In this document: piece by piece, positions 1-35,931 of the stretch
Layout: the number at the start of each line of letters is the position of its first letter
Position numbering within the stretch: position 1 is the stretch's first letter
Assembly (NCBI GenBank): GCA_028718845.1
Contig: JAQULA010000001.1
Location: 1-35,931 of the forward strand
Source: Candidatus Omnitrophota bacterium
Lineage (GTDB): Bacteria; Omnitrophota; Gorgyraeia; B26-G9
Length of the DNA: 35,931 nt
Direction of reading: 5' to 3'
Translations under genes and position numbers: made by a program
The notes under the pieces: model-generated
What the model was told of the DNA's origin: nothing
Seen by the model: only the letters and a program-made list of their open reading frames with translations
Databases searched by the model: none

Positions 1-2
1 AG

Positions 3-962
3 GTCCTGCAAACCATGAACGAGGTTTTGTCCGGGTTTAAGCCGGATATGATTGTGGTTTCGGTTTCACGCAATGATTTTTATCATCTGGACGCGGTGTT
101 GTGCAACTATGAACTGGCGTTTTTAAGCGTGAAGCACAAGATCCGGCTTTCGCGGCTGAAAATCCTGAAGCTTTTCGGTATTATTTTTGAGAATATCAAA
201 GCCGCGGCCGTCCCGGCCCCGTCCGATAGAAATCTCCGCGGGCTTGAAGCAACGCTGGCCAAGGCCAGGCAATTAAAGATCGATAAGGAATACGAAAAGG
301 CCGTCACGCTTTTATCGGGGATGTTTTACTTTTATCCGGACAACCCGATTCTGCAGGAGGAATTGGCCGACGCCTGTATCCAATATAATGATATCGACGC
401 CTCGATACGTTGTTATACCGCTTTGCTGAAACGTTTTCCGGAAAATATATACCTGCAGGGCCGGTTAAGCGATTGTTACCGTCATCAGGCCGGGGAATAT
501 TTTCTGAATAACCAGCTCGATAAATCGATACGATCGTATCAGCAGGCTTTTTTGTTTAATCCCGGCGATACTCCCCTGGATTCGCGGACTTATTATGCCG
601 CGGTTTTTTTAAAGGCCGAGGAGCGCAATCGCAAAAGTAACACCGCGGCTTACGGCCGAAAACAAACCCTGCGGACGACGTTGAAGAATTTTGAACAAAT
701 GGCGTTGATCTGCCGGAAAAACAATATCGCGCTGATATTTTCCGGGTACCCGGACGCGGTACCTTACGCGATGCGAAATGCCTCGGATACTTACGGCGTT
801 CCGCTGGTCGATCATCGGGAGGATTTTAAAGCACTTCTTCGGATATACCCGGTTAAAAAGCTGTTTGTTTCCCGGGGGGATTCCCATTGCACCCAATGGG
901 GATACCGGGTTATGGCCGAAAATATAGCGGAAGCGGTCTTAAAGCTGAAAAACAGGGACTGA
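3..962 (+). CDS. SGNH/GDSL-like hydrolase-fold protein with internal TPR-like segment (5' end cut by window edge)
   Basis: The frame is open from base 3, with no stop upstream of the Met at 15. KPDMIVVSVSRNDF resembles SGNH block III and C-terminal GDSHCTQWGYRVMAENIA resembles block V. Block I is absent, so the gene likely continues upstream. The central part has TPR-like helices. Stop TGA at 960-962. Confidence 0.5.
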   Translation, partial: VLQTMNEVLSGFKPDMIVVSVSRNDFYHLDAVLCNYELAFLSVKHKIRLSRLKILKLFGIIFENIKAAAVPAPSDRNLRGLEATLAKARQLKIDKEYEKAVTLLSGMFYFYPDNPILQEELADACIQYNDIDASIRCYTALLKRFPENIYLQGRLSDCYRHQAGEYFLNNQLDKSIRSYQQAFLFNPGDTPLDSRTYYAAVFLKAEERNRKSNTAAYGRKQTLRTTLKNFEQMALICRKNNIALIFSGYPDAVPYAMRNASDTYGVPLVDHREDFKALLRIYPVKKLFVSRGDSHCTQWGYRVMAENIAEAVLKLKNRD

Positions 963-994
963 GCGGTTCCTAAACCCTTTATGCGGCTGTTGCC

Positions 995-1023
995 TTGCTA
1001 ACTTTCCGCGTTTATGCTATCAT
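995..1023 (+). promoter_or_regulatory. candidate sigma70-type promoter (TTGCTA-17 nt-TATCAT)
   Basis: TTGCTA at 995-1000 and TATCAT at 1018-1023 with a 17-nt spacer. It lies only about 10 nt before the ATG at 1033, implying a very short or absent leader. Confidence 0.3.
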
Positions 1024-1032
1024 AATGTCTCT

Positions 1033-2154
1033 ATGAAGCGTATCCTTTTGCTGTATATATCCAATAATTCCGGGCACCATCGCGCGATAAAGGCGATCGA
1101 TGAAGCCTTGCATTCCGAGATTCCCGGGATCAGGACTCTGAGCATCAATTCGTTCAATTATACCAATCCGATCCTGGAAAAAGTCATAAACAGTGTCTAC
1201 AACAAGGTTATTAAGACTAAACCCGAGGTCTGGGAATATCTCTACGATAACCCCAAAATAGTACGGCGAACCCGGAAAGTACGTAAACTGATTCATAAGT
1301 TCAATTCCGGAAAGCTCAAAAAATTGCTCAAGAATTTTAAGCCGGACGCGGTTATCTGTTCGCAGGCGTTTCCCTGCGGGATGATCGCCGACCTGAAAAA
1401 GACCTACAATCTCGATTTCCCGCTGGTCGGCGTATTGACCGACTATGCGCCGCATTCTTACTGGATGTATGACAATGTCGACGCTTATATTGTCCCGAGC
1501 GAGCAGACCAAAGACCGTTTTATCCGGAATAATATCAAGGAAACCCGGGTTTTTCCGTTCGGTATCCCGATCAGCCCCGGTTTTTCCGAGTCCTGCGGCA
1601 AAGAGGCGGCATTGCGGCATTTGCGCCTGGAAAACGACGTGCCGACGGTATTGATAATGGGCGGGGGGCAGGGATTGGGGCCGATTGAAGAACTGATCTT
1701 TGCCATTAACACGCTTACGATTCCGTTCCAGGTTATTGTGGTGTGCGGAATGAACAATAAACTGAGGAAATGGCTGGAAAAAAGACGCCTGTTGTTCCGG
1801 AAAAAAATGGCTATTCTGGGATACACCCGGGATGTGAATATGCTTATGGACGCGGCGGATCTGATTGTTTCCAAACCCGGGGGGTTGACCACCGCGGAAT
1901 CGTTAACCAAATGCCTGCCGATCGTGATTGTCAATCCGATCCCCGGACAGGAAGCGAAAAATACCGAATTTCTGCTCAGCGAAGGGGTTGCGGTAAAGGC
2001 CCGGAACCCTCTTGATGCCGCCGGGTTGATTGAAGAATTGTTGTCCGATACGGAACGGTTGAAACAGATGAAGACCGCAGCAGCAAAACATGCGCGCCCG
2101 CAGGCGGCAATAAAAATCGCGCAGCTCGTGTCTAATCTCATGCAGCGAAAGTGA
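1033..2154 (+). CDS. MGDG-synthase-like / UgtP-like diacylglycerol glycosyltransferase (GT28 family)
   Basis: The N-terminus MKRILLLYISNNSGHHRAIKAIDEAL is typical of the MGDG_synth/UgtP family. The C-terminal half (GGGQGLGP, SKPGGLTTAES, IPGQEAKN) matches the GT-B donor-binding half of MurG/UgtP-type enzymes. Confidence 0.8.
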   Translation: MKRILLLYISNNSGHHRAIKAIDEALHSEIPGIRTLSINSFNYTNPILEKVINSVYNKVIKTKPEVWEYLYDNPKIVRRTRKVRKLIHKFNSGKLKKLLKNFKPDAVICSQAFPCGMIADLKKTYNLDFPLVGVLTDYAPHSYWMYDNVDAYIVPSEQTKDRFIRNNIKETRVFPFGIPISPGFSESCGKEAALRHLRLENDVPTVLIMGGGQGLGPIEELIFAINTLTIPFQVIVVCGMNNKLRKWLEKRRLLFRKKMAILGYTRDVNMLMDAADLIVSKPGGLTTAESLTKCLPIVIVNPIPGQEAKNTEFLLSEGVAVKARNPLDAAGLIEELLSDTERLKQMKTAAAKHARPQAAIKIAQLVSNLMQRK

Positions 2155-2157
2155 TCA

Positions 2158-3039
2158 ATGATGATGTACGGTTTATATCGAGCCGGCCAATGGCTGGCCC
2201 TATGCTTGCCGCGTTCGCTGGCGTACCGGCTGGGGGTTTTTTTTACCGGGTTTAAGTTTTTTTTCTGCCGGGAAGAACGCCGCACGATGCTCAGCAGTCT
2301 GCGCGTGATTACCGGCAAGGATGATCGCTTCCTGCGGAAGTATCCCCGTCAGATTTATGCTAATTTCGGCCGCTATCTGGTTGATTTCTTCCGCGCGGAA
2401 AAGATCGACCGGCGGTTCGTCGATAAATTTATCCGGATCAAAAATCTGGAATATATGGATGAAGCCCTGGGCAAAGGGAACGGCGCGCTGGGGCTTACCG
2501 CGCATATCGGCAACTGGGAATTATGCGCGCAGGTGATGGCGATACTCGGTTACAAGATGAACGCGATTGCCCTGACCCACCAGGATAAACGGGTCGACGA
2601 ATTTTTTATCGCGCAAAGAAAAGGCAAAGGGGTCAAGGTTATTCCGGTAGGGGTCAGTGTCCGGCAATGTTTCGCGGCGCTAAAACGCAATGAAATTGTC
2701 GGTATCCTGGGCGACCGTGATTTTTCCGGCGAACACGGGATTACGGTCGGATTTTTCGGTAAATCCATGCTTGCCCCGCGCGGGGCGGCGCTGTTGAGCC
2801 TGCGAACCGGCGCGGCGATTGTGCCGGCATTTGTTATCCGGGATGAACGCAATCCGTTATATTTTACCTATAGCTTCGAAAAACCGATTTATCCGGAGCA
2901 TACCGGTAATGAAGAAAACGACATCCGGACGATCACCGAAAAATATATCAAGGTTATCGAGAAATATGTACGGCAATATCCTAAGCAATGGTTTATGTTT
3001 CATGAGTTTTGGAAACCAGCCAAAACTCAGGTACTCTGA
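2158..3039 (+). CDS. LpxL/HtrB-family lipid acyltransferase (lysophospholipid / lipid A-type acyltransferase)
   Basis: It has an N-terminal membrane anchor and the catalytic HIGNWE (HX4D/E) motif in LTAHIGNWELCAQ. The C-terminal QYPKQWFMFHEFW is typical of the Lip_A_acyltrans family. Confidence 0.8.
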   Translation: MMMYGLYRAGQWLALCLPRSLAYRLGVFFTGFKFFFCREERRTMLSSLRVITGKDDRFLRKYPRQIYANFGRYLVDFFRAEKIDRRFVDKFIRIKNLEYMDEALGKGNGALGLTAHIGNWELCAQVMAILGYKMNAIALTHQDKRVDEFFIAQRKGKGVKVIPVGVSVRQCFAALKRNEIVGILGDRDFSGEHGITVGFFGKSMLAPRGAALLSLRTGAAIVPAFVIRDERNPLYFTYSFEKPIYPEHTGNEENDIRTITEKYIKVIEKYVRQYPKQWFMFHEFWKPAKTQVL

Positions 3040-3089
3040 CCTGCGGCAGTTATCCGGGAGATCCGTTTTTCCGATGAGATGAGGGGCGC

Positions 3090-3758
3090 ATGAAAATATG
3101 TGTATTATTCCCGGCATATAACGAAGTCAGGACAATTGCCGGTCTTGTCCGGGAGGTCCGGGGCAAAGGATTGGATGCGGTTGTGGTCGACGACGGCTCC
3201 GCGGATGCTACGGCGCGAACCGCTGAAGGCGCGGGCGCAATTGTCATTCGCCACGAAAAAAACAGCGGTAAAGGCCAGGCCCTGCGCACCGGGTTCGCGT
3301 ATATAACCGGCCGCGATTATGACGGCGCGATCATCATGGATGCCGACGGCCAGCATTTAGCGCGCGAGATCGACGTGTTTATCGAACGGGCAAAACTTTC
3401 TCCGGCGGGCATCATTATCGGCAATCGCATGCATTGCCCCGCGGGTATGCCGTTTGTGCGCCGGATAACCAATATTATAACCAGCCGTACGGTGTCGCTG
3501 CTGGCCGGGTGCGATATCCCGGACACGCAATGCGGATACCGGTTTATCCGGTCCGGGGTGTTGAAATCATTACGGCTATCAACGGATAAATATGAGACCG
3601 AATCGGAAATTTTAATCGAGGCCGCGCGGCATCATGTCGCGATAGAATCGATTCCGGTTACCAGTATCTACGCCGATCAGAAGAGTCAAATCCATCCTGT
3701 TATCGATACAATCCGGTTTTGGAGATTGATCTTCCGAAGTATAGCGGGAAAAAAATAA
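3090..3758 (+). CDS. family 2 glycosyltransferase (polyprenol-phosphate sugar transferase-like)
   Basis: MKICVLFPAYNE, VVVDDGSAD, NSGKGQALRTG and IMDADGQH are classical GT2 (DPM1/ArnC-like) motifs. RBS-like GAGGGG lies upstream. Confidence 0.8.
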   Translation: MKICVLFPAYNEVRTIAGLVREVRGKGLDAVVVDDGSADATARTAEGAGAIVIRHEKNSGKGQALRTGFAYITGRDYDGAIIMDADGQHLAREIDVFIERAKLSPAGIIIGNRMHCPAGMPFVRRITNIITSRTVSLLAGCDIPDTQCGYRFIRSGVLKSLRLSTDKYETESEILIEAARHHVAIESIPVTSIYADQKSQIHPVIDTIRFWRLIFRSIAGKK

Positions 3759-3759
3759 C

Positions 3760-4410
3760 GTGAATTTCGATGCCTTACGAAAATCAATGATTGACCTCCA
3801 GATCAGGGGCCGCGGCATACACGACAGCCGTGTGCTTGCGGCTATGGAGCGGGTCCATCGGCATGAGTTTGTCGCCGCTGAACTGGCTTCTTCGGCTTAC
3901 GAGGATTGTCCGCTTCCCATCGGCAGCGGGCAGACGATTTCGCAGCCGTATATGGTCGCGCTGATGAGTGAATTACTGGCGCTGCAGGGCGATGAGCGGG
4001 TTCTGGAGATCGGCACCGGCAGCGGGTATCAAACCGCGATTTTGGCCCAATTGTGCCGGGAAGTGTATTCGGTGGAACGTATCCCTCGCCTGGCGGTTGC
4101 GGCCCAGGAGCATTTACAGCGTTGTGGTTATGAAAATACGCGGGTATATACCGGCGACGGCACTATCGGGCTGGCCGAATTCCAGCCCTATGACCGGATC
4201 ATAGTAACCGCCGGCGCTCCGGCCCTGCCGCAGACATTGGCGGACCAATTAAACCCGGGTGGCAGATTAGTTATTCCGATCGGAGACCGTTTTCTGCAGA
4301 AACTGATGGTAGTGGAAAAACATGGTCCGGAAATTGTTCAACAAGAAGTTTGCGGATGTGTTTTTGTTCCGCTGCTGGGAAAGGAAGGATGGAAAGTGTA
4401 CAATGAATGA
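3760..4410 (+). CDS. pcm: protein-L-isoaspartate O-methyltransferase
   Basis: GQTISQPYMVALM, the SAM-binding LEIGTGSGYQTAILA, and IIVTAGAP...LVIPIG. GTG start immediately after the upstream stop. Confidence 0.9.
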   Translation: MNFDALRKSMIDLQIRGRGIHDSRVLAAMERVHRHEFVAAELASSAYEDCPLPIGSGQTISQPYMVALMSELLALQGDERVLEIGTGSGYQTAILAQLCREVYSVERIPRLAVAAQEHLQRCGYENTRVYTGDGTIGLAEFQPYDRIIVTAGAPALPQTLADQLNPGGRLVIPIGDRFLQKLMVVEKHGPEIVQQEVCGCVFVPLLGKEGWKVYNE

Positions 4411-4897
4411 CGCGCTGGTAAAATTTTTCAGTGCTTTACCCCCGGAATGGGTGGTGGTGGTCATTGCCGCGCTGCCGGTTTCCGAACTGCGCGGAGCGAT
4501 TCCCACCGGAATTTTATACGGGATGCCGCCGCTTAAGGTATTTCTGCTGTCGATAGCCGGTAACATGCTGCCGATCCTGCCGTTATTGTATTTTTTAGAG
4601 CCGGTATCGGTGAAATTGCGGAGCGTCGGTATCTGTAAGAAATTTTTTGACTGGTTGTTCGAACATACGAAGAAGAAATCCGAACTTATCGAAAAATACG
4701 AATTACTCGGCCTGATGCTGTTTGTCGCGGTACCTCTGCCGATGACCGGGGCCTGGACCGGCAGTATTGCCGCGTCATTATTCGGCTTGGATAAAAAACG
4801 TTCATTTTGGGCCGTGGGTGCCGGGGTGGTTATTGCCGCGGTGGTGGTTACGGCGCTGACGCTGTGCGCCAGGGGATTTTTTACGCATGCAGGATAA
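4403..4897 (+). CDS. small membrane protein, COG2426 / putative small multidrug export-like family
   Basis: I use the internal ATG at 4403 (MNDALVKFF...), which overlaps the pcm stop by 8 nt. The tracked 4322 start would overlap the pcm coding sequence. LPVSELRGAIPTGI plus four hydrophobic segments fit this family. Confidence 0.6.
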   Translation: MNDALVKFFSALPPEWVVVVIAALPVSELRGAIPTGILYGMPPLKVFLLSIAGNMLPILPLLYFLEPVSVKLRSVGICKKFFDWLFEHTKKKSELIEKYELLGLMLFVAVPLPMTGAWTGSIAASLFGLDKKRSFWAVGAGVVIAAVVVTALTLCARGFFTHAG

Positions 4898-6914
4898 CCG
4901 GTTTGTCCAAGTCGCGGTGAATTTGCCGCTGAAAGATGTGTTCGACTATGCGGTGCCGGAGCCGATGCGGCAAACTGTGGCCATCGGGAAACGCGTTTGG
5001 GTCCCTTTCCGCAACCGCACCATGGTCGGGTACATTGTTGCCGTTCTCGACCGTACCGATATTCCGGGCATTCGCGATATTAAAGAAGTTATCGATAATG
5101 AACCGCTGTTGTCGGCGGAAATGCTGTCCTTGACGCGGTGGATGTCGGAATATTATTTTTGCTCCTGGGGTGAAGCGATCGAAGCGGCGATTGCCGGGCC
5201 GTTCAAGCACGGCAAAACCACGGTGCGGGTGCGCGGTACGCCGGATTCGCTGCCGCGGGTTCCGGCCGGGGGGAAAGCCGCGGATAATATTCTGACCGAG
5301 CATCAGAATAAAGCATTGACGGCGATACTTCCGTTTGTGCGTGAAGGCAAGTTCGGCGTGTTTTTGCTGCACGGTATTACCGCCAGCGGTAAGACCGAGG
5401 TGTATTTCGGCGCGATCGACGCGGTACTGGCGCAGGGCAAAGAGGCCATTGTCCTGGTCCCGGAAATCGCGCTGACCCCGCAGACATTGCAATGGTTTAC
5501 CGAACGCTACGGCAAAGAAAAGATCGCGGTGATTCACAGCCGTTTGAATAAAAGTGAAAAATTCGTGGAATGGCAGCGGATCAAAACCGGAGAAGTGAAG
5601 ATCGTTATCGGACCGCGTTCGGCTATTTTCAGCCCGCTGAAAAATCTCGGTCTGATCGTTGTCGATGAAGAGCATGAAAATACTTACAAACAGGAAGATG
5701 TGCCTCGCTATCATCTGGTGACTGCCGCGATGCAGCGCGGCCGGCTGGATAACGGCGTGGTGATACTGGGCAGCGCTACTCCTTCTTTGGAATCGACCTA
5801 TGCCGCGCGCCGGGGGGAGATTTCATTCATCGAACTTCCCGAACGTATCCAGGGCCGGGAGCTGCCGTCGGTGCAGGTGGTGGATATGCGTGAACAGCGT
5901 CGTCCGGGAAAGCGCGCGGTGGTCATATCCAAGCCCTTGGAAGACGCGGTCGGCCGCTGCCTGGCGAAAAAAGAACAGGTAATACTTTTTCTGAACCGCC
6001 GCGGATTTTCCACGTTCGTCAATTGCTCCAAATGCGGCTATGTGATGCAATGCCCGCGCTGCAGCGTGGCCCTGGTATTTCATTTTGACCAATCCCAAAT
6101 GCAGTGCCACCATTGCGGTTATCACAGCACGGCGCCGCAGGTGTGCCCGGAATGCCAGGCGGATTATATCCGCTATTTCGGTGCCGGCACGCAGAAAGTG
6201 GAAAGTGAACTGCATCGTTTGTTTCCCCAGGCCAGGATCAGCCGCATGGATTCCGACGCGCTTAAGACCAAAACCGCGCATTTCGACATTTTTGATGACG
6301 TAAAAAGCGGCAAGGTCGATATTTTGGTCGGCACACAGATGCTGGCCAAAGGCCTGGACTTTCCCAATGTGACCTTGGTTGGAGTCATTGCCGCGGATGT
6401 TACCCTGAATCTCCCGGATTTTCGCGCGTCCGAACGGACGTTTTCATTGCTGACCCAGGTTGCCGGCCGGGCCGGCCGCGGCGCTGTCGAAGGCCGGGTG
6501 ATCATCCAGACCTATACTCCGGATCATTACGCGATCCAATGCGCGATCAGCCACGACTACAATAGTTTTTATGAACAGGAAATGGTGTTTCGGAAACAAC
6601 TCAATCTGCCTCCGTGCACCCATATGGCCAGCCTGGTCCTGCGCTCGAAAAGCGAGGCGCTGGTGGGCACTGCCGCGGAAAAATTAGCGGCATTACTTAA
6701 GAGCGAGAGCGCCAAGCGTAACATTTCATTCGACATGATCGGTCCGGCGCCGATGTCGGTTTTTAAACTTCGCGGTTATTGCCGTTGGATGATCCTGATC
6801 AAAAGCAGCGATGTCCTGCAGGCCAATGCGTTATTGAAAGCCTGTCTGCAGACCTGGCGAACCCCGGCCAAAGTAAAACTCGCGGTCGATGTCGACCCGC
6901 TGGCGGTGATGTGA
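4887..6914 (+). CDS. priA: primosomal protein N' (replication restart helicase PriA)
   Basis: N-terminal 3'-DNA-binding domain (VAVNLPLKDVFDYAVP), Walker A GITASGKTE, DEEH box, the Cys-rich zinc region CSKCGY..CPRC..CHHCGY..CPEC, and GTQMLAKGLDFPNVTLV. Confidence 0.95.
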   Translation: MQDNRFVQVAVNLPLKDVFDYAVPEPMRQTVAIGKRVWVPFRNRTMVGYIVAVLDRTDIPGIRDIKEVIDNEPLLSAEMLSLTRWMSEYYFCSWGEAIEAAIAGPFKHGKTTVRVRGTPDSLPRVPAGGKAADNILTEHQNKALTAILPFVREGKFGVFLLHGITASGKTEVYFGAIDAVLAQGKEAIVLVPEIALTPQTLQWFTERYGKEKIAVIHSRLNKSEKFVEWQRIKTGEVKIVIGPRSAIFSPLKNLGLIVVDEEHENTYKQEDVPRYHLVTAAMQRGRLDNGVVILGSATPSLESTYAARRGEISFIELPERIQGRELPSVQVVDMREQRRPGKRAVVISKPLEDAVGRCLAKKEQVILFLNRRGFSTFVNCSKCGYVMQCPRCSVALVFHFDQSQMQCHHCGYHSTAPQVCPECQADYIRYFGAGTQKVESELHRLFPQARISRMDSDALKTKTAHFDIFDDVKSGKVDILVGTQMLAKGLDFPNVTLVGVIAADVTLNLPDFRASERTFSLLTQVAGRAGRGAVEGRVIIQTYTPDHYAIQCAISHDYNSFYEQEMVFRKQLNLPPCTHMASLVLRSKSEALVGTAAEKLAALLKSESAKRNISFDMIGPAPMSVFKLRGYCRWMILIKSSDVLQANALLKACLQTWRTPAKVKLAVDVDPLAVM

Positions 6915-7001
6915 TTTCAAAAACCGAAGGACTAAGACGAAAAAGCTGGCTGTAACGTAATTATTATAAAAAGATTAAGGATAAAAGATTAAAAAATTAA
7001 T

Positions 7002-7029
7002 TTGACAAAAAAACAAGCGGTGTTAATAT
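7002..7029 (+). promoter_or_regulatory. near-consensus sigma70 promoter (TTGACA-16 nt-TAATAT)
   Basis: TTGACA at 7002-7007 and TAATAT at 7024-7029, in an AT-rich intergenic region after priA. In such an AT-rich context this could be a chance match. Confidence 0.4.
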
Positions 7030-7087
7030 GGATTCATAACGTATTGTTTAACTATGGATTACATAAAAGGATGGTTTTCGGTGAAAG

Positions 7088-7120
7088 GCCAGGGAAGGAA
7101 GTCCCTGGCTTTTATTGTTT
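7088..7120 (+). terminator. rho-independent terminator-like hairpin (priA terminator and/or leader attenuator)
   Basis: An 8-bp stem (GCCAGGGA 7088-7095 pairing with TCCCTGGC 7102-7109) with a 6-nt loop, followed by TTTTATTGTTT. Confidence 0.5.
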
Positions 7121-7153
7121 CCGGTAATTGGACATAACTATGTTAGGATAATC

Positions 7154-8821
7154 ATGTTCAATAGATACAAAGACTTAGTTAAAAGCGATGCTTTGATTTT
7201 AAGCATCGTTTTTTTATGGTTTTCAAGCCTAGTATATTTTAATCCACGGCTATTTTCTTTACTGATCGGGAAAGAACCTTGGGCGGCCAAAATATCCGTT
7301 ATTATATTCATTTTGACCCTTAATGCAATGTGGCTTTACGCGTTTTATCACGGAATATACGTTGTTTTCTCTTTCTTTTATCGTTCTAAACCTTTTTCGG
7401 AAAATATATTAGACAAAGGGTGTTCCCCGCCGGTGGCAGTGCTTTATCTTACCAAAAACGATTTTAACGAAACCGCGTGCCGAAGTTGTCTGGATCAAGA
7501 TTATACGCCGATGTGTTTAATTATTTGTGATGACGGCGATGATGCCGAGATCAAGAAAAAGATAGATACGTTTGCCGGAGAAAATCAAGAGAAGGTGCGG
7601 GTTATTCGCCGGAAGATAAAAAAAGGATATAAAGCAGGCAATATAAATCATGCTTTAAAGTCTCTTGATGTAAAATACAGCTATGTTTTAATTATGGATG
7701 CGGATGGAATGCTTCCGAAGGATTTTTTGCGTTCGCTGATGCCGTATTTTAACCGCAATCCCAAAATCGCGTTTGTGCAGGCTATGCAGAAAAGTTTGCC
7801 GGACCAAAAAGGAGATTTGGGAAATGATTTAAAGTCAATGGTGGATATCCATTGGCGTTATTACGTATCGTTGAAAAATAGATTTGGTTTTGTTATGTGG
7901 TACGGTCATGGGGCGGTTTTGAAAAGGCAGATTATCGAAGAACTGAGAGGCATCCCGGAAGTTGTAACCGAAGATCTCGCGTTTTCATCGGAAGTCCGGC
8001 GTTTAGGCTATTATGGAATTGTGGCTGAAAATGTTTTCTGTGGAGAGGAATTCCCGCGGACTCTTACGCAATACCGCAAGCGTAACCGGAAATGGGTGAG
8101 GGGAACCTGTGAATATTTATTAAAATTTTTTCCGAAGTTATTACAGGATCCAGCGGTTCATTGGTTTGAGAAAGCGGATGTGTTTATTTCCGCTTTTGCC
8201 CTGCTGCAGGCTTTGCCGTTTTTGATATTTGTTCTGGTCGCAAGTTCGATAATTCCTTATTTTTATGCCCGGTTTCAGATGCAAGGGCCGTTGTTTCTGG
8301 TGCCGCCGTTATTTTACGGCGGGTGGATGGATGTCATTTTAAAAACACGTTACAATGTTTTTTGGGTCTGGGATTTTTATCTGATCATGTTTATCGTAAT
8401 TTTTTTTCCGCTTTTGCCTGCCGTTCAGTTGTTTTGGAAGGATAAAAAGCAGATGCTGCGTTATATAGCGTTGGCTGCTTTTGTGCATCTTTCGATTCTG
8501 CTGGATTCAGCCAAAGAAATGATCTTGTTTTTATCTACCGGAAAAACTTTTTTCCCGGTAACCAATAATTACCGGGATAACCAAGACGCTCTGGGGTGGT
8601 TGTTGTTCGAGTTTCTCAGCGGAGCATTTATGCTTGTTTGCGCAGTGAAAACCGCTAATTTGTGGTTGGTTTCATTGGGGGTATCGTTTATGGTGACGAT
8701 ACTGCTTGCTTTAAAAATGCACACGGCAGTTATAAGAAAGCTTATGTACATCCCGTTTTCGGTGACCGTGCTGATCATGTTTTTTATTGGGATGACAATT
8801 GTGAAGAATTTTAAACTATAG
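7154..8821 (+). CDS. membrane-embedded processive family 2 glycosyltransferase (OpgH/BcsA-like glycan synthase)
   Basis: Start moved to ATG 7154 (AGGA RBS 5 nt upstream). Motifs are ICDDGDD, IMDADG, VVTEDLAF and PRTLTQYRKRNRKWVRG (a QxxRW-type motif; compare OpgH PPTLxxxxKRDRRW as I recall it). There are N-terminal and multiple C-terminal TM helices. The gene is AT-rich. Confidence 0.75.
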   Translation: MFNRYKDLVKSDALILSIVFLWFSSLVYFNPRLFSLLIGKEPWAAKISVIIFILTLNAMWLYAFYHGIYVVFSFFYRSKPFSENILDKGCSPPVAVLYLTKNDFNETACRSCLDQDYTPMCLIICDDGDDAEIKKKIDTFAGENQEKVRVIRRKIKKGYKAGNINHALKSLDVKYSYVLIMDADGMLPKDFLRSLMPYFNRNPKIAFVQAMQKSLPDQKGDLGNDLKSMVDIHWRYYVSLKNRFGFVMWYGHGAVLKRQIIEELRGIPEVVTEDLAFSSEVRRLGYYGIVAENVFCGEEFPRTLTQYRKRNRKWVRGTCEYLLKFFPKLLQDPAVHWFEKADVFISAFALLQALPFLIFVLVASSIIPYFYARFQMQGPLFLVPPLFYGGWMDVILKTRYNVFWVWDFYLIMFIVIFFPLLPAVQLFWKDKKQMLRYIALAAFVHLSILLDSAKEMILFLSTGKTFFPVTNNYRDNQDALGWLLFEFLSGAFMLVCAVKTANLWLVSLGVSFMVTILLALKMHTAVIRKLMYIPFSVTVLIMFFIGMTIVKNFKL

Positions 8822-8839
8822 TTAGAAAGGAGTGCGTGT

Positions 8840-10093
8840 ATGAAAATACGGCCGGGATTTTTGTTCCGTTTCATGGTTTTGTCGGTGATCGCGCTGGCGG
8901 TTTTAGTTATGGGGTTTGAGAACGGGTACTCAGCGTTTGGGTATAATTATTTAAAACAGAGGGAATATGATAAGGCAATTCAATCTTTTGTGATGGCCAA
9001 TAACTATTCCGGGCTGGGCCTGACGTATTTGAAGAGAAAGATGTACCAGGATGCGGAAGAAGCGTTTCGATTGGTAAACGATAAAAAGGGCCTGGGCTTG
9101 GTGTATCTGCAAAAGCATGAGCATAACCGGGCATTGGAATATTTTAAAAGTGTCGAAGATTATGCTGGAGTTGGGCTGGTGTTATGTTCTCAGCATAAAT
9201 ATAAAGAAGCGTTGGAGGAAATGAAAAAACAATCCGATTTTACGGCCGCAGCCCACGCGTATATGGGCATGGGGCAATATCGCAAGGCAATACAGCTCTT
9301 CGAAAGTGCCAATGATTATTCCGGCTTGGGCCTGGCATATTTAAGTAAAGGCGACCGCGAAAAAGCACGGGAATGTTTTGAGCGGAACCTGGATTATTCC
9401 GGCTTGGGGCTGGTAGCTTTGCGGAATGGAAATTTTAAACAGGCACGGGAGTATTTTCAGAAAGAAAACGACGTACAAGGTCTTGGCTTGCTGGCATTGA
9501 ATCGGGGGCATTATACTTTGGCAATAAAATATTTTTTGGAGGCAAATGATAAAAGCGGTATCGGCAAGGCTTATTTTAAGATGGGTAACTATGCTCTGGC
9601 GAAACAATACTTTATGGAGGCCAACGATTATGATGCTTTGGGCGACATGTATTTTTCCTTGCGTGGATTCGACAAGGCTTTCGTGTGTTTTGAAAAAGTC
9701 GGGAATAAGGTGAAAGCTCTGCAATGTTTACGGGAAAAGAAGGACCCTGCGGCGGCGAGTGCCTATGCCGAACAGGCGATTCAAGCCGGGGAAATGGTCC
9801 CGGAATTGCGCCTGCAATTGGGGGAAATTTACCGGTCGGAAAAAAAATTCGATCTGGCCGAGACGCAATTTCGCGTGGTTATGCAAATGGAGGAAATGGA
9901 AGAAGACGGTTTGTTGTATCTGGGGCGTTTGCAGTTCGATACGGGTAAATATTCGGAAGCTTTGACCACGTTCCAATCTTTGCTTTCAAAATATCCGGAT
10001 ACCCGTTACGCGGTTGATGTGCAAATTTCTCTGAAGACCATCAAGACGCTTGCGGGCTTAATCGAAAAAAATAAAAACCAATCGGAATTGTAA
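8840..10093 (+). CDS. membrane-anchored/secreted TPR-like repeat protein with ten 26-residue repeats
   Basis: AAAGGAG RBS and an N-terminal hydrophobic anchor. Residues 28-287 form ten back-to-back 26-aa units (consensus NDYSGLGLaYLxxGxyxxAxxyFxxA), followed by ordinary TPR-like helices. It starts 18 nt after the GT2 stop. Confidence 0.7.
   Translation: MKIRPGFLFRFMVLSVIALAVLVMGFENGYSAFGYNYLKQREYDKAIQSFVMANNYSGLGLTYLKRKMYQDAEEAFRLVNDKKGLGLVYLQKHEHNRALEYFKSVEDYAGVGLVLCSQHKYKEALEEMKKQSDFTAAAHAYMGMGQYRKAIQLFESANDYSGLGLAYLSKGDREKARECFERNLDYSGLGLVALRNGNFKQAREYFQKENDVQGLGLLALNRGHYTLAIKYFLEANDKSGIGKAYFKMGNYALAKQYFMEANDYDALGDMYFSLRGFDKAFVCFEKVGNKVKALQCLREKKDPAAASAYAEQAIQAGEMVPELRLQLGEIYRSEKKFDLAETQFRVVMQMEEMEEDGLLYLGRLQFDTGKYSEALTTFQSLLSKYPDTRYAVDVQISLKTIKTLAGLIEKNKNQSEL
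8921..9700 (+). repeat. 10 x 78-bp (26-codon) in-frame coding repeats, diverged at DNA level
   Basis: Hand alignment of the translation shows ten consecutive units of exactly 26 residues with no indels. Confidence 0.8.
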
Positions 10094-10112
10094 CCGGAAG
10101 GGGGGGGTAACC

Positions 10113-13100
10113 ATGAAATTTGTCGGTGGACTAAAGATATTATTTTTGATCGGTACGATTTTTTGTATTGTTTTATTGGTTGGATCAGTTTCGCCATCGG
10201 TTGCTTCTCAATCCGATCCGGATGGTCCGGATGACCATGGGATTTGTCCCTCCGGAGGAGAGCAAGATGATGGTCCGGAAGATCCCGATGACGGGCAGGA
10301 AGATGATGACCATCATGAAGACCCGGTGTCGGTAACCGGAGGGAAAATATTTATCCCGGAAACCGATCTGGAGCTTAACGGCAACGGCAAAAAGACTGGG
10401 GTTGCTTATCTGGTATTTAAACGTTTTTTTTCTTCCCAGTCGGCTTTTTCCGGCGCTTTAGGCCGTGGATGGTCGACAACCGCGGATATTCAGGTGCAGG
10501 AAACTGATGTTGGTGTGACTATCCGCACGGCATTGGGCAGGAAGTTGAATTTTGTTAAAGATTCGGATGGAGCATACAGGAATCCGGAATGCGGGTACAG
10601 CACCTTAACCAAGATTGATAGCGATACTTTTGAATGGACTCTGAGGAGAGGAGCGGAATATGTATTTAAACGTTCCGGGCTGGCGACAGAGCCGGAACTG
10701 TTTCGTGTTCAAACCATTGACGATCGCTATGGAAATCGAATAAAGTTTGAATACCTGGAATTTAACGATCAATCCTTGGGAGGGCTGGTGAGCAAACCGG
10801 TGCGTATTGTCGAACCGGCAACCAACCGTTTTATCCGGATCAATTGGCGGGAGTATTATAACGGGCAAGAAAATGTGTATTTGGTTGAATCGATTGAAGA
10901 TAGCGCAGGAAGGAAAGTCAGTTATGAGTATGATTTGGCTTTTAATGTTTTCAAAGGGTACGATGCCAGTTTGACAAGGGTGACTGATCCCGAAGGCAAT
11001 ATTCAAAGATACGAACATGTTTTTGAAGATACCCCGGACACCACGATCTTGCGCGGTTTTGAAGTTACCGATAAAAAAGGCAATACGACAACATATAATT
11101 TCAACGAACCGTACACTTCGGCCATGGATTACCCGGATTGGAATTGGAACCTGCGGGTGGAGTCGGTGGTTGATCCCTGCGGCGGAACCATGAGTTTTGT
11201 TACAGATGAACTTTTGGGGGTGACCGTATATACGGATAAAGAGGGCAATGCCGCGGTATACGATTATTCGCGGATGCTTTTGGACAGCGCGGTATATGCC
11301 GACGGTAGAAATAAGCGATATGTTTATGACTATTTTCGCAATCTTGTGAAATTTACCGATACTGCTGGGAATGAATGGAATTACGAATATGACGGATTAA
11401 AAAATATTACCAAGCGAGTCGATCCCTTGGGATATTCCGAAGAATGGACATATGAGTCACAATACAGTAAGTGGATAATCAAGAAAGACAAAAACAATAA
11501 TACCTGGCAGCGCGGTATCGACGAAACAGGTTCTATTATTAATGAAACCGATCCGCAAGGTAAAGTAATTCACTATACCTATGATAATTTCGGCAATTTG
11601 CTGACCAAGACCGATGCCATGGGTTATACCATGGTTTATACGTATGATATATTCGGAAATATGGCATCAAAAACCGATGCCGAGGAAAATGCATGGGTTT
11701 ATACCTATGATACGGTGGGCAATTTATTAAGCGAAACCGATCCGCGCGGCAATGTTGTTTCTTATACTTATGATAAACTCGGACGGATGTTGACCAAGAC
11801 TGCTTCAGGCGGAGAAAACGAATCTTTTGTATATGATGCCGAGGGTAATTTAATAACGCAGACCGATGCTCAGGGTAATATTACGCGCTACACATATGAT
11901 GCTATGGACCGCAGGATCGCAGTTCGTTTTGCCGACAATACGGAAATAACCTATGCCTACAATGCCATGGGCAAATTGATCACCGAACATAAACCGAACG
12001 GTACCTGGACCTATGGCTATGATGAACGTAATCGCCGGACCTCGGTTACGGATCCGTTGAACAATACCACTACGTTTACCTATGCCGGGTTGGAGGGCTG
12101 CGGCGGCTGCGGCTCCGGAGATAAGATCGCTGGGATTACGGATGCCCGTGGTAATACGACTACGTTTACCTATGATCCCTTGGGCAGAAAAATTCTGGAA
12201 AAAGACATGTATAACAATGCCGATGAATATGTATATGATGCCAACGGCAATCTGATTGAGGCGATTGACAAAATCGGCAGTCATACGATTTATACTTATG
12301 ACAATCTGAACCGGTTGATCGGCATCACTAATCCGCTGGGGGAAAAGGCAGAGATCGGCTATGATGCCAACGGCAACAAAACCCAGGTAAAAGACGCCAA
12401 AGGAAATGTCAGTCAATATGCTTACGACCGAAATAATCGTTTAGTGCAGATAACTGATGCGTTAAGCGGACAGACGCGGTTCGGCTATGATGCCGCGGGC
12501 AACCGGATAACCTTGACCGACGCCGCAGGGAACCATACCGAGTACGATTATGAAAGTCATAACCGTCTGGCCCGGGAATCCGACGCATTCGGCGCAAGCC
12601 AAATGTTCGAATATGATAATAACGGAAATTTACTTAAAAAAATCAATGCCCGGACAGATGAGATCGCTTATGAATATGACGAAAGGACCCGGATTCATTC
12701 CAAAACCGTGCTTGGTGATGGACAGGTGATCTACACCTATGATGAAGCGGGAAATGTTCTTTCGGCAACCGATCCTATTGGCACGCGGACTTTTGCTTAT
12801 GATAACCTGGACAGGCTGGTAAGCGTGACGTATCCCGGCGGACTTGCGCTGCGTTATGAATATGACGCGGTTGGCAATCGCAGTAAATTGATCTATCCCT
12901 CAGGGACCACGGTAACCAACGCATACGATGCGAATAACCGGCTTTCCGGAACAATAATTGACGGAGGCGGTACGCAAAAGGTTTTTTCTTTTGCTTATGA
13001 TGCAAAAGGCCGCAGGACACAGTTGTCATATCCGAACAATGTAATTACGACCTATGCCTATGACCCGTTGGACCGGGTCCTTTCGATTACCACCGGCAAA

Positions 13101-14537
13101 GCGGAGTTTCCCGGCAGTATCTTGGATATCCGCTACACCTACGATGCGGCAGGCAATCGTATCCAGCGTATTGACAATGCCGGGACACATGCGTATGCTT
13201 ATGACGCTTTGAACCAACTGATCAATGTCGTTTATCCGGACAATACCAGCCAGGCCTATGGTTTCGACGCCGTAGGGAATCGGCTGTCTTTGAATGAAAG
13301 CGGTATTTTTCCGGAGTCGGTTTCCGGTTCGTTCAATGCGCTCAACCAGTTGGAACGGGTAACCAGTTCTACTTATAACGGCGGTACACTCGGTTCGATA
13401 AGCGGAACCTGGGCGGATACCAACATCGACGCGATTACCGTTAACGGAAGTTTTGCAACTATCCGCAATGGTGTGTTCGTGGCGGATAATCTTCAGCTTG
13501 TACCCGGAGCGAACACCTTGAATATATCAGCCGAAGACAAGGCCGGCAATATTACCCAGACAACGCTGGATGTGGTTTTGGACAATACTGCCAAGGCTGT
13601 TTACACCTATGACCCAGACGGCAATCTCAAGACATCATCAGTAAAAGGAGTTACCTGGACCTATACCTGGAACGCGGAGAGCAAGCTGATACGCGCGGCC
13701 TCCAGCAGCGGGAAGGTAATTGATTACGGCTACTACGACGACGGCAACCTTGCGTTCCGGCAGGACAGCAGCGGCAAGGTTGTCTATGTTTATGACGGCA
13801 TCCACTGCATCGCGGAATATGATGAGAGCGGAGCGTTGCTCAAGGAATACGTCTACGGCCCGAACGTGGATGAAGTGCTGTGCGCGCAGACCCCGGCCGG
13901 CGGGGTAGCCTATTATCATCAGGATGCGTTGCAGAGCGTAACAGTGTTGACGGATGGGTTTGCCAACAAGATTACAGACTATGAATACGATGTTTATGGC
14001 GCAGTGACGAAAACAACCAGTGCCACGGACAATCAGATCTTGTTTACCGGCCGGTGGCTGGATAGTGATACTAATCTTTATTACTACAGAGCGAGGTGGT
14101 ACGACGTAAGTAGCGGGAGGTTTGTTAGCTGTGATCCGATTGGAGTAATGGGCGGGGTGAATCTGTATGGGTATTGCGGAAATAATTCAGTAAAGTTTAT
14201 TGATCCGTATGGATTGTTAAAATGGTATGGAAATTGGGGAGGACCTAAATGGAGTGGAGGTAAAGAGGTTTCTCTTGAAAATCTTAGCCCTGAAGAGAGA
14301 AACAAATTAAAGGCACCCATAGATGATAGGGATAGATGCTATATGCTGCATGATTATTGCTATTTTTCCTGTGTAGGATTATGTGATAATAAACAAAGAA
14401 TTTCATGTAAAAAAGGTTGTGATCATAACTTAGGCCTTTGTTTACAACAGGCTAAAGATGGCGGGGATCAAAATATCTCTAGTGAAGAAATTAACTTTTT
14501 TAAATCTGAGAAAAATCCATGGATTTATATGAATTAA
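10113..14537 (+). CDS. Rhs/YD-repeat polymorphic toxin with Sec signal peptide, acidic linker and PLA2-like C-terminal tip
   Basis: The N-terminus has a signal peptide (ILFLIGTIFCIVLLVGSVSPSVASQ) and then a D/E/P-rich linker. Dozens of YD repeats follow (YTYDxxGNL, YxYDxxNRL). The RHS core end is YYYRARWYDVSSGRFVSCDPIG...VKFIDPYGL (DPxGL at 14202-14216). A 106-aa tip occupies 14217-14534. Confidence 0.95.
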   Translation: MKFVGGLKILFLIGTIFCIVLLVGSVSPSVASQSDPDGPDDHGICPSGGEQDDGPEDPDDGQEDDDHHEDPVSVTGGKIFIPETDLELNGNGKKTGVAYLVFKRFFSSQSAFSGALGRGWSTTADIQVQETDVGVTIRTALGRKLNFVKDSDGAYRNPECGYSTLTKIDSDTFEWTLRRGAEYVFKRSGLATEPELFRVQTIDDRYGNRIKFEYLEFNDQSLGGLVSKPVRIVEPATNRFIRINWREYYNGQENVYLVESIEDSAGRKVSYEYDLAFNVFKGYDASLTRVTDPEGNIQRYEHVFEDTPDTTILRGFEVTDKKGNTTTYNFNEPYTSAMDYPDWNWNLRVESVVDPCGGTMSFVTDELLGVTVYTDKEGNAAVYDYSRMLLDSAVYADGRNKRYVYDYFRNLVKFTDTAGNEWNYEYDGLKNITKRVDPLGYSEEWTYESQYSKWIIKKDKNNNTWQRGIDETGSIINETDPQGKVIHYTYDNFGNLLTKTDAMGYTMVYTYDIFGNMASKTDAEENAWVYTYDTVGNLLSETDPRGNVVSYTYDKLGRMLTKTASGGENESFVYDAEGNLITQTDAQGNITRYTYDAMDRRIAVRFADNTEITYAYNAMGKLITEHKPNGTWTYGYDERNRRTSVTDPLNNTTTFTYAGLEGCGGCGSGDKIAGITDARGNTTTFTYDPLGRKILEKDMYNNADEYVYDANGNLIEAIDKIGSHTIYTYDNLNRLIGITNPLGEKAEIGYDANGNKTQVKDAKGNVSQYAYDRNNRLVQITDALSGQTRFGYDAAGNRITLTDAAGNHTEYDYESHNRLARESDAFGASQMFEYDNNGNLLKKINARTDEIAYEYDERTRIHSKTVLGDGQVIYTYDEAGNVLSATDPIGTRTFAYDNLDRLVSVTYPGGLALRYEYDAVGNRSKLIYPSGTTVTNAYDANNRLSGTIIDGGGTQKVFSFAYDAKGRRTQLSYPNNVITTYAYDPLDRVLSITTGKAEFPGSILDIRYTYDAAGNRIQRIDNAGTHAYAYDALNQLINVVYPDNTSQAYGFDAVGNRLSLNESGIFPESVSGSFNALNQLERVTSSTYNGGTLGSISGTWADTNIDAITVNGSFATIRNGVFVADNLQLVPGANTLNISAEDKAGNITQTTLDVVLDNTAKAVYTYDPDGNLKTSSVKGVTWTYTWNAESKLIRAASSSGKVIDYGYYDDGNLAFRQDSSGKVVYVYDGIHCIAEYDESGALLKEYVYGPNVDEVLCAQTPAGGVAYYHQDALQSVTVLTDGFANKITDYEYDVYGAVTKTTSATDNQILFTGRWLDSDTNLYYYRARWYDVSSGRFVSCDPIGVMGGVNLYGYCGNNSVKFIDPYGLLKWYGNWGGPKWSGGKEVSLENLSPEERNKLKAPIDDRDRCYMLHDYCYFSCVGLCDNKQRISCKKGCDHNLGLCLQQAKDGGDQNISSEEINFFKSEKNPWIYMN
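13653..14216 (+). repeat. master copy of the Rhs core-end repeat shared with the downstream orphan cassettes
   Basis: The block TWTYTWNAE...DPYGL recurs, fully or partly, at 15179-15610, 16999-17554, 18676-19269, 19815-20378 and 21258-21557. Confidence 0.9.
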
Positions 14538-14548
14538 TGGGAGGGAAC

Positions 14549-15142
14549 ATGTTTATATTATTTTTATATTTTTCACTGATATCTTTATGGCTTAACATTA
14601 TTTCAACTGTTTCATTTTTAGGGCAAATGGGGTATGGATCATTGGACATATTAACAAAACTTATGTTTTTTATTGGTTTTTTGCCTAGCAAATTGCTTGG
14701 TTTAATGCAAGGTGATTTTGCCAGATTTGCTTTCAGTTTTAAATTATATTTTATTAATATGTTGACATGGGGATTATTGGGATGCTTAATATGGGTGTTT
14801 TTAGTTAAAAGTATGCATGTAAAAGAAACAAAGATTAATTTAACAACGCGAAATTTGATTTGGGGGTTCTTAGCAGGTAATTTGTTGTCAATTTTAATTA
14901 TAATTTTTATTACAATGTTTAGCATTGATATTTTTCATCCGGTATTAGGCTTTATAATAGGGCCGATAGTCTTTTTTAAATTTTTTGCGAAGCAACAAGG
15001 AGCACTAGTTATCATCGAAAATATATATTATATCTTTTTAAGCACATATTTTTTTGAAATCACAGCTAAACATAGAAATAAATTTTTGTCAGTAATTTTT
15101 ATAATGCATTTGATTTTCGGAATTTTCGCGATTTTACTTTAG
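14549..15142 (+). CDS. polytopic membrane protein, candidate immunity protein for the main Rhs tip
   Basis: ATG 14549 is preceded by GGGAGGG and lies directly after the rhs stop (14537). The gene is very AT-rich and the product is almost entirely hydrophobic helices. I recognise no family. Confidence 0.55.
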   Translation: MFILFLYFSLISLWLNIISTVSFLGQMGYGSLDILTKLMFFIGFLPSKLLGLMQGDFARFAFSFKLYFINMLTWGLLGCLIWVFLVKSMHVKETKINLTTRNLIWGFLAGNLLSILIIIFITMFSIDIFHPVLGFIIGPIVFFKFFAKQQGALVIIENIYYIFLSTYFFEITAKHRNKFLSVIFIMHLIFGIFAILL

Positions 15143-15178
15143 TGCAAAATTAGCAGGCATAATCCTAATTTTAGATAA

Positions 15179-15610
15179 TATATTTACGACGGCATCCACT
15201 GCATCGCCGAGTATGACGAAACCGGGGCTTTGCTTAAGGAATACGTCTATGGCCCGAACGTGGATGAAGTGCTGTGCGCGCAGACTCCGGCAGGCGGGGT
15301 AGCGTATTATCATCAGGATGCGTTGCAGAGCGTAACAGCGTTGACGGATGGGTTTGCCAACAAGGTTGTATCTTACGAATATGATGTGTATGGTGCACTA
15401 ACCAAGACAGTTGGCACAATAGATAATCAGATCCTGTTTACCGGACGGTGGCTGGATAGTGATACTAATCTTTATTACTACAGAGCGAGGTGGTACGACG
15501 TAAGTAGCGGGAGGTTTGTTAGCTGTGATCCGATTGGGGTGATGGGCGGGGTGAATTTGTATGCGTATGTGGGGAATAATGGCGTAAACAGAATTGATCC
15601 TTTGGGGCTT
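15179..15610 (+). repeat. Rhs core-end repeat, copy 2 (5'-truncated, starts at YIYDGIHC)
   Basis: It aligns by eye to 13790-14216 of the main gene and ends at DPLGL (15596-15610). An in-frame TAA lies at 15176. Confidence 0.9.
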
Positions 15611-16036
15611 AAAGTTACGTGTAAGAGAAGTACTTGGGATCCTATTCTTCAGATAATAGATCCTTATGATGGCCCGATTGTAGACTCAAAAGTCGAGTGG
15701 CACTATAGGACAATAGGTGTTAAATTTTTGAGTGGGCCTGATTTTAGTAATAATGAAGATGGGTGTTTAGGATGCAAATGTATTCAAGAATATTTTAAAA
15801 TGGTAAAAATTTCAACGTATTTAGATTATTTGATTGAAAAAGCTACTGTAACATGTTTTGATGACGTAAATAACGCAACATGGATATATGATTTAACAAG
15901 AAGAAATGGACGTAGGTTCACGACAAAAAAAGAAGAATTCCCTGTGGTTCCAACTCAGTTTGAAGATCCAGGGATTGTATTAGGCAACGGAGCTTGCAAT
16001 TGTGAAACTGATGATGCGATTGTGTATGGCAAATAA
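15230..16036 (+). CDS. orphan rhs-CT cassette 1 (Rhs core end + 141-aa novel toxin tip)
   Basis: The tracked ORF begins at a TTG, and there is no ATG or RBS at the homology start. The core end is YYYRARWYDVSSGRFVSCDP...DPLGL. The AT-rich tip at 15611-16033 contains 7 Cys. Confidence 0.75.
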   Translation: MLKEYVYGPNVDEVLCAQTPAGGVAYYHQDALQSVTALTDGFANKVVSYEYDVYGALTKTVGTIDNQILFTGRWLDSDTNLYYYRARWYDVSSGRFVSCDPIGVMGGVNLYAYVGNNGVNRIDPLGLKVTCKRSTWDPILQIIDPYDGPIVDSKVEWHYRTIGVKFLSGPDFSNNEDGCLGCKCIQEYFKMVKISTYLDYLIEKATVTCFDDVNNATWIYDLTRRNGRRFTTKKEEFPVVPTQFEDPGIVLGNGACNCETDDAIVYGK

Positions 16037-16049
16037 AGTGGGGGTGGGT

Positions 16050-16973
16050 ATGAAAAAACTGCTATTATGTTTGGGTATTGGAATGCTTACATATATTTTT
16101 TTTGTTTCCGATGTTGTAGCCAATGAACTTTATTTTTCAACAGCCAAAGGATCAGTTACAACAGAAGAACAGGTTCTTTTCGAAGAAATGGCAGATGAAA
16201 ACGGGCAAACGTTGTTTGTTAAAAAAGAGCCTTTGTTTACCTACGAGGAAATTGTGTCGATTGAAATCGGAGAAAAGCTATCTGATGACGATAAATACTT
16301 AATTGCTTTTCAATTGAAGCCAGATAGCATTAATAAAATAGAAAAATTGTTTAATTCGGAAGTAGAGACAAGATTTGCGATTGTGTTAAACAGGAAGCTC
16401 CTGGGTGCCCCCTTTATGCGTAAAGGAATAATTCCATCTGTAATTACCGCTACAATAAAAATGGATGAAATGCGATTAAAGGAACTGAAAGCGGTGAGAG
16501 AGAAAATAATGGAAGTAATCCCAGGGGTACAAAACACAAGGAATAATTCCGAGGGGGCTTCTTCTGTTAGAATGGAAGAGCAGGGTGATAAGCTGATCGA
16601 CAATGGCGATTATAAACAAGCTATTACGTGGTTTATTAAATTACATGAGCAGTTCCCCGATAACCCGACTTATTATGAAAAAATAGGTTTTTGTTATTTT
16701 CTCTTGAAAGATTATAAAAAAGCGATAGATAATCTTTGCCGTGCCAGGCAGTTAACTGCGAAAGAAAACCAGTGGAAGATTGTGATGATGATTGCCAAGT
16801 CATATCAGTTGCAAGGGGATCGTAGACGTGCAGTCCTTGAAATGGAAAAGGAGATTAAATTTTTTGATAATTACTTAAAGAATAAGTTAGCGACAGATGA
16901 TTCAAAACTGTTTTTTCAGATTAGGAAAAAAATATTTGAAGATGAACTAAAAGTGCTGAAGGCCGAAAAGTAA
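16050..16973 (+). CDS. secreted TPR-containing protein, candidate immunity 1
   Basis: ATG 16050 (MKKLLLCLGIGMLTYIFFVSDVVA, a signal peptide) starts 14 nt after the orphan 1 stop. C-terminal TPR-like helices include GDYKQAITWFIKLHEQFPDNPTYY and KDYKKAIDNL. Confidence 0.55.
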   Translation: MKKLLLCLGIGMLTYIFFVSDVVANELYFSTAKGSVTTEEQVLFEEMADENGQTLFVKKEPLFTYEEIVSIEIGEKLSDDDKYLIAFQLKPDSINKIEKLFNSEVETRFAIVLNRKLLGAPFMRKGIIPSVITATIKMDEMRLKELKAVREKIMEVIPGVQNTRNNSEGASSVRMEEQGDKLIDNGDYKQAITWFIKLHEQFPDNPTYYEKIGFCYFLLKDYKKAIDNLCRARQLTAKENQWKIVMMIAKSYQLQGDRRRAVLEMEKEIKFFDNYLKNKLATDDSKLFFQIRKKIFEDELKVLKAEK

Positions 16974-16998
16974 ATACGCGATTTTGTAGCCGGCACCC

Positions 16999-17554
16999 CT
17001 ATACCTGGAACGCGGAGAACAAGCTGATACGCGCGGCCTCCAGCAGCGGGAAGGTGATTGATTACGGCTACTACGACGACGGCAATCTGGCGTTCCGGCA
17101 GGACAGCAATGGCAAGGTTGTCTATATTTACGACGGCATCCACTGCATCGCCGAGTATGACGAAACCGGGGCTTTGCTTAAGGAATACGTCTATGGCCCG
17201 AACGTGGATGAAGTATTGTGCGCGCAGACTCCGGCCGGCGGGGTTTTCTATTACCACCAGGATGCTTTGCAGAGCGTGACGGCATTGACCGATGGATTCG
17301 CCAACAAGATTACAGACTATGAATACGATGTTTACGGCGCAGTGACGAAAACAACCAGTGCCACGGACAATCAGATCTTGTTTACCGGCCGGTGGCTGGA
17401 TGTGGAGACAGGGTTGTATTATTACCGGGCGCGGTGGTATGATTCGGAAACCGGGAGGTTTATCAGCTGTGATCCGATTGGGGTGATGGGCGGGGTGAAT
17501 TTGTATGGGTATTGCGGAAATAATGGTGTCAATAATACTGACCCATTGGGATTA
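16999..17554 (+). repeat. Rhs core-end repeat, copy 3
   Basis: YTWNAENKLIRAASSSGKVIDYGYYDDGN ... DPLGL (17540-17554). Confidence 0.9.
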
Positions 17555-17884
17555 GAAGGATGGTATCATGATGTTTTTGATGACCCAGTTCGGTGTAATG
17601 GGAGTGATTCCTGTGAAGTGTTAAAAGCAAAACGATGGCATTTTATGCTAGTTTTAGCTGCGCGTCTAACTGAAAAGGCCTGGAGAATAAGTCAAGGGTT
17701 GTCTGTAGATGAAGGGCATGATCGGGCGATAGAGTCAACTTTTCAAGGAATTAAGCGTTGTTCTGATTTAATAAAAATTATTTGTAGAAAAACTAAATGC
17801 GATGATAAAAAAGAATATTTTGATGATTCATCCGTGTTGCCCAAAATTACAACAGTTACACCGCCGCCAATGTCAGGTTTTTAA
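17054..17884 (+). CDS. orphan rhs-CT cassette 2 (Rhs core end + 109-aa novel tip)
   Basis: The tracked ORF starts at a GTG, but homology to the main rhs begins earlier in the same frame (about 16999). The tip at 17555-17881 (EGWYHDVFDDPVRCNGSDSCEVLKAKRWHF...) is helical-looking and unrecognised. Confidence 0.75.
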   Translation: MIDYGYYDDGNLAFRQDSNGKVVYIYDGIHCIAEYDETGALLKEYVYGPNVDEVLCAQTPAGGVFYYHQDALQSVTALTDGFANKITDYEYDVYGAVTKTTSATDNQILFTGRWLDVETGLYYYRARWYDSETGRFISCDPIGVMGGVNLYGYCGNNGVNNTDPLGLEGWYHDVFDDPVRCNGSDSCEVLKAKRWHFMLVLAARLTEKAWRISQGLSVDEGHDRAIESTFQGIKRCSDLIKIICRKTKCDDKKEYFDDSSVLPKITTVTPPPMSGF

Positions 17885-17942
17885 AACTGGTTTTGGAAGC
17901 GGAACATTAATAAAAAAATAAATTGTATTATGGGGGATAAAA

Positions 17943-18608
17943 ATGGAAAAACTTACTTTTGAAGAATGGATTTCCTGGATTTTTAATCATGAAGTTGTTA
18001 AACCAGCATGGTTTTATGGTATTAATGCTCCTTTTTATGAGTTGAATCATGATCTCTCAGTGCAATATGTTACACGATTATTCCAAGAAGCAGGAGAAAA
18101 ACTATCTGTATTTTCTGATGAGCAAGTTAACCAAGGATTGTATTTTTTAATTGATCCTGGGGCATCGGGGATTATCTGTCAAGCTGTTGTCAATGATGTC
18201 GAATTAAATAAAGTGAGGGAATTAATTTTTACAATTAACAATATATATTCAAATATTTTCTTCAAAAGATGTACTCCCTATTTAAGTCATTTGAACGAGT
18301 CAGGAGTTGGCGCACTTAATCCCGTTTGTTATATGTGGTGGGATGTTTCAGCATTTGGTTCTTTAGGCAGGAATACAAATAGCGAAGAATCTATCTTGGA
18401 GGCTTGTTTGGAAACGATGCGAAAAATACTTGAACTGCCGCATGATGCATGTCGAGAAAGTGCTTTGCATGGATTGGGACATTTGGTTCGAATGAATAGA
18501 AAAAAAACATTGTGCCAACATTTGATAGCTGAATTCTTAAGAAATAATTACTTGCGGCAAGAATTAAGGGATTATGCTAAAGCAGCCCAAAATGGGACTG
18601 CGCAATAA
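17943..18608 (+). CDS. cytoplasmic-looking protein, candidate immunity 2
   Basis: GGGGGA RBS. No signal peptide or TM segment. It directly follows orphan 2, is AT-rich, and belongs to no family I recognise. Confidence 0.5.
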   Translation: MEKLTFEEWISWIFNHEVVKPAWFYGINAPFYELNHDLSVQYVTRLFQEAGEKLSVFSDEQVNQGLYFLIDPGASGIICQAVVNDVELNKVRELIFTINNIYSNIFFKRCTPYLSHLNESGVGALNPVCYMWWDVSAFGSLGRNTNSEESILEACLETMRKILELPHDACRESALHGLGHLVRMNRKKTLCQHLIAEFLRNNYLRQELRDYAKAAQNGTAQ

Positions 18609-18645
18609 ATTTTTAAAGGAATAGCTTAACCAAAGTGTCAAATAG

Positions 18646-19443
18646 TTGGCATGGAAGATGGGCCTTGCCGGCACCACCTGGACCTATACCTGGAACGCGG
18701 AGAACAAGCTGATACGCGCGGCCTCCAGCAGCGGGAAGGTGATTGATTACGGCTACTACGACGACGGCAACCTTGCGTTCCGGCAGGACAGCAGCGGCAA
18801 GGTTGTCTATGTTTATGACGGCATCCACTGCATTGCCGAGTATGACGAGACCGGTGGCTTGCTTAAGGAATATGTTTACCCCGTGAGCCCTGCGGGCAAC
18901 GGGGCAAGTGGACCGAATGTGGACGAGGTGCTGTGCACACTGGAATCGAGCGGCGGCGTATCCTATTATCATCAGGATGCGTTGCAGAGCGTGGTGGTGT
19001 TGACGGATGGGTTTGCCAACGAGGTGGTATCATACGAATATGATATATACGGCGCGCTAACTAAGACAGTTGGCACAAAGGATAATCAGATCTTATTTAC
19101 CGGCCGGTGGCTGGATAGCGATACTAATCTTTATTACTACAGAGCGAGGTGGTACGACGTAAGTAGCGGCAGGTTTATCAGCCGGGATCCGATTGGGATA
19201 ATGGGCGGGGTGAATTTGTATGGGTATGTTGGGAATGAGCCGGTACGGTTCGTTGATCCTTTAGGACTGAGTCGGGATGTATGGGGATGTCAGTTGTTGT
19301 ATGAACGAGATAACGTGTGCAGTAATCTATTCAAATTTTGCGTTTATGCTTGCCAAAAAGCCGAAGGAGATACTGGACTGCGTATTAAAAAAGTAAAGTG
19401 GCTAAAATGTATTCCGTGTTTAAAAAATTGGTTAATATTATAA
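18646..19443 (+). CDS. orphan rhs-CT cassette 3 (Rhs core end + 57-aa Cys-rich tip)
   Basis: The tip at 19270-19440 is SRDVWGCQLLYERDNVCSNLFKFCVYACQKAEGDTGLRIKKVKWLKCIPCLKNWLIL (6 Cys). An in-frame ATG at 18658 sits just before the repeat. Confidence 0.7.
   Translation: MAWKMGLAGTTWTYTWNAENKLIRAASSSGKVIDYGYYDDGNLAFRQDSSGKVVYVYDGIHCIAEYDETGGLLKEYVYPVSPAGNGASGPNVDEVLCTLESSGGVSYYHQDALQSVVVLTDGFANEVVSYEYDIYGALTKTVGTKDNQILFTGRWLDSDTNLYYYRARWYDVSSGRFISRDPIGIMGGVNLYGYVGNEPVRFVDPLGLSRDVWGCQLLYERDNVCSNLFKFCVYACQKAEGDTGLRIKKVKWLKCIPCLKNWLIL
18676..19269 (+). repeat. Rhs core-end repeat, copy 4 (with a short insertion YPVSPAGNGAS)
   Basis: TWTYTWNAENKLIRAASSSGKVIDYGYYDDGN ... DPLGL (19255-19269). It shares the upstream junction GCCGGCACC with copy 3. 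Confidence 0.9.
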
Positions 19444-19452
19444 GGAGAAAAA

Positions 19453-19806
19453 ATGGAAGAAAATAAACTTAATGCACCAATAGATATGTTAATTAAAAAA
19501 ATTTTGTTTTGGGCTTTGATGTCAATGTCCACAGTGTTTATTTTAAATGCGATTATCCCCCAGCAAACACTTAATGAATTTACGAAAAATCCGAATTTTT
19601 TATACATATTCTTTTTTATGGGTCTTTGGTGGAGTTCTCTTATTCTTATTTTTGTTGGAAGCATATTGGGAACTATTAGGGGTATAGTAATTTTCAAGAA
19701 ATATAGATTTAGTTTGTTGTTAAAAAAAGAGGCTATCTATTTGTGGTGTTCCATTTCCGTACTCTTGTTAATCATCTGTATTTTGCTGATGTATCTTTTG
19801 TTATAG
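19453..19806 (+). CDS. small 3-TM membrane protein, candidate immunity 3
   Basis: AAGGAG RBS. It starts 9 nt after the orphan 3 stop and has three hydrophobic helices. Confidence 0.5.
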   Translation: MEENKLNAPIDMLIKKILFWALMSMSTVFILNAIIPQQTLNEFTKNPNFLYIFFFMGLWWSSLILIFVGSILGTIRGIVIFKKYRFSLLLKKEAIYLWCSISVLLLIICILLMYLLL

Positions 19807-20633
19807 AAAACAGTTGGTGGACCTATACCTGGAACGCGGAGAACAAACTGATCCGCGCGGCCTCCAGCAGCGGAAAAGTAACTAATTACGGCTATTACGA
19901 TGACGGGAATTTGGCGTACCGGCAGGATATCAACGGCAAGGTTGTCTATATTTACGACGGCATCCACTGCATTGCCGAGTATGACGAAAGCAATGCCTTG
20001 CTCAAGGAATACGTCTACGGCCCGAACGTGGATGAAGTGCTGTGCGCGCAGACTCCGGCAGGCGGGGTAGCGTATTATCATCAGGATGCGTTGCAGAGCG
20101 TAACAGCGTTGACGGATGGGTTTGCCAACAAGGTTGTATCTTACGAATATGATGTGTATGGTGCACTAACCAAGACAGTTGGCACAATAGATAATCAGAT
20201 CCTGTTTACCGGACGGTGGCTGGATAGTGATACTAATCTCTACTACTATAGGGCAAGATGGTATGATTCGGAAGCAGGGAGGTTCGTTTCCCGGGATCCG
20301 ATTGGGGTAATGGGCGGGGTGAATTTGTATGGGTATTGCTTAAATAATTCGATTAAGTTTAATGATCCTAAAGGGCTATGTGGAATTCCAATCCTGCCGC
20401 CTAAGATGCCCGATGTAGTTAATCCTAACTGGGGAGAAGGAATAAATAATAGAAATATGCACGAAAGTGGATATATCATGTGTTATCTTGCAAGTTCTGA
20501 GATTGTATTTGATGAGGATGCTTGCATGAAATTTAAATGCATATATGAATGTGAGGATGGTTCAATTGTACAGATAGGGCACGTATCTGAGTGTGAAGCA
20601 ATTCATTTTCTTCCCTACACGCCAATAGATTAA
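19743..20633 (+). CDS. orphan rhs-CT cassette 4 (Rhs core end + 84-aa Cys-rich tip)
   Basis: The tracked GTG start overlaps the immunity 3 gene, and real homology starts near 19815. The tip at 20379-20630 is CGIPILPPKMPDVVNPNWGEG...CIYECEDGSIVQIGHVSECEAIHF (7 Cys). Confidence 0.7.
   Translation: MVFHFRTLVNHLYFADVSFVIENSWWTYTWNAENKLIRAASSSGKVTNYGYYDDGNLAYRQDINGKVVYIYDGIHCIAEYDESNALLKEYVYGPNVDEVLCAQTPAGGVAYYHQDALQSVTALTDGFANKVVSYEYDVYGALTKTVGTIDNQILFTGRWLDSDTNLYYYRARWYDSEAGRFVSRDPIGVMGGVNLYGYCLNNSIKFNDPKGLCGIPILPPKMPDVVNPNWGEGINNRNMHESGYIMCYLASSEIVFDEDACMKFKCIYECEDGSIVQIGHVSECEAIHFLPYTPID
19815..20378 (+). repeat. Rhs core-end repeat, copy 5
   Basis: WTYTWNAENKLIRAASSSGKVTNYGYYDDGN ... DPKGL (20364-20378). 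Confidence 0.9.
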
Positions 20634-20646
20634 GGAGATAAGAGCT

Positions 20647-21201
20647 ATGAAGAACATTATTTGTTTAAAAAAAGTTGACGGACAGTGGATGATTCTTATG
20701 AATTATGTTTTATTTGAAGTGTCAATTGTTTTTCTTAAAGGAATGCCTAGATTGTCTTGCTTAATAAATTATGCGGATTGGAAGAGGCTATTGATTAAGA
20801 TGCTGATACAAAAGAAGAATCATTCGCAAAGAAAAAAAGAAGGTAAAATTTTACAAAAAATCGGCAGGGATATTTGTTATATATCGGATAAGCCGTTGGA
20901 GATATTGTTGCCGTCAGATGAGCTGGAATCTAAAAATAATTTTAAGCTTACCAAAGAAGATAAAAAAACTGGCATGTCTAAATATATCGCTGTGGAAATA
21001 AGCAATGTTACGATTCATTTTCACAGAAACATGTTTGTAAAATTTCGGGATGCCTTATTGGATGCAAATCAGGTTCTGGAAAAACGGCTGGAAATATTGA
21101 CCGGTAATAAAGAATGTAAAAGGGCTATGATTAAAAAAATAGAAGAAGGTAAAGTGAAACAGGTGGTAGTAAGAGGAAATATTATTAAAAACAATTATTA
21201 G
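20647..21201 (+). CDS. Lys-rich soluble protein, candidate immunity 4
   Basis: AAGGAG RBS 7 nt upstream. It directly follows orphan 4, is AT-rich, and belongs to no recognised family. Confidence 0.45.
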   Translation: MKNIICLKKVDGQWMILMNYVLFEVSIVFLKGMPRLSCLINYADWKRLLIKMLIQKKNHSQRKKEGKILQKIGRDICYISDKPLEILLPSDELESKNNFKLTKEDKKTGMSKYIAVEISNVTIHFHRNMFVKFRDALLDANQVLEKRLEILTGNKECKRAMIKKIEEGKVKQVVVRGNIIKNNY

Positions 21202-21257
21202 AATTAAGAATAGGATTTAGAGGGGGCCTTGTTCAAAGTTATTGAATACCATATGCT

Positions 21258-21599
21258 TATGACCAAGATGGCAATCTCAAGGCATCATCAGTAAAAGGAG
21301 TCACTTGGACTTACACTTGGAACGCTGAGAATAAACTTACGCGTGCGGCCTCCAGCAGCGGGAAGGTGATTGATTACGGTTATTACGATGACGGCAACCT
21401 CGCGTTCCGGCAGGACAGCAGCGGCAAGGTTGTCTATGTTTATGACGGCATCCACTGCATCGCGGAATATGATGAGAGCGGAGCGTTGCTCAAGGAATAC
21501 GTCTACGGCCCGAACGTGGATGAAGTGCTGTGCGCGCAGACCCCGGCCGGCGGGGTATCACGCCCGGTGGCACGAGCCGCAGAGGGCAGGTTTGTTTAG
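21258..21599 (+). pseudogene. decayed rhs remnant with no toxin tip, marking the end of the array
   Basis: YDQDGNLKASSVKGVTWTYTWNAENKL...CAQTPAGGV matches main rhs 13611-13907, including a 156-bp block I read as identical (21402-21557 vs 13752-13907). Homology then breaks. A frameshifted trace, YHARWHEPQRAGLF, resembles YYRARWYDSEAGRF. Confidence 0.8.
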
Positions 21600-21639
21600 G
21601 ATAAGCGGAAATATTATAATAAGTAAAGGGGAGGTGTGT

Positions 21640-22344
21640 ATGCGGAAAAATTGGATGATTGCAGCTGGAGTGGTAATCGGTGGTATGATGTGTGCCTCTT
21701 TGGCTTACAGCGCGACTTTGAGCGTGACGGTAAAGGCGGATAAGCAGTATTATTCCGAAGGAGAAACCGCGGTTTTTAATGTGGAACTGAAAGACGGGAA
21801 CAGTTGGGCTAAAGAAGCGGGGCTCACTTTGCGGGCGAGTTTTCCCGATCCCGCTACACCAGTAAGTTTGGTTTTTGTATCGATCGGTCATTATAAATTT
21901 GAACCTAAACTGGGGAAAACACCAAAAGACCAGGCATTAAATGTCGAAGTATATCAAGGGAAGAAAACAACGCGGCCGGCAGCTACTGCCGCTGCAAATA
22001 TCACGGTGTTCCCGGTTGTGGATAGTACTTTTACCGTGAAAGAAGGTAGCCATACTAATCACACGGATATTACTTTACAGATATCGTCGGATGCCGATCA
22101 TGAGCTGATGGTGAGTGAAGCTGCCGGTTTCGATGATGCGGTTTGGCAGCCGTATGCGGCAAGCCTGGCGTATGTTTTGAGCAATGGGGATGGCGTAAAG
22201 ACAGTCTATATGAAATTCCGCCACCTTTTTCTCAATACAGAAGAAACGGAACAGCGCACAATTAATTTAGATACGGTTTCTCCGGCGGTGACGATAATGT
22301 CTCCATCCGAGGGGGCAGCGATTACGGGAAAGACTCAGCAATAG
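21640..22344 (+). CDS. secreted protein of unknown function (Ig-like beta-rich)
   Basis: Start moved to ATG 21640 (GGGGAGG RBS; MRKNWMIAAGVVIGGMMCASLAYSA is a signal peptide). The tracked 21370 start is a read-through from another frame of the rhs remnant. The C-terminal DTVSPAVTIMSPSEGAAITG looks like the start of an Ig-like domain that is cut short. Confidence 0.55.
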   Translation: MRKNWMIAAGVVIGGMMCASLAYSATLSVTVKADKQYYSEGETAVFNVELKDGNSWAKEAGLTLRASFPDPATPVSLVFVSIGHYKFEPKLGKTPKDQALNVEVYQGKKTTRPAATAAANITVFPVVDSTFTVKEGSHTNHTDITLQISSDADHELMVSEAAGFDDAVWQPYAASLAYVLSNGDGVKTVYMKFRHLFLNTEETEQRTINLDTVSPAVTIMSPSEGAAITGKTQQ

Positions 22345-22347
22345 AAG

Positions 22348-22740
22348 TTAACGTATTTCTCCGGTTATTTTTAGGGATATGACCGGGGAGGCTGAGTTTT
22401 TAAAACTGAGAAAGATGTATTTTGCGAATTTTCCTTTGCCGATTAAATTAGGATAAAGCGTAAAAGTTATAACACGGTGTTTACCGGCCGGGATTGCCGG
22501 TGAGAGGGCTACGTCTTTTTTTATGACAAGGCAGTCGCACGAAGAACGGACTTTATCCAGGAAAATGTCCTGAGTTTCGTTGTTGACAATAGTTAAGGAT
22601 CGTTCAATTGGAGTATCGGTCGGGGCTAAGATATCAAAGCGGATCTGTGCGGGGTTTATTTCAGCAGCAATGATGGGTTTATAAAATAGGACGCAGATAA
22701 TAAATATCAGACATAAAATTAGAAAAATAAATTGTCGCAT
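22348..22740 (-). CDS. DUF1573-like secreted protein
   Basis: Signal/anchor MRQFIFLILCLIFIICV. A single beta-sandwich-sized domain carries the SSCDC motif typical of DUF1573 (SCGC-type). Confidence 0.6.
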   Translation of the reverse strand: MRQFIFLILCLIFIICVLFYKPIIAAEINPAQIRFDILAPTDTPIERSLTIVNNETQDIFLDKVRSSCDCLVIKKDVALSPAIPAGKHRVITFTLYPNLIGKGKFAKYIFLSFKNSASPVISLKITGEIR

Positions 22741-22811
22741 AATGTAATTATAGCGCAGATGGTTTTTCTATCAAGTAAAAAGCCATATTTGGAGAAGGAA
22801 CGGTTATCTTA

Positions 22812-23981
22812 GTGAAAAAGTTTTTGTTGTCCGTGCTTATGCTGTTTATTTTGTGCGGGGTAATCTACGGCAAGCAGAACGATAAAGGCGCACGGTTGGT
22901 CGCGTATCTTTTTGCGTCTTCCACGTGTGAGGGATGTGCAAACCTGAAAGATAAATTCCTGCCGCAGGTGCTTGATCAATATAACCAAGACATTGTGCTG
23001 CGATATATTCCGGTCGATACCGAAGACGCGTTCGCGTTGGAGCTCCTTTATGAACAATATTATCGGGTTGATACGAACCACGCGGTAAAACTTTTTGTCG
23101 GCGAACAGTGCCTTAGCGGCATAACCGCAATCCGTGAGCGTCTGCCGATAGTTCTTGCCGAAGAACTGCGAAAAGAATCACGGACAATCACTCCGGAAGA
23201 GATAAAAGCTGAGTTGTGTCCTAATCCGGCCGATGAGGAGAGAGTCCTTTTGTCCCGGTTTTCCTCACTAAGCCCGTTGCTCGTGGCTTCGGCAGGGCTG
23301 GCCGACGGAGTGAACCCCTGCGCTTTTGTGACAATCGTCTTTTTTATCTCATTGTGTGCCGCGCTTAAAAAGACCAGGCGCGATATGCTCTTAACCGGCA
23401 TGGTATTTATGCTGGCGGTTTTTATCACGTATCTTCTTTTGGGTATCGGTGTTTTTCGTCTGATCAAAGTAGTCTCTATACATTATGGCATCGCTGCCGT
23501 ACTGCGATTATTAACCGGGATAATCGCGTTGGTGCTTGGGTGCGTAAGTTTGTACGACGGGATTCGCTATTATTATGCCAAGTGTTCGGATGCGGTTGTT
23601 TTAAAACTGCCGGGTTTTATACGCAGGATGATCAATCGTTTTTTAAGCATTAAATTGCGTTCCGGGCAGTTGATTGCGGGAGTATTTCTCAGCGGGGTGG
23701 TGGTTTCTTTATTGGAATCTGTATGTACCGGGCAGATGTATGCGCCGACGATTGTGTTTATTTTGCAAAAAAAAGAACTGGCAGACAAGGCGATGTGGTA
23801 TCTTATTCTGTATAACTGTATGTTTGTTCTACCGCTCTCAGGTGTTTTTTTTATCGCGTATCAAGGTGTGCATTCGCAAAGAATTTCGCAGTTTTTATCG
23901 CGTAATGTCGTTATTGCGAAAATTCTGCTGGCGGTATTATTTTTAATATTAGGTTTTGTTCTTATTCGTGGTTTTAAGTAA
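22812..23981 (+). CDS. thioredoxin-like CxxC domain fused to a DsbD/CcdA-type membrane electron-transfer domain
   Basis: GTG start and signal peptide. The periplasmic domain has STCEGCANLKDKF (CxxC). It is followed by a polytopic domain with GVNPCAF and a second Cys (ESVCTGQ), as in the CcdA/DsbD family. Confidence 0.65.
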   Translation: MKKFLLSVLMLFILCGVIYGKQNDKGARLVAYLFASSTCEGCANLKDKFLPQVLDQYNQDIVLRYIPVDTEDAFALELLYEQYYRVDTNHAVKLFVGEQCLSGITAIRERLPIVLAEELRKESRTITPEEIKAELCPNPADEERVLLSRFSSLSPLLVASAGLADGVNPCAFVTIVFFISLCAALKKTRRDMLLTGMVFMLAVFITYLLLGIGVFRLIKVVSIHYGIAAVLRLLTGIIALVLGCVSLYDGIRYYYAKCSDAVVLKLPGFIRRMINRFLSIKLRSGQLIAGVFLSGVVVSLLESVCTGQMYAPTIVFILQKKELADKAMWYLILYNCMFVLPLSGVFFIAYQGVHSQRISQFLSRNVVIAKILLAVLFLILGFVLIRGFK

Positions 23982-24030
23982 CAGTTAATAACCGTTGATA
24001 ACCATTATTAACCGAGGGTAACCGTATCGA

Positions 24031-24642
24031 TTACGTCGCCGGCCGGATGTTGTCGAAGCCGCCTTCGATGACTCCCTGGGCGGCGATGTTGTTGAGGATG
24101 TTTTCCGCTTCGATGTCATGGGCGGAAACACGGAGCAGCTGGGCGGCGGCGGATTTGGCTTTGGGATAATCTTTTTTTTCGTAATACAAATTGGTGATCT
24201 TTCGCAAGGCGTTGATATGGTTCTTGTCGATGCTTAAGAGTTCTTCCAGGACATTGATCGCGCGCAGCAGGTTGCCCCGGCTCATCAGGATCATTGCCGA
24301 GGTGTAGAGCGCGCCGGTGTTGGACGGATTGAGCAGGGTTAATTTTTCAGCAATGCCGGCCGCTTCGTCGTTGCGGTTTGCCGCGCGCAATAGCGAGATT
24401 TTTATGGATAAGATCGCGCCGAAGAGGATTTCGATAACGCGTTGTGCCGGAGACGGCGGGGTTATTGCTCTTTTTTCCCGTAACGCGGTGCGTAAATAAC
24501 GGCGGCATTCGTCAAAATCAGGGGCCGAGGCCAGGATCTGTTGAAAAAGGTCGATAGCATAGCCGTAATTTTTTTTTCTTAACGCGGCAACCCCTTTTTG
24601 GTACAATTCATTATCATAGCGCGGGTTATTTGTCGTTTCCAT
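24031..24642 (-). CDS. TPR repeat protein
   Basis: TPR-like motifs include KKNYGYAIDLFQQIL, GNLLRAINVLEELLSIDKNHINAL and KKDYPKAKSAAAQLL. Confidence 0.7.
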   Translation of the reverse strand: METTNNPRYDNELYQKGVAALRKKNYGYAIDLFQQILASAPDFDECRRYLRTALREKRAITPPSPAQRVIEILFGAILSIKISLLRAANRNDEAAGIAEKLTLLNPSNTGALYTSAMILMSRGNLLRAINVLEELLSIDKNHINALRKITNLYYEKKDYPKAKSAAAQLLRVSAHDIEAENILNNIAAQGVIEGGFDNIRPAT

Positions 24643-24690
24643 ATAGTAGTATTGTAAATTAAAACCAGAACACTGTCAATCGGAGCAGGC

Positions 24691-25635
24691 ATGGATATCG
24701 TATTTTTCGGTTCGTCGGATTTCAGCGTGGAGAGTTTACGGCTATTGGCAGAGCGTCACCGGGTGGCGGCGGTGTTTACCCAGCCCGACCGTAAAAAAGG
24801 GCGGCATCTGCATTTAAGCGAAACCCCGGTAAAGATATTCGCCAAAGAACATAATCTGCCCGTATTTCAGCCGCAGGATGTGAATGCCCCGGAGATCGTG
24901 GCTCAGCTTAACCAATACCATGCCGACATGTTTGTGGTGGTCAGCTTCGGTCAAAAGTTAAGCCCGGCAATATTATCCGGCCCGAAAAAATTTTGCGTTA
25001 ACGTGCATTCGTCTTTGCTGCCGCGCTGGCGGGGGGCGGCCCCGATCAATCGGGCGATTACCGCCGGCGACAGCCAGTCCGGGGTGACGATCATGAAAAT
25101 GAATGAGCACATGGACCGCGGCGATATTATTCTGAGCCGGAGTACTCCGATCGGCGCTGATGACGACGCCATAACTCTGGCCCATCGGCTGGCGGAAATG
25201 GGAGCGCGGGCTTTGCAGGAGGCGCTGTCGGCGGTAGAGCAGGGTACGGCTCATTTTACGGTCCAGGATGAAGCCCGGTCAACCGTTGCCAAAAAGCTGA
25301 AGAAGGAAGACGGGTTGATTGACTGGATGCAGTCCGGACGGCATATCCATAATCAGGTGCGGGGGCTGCTGCCCTGGCCTTGCGCGCATACGCATTATAA
25401 AGGAATGTTTATTAAAGTGCTGAAAACCGCGCTGCTTACCGGACCGGTTGAGTGCCCGCCGGAATTTTCTCCGGGGCAGGTGGTGGCGATCGAGAAAAAT
25501 AAGGGTATTGTGGTGGCGGTCAAAGACGCAGTCCTGTTGATCGAAACCCTGCAAAGCGAAGGTAAACGCGCCATGCCCGCCTATGATTTTGTTCTCGGCC
25601 ATCATGTGCGGGTGGGGGATGCATTCGGAGAGTAA
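24691..25635 (+). CDS. fmt: methionyl-tRNA formyltransferase
   Basis: IVFFGSSDFS, VFTQPDRKKGR, the catalytic HSSLLPRWRGAAPINRAI, GVTIMKMNEHMDRGDI, and a C-terminal Fmt domain. Confidence 0.95.
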   Translation: MDIVFFGSSDFSVESLRLLAERHRVAAVFTQPDRKKGRHLHLSETPVKIFAKEHNLPVFQPQDVNAPEIVAQLNQYHADMFVVVSFGQKLSPAILSGPKKFCVNVHSSLLPRWRGAAPINRAITAGDSQSGVTIMKMNEHMDRGDIILSRSTPIGADDDAITLAHRLAEMGARALQEALSAVEQGTAHFTVQDEARSTVAKKLKKEDGLIDWMQSGRHIHNQVRGLLPWPCAHTHYKGMFIKVLKTALLTGPVECPPEFSPGQVVAIEKNKGIVVAVKDAVLLIETLQSEGKRAMPAYDFVLGHHVRVGDAFGE

Positions 25636-25781
25636 ACATGCCGAATGCTGTCCATGGTCGACAGTCGATAGACTACAGTCAAAACCAATCCGGAGTGCGG
25701 ATTATAGTTTTTGCATGTACGTTGCTGTTTGCATGCTGTGGTCCGTGGTCAATGGTCTGTGGACAAGATGCTTCTTCACCC

Positions 25782-25809
25782 TTGAATTGCTTCAGGAACC
25801 TGTTATAAT
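25782..25809 (+). promoter_or_regulatory. sigma70-type promoter (TTGAAT-16 nt-TATAAT) for the galT-like/gap genes
   Basis: TTGAAT at 25782-25787 and a perfect TATAAT at 25804-25809, 33 nt upstream of ATG 25842 and followed by AGAGGAAAAG. Confidence 0.5.
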
Positions 25810-25841
25810 GAAGGGCATTATCGCGGAGAAAGAGGAAAAGC

Positions 25842-26861
25842 ATGCCGGAGTTACGTAAAGACCCCATTATCGGCCGCTGGGTTATTATTGCCACCGAACG
25901 CGGAAAGCGGCCGCATGATTTTGCCGTTCCGAAGGAAGAGACCAAAAACGAGGATTGCCCTTTCTGCGAAGGCCATGAACGGCAAACCCCGCCGGAAATT
26001 TTTGCCGTGCGCAAATCGCATAGCGGTTCTAATTCCCCGGGGTGGAAAGTCCGGGTCACTCCGAACATGCCGCCGTTGCTGCAGATTGAAGGCGATCTGG
26101 ACCGCCGAGGCAAAGGGCTTTACGATATCATGAACGGTATCGGGGCGCATGAACTTATTATTGAAACTCCCGAGCATATCGCCAATATCCCGGACCTGGA
26201 TGTGGAGCAATTGTCCCAGGTGTTTTATACTTATAGCCGGCGTATCCAGGACCTGGAAGGGGATAAGCGGATCAAATACGTGTTGTTGTGCAAGAATTAC
26301 GGGCAAAGTGCCGGCGGCACCCGGATCCGGCATTCCGTGACCCAGTTGATCGCTTTGCCGGTGAATCCCAAACGGGTAAAAGAAGAGCTTATCGGCGCGC
26401 GCCGGTATTATGAATACCGCGAGCGCTGTATTTTTTGCGACATGATCCGGCAGGAGATCCAGACCGGAAGCCGCATTATCGAGCGCGGCGACGGGTTTAT
26501 CGCTTTTGCTCCCTATGCCTCGCGGTTCCCGTTCGAGGTTTGGGTGCTGCCGGAGGAACATTCCTGCGATTTTTATACCATAAAGAATACGCGGGGATTG
26601 GCCGCGATCATGAAGTCGGTGATGCGGAAGTTGTCGGTTACTCTGCAGGACCCTCCGTATAATTATATCGTGCATACCGCGCCGTTCCGCCGAATGGCGT
26701 CGCAGGGATTTTGGAAAACGATCGATTATGATTATCATTGGCATATCGAGATCATGCCGCGGTTGACCAAGGTGGCCGGGTTCGAGCTGGGCAGCGGGTT
26801 TTATATCAACCCCACGCCGCCGGAAGATGCCGCTAAATATCTGAACGAAGGGATCGTATAA
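25842..26861 (+). CDS. GalT-like (HIT superfamily branch III) nucleotidyltransferase paralog lacking the nucleophile histidine
   Basis: The zinc motif CPFCEGHE and the overall GalT fold motifs are present. The active-site HxHxQ reads H-S-V-T-Q (26331-26345), and NKFP reads NMPP. Confidence 0.75.
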   Translation: MPELRKDPIIGRWVIIATERGKRPHDFAVPKEETKNEDCPFCEGHERQTPPEIFAVRKSHSGSNSPGWKVRVTPNMPPLLQIEGDLDRRGKGLYDIMNGIGAHELIIETPEHIANIPDLDVEQLSQVFYTYSRRIQDLEGDKRIKYVLLCKNYGQSAGGTRIRHSVTQLIALPVNPKRVKEELIGARRYYEYRERCIFCDMIRQEIQTGSRIIERGDGFIAFAPYASRFPFEVWVLPEEHSCDFYTIKNTRGLAAIMKSVMRKLSVTLQDPPYNYIVHTAPFRRMASQGFWKTIDYDYHWHIEIMPRLTKVAGFELGSGFYINPTPPEDAAKYLNEGIV

Positions 26862-27865
26862 TGCAGCAACTACGCCGCGACCCGATTATCGGGCGATGGA
26901 TAATCGTCAATTATAATCAGGTTAATCAGCCGTCGGATTATCAATCGGAGTCGGTGGAGAAAAAACGGGTGGGTAAATTGTGCCCGTTCTGCTCCGGAAA
27001 TGAGGACAAGACCCCCCCGGAGATTTATGTCGACCGGCCGGTGCACGCGCGCGCGAACGAGCCGCGTTGGAACCTGCGGGTGATTGCCAATAAATTTCCC
27101 GCGCTGCGTATCGAGGGTGACCTGGAACGCCAGGGTATCGGCCTCTACGACCAGATGAACGGGGTCGGCGCGCACGAGGTGATTATCGAGACGCCTTACC
27201 ATGAAAAAGACCTCGCCGACTTGAGCCCGGATGAAGTGGCCAAGATAATCCTGGCCTATAAACACCGTTGTGTGGACCTGCGCAAGGACCGGCGGTTCGA
27301 ATATATCATTATTTTCAAAAATCACGGGGCCAGCGCCGGCGCGTCCCTGGAGCATTCTCATTCGCAGTTGATTGCCCTGCCGATCGTGCCGAAGAAAACG
27401 CGGGAGGCCTTGCGCGGCGCCGAACTCTATTACGGGTACAAGGAGCGCTGCGTATACTGTGACATCATCCGCCAGGAGTTGGAAGAGAAAGAGCGTCTGG
27501 TGAGCGAGACCGAGCATTTTGTCGTGTTTACGCCGTTCGCTTCCTGCTCGCCGTTCGAGACCTGGATCATTCCGAAAACGCATGGTTCGCAGTTTTACCA
27601 TATCCGGGAAGATCTGATCGGTGAGCTGGCCGCTGTGCTGCAGGAAACGCTGTGGCGGCTGAAAAAGGTCTTGACAGATCCGCCGTTTAATTTTATTATT
27701 AACACTGCTCCTATTCAGCATGAACAGGAGCTGGATTATTATCATTGGCATATTGAAATCGTACCTAAGCTTACCAGGTCTGCTGGTTTTGAATGGGGGA
27801 CCGGTTTTTATATTAACCCCAGCCCACCGGAACAAGCCGCGAAATGGTTGCGCGAGATCAAATAA
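26861..27865 (+). CDS. galT: galactose-1-phosphate uridylyltransferase-like / ADP-glucose phosphorylase-like enzyme (canonical active site)
   Basis: CPFCSGNE, VIANKFPAL, the canonical HSHSQ (27353-27367) and YHWHIEI. Its ATG shares one base with the upstream TAA (TAATG). Confidence 0.8.
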   Translation: MQQLRRDPIIGRWIIVNYNQVNQPSDYQSESVEKKRVGKLCPFCSGNEDKTPPEIYVDRPVHARANEPRWNLRVIANKFPALRIEGDLERQGIGLYDQMNGVGAHEVIIETPYHEKDLADLSPDEVAKIILAYKHRCVDLRKDRRFEYIIIFKNHGASAGASLEHSHSQLIALPIVPKKTREALRGAELYYGYKERCVYCDIIRQELEEKERLVSETEHFVVFTPFASCSPFETWIIPKTHGSQFYHIREDLIGELAAVLQETLWRLKKVLTDPPFNFIINTAPIQHEQELDYYHWHIEIVPKLTRSAGFEWGTGFYINPSPPEQAAKWLREIK

Positions 27866-27910
27866 TCTGAAACGTTTTCATTGAGGTTACTATTGAAAGG
27901 AGGAAACACA

Positions 27911-28960
27911 ATGGGAGTACGTATTGCTATTAACGGGTTTGGAAGAATCGGGAGGATGGTGGCCCGGGCTATCCTGGAAAAAAATAATAAGGATCTGGAA
28001 CTGGTGGCGGTCAATGATATCGCCGACGCGAAGGTGTTAGCCCACTTGTTTAAATATGATTCGGTTCACGGCCGGTTTAAGGGCAGCGTCGAGGTGAAGG
28101 ACAACGCGATCGTTATCAACGGCAAAGAGGTAAAAGTGTTTGCCGGGAAAGATCCGTCGGACATCCCGTGGAAAGAAGTGAAAGCGGATGTGGTGGTCGA
28201 ATCGACCGGGATTTTTACCAGCAAGGACAACGGCGTAAATAAAAAAGGCAAAGAAGTAAAAGGCGCGATCAATCACATTACGGTGGGCGGCGCTAAGAAG
28301 GTTATCATCAGCGCTCCGGCCTCCGGCGAAGACATCACCATCGTAATGGGTGTTAACGAAGACAAATATGACGCGCAAAAGCATCTGGTTATTTCCAACG
28401 CGTCCTGCACCACGAACTGTCTCGGCCCGGTGGCCAAGGTATTGAACGACAATTTCGGCATTGAAAAAGGGTTAATGACCACGATTCATGCGTATACCAA
28501 TGACCAGCGCGTGCAGGATATGCCGCATGCGGATATGCGTCGTGCCCGTGCCGCCGCGCTTTCGATGATTCCGACGTCGACCGGTGCCGCCAAAGCGATT
28601 TCTCTGGTAATCCCGGAATTAAAAGGGAAATTGGACGGTTTCGCCATGCGTGTTCCGGTGGCCAACGTTTCAGTGGTGGATTTAAGCTGCACATTGAAGA
28701 AAGAAACTACTGCCGAAGAGATCAACAAATTGCTTAAGGCCGCGGCCGACGGTAAGATGAAGGGGTACCTGGATTATACCGATGAAGAGGTGGTTTCCAG
28801 CGATTTTAATCATTATCCGGCGTCCTCGATCGTCGATTCGAAGCTGACCAAGGTAATCGGCGGAACTTTTGCCAAGGTTATCGCCTGGTACGATAACGAA
28901 TGGGGATATTCCAGCCGCGTGGTCGATTTGATCGAGTTCATGATCAAAAAAGGGCTTTAA
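27911..28960 (+). CDS. gap: type I glyceraldehyde-3-phosphate dehydrogenase
   Basis: Start at ATG 27911 (GGAGGA RBS). Motifs are [19 protein letters not shown] and WYDNEWGYS. An extra ~11 residues ([11 protein letters not shown]) appear before [10 protein letters not shown] relative to the textbook GapA I recall. Confidence 0.95.
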
Positions 28961-28984
28961 TAAAGCGTAATACCGATTAAACCG

Positions 28985-29025
28985 CCGGGGGTAGAAAATA
29001 GATTCTGCCCCCGGTTTTTATTTTT
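28985..29025 (+). terminator. rho-independent terminator after gap
   Basis: CCGGGGG (28985-28991) pairs with CCCCCGG (29008-29014), followed by TTTTTATTTTT. Confidence 0.8.
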
Positions 29026-29242
29026 GGGCGATTTGTGGTAGGATGAGTATTGCGTTACTCCAAGTAAAAAATAGAAAGATAAAATTAAAAAGTGAAATGC
29101 CGGCTGAACGGTAAACGGTTTAAAACCGCTTGACGCAACCGATCGACGATACGTCTGCCCGCCAAAATTTATGGCGGGGGCATTGAGACCGCCGTCTTTT
29201 TTGACGGGTTTTTGTGCGAATATAATAAATGAGGAGCGGAAT

Positions 29243-29746
29243 ATGAAACAATTTAAAGGCAAATTATTGAATGTGAGCGTGAAGAAGACGGTTCTTCCCA
29301 ACGGCCATGCGGTTAACCTGGAAATCGTCAATCATCCCGGGGCGGTGCTGATTGTCCCGTTTCTAAACAAAGACAAGGTGATCATACTGCGGCAGTACCG
29401 TGCGGTTATCGATACATACCTATATGAATTTCCCGCCGGCACTTTAGGCAAAGGAGAAAAGCCCGGTCATTGCGCGTACCGGGAATTGATCGAAGAAACC
29501 GGATATAAAGCAAAGAAAATCAAAAAGATCGGGAAGATTTATCCCTGTCCCGGCTATTCCACCGAAGAGATCGTATTCTTTACCGCTCATGAATTAACGG
29601 TTTGTCCGCGTCAGCCGGAACCGGACGAGATTATCGAAATTAAGGTGATGGACCGCAAAGAAATACAGCGGCTGTTTTCCTCCGGGAAGATTGTCGACGC
29701 CAAGACCATCTGCGCCCTGGCGATGTGCGGATGGTTAGCAAGCTGA
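29243..29746 (+). CDS. NUDIX hydrolase, ADP-ribose pyrophosphatase-like
   Basis: Start at ATG 29243 (GAGGAG RBS). Nudix box GTLGKGEKPGHCAYRELIEETGY, with an N-terminal beta domain as in NudF. Confidence 0.85.
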   Translation: MKQFKGKLLNVSVKKTVLPNGHAVNLEIVNHPGAVLIVPFLNKDKVIILRQYRAVIDTYLYEFPAGTLGKGEKPGHCAYRELIEETGYKAKKIKKIGKIYPCPGYSTEEIVFFTAHELTVCPRQPEPDEIIEIKVMDRKEIQRLFSSGKIVDAKTICALAMCGWLAS

Positions 29747-30006
29747 AGACCGCAGGACGAGGGATGACCGTTCCGCCGGAAAGCGGCGGGACTAGGACGA
29801 AGGACGCAAAAGCCGGAAAAGCTTCGATCTGAAGGCCGTAAGCTGTCGAAAGTTTTACAATAAAAGACGAAAAAATTTACGGTGTATTTATCCAAAAGCA
29901 CATTATATAAGCCTTCCGAAAAGTATAAATTATATATAGAGAGCAGTTTTAATTGGCGATGATTTGTGTGTAATTCGAGTGCATTCGTGTCCATCCCATA
30001 TATTAC

Positions 30007-30035
30007 TTGACAATAGTTACCATATATGCTATTAT
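30007..30035 (+). promoter_or_regulatory. near-consensus sigma70 promoter (TTGACA-17 nt-TATTAT)
   Basis: TTGACA at 30007-30012 and TATTAT at 30030-30035, in a 390-nt non-coding gap upstream of the MerR-like gene. Confidence 0.55.
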
Positions 30036-30152
30036 CAGCTTGAAAAATTTAAGGCCGTTATCGACGGTGAATTGTAAGAAGTGAAGGACTCCGTCCCCCT
30101 TTGCCGGGGAAGGAGTGTATCTATTTAAAGAGGATTATTGTCTTTATTAACA

Positions 30153-30425
30153 ATGATGAATGAGGGAGAAATGGACGAAATTATCAGCACAACCGACGAT
30201 ATTATCAGTGCTATGGAAGTGGTAAGGAAATATAACATTTCCTATCAAACGTTGAATCATTATACTAATTTTGGATTGCTGAATGCCGTCAGGAAAAGAG
30301 GTTCCGGGAATAAGCGTTTCTATAAATCGACGGAAGTTGAAGGAAATCTTAATAAAATCGATGAATTGAAAGGCAAGGGGTATCCATTAAAAATAATCGC
30401 GAAGATGTTGAATAATACGCATTAA
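30153..30425 (+). CDS. small MerR-type helix-turn-helix DNA-binding protein
   Basis: ISYQTLNHYTNFGLLNAVRKRGSGNKRFY fits the MerR HTH plus wing, and GYPLKIIAKMLN fits the second helix pair. There is no effector domain. The start is uncertain (TTG 30138, ATG 30153 or ATG 30171). Confidence 0.6.
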   Translation: MMNEGEMDEIISTTDDIISAMEVVRKYNISYQTLNHYTNFGLLNAVRKRGSGNKRFYKSTEVEGNLNKIDELKGKGYPLKIIAKMLNNTH

Positions 30426-30500
30426 ACGGAACTTTTTAAGGAAAAGAAGTATATGAAAATGGATTTTTACGGAATCATAGGAGTATTACGCGTAACGAAA

Positions 30501-30538
30501 AGCTATGCCTGGACAGGTATGGCTTTTTATTTTTTTTT
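30501..30538 (+). terminator. rho-independent terminator-like hairpin between the MerR-like gene and the ATPase gene
   Basis: A 9-bp stem (AGCTATGCC / GGTATGGCT, with two G-U pairs) and a 6-nt loop, then TTTTATTTTTTTT. It ends 10 nt before ATG 30549. Confidence 0.55.
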
Positions 30539-30548
30539 GAGGTGAACG

Positions 30549-31181
30549 ATGAGCTATTACAAAATTCTCGGATTTGACAAAGAGCCGTTTTCGACGAGCC
30601 CGGACCCGGTGTTTTTTTATGAGTCGCGGGAGCATGAGCAGGCCTTGACCAACCTGATGATTGAATTGCGGCTGAAGCGGGGCTTAAGTGTAATCCTGGG
30701 AGACGTCGGCACCGGAAAAACGACACTTAGCCGTAAGTTGTATCAGCTGATCAAATCTCAGGAAGGGTTTATTTGTCACATGATGCTTGATCCGGTGTAT
30801 AACGACGAGGAAGTATTCCTGACCTCGCTGACCCGGAATTTCGACGTCTCGGCGGCCGGCAGCGGGCCGCGGATCCTTGATCTTAAAGAAGCCCTGGAAC
30901 GGTTTTTGTTCCAAAGAGGGGTGGAGGAGAATAAAACAATAGTTTTGATTATTGACGAAGCCCAAAAATTAAATGAGCTGACTTTGGAATGCCTGCGGGT
31001 GCTGCTGAATTATGAGACTAATGAATATAAATTGCTCCAGCTGGTCCTGCTGGGGCAGATGGAATTACATTCGAAGATCCTGTCGATCCCGAATTTTATC
31101 GACCGGATAAGTTTTAAATACACATTGAACCCGCTGGATGAACGCGAGATGCGCCAAATGATCGAATTCCGCATCCGTTAG
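30549..31181 (+). CDS. ExeA/GspA/MshM-like AAA+ ATPase, N-terminal 210 codons ending at an in-frame TAG
   Basis: The N-terminal YYKILGFDKEPFSTSPDPVFFYES is typical of ExeA. Walker A is GDVGTGKTT and Walker B is VLIIDEAQ. TAG at 31179-31181. Confidence 0.8.
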   Translation: MSYYKILGFDKEPFSTSPDPVFFYESREHEQALTNLMIELRLKRGLSVILGDVGTGKTTLSRKLYQLIKSQEGFICHMMLDPVYNDEEVFLTSLTRNFDVSAAGSGPRILDLKEALERFLFQRGVEENKTIVLIIDEAQKLNELTLECLRVLLNYETNEYKLLQLVLLGQMELHSKILSIPNFIDRISFKYTLNPLDEREMRQMIEFRIR

Positions 31182-31199
31182 GCCGGGTACAAGGCAAAG

Positions 31200-31409
31200 A
31201 TGAATTTGTTCCTGGATAGCGCGATAACCGCGATCTATCATCATACCCGGGGCTATCCGCGCCGGGTGAATATGCTTTGTCACAAGGCGCTGAAGAGCCT
31301 GGTGATGAAAAATAAATTTGTTGTCGACGAAACGCTGGTCAAAGAACTGATCGATGAGGAAATTCATCAGGGGCTGCATTGGGTCCGGCAGCCGATGGTG
31401 GTTCGCTAG
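31200..31409 (+). pseudogene. C-terminal remainder of the ExeA/MshM-like ATPase (same frame, downstream of the TAG)
   Basis: It is in the same reading frame as 30549. AGYKAKMNLFLDSAITAIYHHTRGYPRRVNMLCHKAL matches the usual ExeA C-terminal segment (xAG...F...A...I...GG.PR.IN.LC). Confidence 0.7.
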
Positions 31410-31504
31410 CCGTAATCAGGCTGAAAGCCGCGGCGCCGGGATGGGCTGCGATCATCCGGGGTGTATTATCAGGGAGCTGCGCATTCAGCAGTAAGTTCAA
31501 TACT

Positions 31505-32185
31505 ATGGCTAATAAAGACGTTTCACCGGAAAAACGGTTATTGGATATTATCGAGGGCAAACAGGGTAATTCCCCGGCCGGGACCGCTTTGGGGGCCGGC
31601 AAAAAGCTGCTTTTTCCGAAAGCTTTGCAGGCCCGGTTATCTTTTTTCCGGGACCTGCTGAAAAAGAAGGGCGGTTCACGGCAACGCGTATTTATCGACC
31701 TGAAAACGGTCAATATCATACTGCAGGCGGTGATTGTCGTTATCGCGGTCGGATTGGGGATCGGCCTGAAGATCGATTTGGACGCGATCAAAAAGGGGGA
31801 TTTTTTTAAGGAATCAAATTCCGGTGCGGAGCTGCAGGCCGGAGCGACGGAAGTTGTATCTTTGCTGCAGCCGGTGGATTTTTATCTTAAGAAAGTGGAA
31901 GAGCGCGATTTGTTCCGGATAGTAACCGATAAGAAGGGGGAATCCGGGGGCGCGTTTAAAGAACCGGATAAAACGGTTATCTCGAAGCTGCAGGAAATAA
32001 CCCAAACCCTGAAGCTGGTGGGGATTTCCTGGTCGAACGACCCGGACGCGATAATCGAAGATACGAAAATTCAGAAAACTTATTTCGTTAAAAAAGGATA
32101 TATGATTGATTCGATCATGGTTAAAGAAATCCTGAAGGACAAAGTTATCCTGCGTTGTCAGGGGGAAGAGGTTGACCTGCGATGA
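31505..32185 (+). CDS. bitopic GspC/PilP-like secretin-associated protein
   Basis: Start at ATG 31505. A single TM (VNIILQAVIVVIAVGLGIGL) is followed by a C-terminal small beta domain, LKLVGISWSNDPDAIIEDTKIQKTYFVKKGYMIDSIMVKEILKDKVILRCQGEEVDL, resembling the GspC HR / PilP domain. Its stop overlaps the secretin ATG (ATGA). Confidence 0.5.
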   Translation: MANKDVSPEKRLLDIIEGKQGNSPAGTALGAGKKLLFPKALQARLSFFRDLLKKKGGSRQRVFIDLKTVNIILQAVIVVIAVGLGIGLKIDLDAIKKGDFFKESNSGAELQAGATEVVSLLQPVDFYLKKVEERDLFRIVTDKKGESGGAFKEPDKTVISKLQEITQTLKLVGISWSNDPDAIIEDTKIQKTYFVKKGYMIDSIMVKEILKDKVILRCQGEEVDLR

Positions 32186-33969
32186 AACGGCTTGCGGTGT
32201 TCCTGAGTGTGCTGACGGTTTTTGCCTGCGGCGGATTGCGCGCGGAAGAGTTGGCTCCGGCCATGCTCGCGGCATCGGCCCAACCGGCAATCACCCCGCT
32301 GTCCAAAGGGATTGACAGCCTGATTTCCCTGGACCTGCGGATGATCGATATTAACGACGCGCTGAAATATTTTTCTCTCAAGAGCGGATTGAATATCGTG
32401 ACCACGAAGTCGGTGACCGGGCGGGTGACGTTAATAGTGGAAGATGTCCCGGTGAAAGATGTCCTGGATATTATGCTGCGTTCAAACGGGCTTGCCTACG
32501 ATAAGGTAGGAAATATTTATAATGTTATGACTCAGGAGGAATATAAACAGCTTTATGGCCAAAAATTTGCCGACGTGCGCGAAGTAAAAATATTTCGTCT
32601 GAACTATGCCATCCCGGATCAGGCGTTCAGCCTGCTGGACGCGGTAAAAAGCGAAGTCGGCCGGATTTTGGTCGACCCGGAATCCGGCAGTGTATTATGC
32701 ATGGATTCTCCGGAAAAAATTCGGCAGATGGAAAAAGTACTGAAAGAATTCGAACAGCAAAACGTAACCCGGGTTTTCCCCCTGAATTACGCGAAAGCCA
32801 AAGTCGTCGAAGAGCAGCTGATGACCCGCCTGGATGCGAAGAAAGTCGGGTCAATCAAGGCGGATGAACGCGCGAACCAGGTTATCGTGCAGGCGTTCCC
32901 GGAGCGCATGAAGGAAATAGAAGAACTTATTGCCGCGCTGGATAAAAAAACCAAGCAGATATTGCTGGAAGCGAAAATAGTTAAAGTCAAAATTGCCGAC
33001 GGCACCGAAGTGGGGATTGAATGGGAAGGGTTATTTGAAGCGTCGGGAAAGAACGGGAATTTGACCTATGTCGGCTCGACCCCGTTTGCCGCGGTGCAAT
33101 CGACCACCGCGGATTGGCGTTCGCGTGCGCAGGTATATGAAGACGTCGGTAATGTGGGGTCTTATGCGTTCAGCGGTACGACCTCGAACTATTCCAGCAG
33201 CACTTCCAACATCGGTATCGATCAGCTGCATATCGGGTTTATCGGGTCAAATGATTTCGATGTCTTATTGACCTATCTGAATACTTTAAGCGAAACCAAA
33301 ATTCTTTCCAGTCCTAAAATAGCGGTAACCAATAACCAGGAAGCGCGTATTCATGTCGGCGAACGCCAGGCTTATGTAACCACGACCACGACTACCGGTT
33401 CATCGACAAGCACCGTGTCCGAACAGGTTAATTTTATCGATATCGGGATCCAGCTGGATGTTGTTCCGCGGATCAGCGAAGACGGGTTTATCGATATTAA
33501 ATTAAAGACGGAAGTGAGCAGTGTGGTGAAAATTTTAGTGACGCCGTCGGAGAACCAGATCCCGATCGTGGATACGTCTCTGGCGGAAACGTCGGTGCTG
33601 GTCAAAGACGGGTGTACCGTGGTTATCGGTGGTTTGCGTAAAGATGAGGAAACGAAAACAGAGAAGCGGGTCCCGATTTTAAGCAAGATTCCCGTGCTGG
33701 GGAAATTGTTCCAGAAGACCAGCAGTTCTACCGAGCGCACGGAATTGTTGATTCTGATTACGCCGACAATTATCAGCGGAGAGGCTTTGATCGCCAACGG
33801 AGGAGCACCGATCGGCGATGCGAATATTAAGCCGCCGCAGGATTATGGAGAAGTTGAAAAAATAAAAGAGGACCAGAAAACGCACATGCCGCCTCCTCCG
33901 GAAGCCGGCTTTGGCGGGATGGAAATGAAAGGGTTTAAAGTGTATAAGGGCTCAGGGAGCGATGACTAA
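32182..33969 (+). CDS. secretin (GspD/PilQ/MshL family outer-membrane channel)
   Basis: Signal peptide with a possible lipobox (LTVFAC) and N-domains (ISLDLRMIDINDALKYF, NYAKAKVVEEQL). The C-terminal secretin domain has KILSSPKIAVTNNQEARIHVG, VPILSKIPVLGKLFQ and ELLILITPTII. Confidence 0.9.
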   Translation: MKRLAVFLSVLTVFACGGLRAEELAPAMLAASAQPAITPLSKGIDSLISLDLRMIDINDALKYFSLKSGLNIVTTKSVTGRVTLIVEDVPVKDVLDIMLRSNGLAYDKVGNIYNVMTQEEYKQLYGQKFADVREVKIFRLNYAIPDQAFSLLDAVKSEVGRILVDPESGSVLCMDSPEKIRQMEKVLKEFEQQNVTRVFPLNYAKAKVVEEQLMTRLDAKKVGSIKADERANQVIVQAFPERMKEIEELIAALDKKTKQILLEAKIVKVKIADGTEVGIEWEGLFEASGKNGNLTYVGSTPFAAVQSTTADWRSRAQVYEDVGNVGSYAFSGTTSNYSSSTSNIGIDQLHIGFIGSNDFDVLLTYLNTLSETKILSSPKIAVTNNQEARIHVGERQAYVTTTTTTGSSTSTVSEQVNFIDIGIQLDVVPRISEDGFIDIKLKTEVSSVVKILVTPSENQIPIVDTSLAETSVLVKDGCTVVIGGLRKDEETKTEKRVPILSKIPVLGKLFQKTSSSTERTELLILITPTIISGEALIANGGAPIGDANIKPPQDYGEVEKIKEDQKTHMPPPPEAGFGGMEMKGFKVYKGSGSDD

Positions 33970-35931
33970 GAATATGAAGCTAAACCGCATCGACCGATGT
34001 TATGAAAAAATCCGGCACGGAGTGTGTTTTGTCGTCCTGCTTGGTTTTTTGCTGGCGTTCACGCCTTTGCGGGCGCAGGCGGAGGTAAAACCCGCTAAGG
34101 ATAAACGCTCAGGGACGACTTCTGTCCCGGCTAAGGCGGAGCAGTCGAACGCCGAATCAGCGGCTCCCGCTCCGGGATCGGCCGATTCCGGAGCCGTATC
34201 CGGGGGGACCGGCGAGCAGGCCGCGCAAATGGGTCTGCGCGTAGCCGAAGAAGAGATCGGTTTTTTAAGGCAGGAATTTGATAATCTCAATAAGGTATTT
34301 ACCCAGGCATCGACTGAGATTTCTCAGCTGAAGAATGAGAACAGCCGGATGGCGGATGAAAATTTGTCACTATTAAATCAGGTGGCGGGGATGAAAAAAC
34401 AGGTCGGCGAAAAAGAACAAAACGTTGACTTGTTAAAAAATTTGATGCAGGAAAAAGAACAGGAATTCAACAGCCGGATGGAAAAATTCGCGCTGCAGAT
34501 AAAAGAACTCGACCGGGTGAAGGACGAAAACAGCCGGATCAACGTGGAGAAACAGGTATTACAGGCCCAAATAGCCGATTTGCAGAAACAAATTACCGAT
34601 CAATCCCAGCAGGTAAGCGTATCGCTGAATAAAGAGCAGGAATATAACAGCCGTTTATCGGAAATGAGCGCTCAGGTAGTGGAACTGAGCGCGCTTAAGG
34701 ATGAAAACCGCCGGATCGTGGCGGAAAAACAGTCGCTGCTGAGTCAGGTTGTTGATTTACAAAAAAAGATTGCCGCACTGGATCAAAAAGCCAAAGCGTC
34801 CGAACAACAGGAGAAAACTAAAGGGCAGGAATATAGTGCCCGGCTGGCTGAGTTGAGAGCGCAGGTTAAGGAGCTTAATCAGCTCAAGGATGAAAATACC
34901 CGGATCAATGCCGAGAAAGAGGCGTTACGGGTCCAGTTTGCCGGATTGCAAAAACAGCTTGCCGGACAGGAACAGCAGGCGTCATTATCGCAGAAGAAAG
35001 AGCAGGAGTATAATGACCGGATAACCCGGCTGACGGCGCAGGCGCAGGAGTTGGATAAGCTTAAGGACGATAACCGGCGGATGGCGGAGGAGAAGCAGTC
35101 GCTGCAGGGCCAGGTAGCCGGATTGCAGGAACAGCTCGCGGCGCAGGATCAGCAGTCCGGCACGGCCGCGAAGCTGGCGCAGCAGAAGGAACAGGAATAT
35201 ACCGATCGATTGGCGGAATTAAACCGCCGGGTGCAGGAGTCGGATAAGCTCAAGGACGATAACCGGCGGATGGCGGAGGAGAAGCAGTCGCTGCAGGGCC
35301 GGGTCGCCGAATTGCAGGAACAGCTCGCGGCGCAGGATCAGCAGTCCGGCACGGCCGCGAAGCTGGCGCAGCAGAAGGAACAGGAATATACCGATCGATT
35401 GGCGGAATTAAACCGCCGGGTGCAGGAGTTGGATAAGCTCAAGGACGATAACCGGCGGATGGCGGAGGAGAAGCAGTCGCTGCAGGGCCGGGTCGCCGAA
35501 TTGCAGGAACAGCTCGCGGCGCAGGATCAGCAGTCCGGCACGGCCGAACGGCAGTTCCGGGATAAAATGCAGGAATATAATAACCGGATAGCTGAACTAA
35601 CCAATGATTTTAATCAGCTTAAGGATGAAAATACCCGGATCAATGCCGAGAAAGAGGCGTTACGGGTCCAGTTTGCCGGATTGCAAAAACAGCTTGCCGG
35701 ACGGGAACAGCAGGCGTCATTATCGCAGAAGAAAGAGCAGGAGTATAATGACCGGATAACCCGGCTGACGGCGCAGGCGCAGGAGTTGGATAAGCTTAAG
35801 GACGATAACCGGCGGATGGCGGATGAGAAGCAGGCATTGTTAAGCCAGGTGTCCGGGGCCCAAAAACAAATTGTCGAACAGGCTGAAAACGTAAATGTGA
35901 TCAAGAAGCAGGCGCTGGATAAGGAACGGGA
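33962..35931 (+). CDS. signal-peptide coiled-coil protein built of ~63-residue repeats (3' end cut by window edge; not in the supplied ORF track)
   Basis: I translated it by hand. ATG 33962 overlaps the secretin stop by 8 nt, and there is no in-frame stop through base 35931 (656 codons). A hydrophobic signal (GVCFVVLLGFLLAFTPLRAQA) and an Ala/Ser/Pro linker precede repeated LKDENxRIxxEKQxLxxQVxxLQKQLAxQDQQ...KEQEYNxRLxEL units. Confidence 0.85.
   Translation, partial: MTKNMKLNRIDRCYEKIRHGVCFVVLLGFLLAFTPLRAQAEVKPAKDKRSGTTSVPAKAEQSNAESAAPAPGSADSGAVSGGTGEQAAQMGLRVAEEEIGFLRQEFDNLNKVFTQASTEISQLKNENSRMADENLSLLNQVAGMKKQVGEKEQNVDLLKNLMQEKEQEFNSRMEKFALQIKELDRVKDENSRINVEKQVLQAQIADLQKQITDQSQQVSVSLNKEQEYNSRLSEMSAQVVELSALKDENRRIVAEKQSLLSQVVDLQKKIAALDQKAKASEQQEKTKGQEYSARLAELRAQVKELNQLKDENTRINAEKEALRVQFAGLQKQLAGQEQQASLSQKKEQEYNDRITRLTAQAQELDKLKDDNRRMAEEKQSLQGQVAGLQEQLAAQDQQSGTAAKLAQQKEQEYTDRLAELNRRVQESDKLKDDNRRMAEEKQSLQGRVAELQEQLAAQDQQSGTAAKLAQQKEQEYTDRLAELNRRVQELDKLKDDNRRMAEEKQSLQGRVAELQEQLAAQDQQSGTAERQFRDKMQEYNNRIAELTNDFNQLKDENTRINAEKEALRVQFAGLQKQLAGREQQASLSQKKEQEYNDRITRLTAQAQELDKLKDDNRRMADEKQALLSQVSGAQKQIVEQAENVNVIKKQALDKER
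35054..35546 (+). repeat. near-perfect 189-bp (63-codon) tandem repeat, about 2.6 copies
   Basis: Unit starts (GATAAGCT[T/C]AAGGACGATAACCGGCGG) are at 35054, 35243 and 35432. Copies 2 and 3 read identical up to 35546, and copy 1 differs at a handful of bases. Confidence 0.9.

Follow-up and report, generated by a model that had tools for sequence, protein, structure and literature searches.

A conserved gene cassette of a glycan synthase, a TPR-like protein and a predicted Sec-exported Rhs toxin in Omnitrophota-like bacteria, with a possible role in toxin retention or display

How is an Rhs toxin handled that starts with a signal peptide, has no type VI secretion parts beside it and is encoded next to a glycan synthase and a helical repeat protein? 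The question is raised by a 35,931-nucleotide stretch of DNA from a Candidatus Omnitrophota bacterium (assembly GCA_028718845.1, contig JAQULA010000001.1), here called the window. At 7154-14537, genes for a GT2 synthase, a TPR-like protein and an Rhs protein follow each other in that order, all on the plus strand and with intergenic gaps of 18 and 19 nt; the original prediction had described this trio, and the gene coordinates confirmed it. Its more AT-rich composition was borne out as well, with a GC content of 0.39-0.49 over positions 7000-14000 and of 0.52-0.56 in the flanks. The AT-rich island contains, besides the trio, four orphan toxin tips and one immunity-like gene. For the proposed promoter ahead of the trio, the best match (10/12) in 6800-16200 is a TTGACA-16-TAATAT site with an extended -10 TG at 7002-7029 (plus strand), but the total of promoter-like sites in this region was no higher than in shuffled sequence, and the site is only suggestive of a cassette promoter. 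In the leader between this site and the GT2 start, a terminator-like scan detected a 12-bp hairpin followed by a T-run (7084-7113, plus strand). The hairpin has no Rfam family match and is not kept in relatives, in which the GT2 directly follows an Ig-like gene. The window ORFs scanned yielded no T6SS, PAAR or Tc domain, in agreement with the claimed lack of such parts. Among the window genes are those for a secretin and for a lipid A acyltransferase, in keeping with a diderm host. The secretin is encoded with an ExeA-like ATPase at 30549-33969, outside the island and 18 kb away.

The Rhs protein (1474 aa, 10113-14537, plus strand, as are its features below) shows 19 RHS_repeat matches (3.7e-120), YD repeats and an Rhs_assc_core match, and the Pfam and NCBIfam profile searches detected no PAAR, VgrG, SpvB or TcdB domain in it. 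This upholds the view that its N-terminus is not a PAAR, VgrG-binding or TcB-type domain; by inspection it consists of a predicted signal peptide and an acidic D/E/P linker. Residues 1-31 (10113-10205) form a hydrophobic leader that ends in S-V-A, the predicted cleavage site, and is followed by SQSDPDGPDDHG and then by a D/E/P-rich stretch that reaches DPVSVTGGK. This leader is conserved among 8 homologues, with Ala at -1 and, at -3, a residue that is small or aliphatic, and is predicted to be a cleavable Sec signal peptide. The mature protein would start with the acidic tail of residues 32-69 (10206-10319), which opens with the conserved motif (S/D)Q(T/S)xPDGPDDxGI. DUF6531 (10320-10553; Pfam 2.4e-12) precedes the Rhs repeats, and an Ig-like insert of the Glucodextran_B type (residues 1095-1157, 13395-13583; Pfam 1.7e-08) is present in the shell. 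The Rhs-associated core (13986-14216; TIGR03696, 6.8e-24) ends in the autoproteolysis motif DPYGL. The C-terminal toxin tip (14217-14534), with YGNWGGPKWSGG and further on DRCYMLHDYCY, had no Pfam match. In the PDB, 30 of its 32 matches, including the top ten, were secreted PLA2s; the matches are weak (best E = 0.17), and the alignments rest on the active-site motif DRCCxxHDxCY. The tip may thus be PLA2-like.

The GT2 gene encodes 555 residues (7154-8821, plus strand) and starts with the ATG at 7154, which has an AGGA 6 nt upstream; an alternative TTG start is found at 7115. The protein matches Pfam Glyco_tranf_2_3 (9.7e-19), and its AF2 model (pLDDT 89.9) was matched by Foldseek best to BcsA (8e-17), then to HAS, Cgs, CesA and Chs. 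The 46 homologues compared share D103, D126/D127, K160-A-G-N163, D182/D184 and E273-D274 without exception, and conservation is 90% or higher at R308, R310, K313 and W314. By its modelled fold and its conserved catalytic motifs, the protein is identified as a predicted membrane-integrated, processive and channel-forming polymer synthase of the BcsA/hyaluronan-synthase fold. The BcsA half of the earlier label "OpgH/BcsA-like" was borne out; the OpgH/MdoH models gave about 45 bits with cut-offs of 328 or more. The matches to the NCBIfam models CelA, MdoH and PgaC were all far under cut-off, and no PilZ or other c-di-GMP module was found in the cassette genes.

The TPR-like solenoid (417 aa, 8840-10093, plus strand) was recognised by TPR_1/TPR_2 matches and an AF2 model. 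A hydrophobic helix at its N-terminus, which may be a signal peptide or an anchor, is followed by about ten 26-residue helical hairpins and three canonical YbgF-like TPRs. The TPR_1/TPR_2 matches span only positions 3-26 of the 34 in the models, corresponding to a shortened 26-residue unit. The AF2 model is all-helical, with about 21 helices of 10 residues each, and has no beta-barrel porin. In the structure comparison it resembled the peptide-binding TPR superhelices of OGT and APC/C, and none of the polysaccharide-export TPRs AlgK, BcsC and PgaA was among the best 50 matches listed. The idea that the GT2 and the repeat protein form a minimal Bcs/Pga/Opg export pair was not sustained: the repeat protein lacks a porin and resembles peptide-binding TPRs, the cassette has no c-di-GMP module, the OpgH/MdoH scores are too low, and two loci (L026 and L028) tie the repeat protein to an Rhs with no GT2 between them. 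An assignment as a Bcs/Pga-type export TPR was ruled out by the absent porin and the lack of a c-di-GMP module in the cassette.

Downstream of the toxin gene, an ORF whose start overlaps the Rhs stop (14519-15142, plus strand) encodes a hydrophobic protein of 207 aa without a Pfam match. From its position and sequence it is a candidate immunity protein, probably a multi-pass membrane protein. It is followed by an array of four orphan Rhs core-plus-tip modules (15054-21609, plus strand), delimited by the direct-repeat families D1-D3 and by translations. Their ORFs at 15230-16036, 17054-17884, 18646-19443 and 19743-20633 each precede an unrelated small ORF, and a fifth, truncated core fragment is found at 21310-21609. 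At the array end, a secreted Ig-like protein of 234 aa (cluster C2, 21640-22344, plus strand) showed 37-47% identity by tblastn to the product of the gene that immediately precedes the GT2, at a distance of 1-3 nt, in relatives (L001-L004, L008, L009 and L018). In the window this gene is displaced from its usual site. Next to it are a small DUF1573-type Ig-like protein (cluster C3, 22348-22740, minus strand), clustering with those of L004, L009 and L018 and assigned by a Pfam match on the L018 member, and a thioredoxin-like plus DsbD_2-like membrane protein (cluster C4, 22812-23981, plus strand), for which the L018 member matches Pfam DsbD_2. Both also adjoin the cassette in Auribacterota, where the C4 counterparts are about 29% identical (tblastn).

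The original prediction had been made to depend on a conserved neighbourhood, and the trio is adjacent in every related locus of sufficient length. About ten distinct loci, from Omnitrophota, Auribacterota and one "Planctomycetia" genome bin, repeat the order GT2, TPR-like, Rhs, with gaps mostly of -17 to +43 nt, and a small Ig-like secreted protein usually precedes the GT2. The full order was seen in the window, L001/L021, L002/L020, L003, L004/L018 and L008; L011 has a giant adhesin-like gene upstream of the trio. Four shorter loci show part of it: GT2-TPR-like in L005, Ig-like-GT2 in L009, giant gene-GT2 in L012 and TPR-like-Rhs in L022. Adjacency and tight spacing are kept between phyla and over a range of GT2 identities that extends from 84% to about 35%, and the identities of the three genes co-vary (r = 0.93-0.97 over 45 pairs). 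In the phylogeny, the Rhs-linked GT2s form one clade; the outgroup GT2s occur without Rhs and adjoin TPR proteins and large secreted Ig-like, invasin-like or lipase-like proteins. Two genome bins hold two cassettes, each with its own GT2: S2.42 (L003 and L029, GT2s 34% identical) and Auribacterota RS_1_24 (L004 and L009). An integrase was observed near L018. Taken together, these comparisons show that the GT2, TPR-like and Rhs genes are inherited as one unit.

A sister clade encodes TPR-like protein and Rhs as a single polypeptide, joined by a C39 peptidase domain, directly after its own GT2. In these loci (L014/L015, L025 and L029) a single ORF starts 8-14 nt after the GT2 and codes for a leader, about 30 repeats, Peptidase_C39 (5.5e-23 in L014, 7.5e-17 in the L029 protein P0123), DUF6531 and Rhs. 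A conserved EGG after C39 falls, in the alignment, at the leader-cleavage region of the split Rhs proteins, and the acidic tail of the latter aligns with the post-C39 linker. The window-type cassette has no C39 domain by Pfam. In the type C loci L026/L027 and L028, a TPR-like-C39 protein is followed by the Rhs with no GT2 between. The fusion is strong evidence that the TPR-like solenoid is a dedicated partner of the Rhs, and the repeat protein is coupled less closely to the GT2 than it is to the Rhs. No fusion of the GT2 to either protein was found among the loci. Conserved adjacency is what suggests the link of the GT2 to the TPR-like/Rhs pair, with two loci lacking a GT2 at that position.

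We tentatively read the locus as a cassette, conserved and horizontally mobile, that serves a polymorphic Rhs toxin independent of type VI secretion, with glycan-assisted retention or display, in diderm Omnitrophota-like bacteria, and consider this plausible, if short of probable. Its parts would be a secreted Ig-like protein, an inner-membrane GT2 synthase, an exported or anchored TPR solenoid and an Rhs cage that is exported by Sec and bears a PLA2-like tip, accompanied by spare tips and a membrane immunity protein. Once exported, the Rhs may be held by its acidic N-terminal tail, which the TPR superhelix would keep near the synthase, and the glycan, perhaps guided by the Ig-like protein, would retain or present the cage on the cell envelope, as a functional counterpart of WapA wall anchoring in Gram-positive bacteria. 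Contact with a neighbouring cell or with prey would then bring about delivery of the tip. Where the proteins are fused, C39 probably cuts at the EGG just after itself, which would free an Rhs with an N-terminus equivalent to that of the split form. It is from the gene order and the protein features that we infer glycan-assisted retention or display. Since the cassette has no outer-membrane component, this reading does not account for how the glycan or the cage of about 160 kDa would cross the outer membrane.

Two functions might merely travel together, the GT2 and Ig-like proteins making a surface or capsule glycan and the TPR-like and Rhs proteins forming a self-contained Sec-dependent toxin module, their adjacency being due to shared ancestry and to hitchhiking on the island. 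Hitchhiking could indeed explain part of the conservation because the cassette rides on an AT-rich island, with the integrase near L018, and glycosyltransferases are reported to be carried commonly by hypervariable loci of Omnitrophota (bioRxiv 10.64898/2026.06.07.730766). The type C loci, the outgroup GT2s without Rhs and the missing GT2 fusion also fit this explanation. However, it does not sit well with the spacing that persists at low GT2 identity and across phyla, with paralogous cassettes that each keep a highly diverged GT2 in one bin, or with the monophyly of the Rhs-linked GT2s, and we regard it as unlikely, if worth serious attention. Shielding of the producer envelope by the glycan from its own membrane-active tips, supplementing the tip-specific immunity proteins, would suit the PLA2-like tip of the window, the glycine-zipper, membrane-like tip of L014 and a constant GT2 beside varying tips. 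It is highly improbable to us, since the tips are diverse across loci, each with its own downstream immunity-like ORF, and since the TPR-Rhs fusion and the translationally coupled Ig-like gene are left unaccounted for.

TPR proteins can serve as secretion chaperones, and the cassette could be a maturation or export machine instead of an anchor. The TPR-like protein would then be a periplasmic holdase or chaperone, or in relatives a C39-processed pro-domain, and the polymer would help the cage to cross or leave the outer membrane, or would trigger its release, which would be a new secretion route. The EGG of the fusions and the absence of another exporter from the cassette favour this, but glycan-driven protein export has no precedent, the cassette encodes no outer-membrane protein and the window type lacks C39; we think it quite unlikely. 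Conventional delivery by a T6SS elsewhere in the genome or by a T2SS-type secretin, with the neighbour genes irrelevant to it, is very unlikely in our judgement. Of the genome, the analysis covered the window, the secretin and ExeA-like ATPase are present in it, and signal-peptide toxins were classed as "T2SS/Sec-dependent" (Zhang et al. 2012, PMC3482391). Yet the Rhs has no PAAR, prePAAR or VgrG-binding domain, a Sec leader kept in 8 homologues is hard to square with cytoplasmic T6SS loading, surveys of Omnitrophota report Tad and type IV pilus systems with no mention of T6SS (PMC10066038), and the secretin is distant from the island.

Retention or display, our preferred reading, is closest to WapA of Bacillus subtilis and Streptococcus suis (PMC12704120), which shares the signal peptide, DUF6531, the YD/Rhs shell, T6SS independence, the polymorphic tip with a downstream immunity gene and, as proposed here, retention on a cell-envelope polymer. 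WapA, however, has its own wall-binding repeats in a monoderm, whereas the window Rhs has no wall-binding domain and a diderm host, and any retention would need the separate GT2 and TPR-like proteins. The T6SS Rhs effectors (Pseudomonas aeruginosa Tse5, PMC10684867; Koskiniemi et al. 2013) have the same DUF6531, cage, DPxGL core, variable tip, immunity gene and orphan-tip array, but they lack a signal peptide and carry PAAR/prePAAR domains or work with VgrG and a chaperone, in contrast to the Sec leader, acidic tail and lack of T6SS parts seen here. Bd0109 of the predatory diderm Bdellovibrio bacteriovorus (PMC4267844) is also a signal-peptide Rhs-repeat protein of the envelope without a T6SS, but it has neither protease core nor toxin tip, its partner is the small disordered Bd0108, it regulates pili, and no GT2 or TPR partner is described. 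The Tc (ABC) toxin BC cocoons enclose a C-terminal toxin in an Rhs/YD cocoon with aspartyl autoprotease release; the window lacks their SpvB/TcdB N-terminal region, beta-propeller and TcA translocator.

With BcsA/B/C, PgaABCD, Alg8/44/K/E and OpgGH the cassette shares an inner-membrane GT2 of the BcsA fold with the D, DxD, TED and RxxKW motifs and a helical-repeat protein encoded beside it. It lacks their PilZ/c-di-GMP receptor, porin, OpgG and modifying enzyme, all its NCBIfam equivalog scores are far below cut-off, and its repeat protein is an apparent Rhs partner and not an evident glycan conduit. Secreted proteins are coupled genetically to the glycan that holds them in PEP-CTERM/exosortase EPS loci, in CdrA-Psl and in V. 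cholerae rbm. Those proteins are not toxins and use other sorting signals and other glycan pathways, and the one similarity found, to the PrsT TPR, is weak (4.9e-08, below cut-off).

The arrangement had been thought undescribed, and the literature search found no description of GT2, TPR-like and Rhs genes together; Zhang et al. (2012, PMC3482391) name no neighbour genes as a signature of Sec-dependent polymorphic toxins. In conclusion, a secreted Rhs encoded with its own glycan synthase and a helical repeat protein points to a previously undescribed, T6SS-free way of handling Rhs toxins.

The genes for the glycosyltransferase (GT2; 7154-8821, 555 aa), the TPR-like repeat protein (8840-10093, 417 aa) and the Rhs toxin (10113-14537, 1474 aa) all lie on the plus strand and, as had been predicted, are separated by only 18 and 19 nt, with purine-rich ribosome-binding sites at both junctions. 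A hydrophobic ORF of 207 aa, read as a multi-pass membrane protein, overlaps the Rhs stop codon (14519-15142, +). The AT-rich composition ascribed to the cassette was also found. The GC content is 0.34-0.49 across most of the region from ~6900 to 24000 and 0.52-0.56 on either side, so that this entire stretch looks like an island. It lies between priA (4887-6914, +) and fmt (24691-25635, +); in L003, a related locus from an Omnitrophota bin, it is located downstream of fmt. The promoter-like site upstream of GT2 (7002-7029) is only suggestive, since shuffled sequence is equally rich in such sites. A strong hairpin of 12 bp, followed by a T-run (7084-7113), lies in the leader between this site and the start codon; it could serve as an attenuator or an RNA-stabilising element. 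No Rfam family matched the window or the leader, and the leader (7030-7153) is not kept in relatives, where an Ig-like gene abuts GT2.

The flanking genes of the window correspond to those of the L003 contig, with 55-67% identity and in the same order. Since a lipid A acyltransferase and a secretin are also encoded in the window, the host is most likely a diderm relative of Omnitrophota. The secretin (32182-33969; STN, Secretin_N and Secretin domains) is an outer-membrane channel of the pilus or T2SS type outside the AT-rich island. Near it are an ExeA/MshM-like AAA_22 ATPase (30549-31181), an ORF with no Pfam match (31379-32185) and a coiled-coil repeat protein of >656 aa, which starts at 33962 and is open at the window end. 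Directly after fmt, two GalT-like paralogues (galactose-1-phosphate uridylyltransferase/HIT family) are found in tandem (25842-27865).

Relatives share the neighbourhood, and the order GT2, TPR-like, Rhs recurs in them wherever the contig is long enough. Loci with separate genes (type A) were found by a GT2 scan of representative genomes, followed by tblastn with the window proteins. The complete order is present in L001 ("Planctomycetia" bin), L002, L003, L008 (Omnitrophota) and L004 (Auribacterota); L018 is the L004 sequence on a 627-kb scaffold. Two contigs end early, L005 with GT2 and the TPR-like gene only and L009 with the Ig-like gene and GT2 only. L011/L012 came from a protein search; their GT2, from an "uncultured bacterium" bin, is 47% identical. 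A separate scan that started from the TPR-like alignment gave L022, in which Rhs follows the TPR-like gene, and duplicates of L001 and L002; this metagenome scan returned four loci, two of them duplicates and one spurious. The intergenic gaps in type A are mostly -17 to +43 nt, and larger gaps between GT2 and the TPR-like gene occur in L011 (156 nt) and L003 (297 nt).

In the type A loci that cover the region upstream of GT2, the gene that ends 1-3 nt before it is a homologue of the window ORF 21640-22344 (+), which encodes a secreted Ig-like protein of 234 aa (L001, L002, L003, L004/L018, L008 and L009). In L011, the C-terminal domain of this protein ends a giant FG-GAP/cadherin-type protein of 4645 aa. 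In the window the gene comes last, after the orphan array and beside a truncated Rhs core fragment (21310-22344 for both), and the promoter-like site and the leader hairpin stand before GT2 in its place. Compared with L001, L003, L004 and L008, the Ig-like gene has moved as if the cassette had been circularly permuted, which could have come about by tandem duplication followed by deletion or by excision and re-integration. The gene was rejected as a truncated pseudogene because all homologues share the ...SPxxGxxVTGKTN terminus.

In the type B loci, the repeat protein and the toxin are fused. In L014/L015, L025 and L029, where GT2 is 40%, 38% and 38% identical, respectively, a single ORF starts 8-14 nt after GT2 and encodes a leader, about 30 repeats of 26 residues, C-terminal TPRs, a Peptidase_C39 domain, DUF6531, Rhs repeats and a tip, in this order. 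L007 and the locus of the homologous protein P0023 resemble type B but are truncated. The Peptidase_C39 match was 5.5e-23 in L014 and 7.5e-17 in P0123, the L029 protein. The domain follows the 26-residue repeats in L014 (aa ~825-960), L025, L029 and the homologous proteins P0127, P0133 and P0135, where it either closes a protein of 628-661 aa or separates the repeats from Rhs; the TPR-like protein of the window has lost it. C39 peptidases cleave after double glycines. An EGG is conserved directly after C39 in three divergent fusions and is a candidate site for double-glycine self-cleavage. In alignments it coincides with the region of leader cleavage in the split Rhs proteins, and a similar DP..PDG segment follows. 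Split and fused architectures would plausibly both give rise to a free Rhs whose N-terminal tail is equivalent. Zhang et al. 2012 (PMC3482391) have discussed C39-like domains in such toxins.

In the type C loci (L026/L027 and L028), the gene for a TPR-like-C39 protein is preceded by that for a large LamG-like protein and followed by that for an Rhs protein with an N-terminal hydrophobic helix. The large protein of L026 has a C-terminal domain related to the Ig-like protein of the window. GT2 is absent between these genes, so that type C marks the limit of the GT2 link; both contigs begin inside the upstream gene, and a GT2 may be located farther away. Because of the type B fusion and the type C loci, the TPR-like protein is regarded primarily as a partner of Rhs.

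In the AF2 model of the TPR-like protein (pLDDT 86.5), a long N-terminal hydrophobic helix is followed by ~21 ten-residue helices that form 26-residue hairpins, and the Pfam TPR models align over positions 3-26 of 34 only. Three canonical TPRs at its end match YbgF/CpoB. Generic peptide-binding TPR superhelices (OGT, APC/C and designed CTPRs) were among the fold matches listed, and the top 50 of these contained no polysaccharide-export TPR. The model is all-helical without a beta-barrel, and the PgaA model scored 18.7 bits against a cut-off of 366.65 bits. An exhaustive search revealed a small family with 10 cluster representatives below 1e-30, including the 628-661-aa TPR-like-C39 proteins; a word-index search gave only 3 relatives, as generic TPR words swamped the signal. 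A role as immunity protein was dismissed, since the gene is upstream of Rhs and constant while the tips vary.

The original prediction described the synthase as OpgH/BcsA-like, of which the BcsA part stood for the fold and the OpgH part did not. The protein matches GT2 Pfam families and scored far below the cut-offs of the CelA, MdoH and PgaC NCBIfam models, with a best MdoH score of 45.7 bits against cut-offs of at least 328, and membership in OpgH, BcsA or PgaC was rejected on these scores. BcsA is the closest solved relative by sequence (41 bits). It was also the best Foldseek match (E = 8e-17, TM-score 0.56-0.60) of the AF2 model (pLDDT 89.9, built on 46 homologues), followed by hyaluronan synthases, cyclic-glucan synthase, plant CesA and chitin synthase. 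D103, D126/D127, K160-A-G-N163, D182/D184 and E273-D274 are invariant in the 46 sequences, and R308, R310, K313 and W314 are at least 90% conserved. The transmembrane channel and the catalytic D, DxD, TED and Q/RxxRW motifs of an inner-membrane processive GT2 are all present. A polyprenyl-phosphate sugar synthase of the GtrB/Dpm1 type was ruled out by the full BcsA-like transmembrane bundle and the RxxKW motif. The intact fold and the conserved motifs suggest that GT2 is an active polymer synthase that forms a channel and lacks PilZ.

PilZ, PgaD, Alg44 and PelD, the c-di-GMP receptors, are absent from GT2 and its neighbours, and the model stops after the transmembrane bundle. There is also no OpgG-like gene beside GT2. 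GT2 shares fold and motifs with the synthase-dependent exopolysaccharide systems, whereas the cassette differs from the Bcs, Pga, Alg and Pel systems in having neither a c-di-GMP receptor nor a TPR-porin (BcsC, PgaA, PelB, AlgK plus AlgE). The suggestion that GT2 and a TPR protein form the minimal Bcs/Pga/Opg export layout was therefore not upheld.

Within the Rhs polymorphic-toxin family the Rhs protein is ordinary, with 19 RHS repeats (PF05593, 3.7e-120; TIGR01643, 3.4e-88), long enough to form a shell, and an Rhs-associated core (TIGR03696, 6.8e-24, above the 32.5-bit cut-off) that ends with a DPYGL autoproteolysis motif of the DPxGL type at aa 1364, before the tip. DUF6531 and an Ig-like Glucodextran_B insert are also present. 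The N-terminus is a hydrophobic leader ending in S-V-A, followed by a D/E/P-rich tail. By inspection, the leader with Ala at -1 is kept in 8 homologues, which would fit the predicted Sec-type N-terminus, and the closer homologues also keep the motif Q(T/S)xPDGPDDxGI. Pfam and NCBIfam found no PAAR/prePAAR or VgrG-binding N-terminal domain in Rhs, where DUF6531, RHS repeats and Glucodextran_B were the only matches. As the original prediction had stated, T6SS and Tc parts were not found in the window ORFs scanned, either as PAAR, VgrG, Hcp, Tss, SpvB, TcdB or TcA domains or, by Pfam, as an SpvB/TcdB N-terminal region, a beta-propeller or a partner TcA. Likewise, no vgrG, hcp, Eag-chaperone or tss gene was found among these ORFs or in the related loci. 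The protein thus lacks the defining N-terminal features of both T6SS and Tc Rhs proteins. In its working it is most like the WapA-type Sec-dependent toxins, but it has no wall-binding repeats (no Pfam match to a cell-wall-binding domain), and its host, with lipid A acyltransferase and secretin, is most likely diderm and not monoderm.

The Rhs tip is cysteine-rich. Its sole noteworthy PDB similarities are to secreted phospholipases A2 on the catalytic DRCCxxHDxCY segment; since these matches are weak (E = 0.17), the tip is only putatively PLA2-like. By direct-repeat analysis, the 3' Rhs core occurs in six copies in the window, one in the main gene, one in each of four orphan ORFs (+) and one in a truncated fragment (21310-21609). 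Five copies carry unrelated tips, each followed by a small ORF that is a putative immunity gene, as is typical of Rhs tip-exchange arrays. The tips, the immunity-like ORFs and the Ig-like protein had no Pfam match. The ORF 16002-16973, which follows the first orphan tip, combines a signal-peptide-like leader with a SecDF P1-head-like segment and TPRs, an uncommon make-up for an immunity protein. The cassette is flanked in the window (22348-23981) by genes for a small Ig-like protein of the DUF1573 type and a thioredoxin/DsbD_2-like membrane protein (22812-23981, +), and such a pair, with ~29% identity, flanks it in L004, L009 and L018 (~7250-8750; Auribacterota). They might support disulfide formation in the cysteine-rich tips.

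In the neighbour-joining tree of GT2, types A and B are sister clades, and L010, L024, L016 and L013, which have no Rhs, are outside. These outgroup GT2s still adjoin TPR proteins and large secreted Ig-like, invasin-like or PGAP1-lipase-like proteins, and therefore the GT2-TPR pairing is older than the link to Rhs. Since the TPR-like protein is also the Rhs partner, it looks like a bridge between synthase and toxin. A different conserved gene set surrounds GT2 in L010 (963-10689) and L024 (whole locus), in the order large Ig-like protein (Glucodextran_B/Big_1 matches in L010), 226-235-aa protein, PGAP1-like alpha/beta-hydrolase of ~730-790 aa, ~705-aa TPR protein and GT2. This set may correspond to the Rhs cassette, with a lipase as the effector.

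A conserved functional module with the TPR-like protein as Rhs partner is very probable. The main rival, that independent functions hitchhike on one island, would fit the AT-rich stretch in which the genes lie and is rather unlikely. The pairwise identities of GT2, TPR-like protein and Rhs co-vary in ten loci (r = 0.93-0.97; the pairs are non-independent and p-values mean little), and no partner shuffling is visible among them. Bins with two cassettes have one GT2 per cassette: bin S2.42 contains a type A (L003) and a type B cassette (L029) with GT2s 34% identical, and Auribacterota RS_1_24 contains two copies (L004 and L009). In types A and B, the three genes have been kept together through deep divergence and transfer between phyla.

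As a mechanism, we propose that Rhs would be exported by Sec and then captured near the synthase by the TPR-like adaptor, whose superhelix could bind the N-terminal tail. The glycan, perhaps guided by the Ig-like protein, would retain the Rhs cage on the envelope or surface, where it would be used on contact, as an analogue of WapA wall anchoring. This glycan-display step is doubtful, and the whole package of module and glycan-assisted display falls somewhat short of an even chance; it accounts for neither the folded cage nor the polymer crossing the outer membrane. A chaperone, maturation or novel export role, for which the C39 fusions of relatives with their conserved EGG would speak, is quite unlikely. 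Conventional delivery by a T6SS or the secretin is still less probable; the secretin is the sole candidate outer-membrane channel in the window and is 18 kb off, outside the island, and the scans of window ORFs and related loci for T6SS parts were negative. That the glycan is protective is very improbable. More far-reaching than glycan display is the proposal that the Ig-like protein, GT2 and the TPR-like protein, with or without C39, are a dedicated, previously unrecognised pathway for a Sec-exported Rhs cage in diderms, which we consider unlikely. The cage would be matured and then placed on or passed through the envelope, and glycan polymerisation would be physically coupled to toxin presentation or release.

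The arrangement was predicted to be new, and literature searches on Rhs in Omnitrophota, DUF6531, T6SS-independent Rhs and the three genes together yielded no description of a GT2-TPR-Rhs linkage. Recent Omnitrophota papers treat Tad pili and giant proteins and not this cassette. Zhang et al. 2012 reported no signature neighbourhood genes for Sec-dependent polymorphic toxins, and this standard catalogue places signal-peptide Rhs toxins under "Sec/T2SS" with no signature accessory genes (PMC3482391). For the question of how Gram-negative signal-peptide Rhs toxins reach their targets, the cassette offers specific conserved candidates: the TPR-like partner, backed by the fusion, a private glycan synthase, the Ig-like protein and, in relatives, the C39 processing domain. 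The cassette is small enough for reconstitution in a model organism. It is relevant to the fields of polymorphic toxins and predatory nanobacteria. The uncultured Omnitrophota-like hosts are thought to be predatory or parasitic, and the known parts of their attack machinery are largely limited to Tad pili and giant proteins. Provided that the glycan link is functional, exopolysaccharide synthesis would be tied to the deployment of an interbacterial toxin, and if the dedicated pathway is true, it would be a new mode of polymorphic-toxin trafficking alongside T5SS, T6SS, T7SS and Tc.

Follow-up and report, generated by a model that had tools for sequence, protein, structure and literature searches.

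A Candidatus Omnitrophota Rhs polymorphic-toxin locus with a PLA2-like tip and an array of orphan cassettes

Rhs orphan arrays are a well-studied case of bacteria that store and swap weapons. To our knowledge, they have been studied nearly exclusively in Proteobacteria with T6SS delivery, and a full-text literature search for Omnitrophota together with Rhs returned incidental mentions only, as far as the papers inspected show. Rhs main genes with orphan rhs-CT/rhsI modules were described in Salmonella Typhimurium LT2, E. coli and Dickeya dadantii (Koskiniemi et al. 2014, PMC3967940), and in Salmonella, an orphan toxin becomes active once its module has recombined with the main rhs gene (PMC3967940). 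PLA2-fold toxin domains were described on signal-peptide-exported RHS proteins (Zhang et al. 2012, PMC3482391).

The window analysed here (the whole stretch of DNA, 35,931 nucleotides) is an entire contig of a short-read Candidatus Omnitrophota MAG. It very probably contains a chromosomal Rhs polymorphic-toxin locus, in which an expressed, exported and PLA2-tipped gene is followed by silent, recombining orphan cassettes.

Anatomy of the locus

Table 1. Features of the locus, with positions counted in the window unless given as aa.
Feature	Coordinates	Strand	Details
GT2	7115..8821	+	membrane glycosyltransferase family 2 (cellulose-synthase/MdoH-like); Pfam Glyco_tranf_2_3, Glycos_transf_2; start codon uncertain
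TPR-repeat protein	8840..10093	+	Pfam TPR_1, TPR_2, E 1e-34
Main Rhs gene	10113..14537	+	1474 aa; ATG start; NCBI protein MDD5745629.1
Main Rhs domains, in order	signal peptide aa 1-32; acidic linker; DUF6531 aa 70-147; YD/RHS shell; core aa 1292-1368; tip	+	Ig-like insert in the shell, aa 1095-1157
Tip of the main gene (putatively expressed), secreted-PLA2-like	14217..14537 (tip residues 14217-14534)	+	106 aa; 7 Cys
I0, four-TM membrane protein	14549..15142	+	197 aa; ATG 14549; TM and SD scan
Orphan O1	15179..16036	+	core end 15179-15610 (= main 13785-14216); 141-aa tip 15611-16036
O1 BLASTN match	15179-15600 = main 13785-14206	+	86.7%
I1, exported or anchored	16050..16973	+	307 aa; N-terminal hydrophobic segment, SecDF-P1-head-like region, TPR
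Orphan O2	16998..17884	+	core end 16998-17554; 109-aa tip 17555-17884
O2 BLASTN match	16998-17524 = main 13660-14186	+	88.7%
I2, cytoplasmic all-alpha ARM/HEAT-like	17943..18608	+	221 aa
Orphan O3	18676..19443	+	core end 18676-19269; 57-aa tip 19270-19443
O3 BLASTN match	18676-19259 = main 13653-14206	+	81.0%; 30-nt in-frame insertion
I3, three-TM	19453..19806	+	117 aa; AAGGAG SD
Orphan O4	19818..20633	+	core end 19818-20378; 84-aa tip 20379-20633
O4 BLASTN match	19818-20368 = main 13656-14206	+	84.8%
I4, lysine-rich	20647..21201	+	184 aa; AAGGAG SD
R5, decayed remnant	21258..21599	+	21258-21557 = main 13608-13907, 93.0%
'post', exported	21640..22344	+	234 aa; homolog upstream of GT2 in relatives

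As originally predicted, the locus begins with a full-length Rhs gene: the ORF opens with ATG and contains RHS repeats, a DUF6531 domain and a TIGR03696 core (Table 1). The Pfam model RHS_repeat (PF05593) matched 19 stretches (E 3.7e-120), the NCBIfam model TIGR01643 matched with E 3.4e-88, and the shell carries an Ig-like insert (aa 1095-1157). The DPYGL motif lies at aa 1364-1368 (14202-14216). This would be the one expressed and exported gene of the locus: behind the signal peptide, DUF6531 would form the plug and the YD repeats the shell, and the aspartyl-protease core closes with DPYGL. A scan for promoters and terminators returned sites no commoner than chance.

The signal peptide is of the Sec type and is kept in the relatives L002 and L003. 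Pfam and NCBIfam scans of the Rhs gene and of the larger ORFs in the 36-kb window detected no PAAR, VgrG, EagR chaperone or T6SS genes, and scans of the locus with the same collections detected no TpsB transporter, haemagglutinin/FHA repeats or VENN motif. With a lipid A acyltransferase and a secretin, the producer is equipped for outer-membrane biogenesis, so that in this diderm envelope a second step across the outer membrane would be needed for Rhs, presumably by an export route beyond Sec.

The 3' end of the main gene was compared with the downstream DNA by BLASTN, which recovered the five further core-end copies that had been claimed (O1-O4, 422-584 nt; R5, 300 nt; 81-93% identity, E about 6e-128 to 0); a repeat finder recovered the same repeat families. 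The TIGR03696 profile scored 84 bits on the main gene and 87-95 bits on O1-O4 (E 1e-25 to 4e-27 for the latter; cut-off 32.5), and DP[YLK]GL is present in each of them. R5 proved to be the decayed terminal remnant that had been proposed: it is 100% identical to the main gene over 13752-13907, ends before the core domain, lacks a tip and continues with 42 nt of unrelated or deleted sequence ending in ...EGRFV and a stop. These 42 nt may be the leftover of an internal deletion.

O1-O4 carry different tips, each followed by an unrelated ORF; no pair among the tips or among the five downstream ORFs gave a match below E 0.01. The O1-O4 tips are AT-rich and Cys-rich (GC of the tips 0.33-0.38, versus about 0.5 in the core), and the chance probabilities of the tip reading frames staying open were 3.5e-6 to 6e-3. 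No homolog or fold was assigned to the O1-O4 tips in Pfam, PDB and sequence searches: the O1, O2 and O4 tips gave nothing significant against Pfam and PDB sequences, and a sequence search with the O1 tip alone retrieved a single near-identical JGI fragment. A word-index search with the five tips concatenated returned only O4 itself and missed the PLA2-like family, so it is a weak negative for O2-O4. Likeness of the orphan tips to tips of L001-L004 (tblastn) was spurious once the tips were compared alone, and no full-length Rhs among the relatives compared was seen to carry one of the O1-O4 tips as its expressed tip.

Signal peptides were not detected on O1-O4. The original prediction also held that the orphans have no convincing ATG or RBS. 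This is correct for O1, which starts directly behind an in-frame TAA without ATG, and for O2, which has no ATG and whose earliest possible start (GTG 17054) lies within conserved coding sequence. The other two have possible starts: O3 at ATG 18658 (18 nt ahead of the homology start, without clear SD), and O4, whose frame is open from 19713, at GTG 19743, which AAGAGG precedes by 10 nt; NCBI annotates O4 as a 296-aa CDS. The orphans could thus be small toxins or regulators expressed independently from these internal starts, as the O4 site and annotation and the O3 ATG would allow. We consider this decidedly unlikely, since O1 and O2 lack an ATG, the products would be without the signal peptide and shell needed for export and encapsulation, and O2-O4 all begin within main 13653-13660, like truncation or recombination boundaries and not gene starts. 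The preferred reading is that four silent cassettes lie behind the expressed gene, each of which would consist of the last 0.42-0.58 kb of the core, its own AT-rich tip and a downstream gene with an independent start; O1-O4 are, accordingly to this arrangement, probably silent. The observation behind the original prediction was confirmed, and its main-plus-orphan model is supported because a full shell, truncated core-end fragments with unrelated tips, ORFs with their own ATG and a terminal stub are all present.

Upstream, GT2 (first) and TPR (second) form a syntenic string with Rhs. GT2 orthologues (57-59% identical) lie directly upstream of TPR-Rhs in L002 and L003, where TPR orthologues (65-67% identical) keep the same position; on NCBIfam CelA/MdoH-like models, GT2 scored below the cut-offs. 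In the relatives, the homolog of 'post' lies upstream of GT2, so that the position of 'post' behind the array here is a permutation. Orphans recur in the relatives L001, L003 and L004. A mobile-element origin was considered and rejected (no tRNA, Rfam match, IS-like inverted repeats or integron features). For an integron-like array, neither an integrase nor attC-type boundary hairpins were found in the window, and the palindrome TTCTGACC-N5-GGTCAGAA is absent from the window; the only orphan boundaries that carry it are those of the relatives L003 and L004.

The PLA2-like tip and the downstream genes

The tip of the main gene contains the motifs YGNWGGPKWSGG, PIDDRDRCYMLHDYCY and CDHNLGLCL. 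An exhaustive HMMER search retrieved 310 homologs, located at protein C-termini, and the long homologs that were checked are Rhs proteins (6/6). In a 30-sequence alignment of the family, H45 and D46 are invariant and D39, C41, Y42 and C48 are at least 90% conserved; H45/D46 align with the sPLA2 active site in the PDB matches. The family profile matched the PLA2 1poc in the PDB (E 0.0017). Pfam PF00068 was matched by 21 of the 30 family members (best E 1.2e-4) and PF09056 by none of them, while the window's own tip reached 12.1 bits on PF00068, below the cut-off of 32.1. The AF2 model of the tip (pLDDT 92.7) was compared with the PDB using Foldseek: the top five matches were rice sPLA2 with probability 0.92-0.99, but with E 0.1-0.4 (best 0.12) and TM 0.46-0.50. 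These sub-threshold matches of sequence and predicted structure suggest that the main tip is an sPLA2-like domain. It is presumably toxic; as a small disulfide-rich enzyme, it would attack the membrane phospholipids of the target cell.

The I0 ORF also opens at 14519, and ATG 14549 has GGGAGGG 8-9 nt upstream. In L120 (E 3e-25) and L119 (E 5e-5), the gene that immediately follows the PLA2-like tip is homologous to I0, and the tip and I0 travel as a unit in unrelated metagenome contigs. This conserved pairing points to I0 as the candidate cognate immunity protein of the PLA2-like tip; encoded 12 nt downstream, it would protect the producer.

Each orphan tip is likewise followed by an ORF with its own ATG, mostly with an SD-like motif. 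The ORFs behind the orphan tips had been put forward as immunity candidates: position agrees with such a role for all five downstream ORFs, I0 included, and support beyond position was obtained for I0 only. I1-I4 are thus candidates by position and may act as immunity proteins. I1 is also present in contigs L080 and L131, and I3 occurs with the same neighbours in L128 and L129. The I2 family is large and widespread outside toxin loci; in 5/5 inspected contexts, its homologs lie in sugar-metabolism or unrelated surroundings and not beside toxins, and O2-tip homologs are absent there, so that I2 as a dedicated immunity family is unproven. The downstream proteins are mostly membrane or exported proteins, which fits envelope-acting toxins.

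Exchange between the repeats and replication in other assemblies

The repeats had been called near-identical. Overall they are 81-93% identical only, but internal tracts of 80-270 nt reach 97-100%. Mosaicism among the copies was detected with MaxChi (permutation p<0.001), as follows: the main gene and O3 are 98.7% identical left of 13811 and 79.6% to the right, the main gene and R5 85% and then 100%, and O1 and O4 97.3% and then 68%. The core-end copies are under purifying selection (dN/dS 0.12-0.35, dS 0.27-1.4) and are therefore diverged selected coding sequence; they are neither decaying DNA nor duplicates that arose recently in situ.

On the left, O2, O3 and O4 have boundaries no more than 8 nt apart (13653-13660), and O2 and O3 share an extra upstream motif (GCCGGCACC), a hint of copying between some of the cassettes. 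Both features would agree with an origin in which the 3' end was tandemly duplicated in situ and the copies then diverged, without any tip being displaced or acquired horizontally. Such an origin is very unlikely for the array as a whole: the tips and downstream genes have no detectable similarity, the GC of tips and immunity genes is 0.27-0.38 versus about 0.5 in the core, core-end dS reaches 0.7-1.4, and the PLA2-like tip/I0 pair is a unit in unrelated metagenome contigs.

Under the main-plus-orphan model, homologous recombination or gene conversion in the shared core-end repeat would exchange sequence between copies. Such exchange could set another tip behind the shell, or delete cassettes, and R5 may be a truncated relic of these exchange or deletion events. 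Elsewhere, in contigs of other samples, an O2-type or O1-type core end precedes the PLA2-like tip and I0. L132 carries them on an O2-type core end, with discriminating sites 67 nt apart and a k-mer overlap of 77 nt. L131 joins I1 via a single hybrid repeat to 'post', without about 4.3 kb of the array, and is possibly a shorter array; for L131 and L133, a path of the assembly graph that runs through 55-156 nt of exactly shared sequence could also be the source. The recombination that had been proposed is supported by the mosaic tracts and by the tip/I0 pair on other core-end types, and actual tip switching may take place in this organism.

Selection could instead act mainly on the downstream genes, kept as an immunity reservoir against the toxins of neighbouring strains, while the toxin fragments would be passive remains, reactivated seldom if at all. 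In favour of this, an ATG and SD of their own distinguish the downstream genes from the orphans, no terminator-like site lies between the cassettes, so that read-through could express these genes, and orphan immunity genes without cognate effectors are documented in Serratia (PMC10539506). Against this, all four tips stay open over 57-141 codons of AT-rich DNA, the low dN/dS of the core ends comes with a retained catalytic DPxGL region, and exchange does involve the repeats on the toxin side, as seen from L132 and the mosaic tracts. We regard the reservoir as a real but rather doubtful possibility; it is compatible with the main explanation of an expressed gene and silent, recombining cassettes.

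Seven junctions of the array recur at 99.6-100% identity in independent data (JGI 2020627003, 3300057060, 3300028916 and 3300028923; Logan SRR22315506; GCA_029216095.1). The junctions main/I0, I0/O1, O1/I1, O3/I3, I3/O4 and R5/post were reproduced in L080, L128, L129, L130 and L132-L134, and the seventh, at the left of O2 (I1/O2), came from L131; O2 tip/I2, I2/O3, O4/I4 and I4/R5 are outside that set. L080 covers 14958-16962 with 0 mismatches and L128 covers 19204-20599 with 1 mismatch; the O3 junctions were confirmed by L128 and L129, and the R5-to-post junction by L130 and L131. A metagenome scan with the core end returned no further near-identical loci.

This replication weakens the concern, raised with the original prediction, that the repeats are an assembly artefact. 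The array or its order could in principle come from multi-strain reads mis-joined at the shared repeat, as the MAG was built from short reads, copies share up to 156 nt exactly (main versus R5, 13752-13907) and related short contigs end or form loops within the repeats. We judge this extremely unlikely: the copies differ by 7-19% and each has unique tip and immunity sequence, the seven junctions recur across other samples and assemblers, a path swap at the 156-nt node would give a cycle and not a linear genome, and relatives have the same architecture.

Comparison with known systems

The locus is an ordinary Rhs orphan array, of a known concept in a new phylum, and extends this architecture to an uncultured, possibly host-dependent phylum. 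It offers three testable leads: the PLA2-like tip with its four-TM partner, the four short Cys-rich tips, and the cross-sample variants that resemble main/orphan exchange. A wider reading, which we consider unlikely, is an Rhs delivery module that works without a T6SS and is confined to Omnitrophota and their close relatives, in which a Sec-exported shell would work with GT2, TPR and 'post', with disulfide-rich envelope-acting payloads and membrane or periplasmic immunity guards. If it were true, the payloads would be an sPLA2-like lipase and four further tips, interchangeable; these possibly host-dependent nanobacteria might target host or prey cells and not siblings alone; and PLA2-type Rhs tips would gain their first assigned immunity family, that of the 4-TM protein I0.

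Like the enterobacterial orphans, the array consists of a full rhs gene followed by 5'-truncated core-end fragments up to DPxGL, each with a distinct tip and a linked immunity gene (here a candidate). Export signals are absent from the fragments and initiation signals from O1 and O2 (O3 and O4 have possible starts), the tips are AT-rich compared with the GC-richer core, and the route to expression would be recombination in the shared core. Unlike those systems, the host is Candidatus Omnitrophota and not a proteobacterium, the main protein has a Sec signal peptide while the 36-kb window contains no PAAR, VgrG or T6SS gene, the Cys-rich tips measure only 57-141 aa, the downstream genes encode mostly membrane or exported proteins, and GT2 and TPR are syntenic upstream. 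The array is also longer than in LT2 (four orphans and a stub).

Bacillus subtilis WapA and the 'T2SS'-class RHS toxins (Zhang et al. 2012, PMC3482391) share with this locus an N-terminal signal peptide in place of a T6SS adaptor, a YD shell, a core and a polymorphic tip with immunity. WapA is wall-anchored in a monoderm, whereas this producer has outer-membrane biogenesis genes. Zhang's Tox-PLA2 is of the Streptomyces 1kp4 type (CxxHxxxYxN), whereas the tip here matches the eukaryote-type sPLA2 models PF00068 and PF05826; no immunity family was given for Tox-PLA2 (PMC3482391), whereas a 4-TM partner is conserved here.

With the sPLA2 superfamily (groups I/II/III/X/XI; rice 2wg7-2wg9, bee venom 1poc), the tip shares the His-Asp dyad in D-x-C-[CY]-x-x-H-D-x-C-Y and a predicted small, all-alpha, Cys-rich fold; its Gly-rich loop YGNWGGPxWxGG resembles the sPLA2 Ca2+ loop YG[KC]YCGxGxxG, and its C-terminal CDxxLxxCL helix resembles the Asp99 helix. 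It differs in its fusion to an Rhs core, in about 18 residues inserted between the loop and the active-site helix and in a Tyr that replaces one Cys of the CC pair, and it scores below the Pfam gathering cut-offs with a TM of only about 0.5.

Compared with CDI (CdiA-CT/CdiI) orphan arrays, this locus has no CdiB/TpsB, haemagglutinin repeats or VENN motif, and the demarcation is DPxGL and the carrier a YD shell; what the two have in common is a tandem series of displaced tip/immunity modules behind a large exported toxin gene, which recombination would reactivate.

The Rhs gene and its downstream array

BLASTN of the 3' end of the full-length Rhs gene (main) against the downstream DNA recovered five copies (E 6e-128 to 0), the orphan core-end and tip cassettes O1-O4 and the decayed terminal stub R5, and a repeat search gave the same repeat families. 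The array and its coordinates had thus been described correctly in the original prediction, with the exception that "near-identical" overstates copies sharing 81.0-93.0% identity with main. In the TIGR03696 profile search, the core was present in main and in each of O1-O4 (87-95 bits), all four of which retain DPxGL. The homology of R5 stops at main coordinate 13907, short of the core domain, and is followed by 42 nt (ending EGRFV-stop) that may be the residue of an internal deletion.

After DPxGL, the tips measure 106 (main, 14217-14534), 141 (O1), 109 (O2), 57 (O3) and 84 aa (O4). Their frames stay open across AT-rich DNA (chance probability 3.5e-6 to 6e-3), and Cys content is 4.6-10.5% in all five (8.6-13% in the tips of relatives). 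When the five tips and the five ORFs that directly follow them (I0-I4, immunity candidates) were compared with one another, no relatedness was found. The Rhs main-plus-orphan reading is supported.

Features of the window and matching contigs from other samples
Feature	Position	Evidence or remark
Membrane GT2	7115-8821	precedes TPR and Rhs, also in L002 and L003
TPR protein	8840-10093	directly before Rhs, also in L002 and L003
Main Rhs ORF, 1474 aa	10113-14537 (+)	ORF scan
DUF6531 in main Rhs	aa 70-147	Pfam
Glucodextran_B-like Ig insert, C-terminal third of Rhs shell	13395-13583 (aa 1095-1157)	Pfam, E 1.7e-8
TIGR03696 RHS repeat-associated core in main Rhs	aa 1292-1368	NCBIfam
DPYGL of main Rhs	aa 1364-1368	
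I0 start	14549	upstream motif GGGAGGG
O1	15179-15600	BLASTN, 86.7% identity to main
I1 start	16050	G-rich stretch only upstream
O2	16998-17524	BLASTN, 88.7% identity to main
I2	17943-18608	upstream motif GGGGGA at start 17943; cytoplasmic, ARM/HEAT-like all-alpha fold (model pLDDT 93.5)
O3	18676-19259	BLASTN, 81.0% identity to main, 30-nt in-frame insertion
I3 start	19453	upstream motif AAGGAG
O4	19818-20368	BLASTN, 84.8% identity to main
I4 start	20647	upstream motif AAGGAG
R5	21258-21557	BLASTN, 93.0% identity to main
AAA_22 ATPase	30549-31181	
Secretin with STN domain	32182-33969	
Coiled-coil protein, >650 aa	33962-35929	runs off contig end
Contig L134	14114-15208	identical
Contig L080	14958-16962	0 mismatches, 7 indels
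Contig L129	19110-19872	2 mismatches
Contig L128	19204-20599	1 mismatch
Contig L130	21564-26215	identical

The main Rhs protein (NCBI MDD5745629.1) contains 19 RHS-repeat stretches (Pfam, E 3.7e-120), and the window-encoded proteins are identical to the entries of the "Candidatus Omnitrophica bacterium" MAG (locus tags PHO30_000xx). Its N-terminus combines a basic n-region, a hydrophobic core and an A-x-A-like site (SVA followed by SQ), and these signal-peptide features are also kept in the Rhs loci of two relatives, L002 and L003. No PAAR, VgrG or other T6SS gene was found within the window by Pfam and NCBIfam scans, so the locus does not qualify as a T6SS-type Rhs effector; among RHS toxins, it is similar to the signal-peptide class. 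In the relative L001, the orphan (4663-5625) extends back far enough to take in the Ig-like insert region.

The orphans had been predicted to lack a convincing ATG or RBS. This holds for O1, which lacks an ATG and starts immediately 3' of an in-frame TAA, and for O2, which likewise lacks an ATG, but not for O3 (ATG at 18658, without a Shine-Dalgarno motif) or O4 (GTG at 19743 with AAGAGG 10 nt upstream, annotated by NCBI as a 296-aa CDS). No signal peptide or shell was found in any of O1-O4. All five downstream genes start with ATG, preceded in four (I0, I2, I3, I4) by a clear SD-like or G-rich motif. As the array genes all lie on one strand with intergenic gaps of -94 to +58 nt, and no convincing terminator was found between them, transcription of the downstream genes by read-through is plausible.

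The PLA2-like tip and the candidate immunity proteins

An exhaustive HMMER search with the main tip (1.84 billion representatives, E<=1e-3) returned 310 homologs. Among the 151 best, 126 lay <=40 aa from the protein C-terminus, with a DPxGL-like motif just upstream in 80, and all six long homologs examined were Rhs proteins. In the family alignment, G5, G9, H45 and D46 are invariant and W7, G8, P10, W12, G15, P34, D36, D39, C41, Y42, C48, C68, D69, C75 and L76 near-invariant. The best PDB match of the family profile was bee-venom PLA2 (1poc, E 0.0017); dozens of secreted PLA2 structures came next, and every alignment ran through the D-x-C-C-x-x-H-D-x-C-Y active site. PF00068 was matched by 21 of 30 family members, PF05826 by 9/30 and the Streptomyces-type PF09056 by none of the 30. 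An AlphaFold model of the main tip, built with the family alignment, reached pLDDT 92.7, and its top five PDB matches were rice secreted PLA2 (probability 0.92-0.99, TM 0.46-0.50, E 0.1-0.4). Although each line is sub-threshold alone, the separate lines agree, and it was concluded that the main tip is predicted to work like secreted PLA2 yet to form a separate family. An RHS-borne toxin domain with the PLA2 fold has already been catalogued; it is of the 1kp4 type and has no immunity family (Zhang et al., 2012, PMC3482391).

Translated from its ATG, I0 has 197 aa and four predicted TM segments. Homologs of 193-195 aa were found directly 3' of PLA2-like tips in the unrelated contigs L120 (E 3e-25) and L119 (E 5e-5), and this conserved pairing supports I0 as the candidate immunity protein for the PLA2-like tip.

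Among the other downstream proteins, I1 carries a hydrophobic segment at its N-terminus, a SecDF-P1-head-like region and TPRs, I3 three TM segments, and I4 a weak N-terminal hydrophobic segment. The pairing of Cys-rich tips with membrane or exported partners suggests that the site of toxin action may be an oxidising compartment or the cell envelope. I2 belongs to an uncharacterised family of ~220-aa proteins (>338 clusters, without a Pfam model). In five inspected contexts its homologs lie amid sugar-metabolism or unrelated genes, not beside toxins and with no O2-tip homolog nearby; I2 is an immunity candidate by position alone. In other genomes (loci L121 and L123-L127), family members lie within sugar-catabolism operons or amid strings of small unannotated ORFs.

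Exchange among the copies and variant arrangements

Nei-Gojobori pairwise estimates over the 144 codons shared by the core-end copies gave dN/dS of 0.12-0.35 and dS of 0.27-1.4, which mark them as old, diverged coding sequences under purifying selection and rule out fresh duplicates or decaying DNA. Identity varies strongly along the repeats and the closest partner changes by segment (MaxChi permutation p<0.001), as follows: main and O3 share 98.7% left of 13811 and 79.6% right of it; main and R5, 85.4% up to 13752 and 100% from there to 13907; O1 and O4, 97.3% up to 14078 and 68% beyond; O1 and O2, 97.5% up to 13907 and 74% beyond. Such segmental identity is the hallmark of gene conversion or recombination, whether between the copies themselves or between their ancestors.

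Short contigs from other samples were located by exact-protein look-up (see table). Seven junctions recur in them (main/I0, I0/O1, O1/I1, I1/O2, O3/I3, I3/O4 and R5/post, the last leading into "post", the exported-protein gene after the array), which is evidence against the chimeric assembly that the original prediction had named as a possible refutation; for the O2 tip/I2, I2/O3, O4/I4 and I4/R5 junctions, no replicate was present among the contigs found.

Three contigs differ in arrangement. In L132, the PLA2-like tip and I0 are joined to a core end of O2 type at 28/28 discriminating sites (13788-13997) and of main type from 14064 onwards. Its identical 77-nt prefix and suffix imply k=77, and the discriminating sites at the switch are 67 nt apart; because of this spacing and k, the join is not producible from a window-like genome, and its most probable origin is a genuine exchange between main and orphan. 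In L133, the PLA2-like tip is joined to an O1/O4-type core end; this join may be a graph artefact, because, at 77 nt, the shared exact stretch is longer than the apparent k of 55. L131 contains the O1 tip, I1 and the O2 left end and passes from I1 through one hybrid repeat (left part O2/O3-like, right part main/R5-like) to "post", lacking the O2 tip through I4 (~4.3 kb), with one mismatch to the window in its unique flanks. It fits array deletion by repeat-repeat recombination, and is suggestive only, because three shared nodes (88, 92 and 156 nt) could formally be linked into such a path at k=77. In the related MAGs L001, L003 and L004, one or two orphan core ends follow main Rhs.

Genomic setting and known systems

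The genomes closest in the core end are Omnitrophota MAGs (55-63% aa identity), plus one MAG carrying a Planctomycetia label. From GT2 to a reverse-strand TPR gene (6915-24690, ~7-24 kb), GC is 0.34-0.46 versus ~0.52 in the flanks; this stretch sits between priA (4887-6914) and fmt (24691-25635), and it yielded no tRNA, integrase gene or terminal repeats. The flanks are ordinary diderm housekeeping (lipid A acyltransferase, PCMT, PriA, Fmt, GalT-like enzymes, GAPDH, secretin), including tandem paralogous GalT/HIT-like genes (339 and 334 aa, 25842-27865) downstream of fmt. The genes at 30549-35929, 10 kb from the Rhs array, possibly form a T2SS/T4P-like outer-membrane module.

The string post-GT2-TPR-Rhs is kept in the two closest relatives with upstream sequence (L002 524-8292, L003 3008-10729) and absent from more distant Rhs loci. 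GT2 and TPR share 57-67% identity with their counterparts there; "post" (21640-22344, 38% identity) follows the array in the window and precedes GT2 in the relatives, a permuted order. On a 1.1-kb metagenome contig (L100, 103-824), a GT2 N-terminal fragment (51% identity) leads directly into an Rhs core-end fragment (54%), a differently rearranged remnant of the GT2-Rhs module.

A perfect palindrome, TTCTGACC-N5-GGTCAGAA, lies at or just upstream of the orphan 5' boundary in two different related MAGs (L003 11707-11727; L004 2658-2678 and 4067-4087), occurs also in L082 and L083, and is absent from the window; in the relatives, a role as terminator, REP-like element or recombination site is possible. 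Just past the array, adjoining a DUF1573 gene (22348-22740, -), a 389-aa protein (22812-23981, +) has an N-terminal CxxC (CEGC) and about seven TM segments, with weak thioredoxin-like Pfam matches (E ~0.2), and is conserved in L130. Its position is notable given the five Cys-rich toxin tips.

The array is of interest for its phylum and Sec-type export, for a PLA2-like tip paired with a conserved 4-TM protein, for four tips that have no relatives, and for the evidence of exchange seen across samples. The locus matches the main-plus-orphan arrangement of Salmonella Rhs, for which recombinational activation of an orphan has been shown (PMC3967940).
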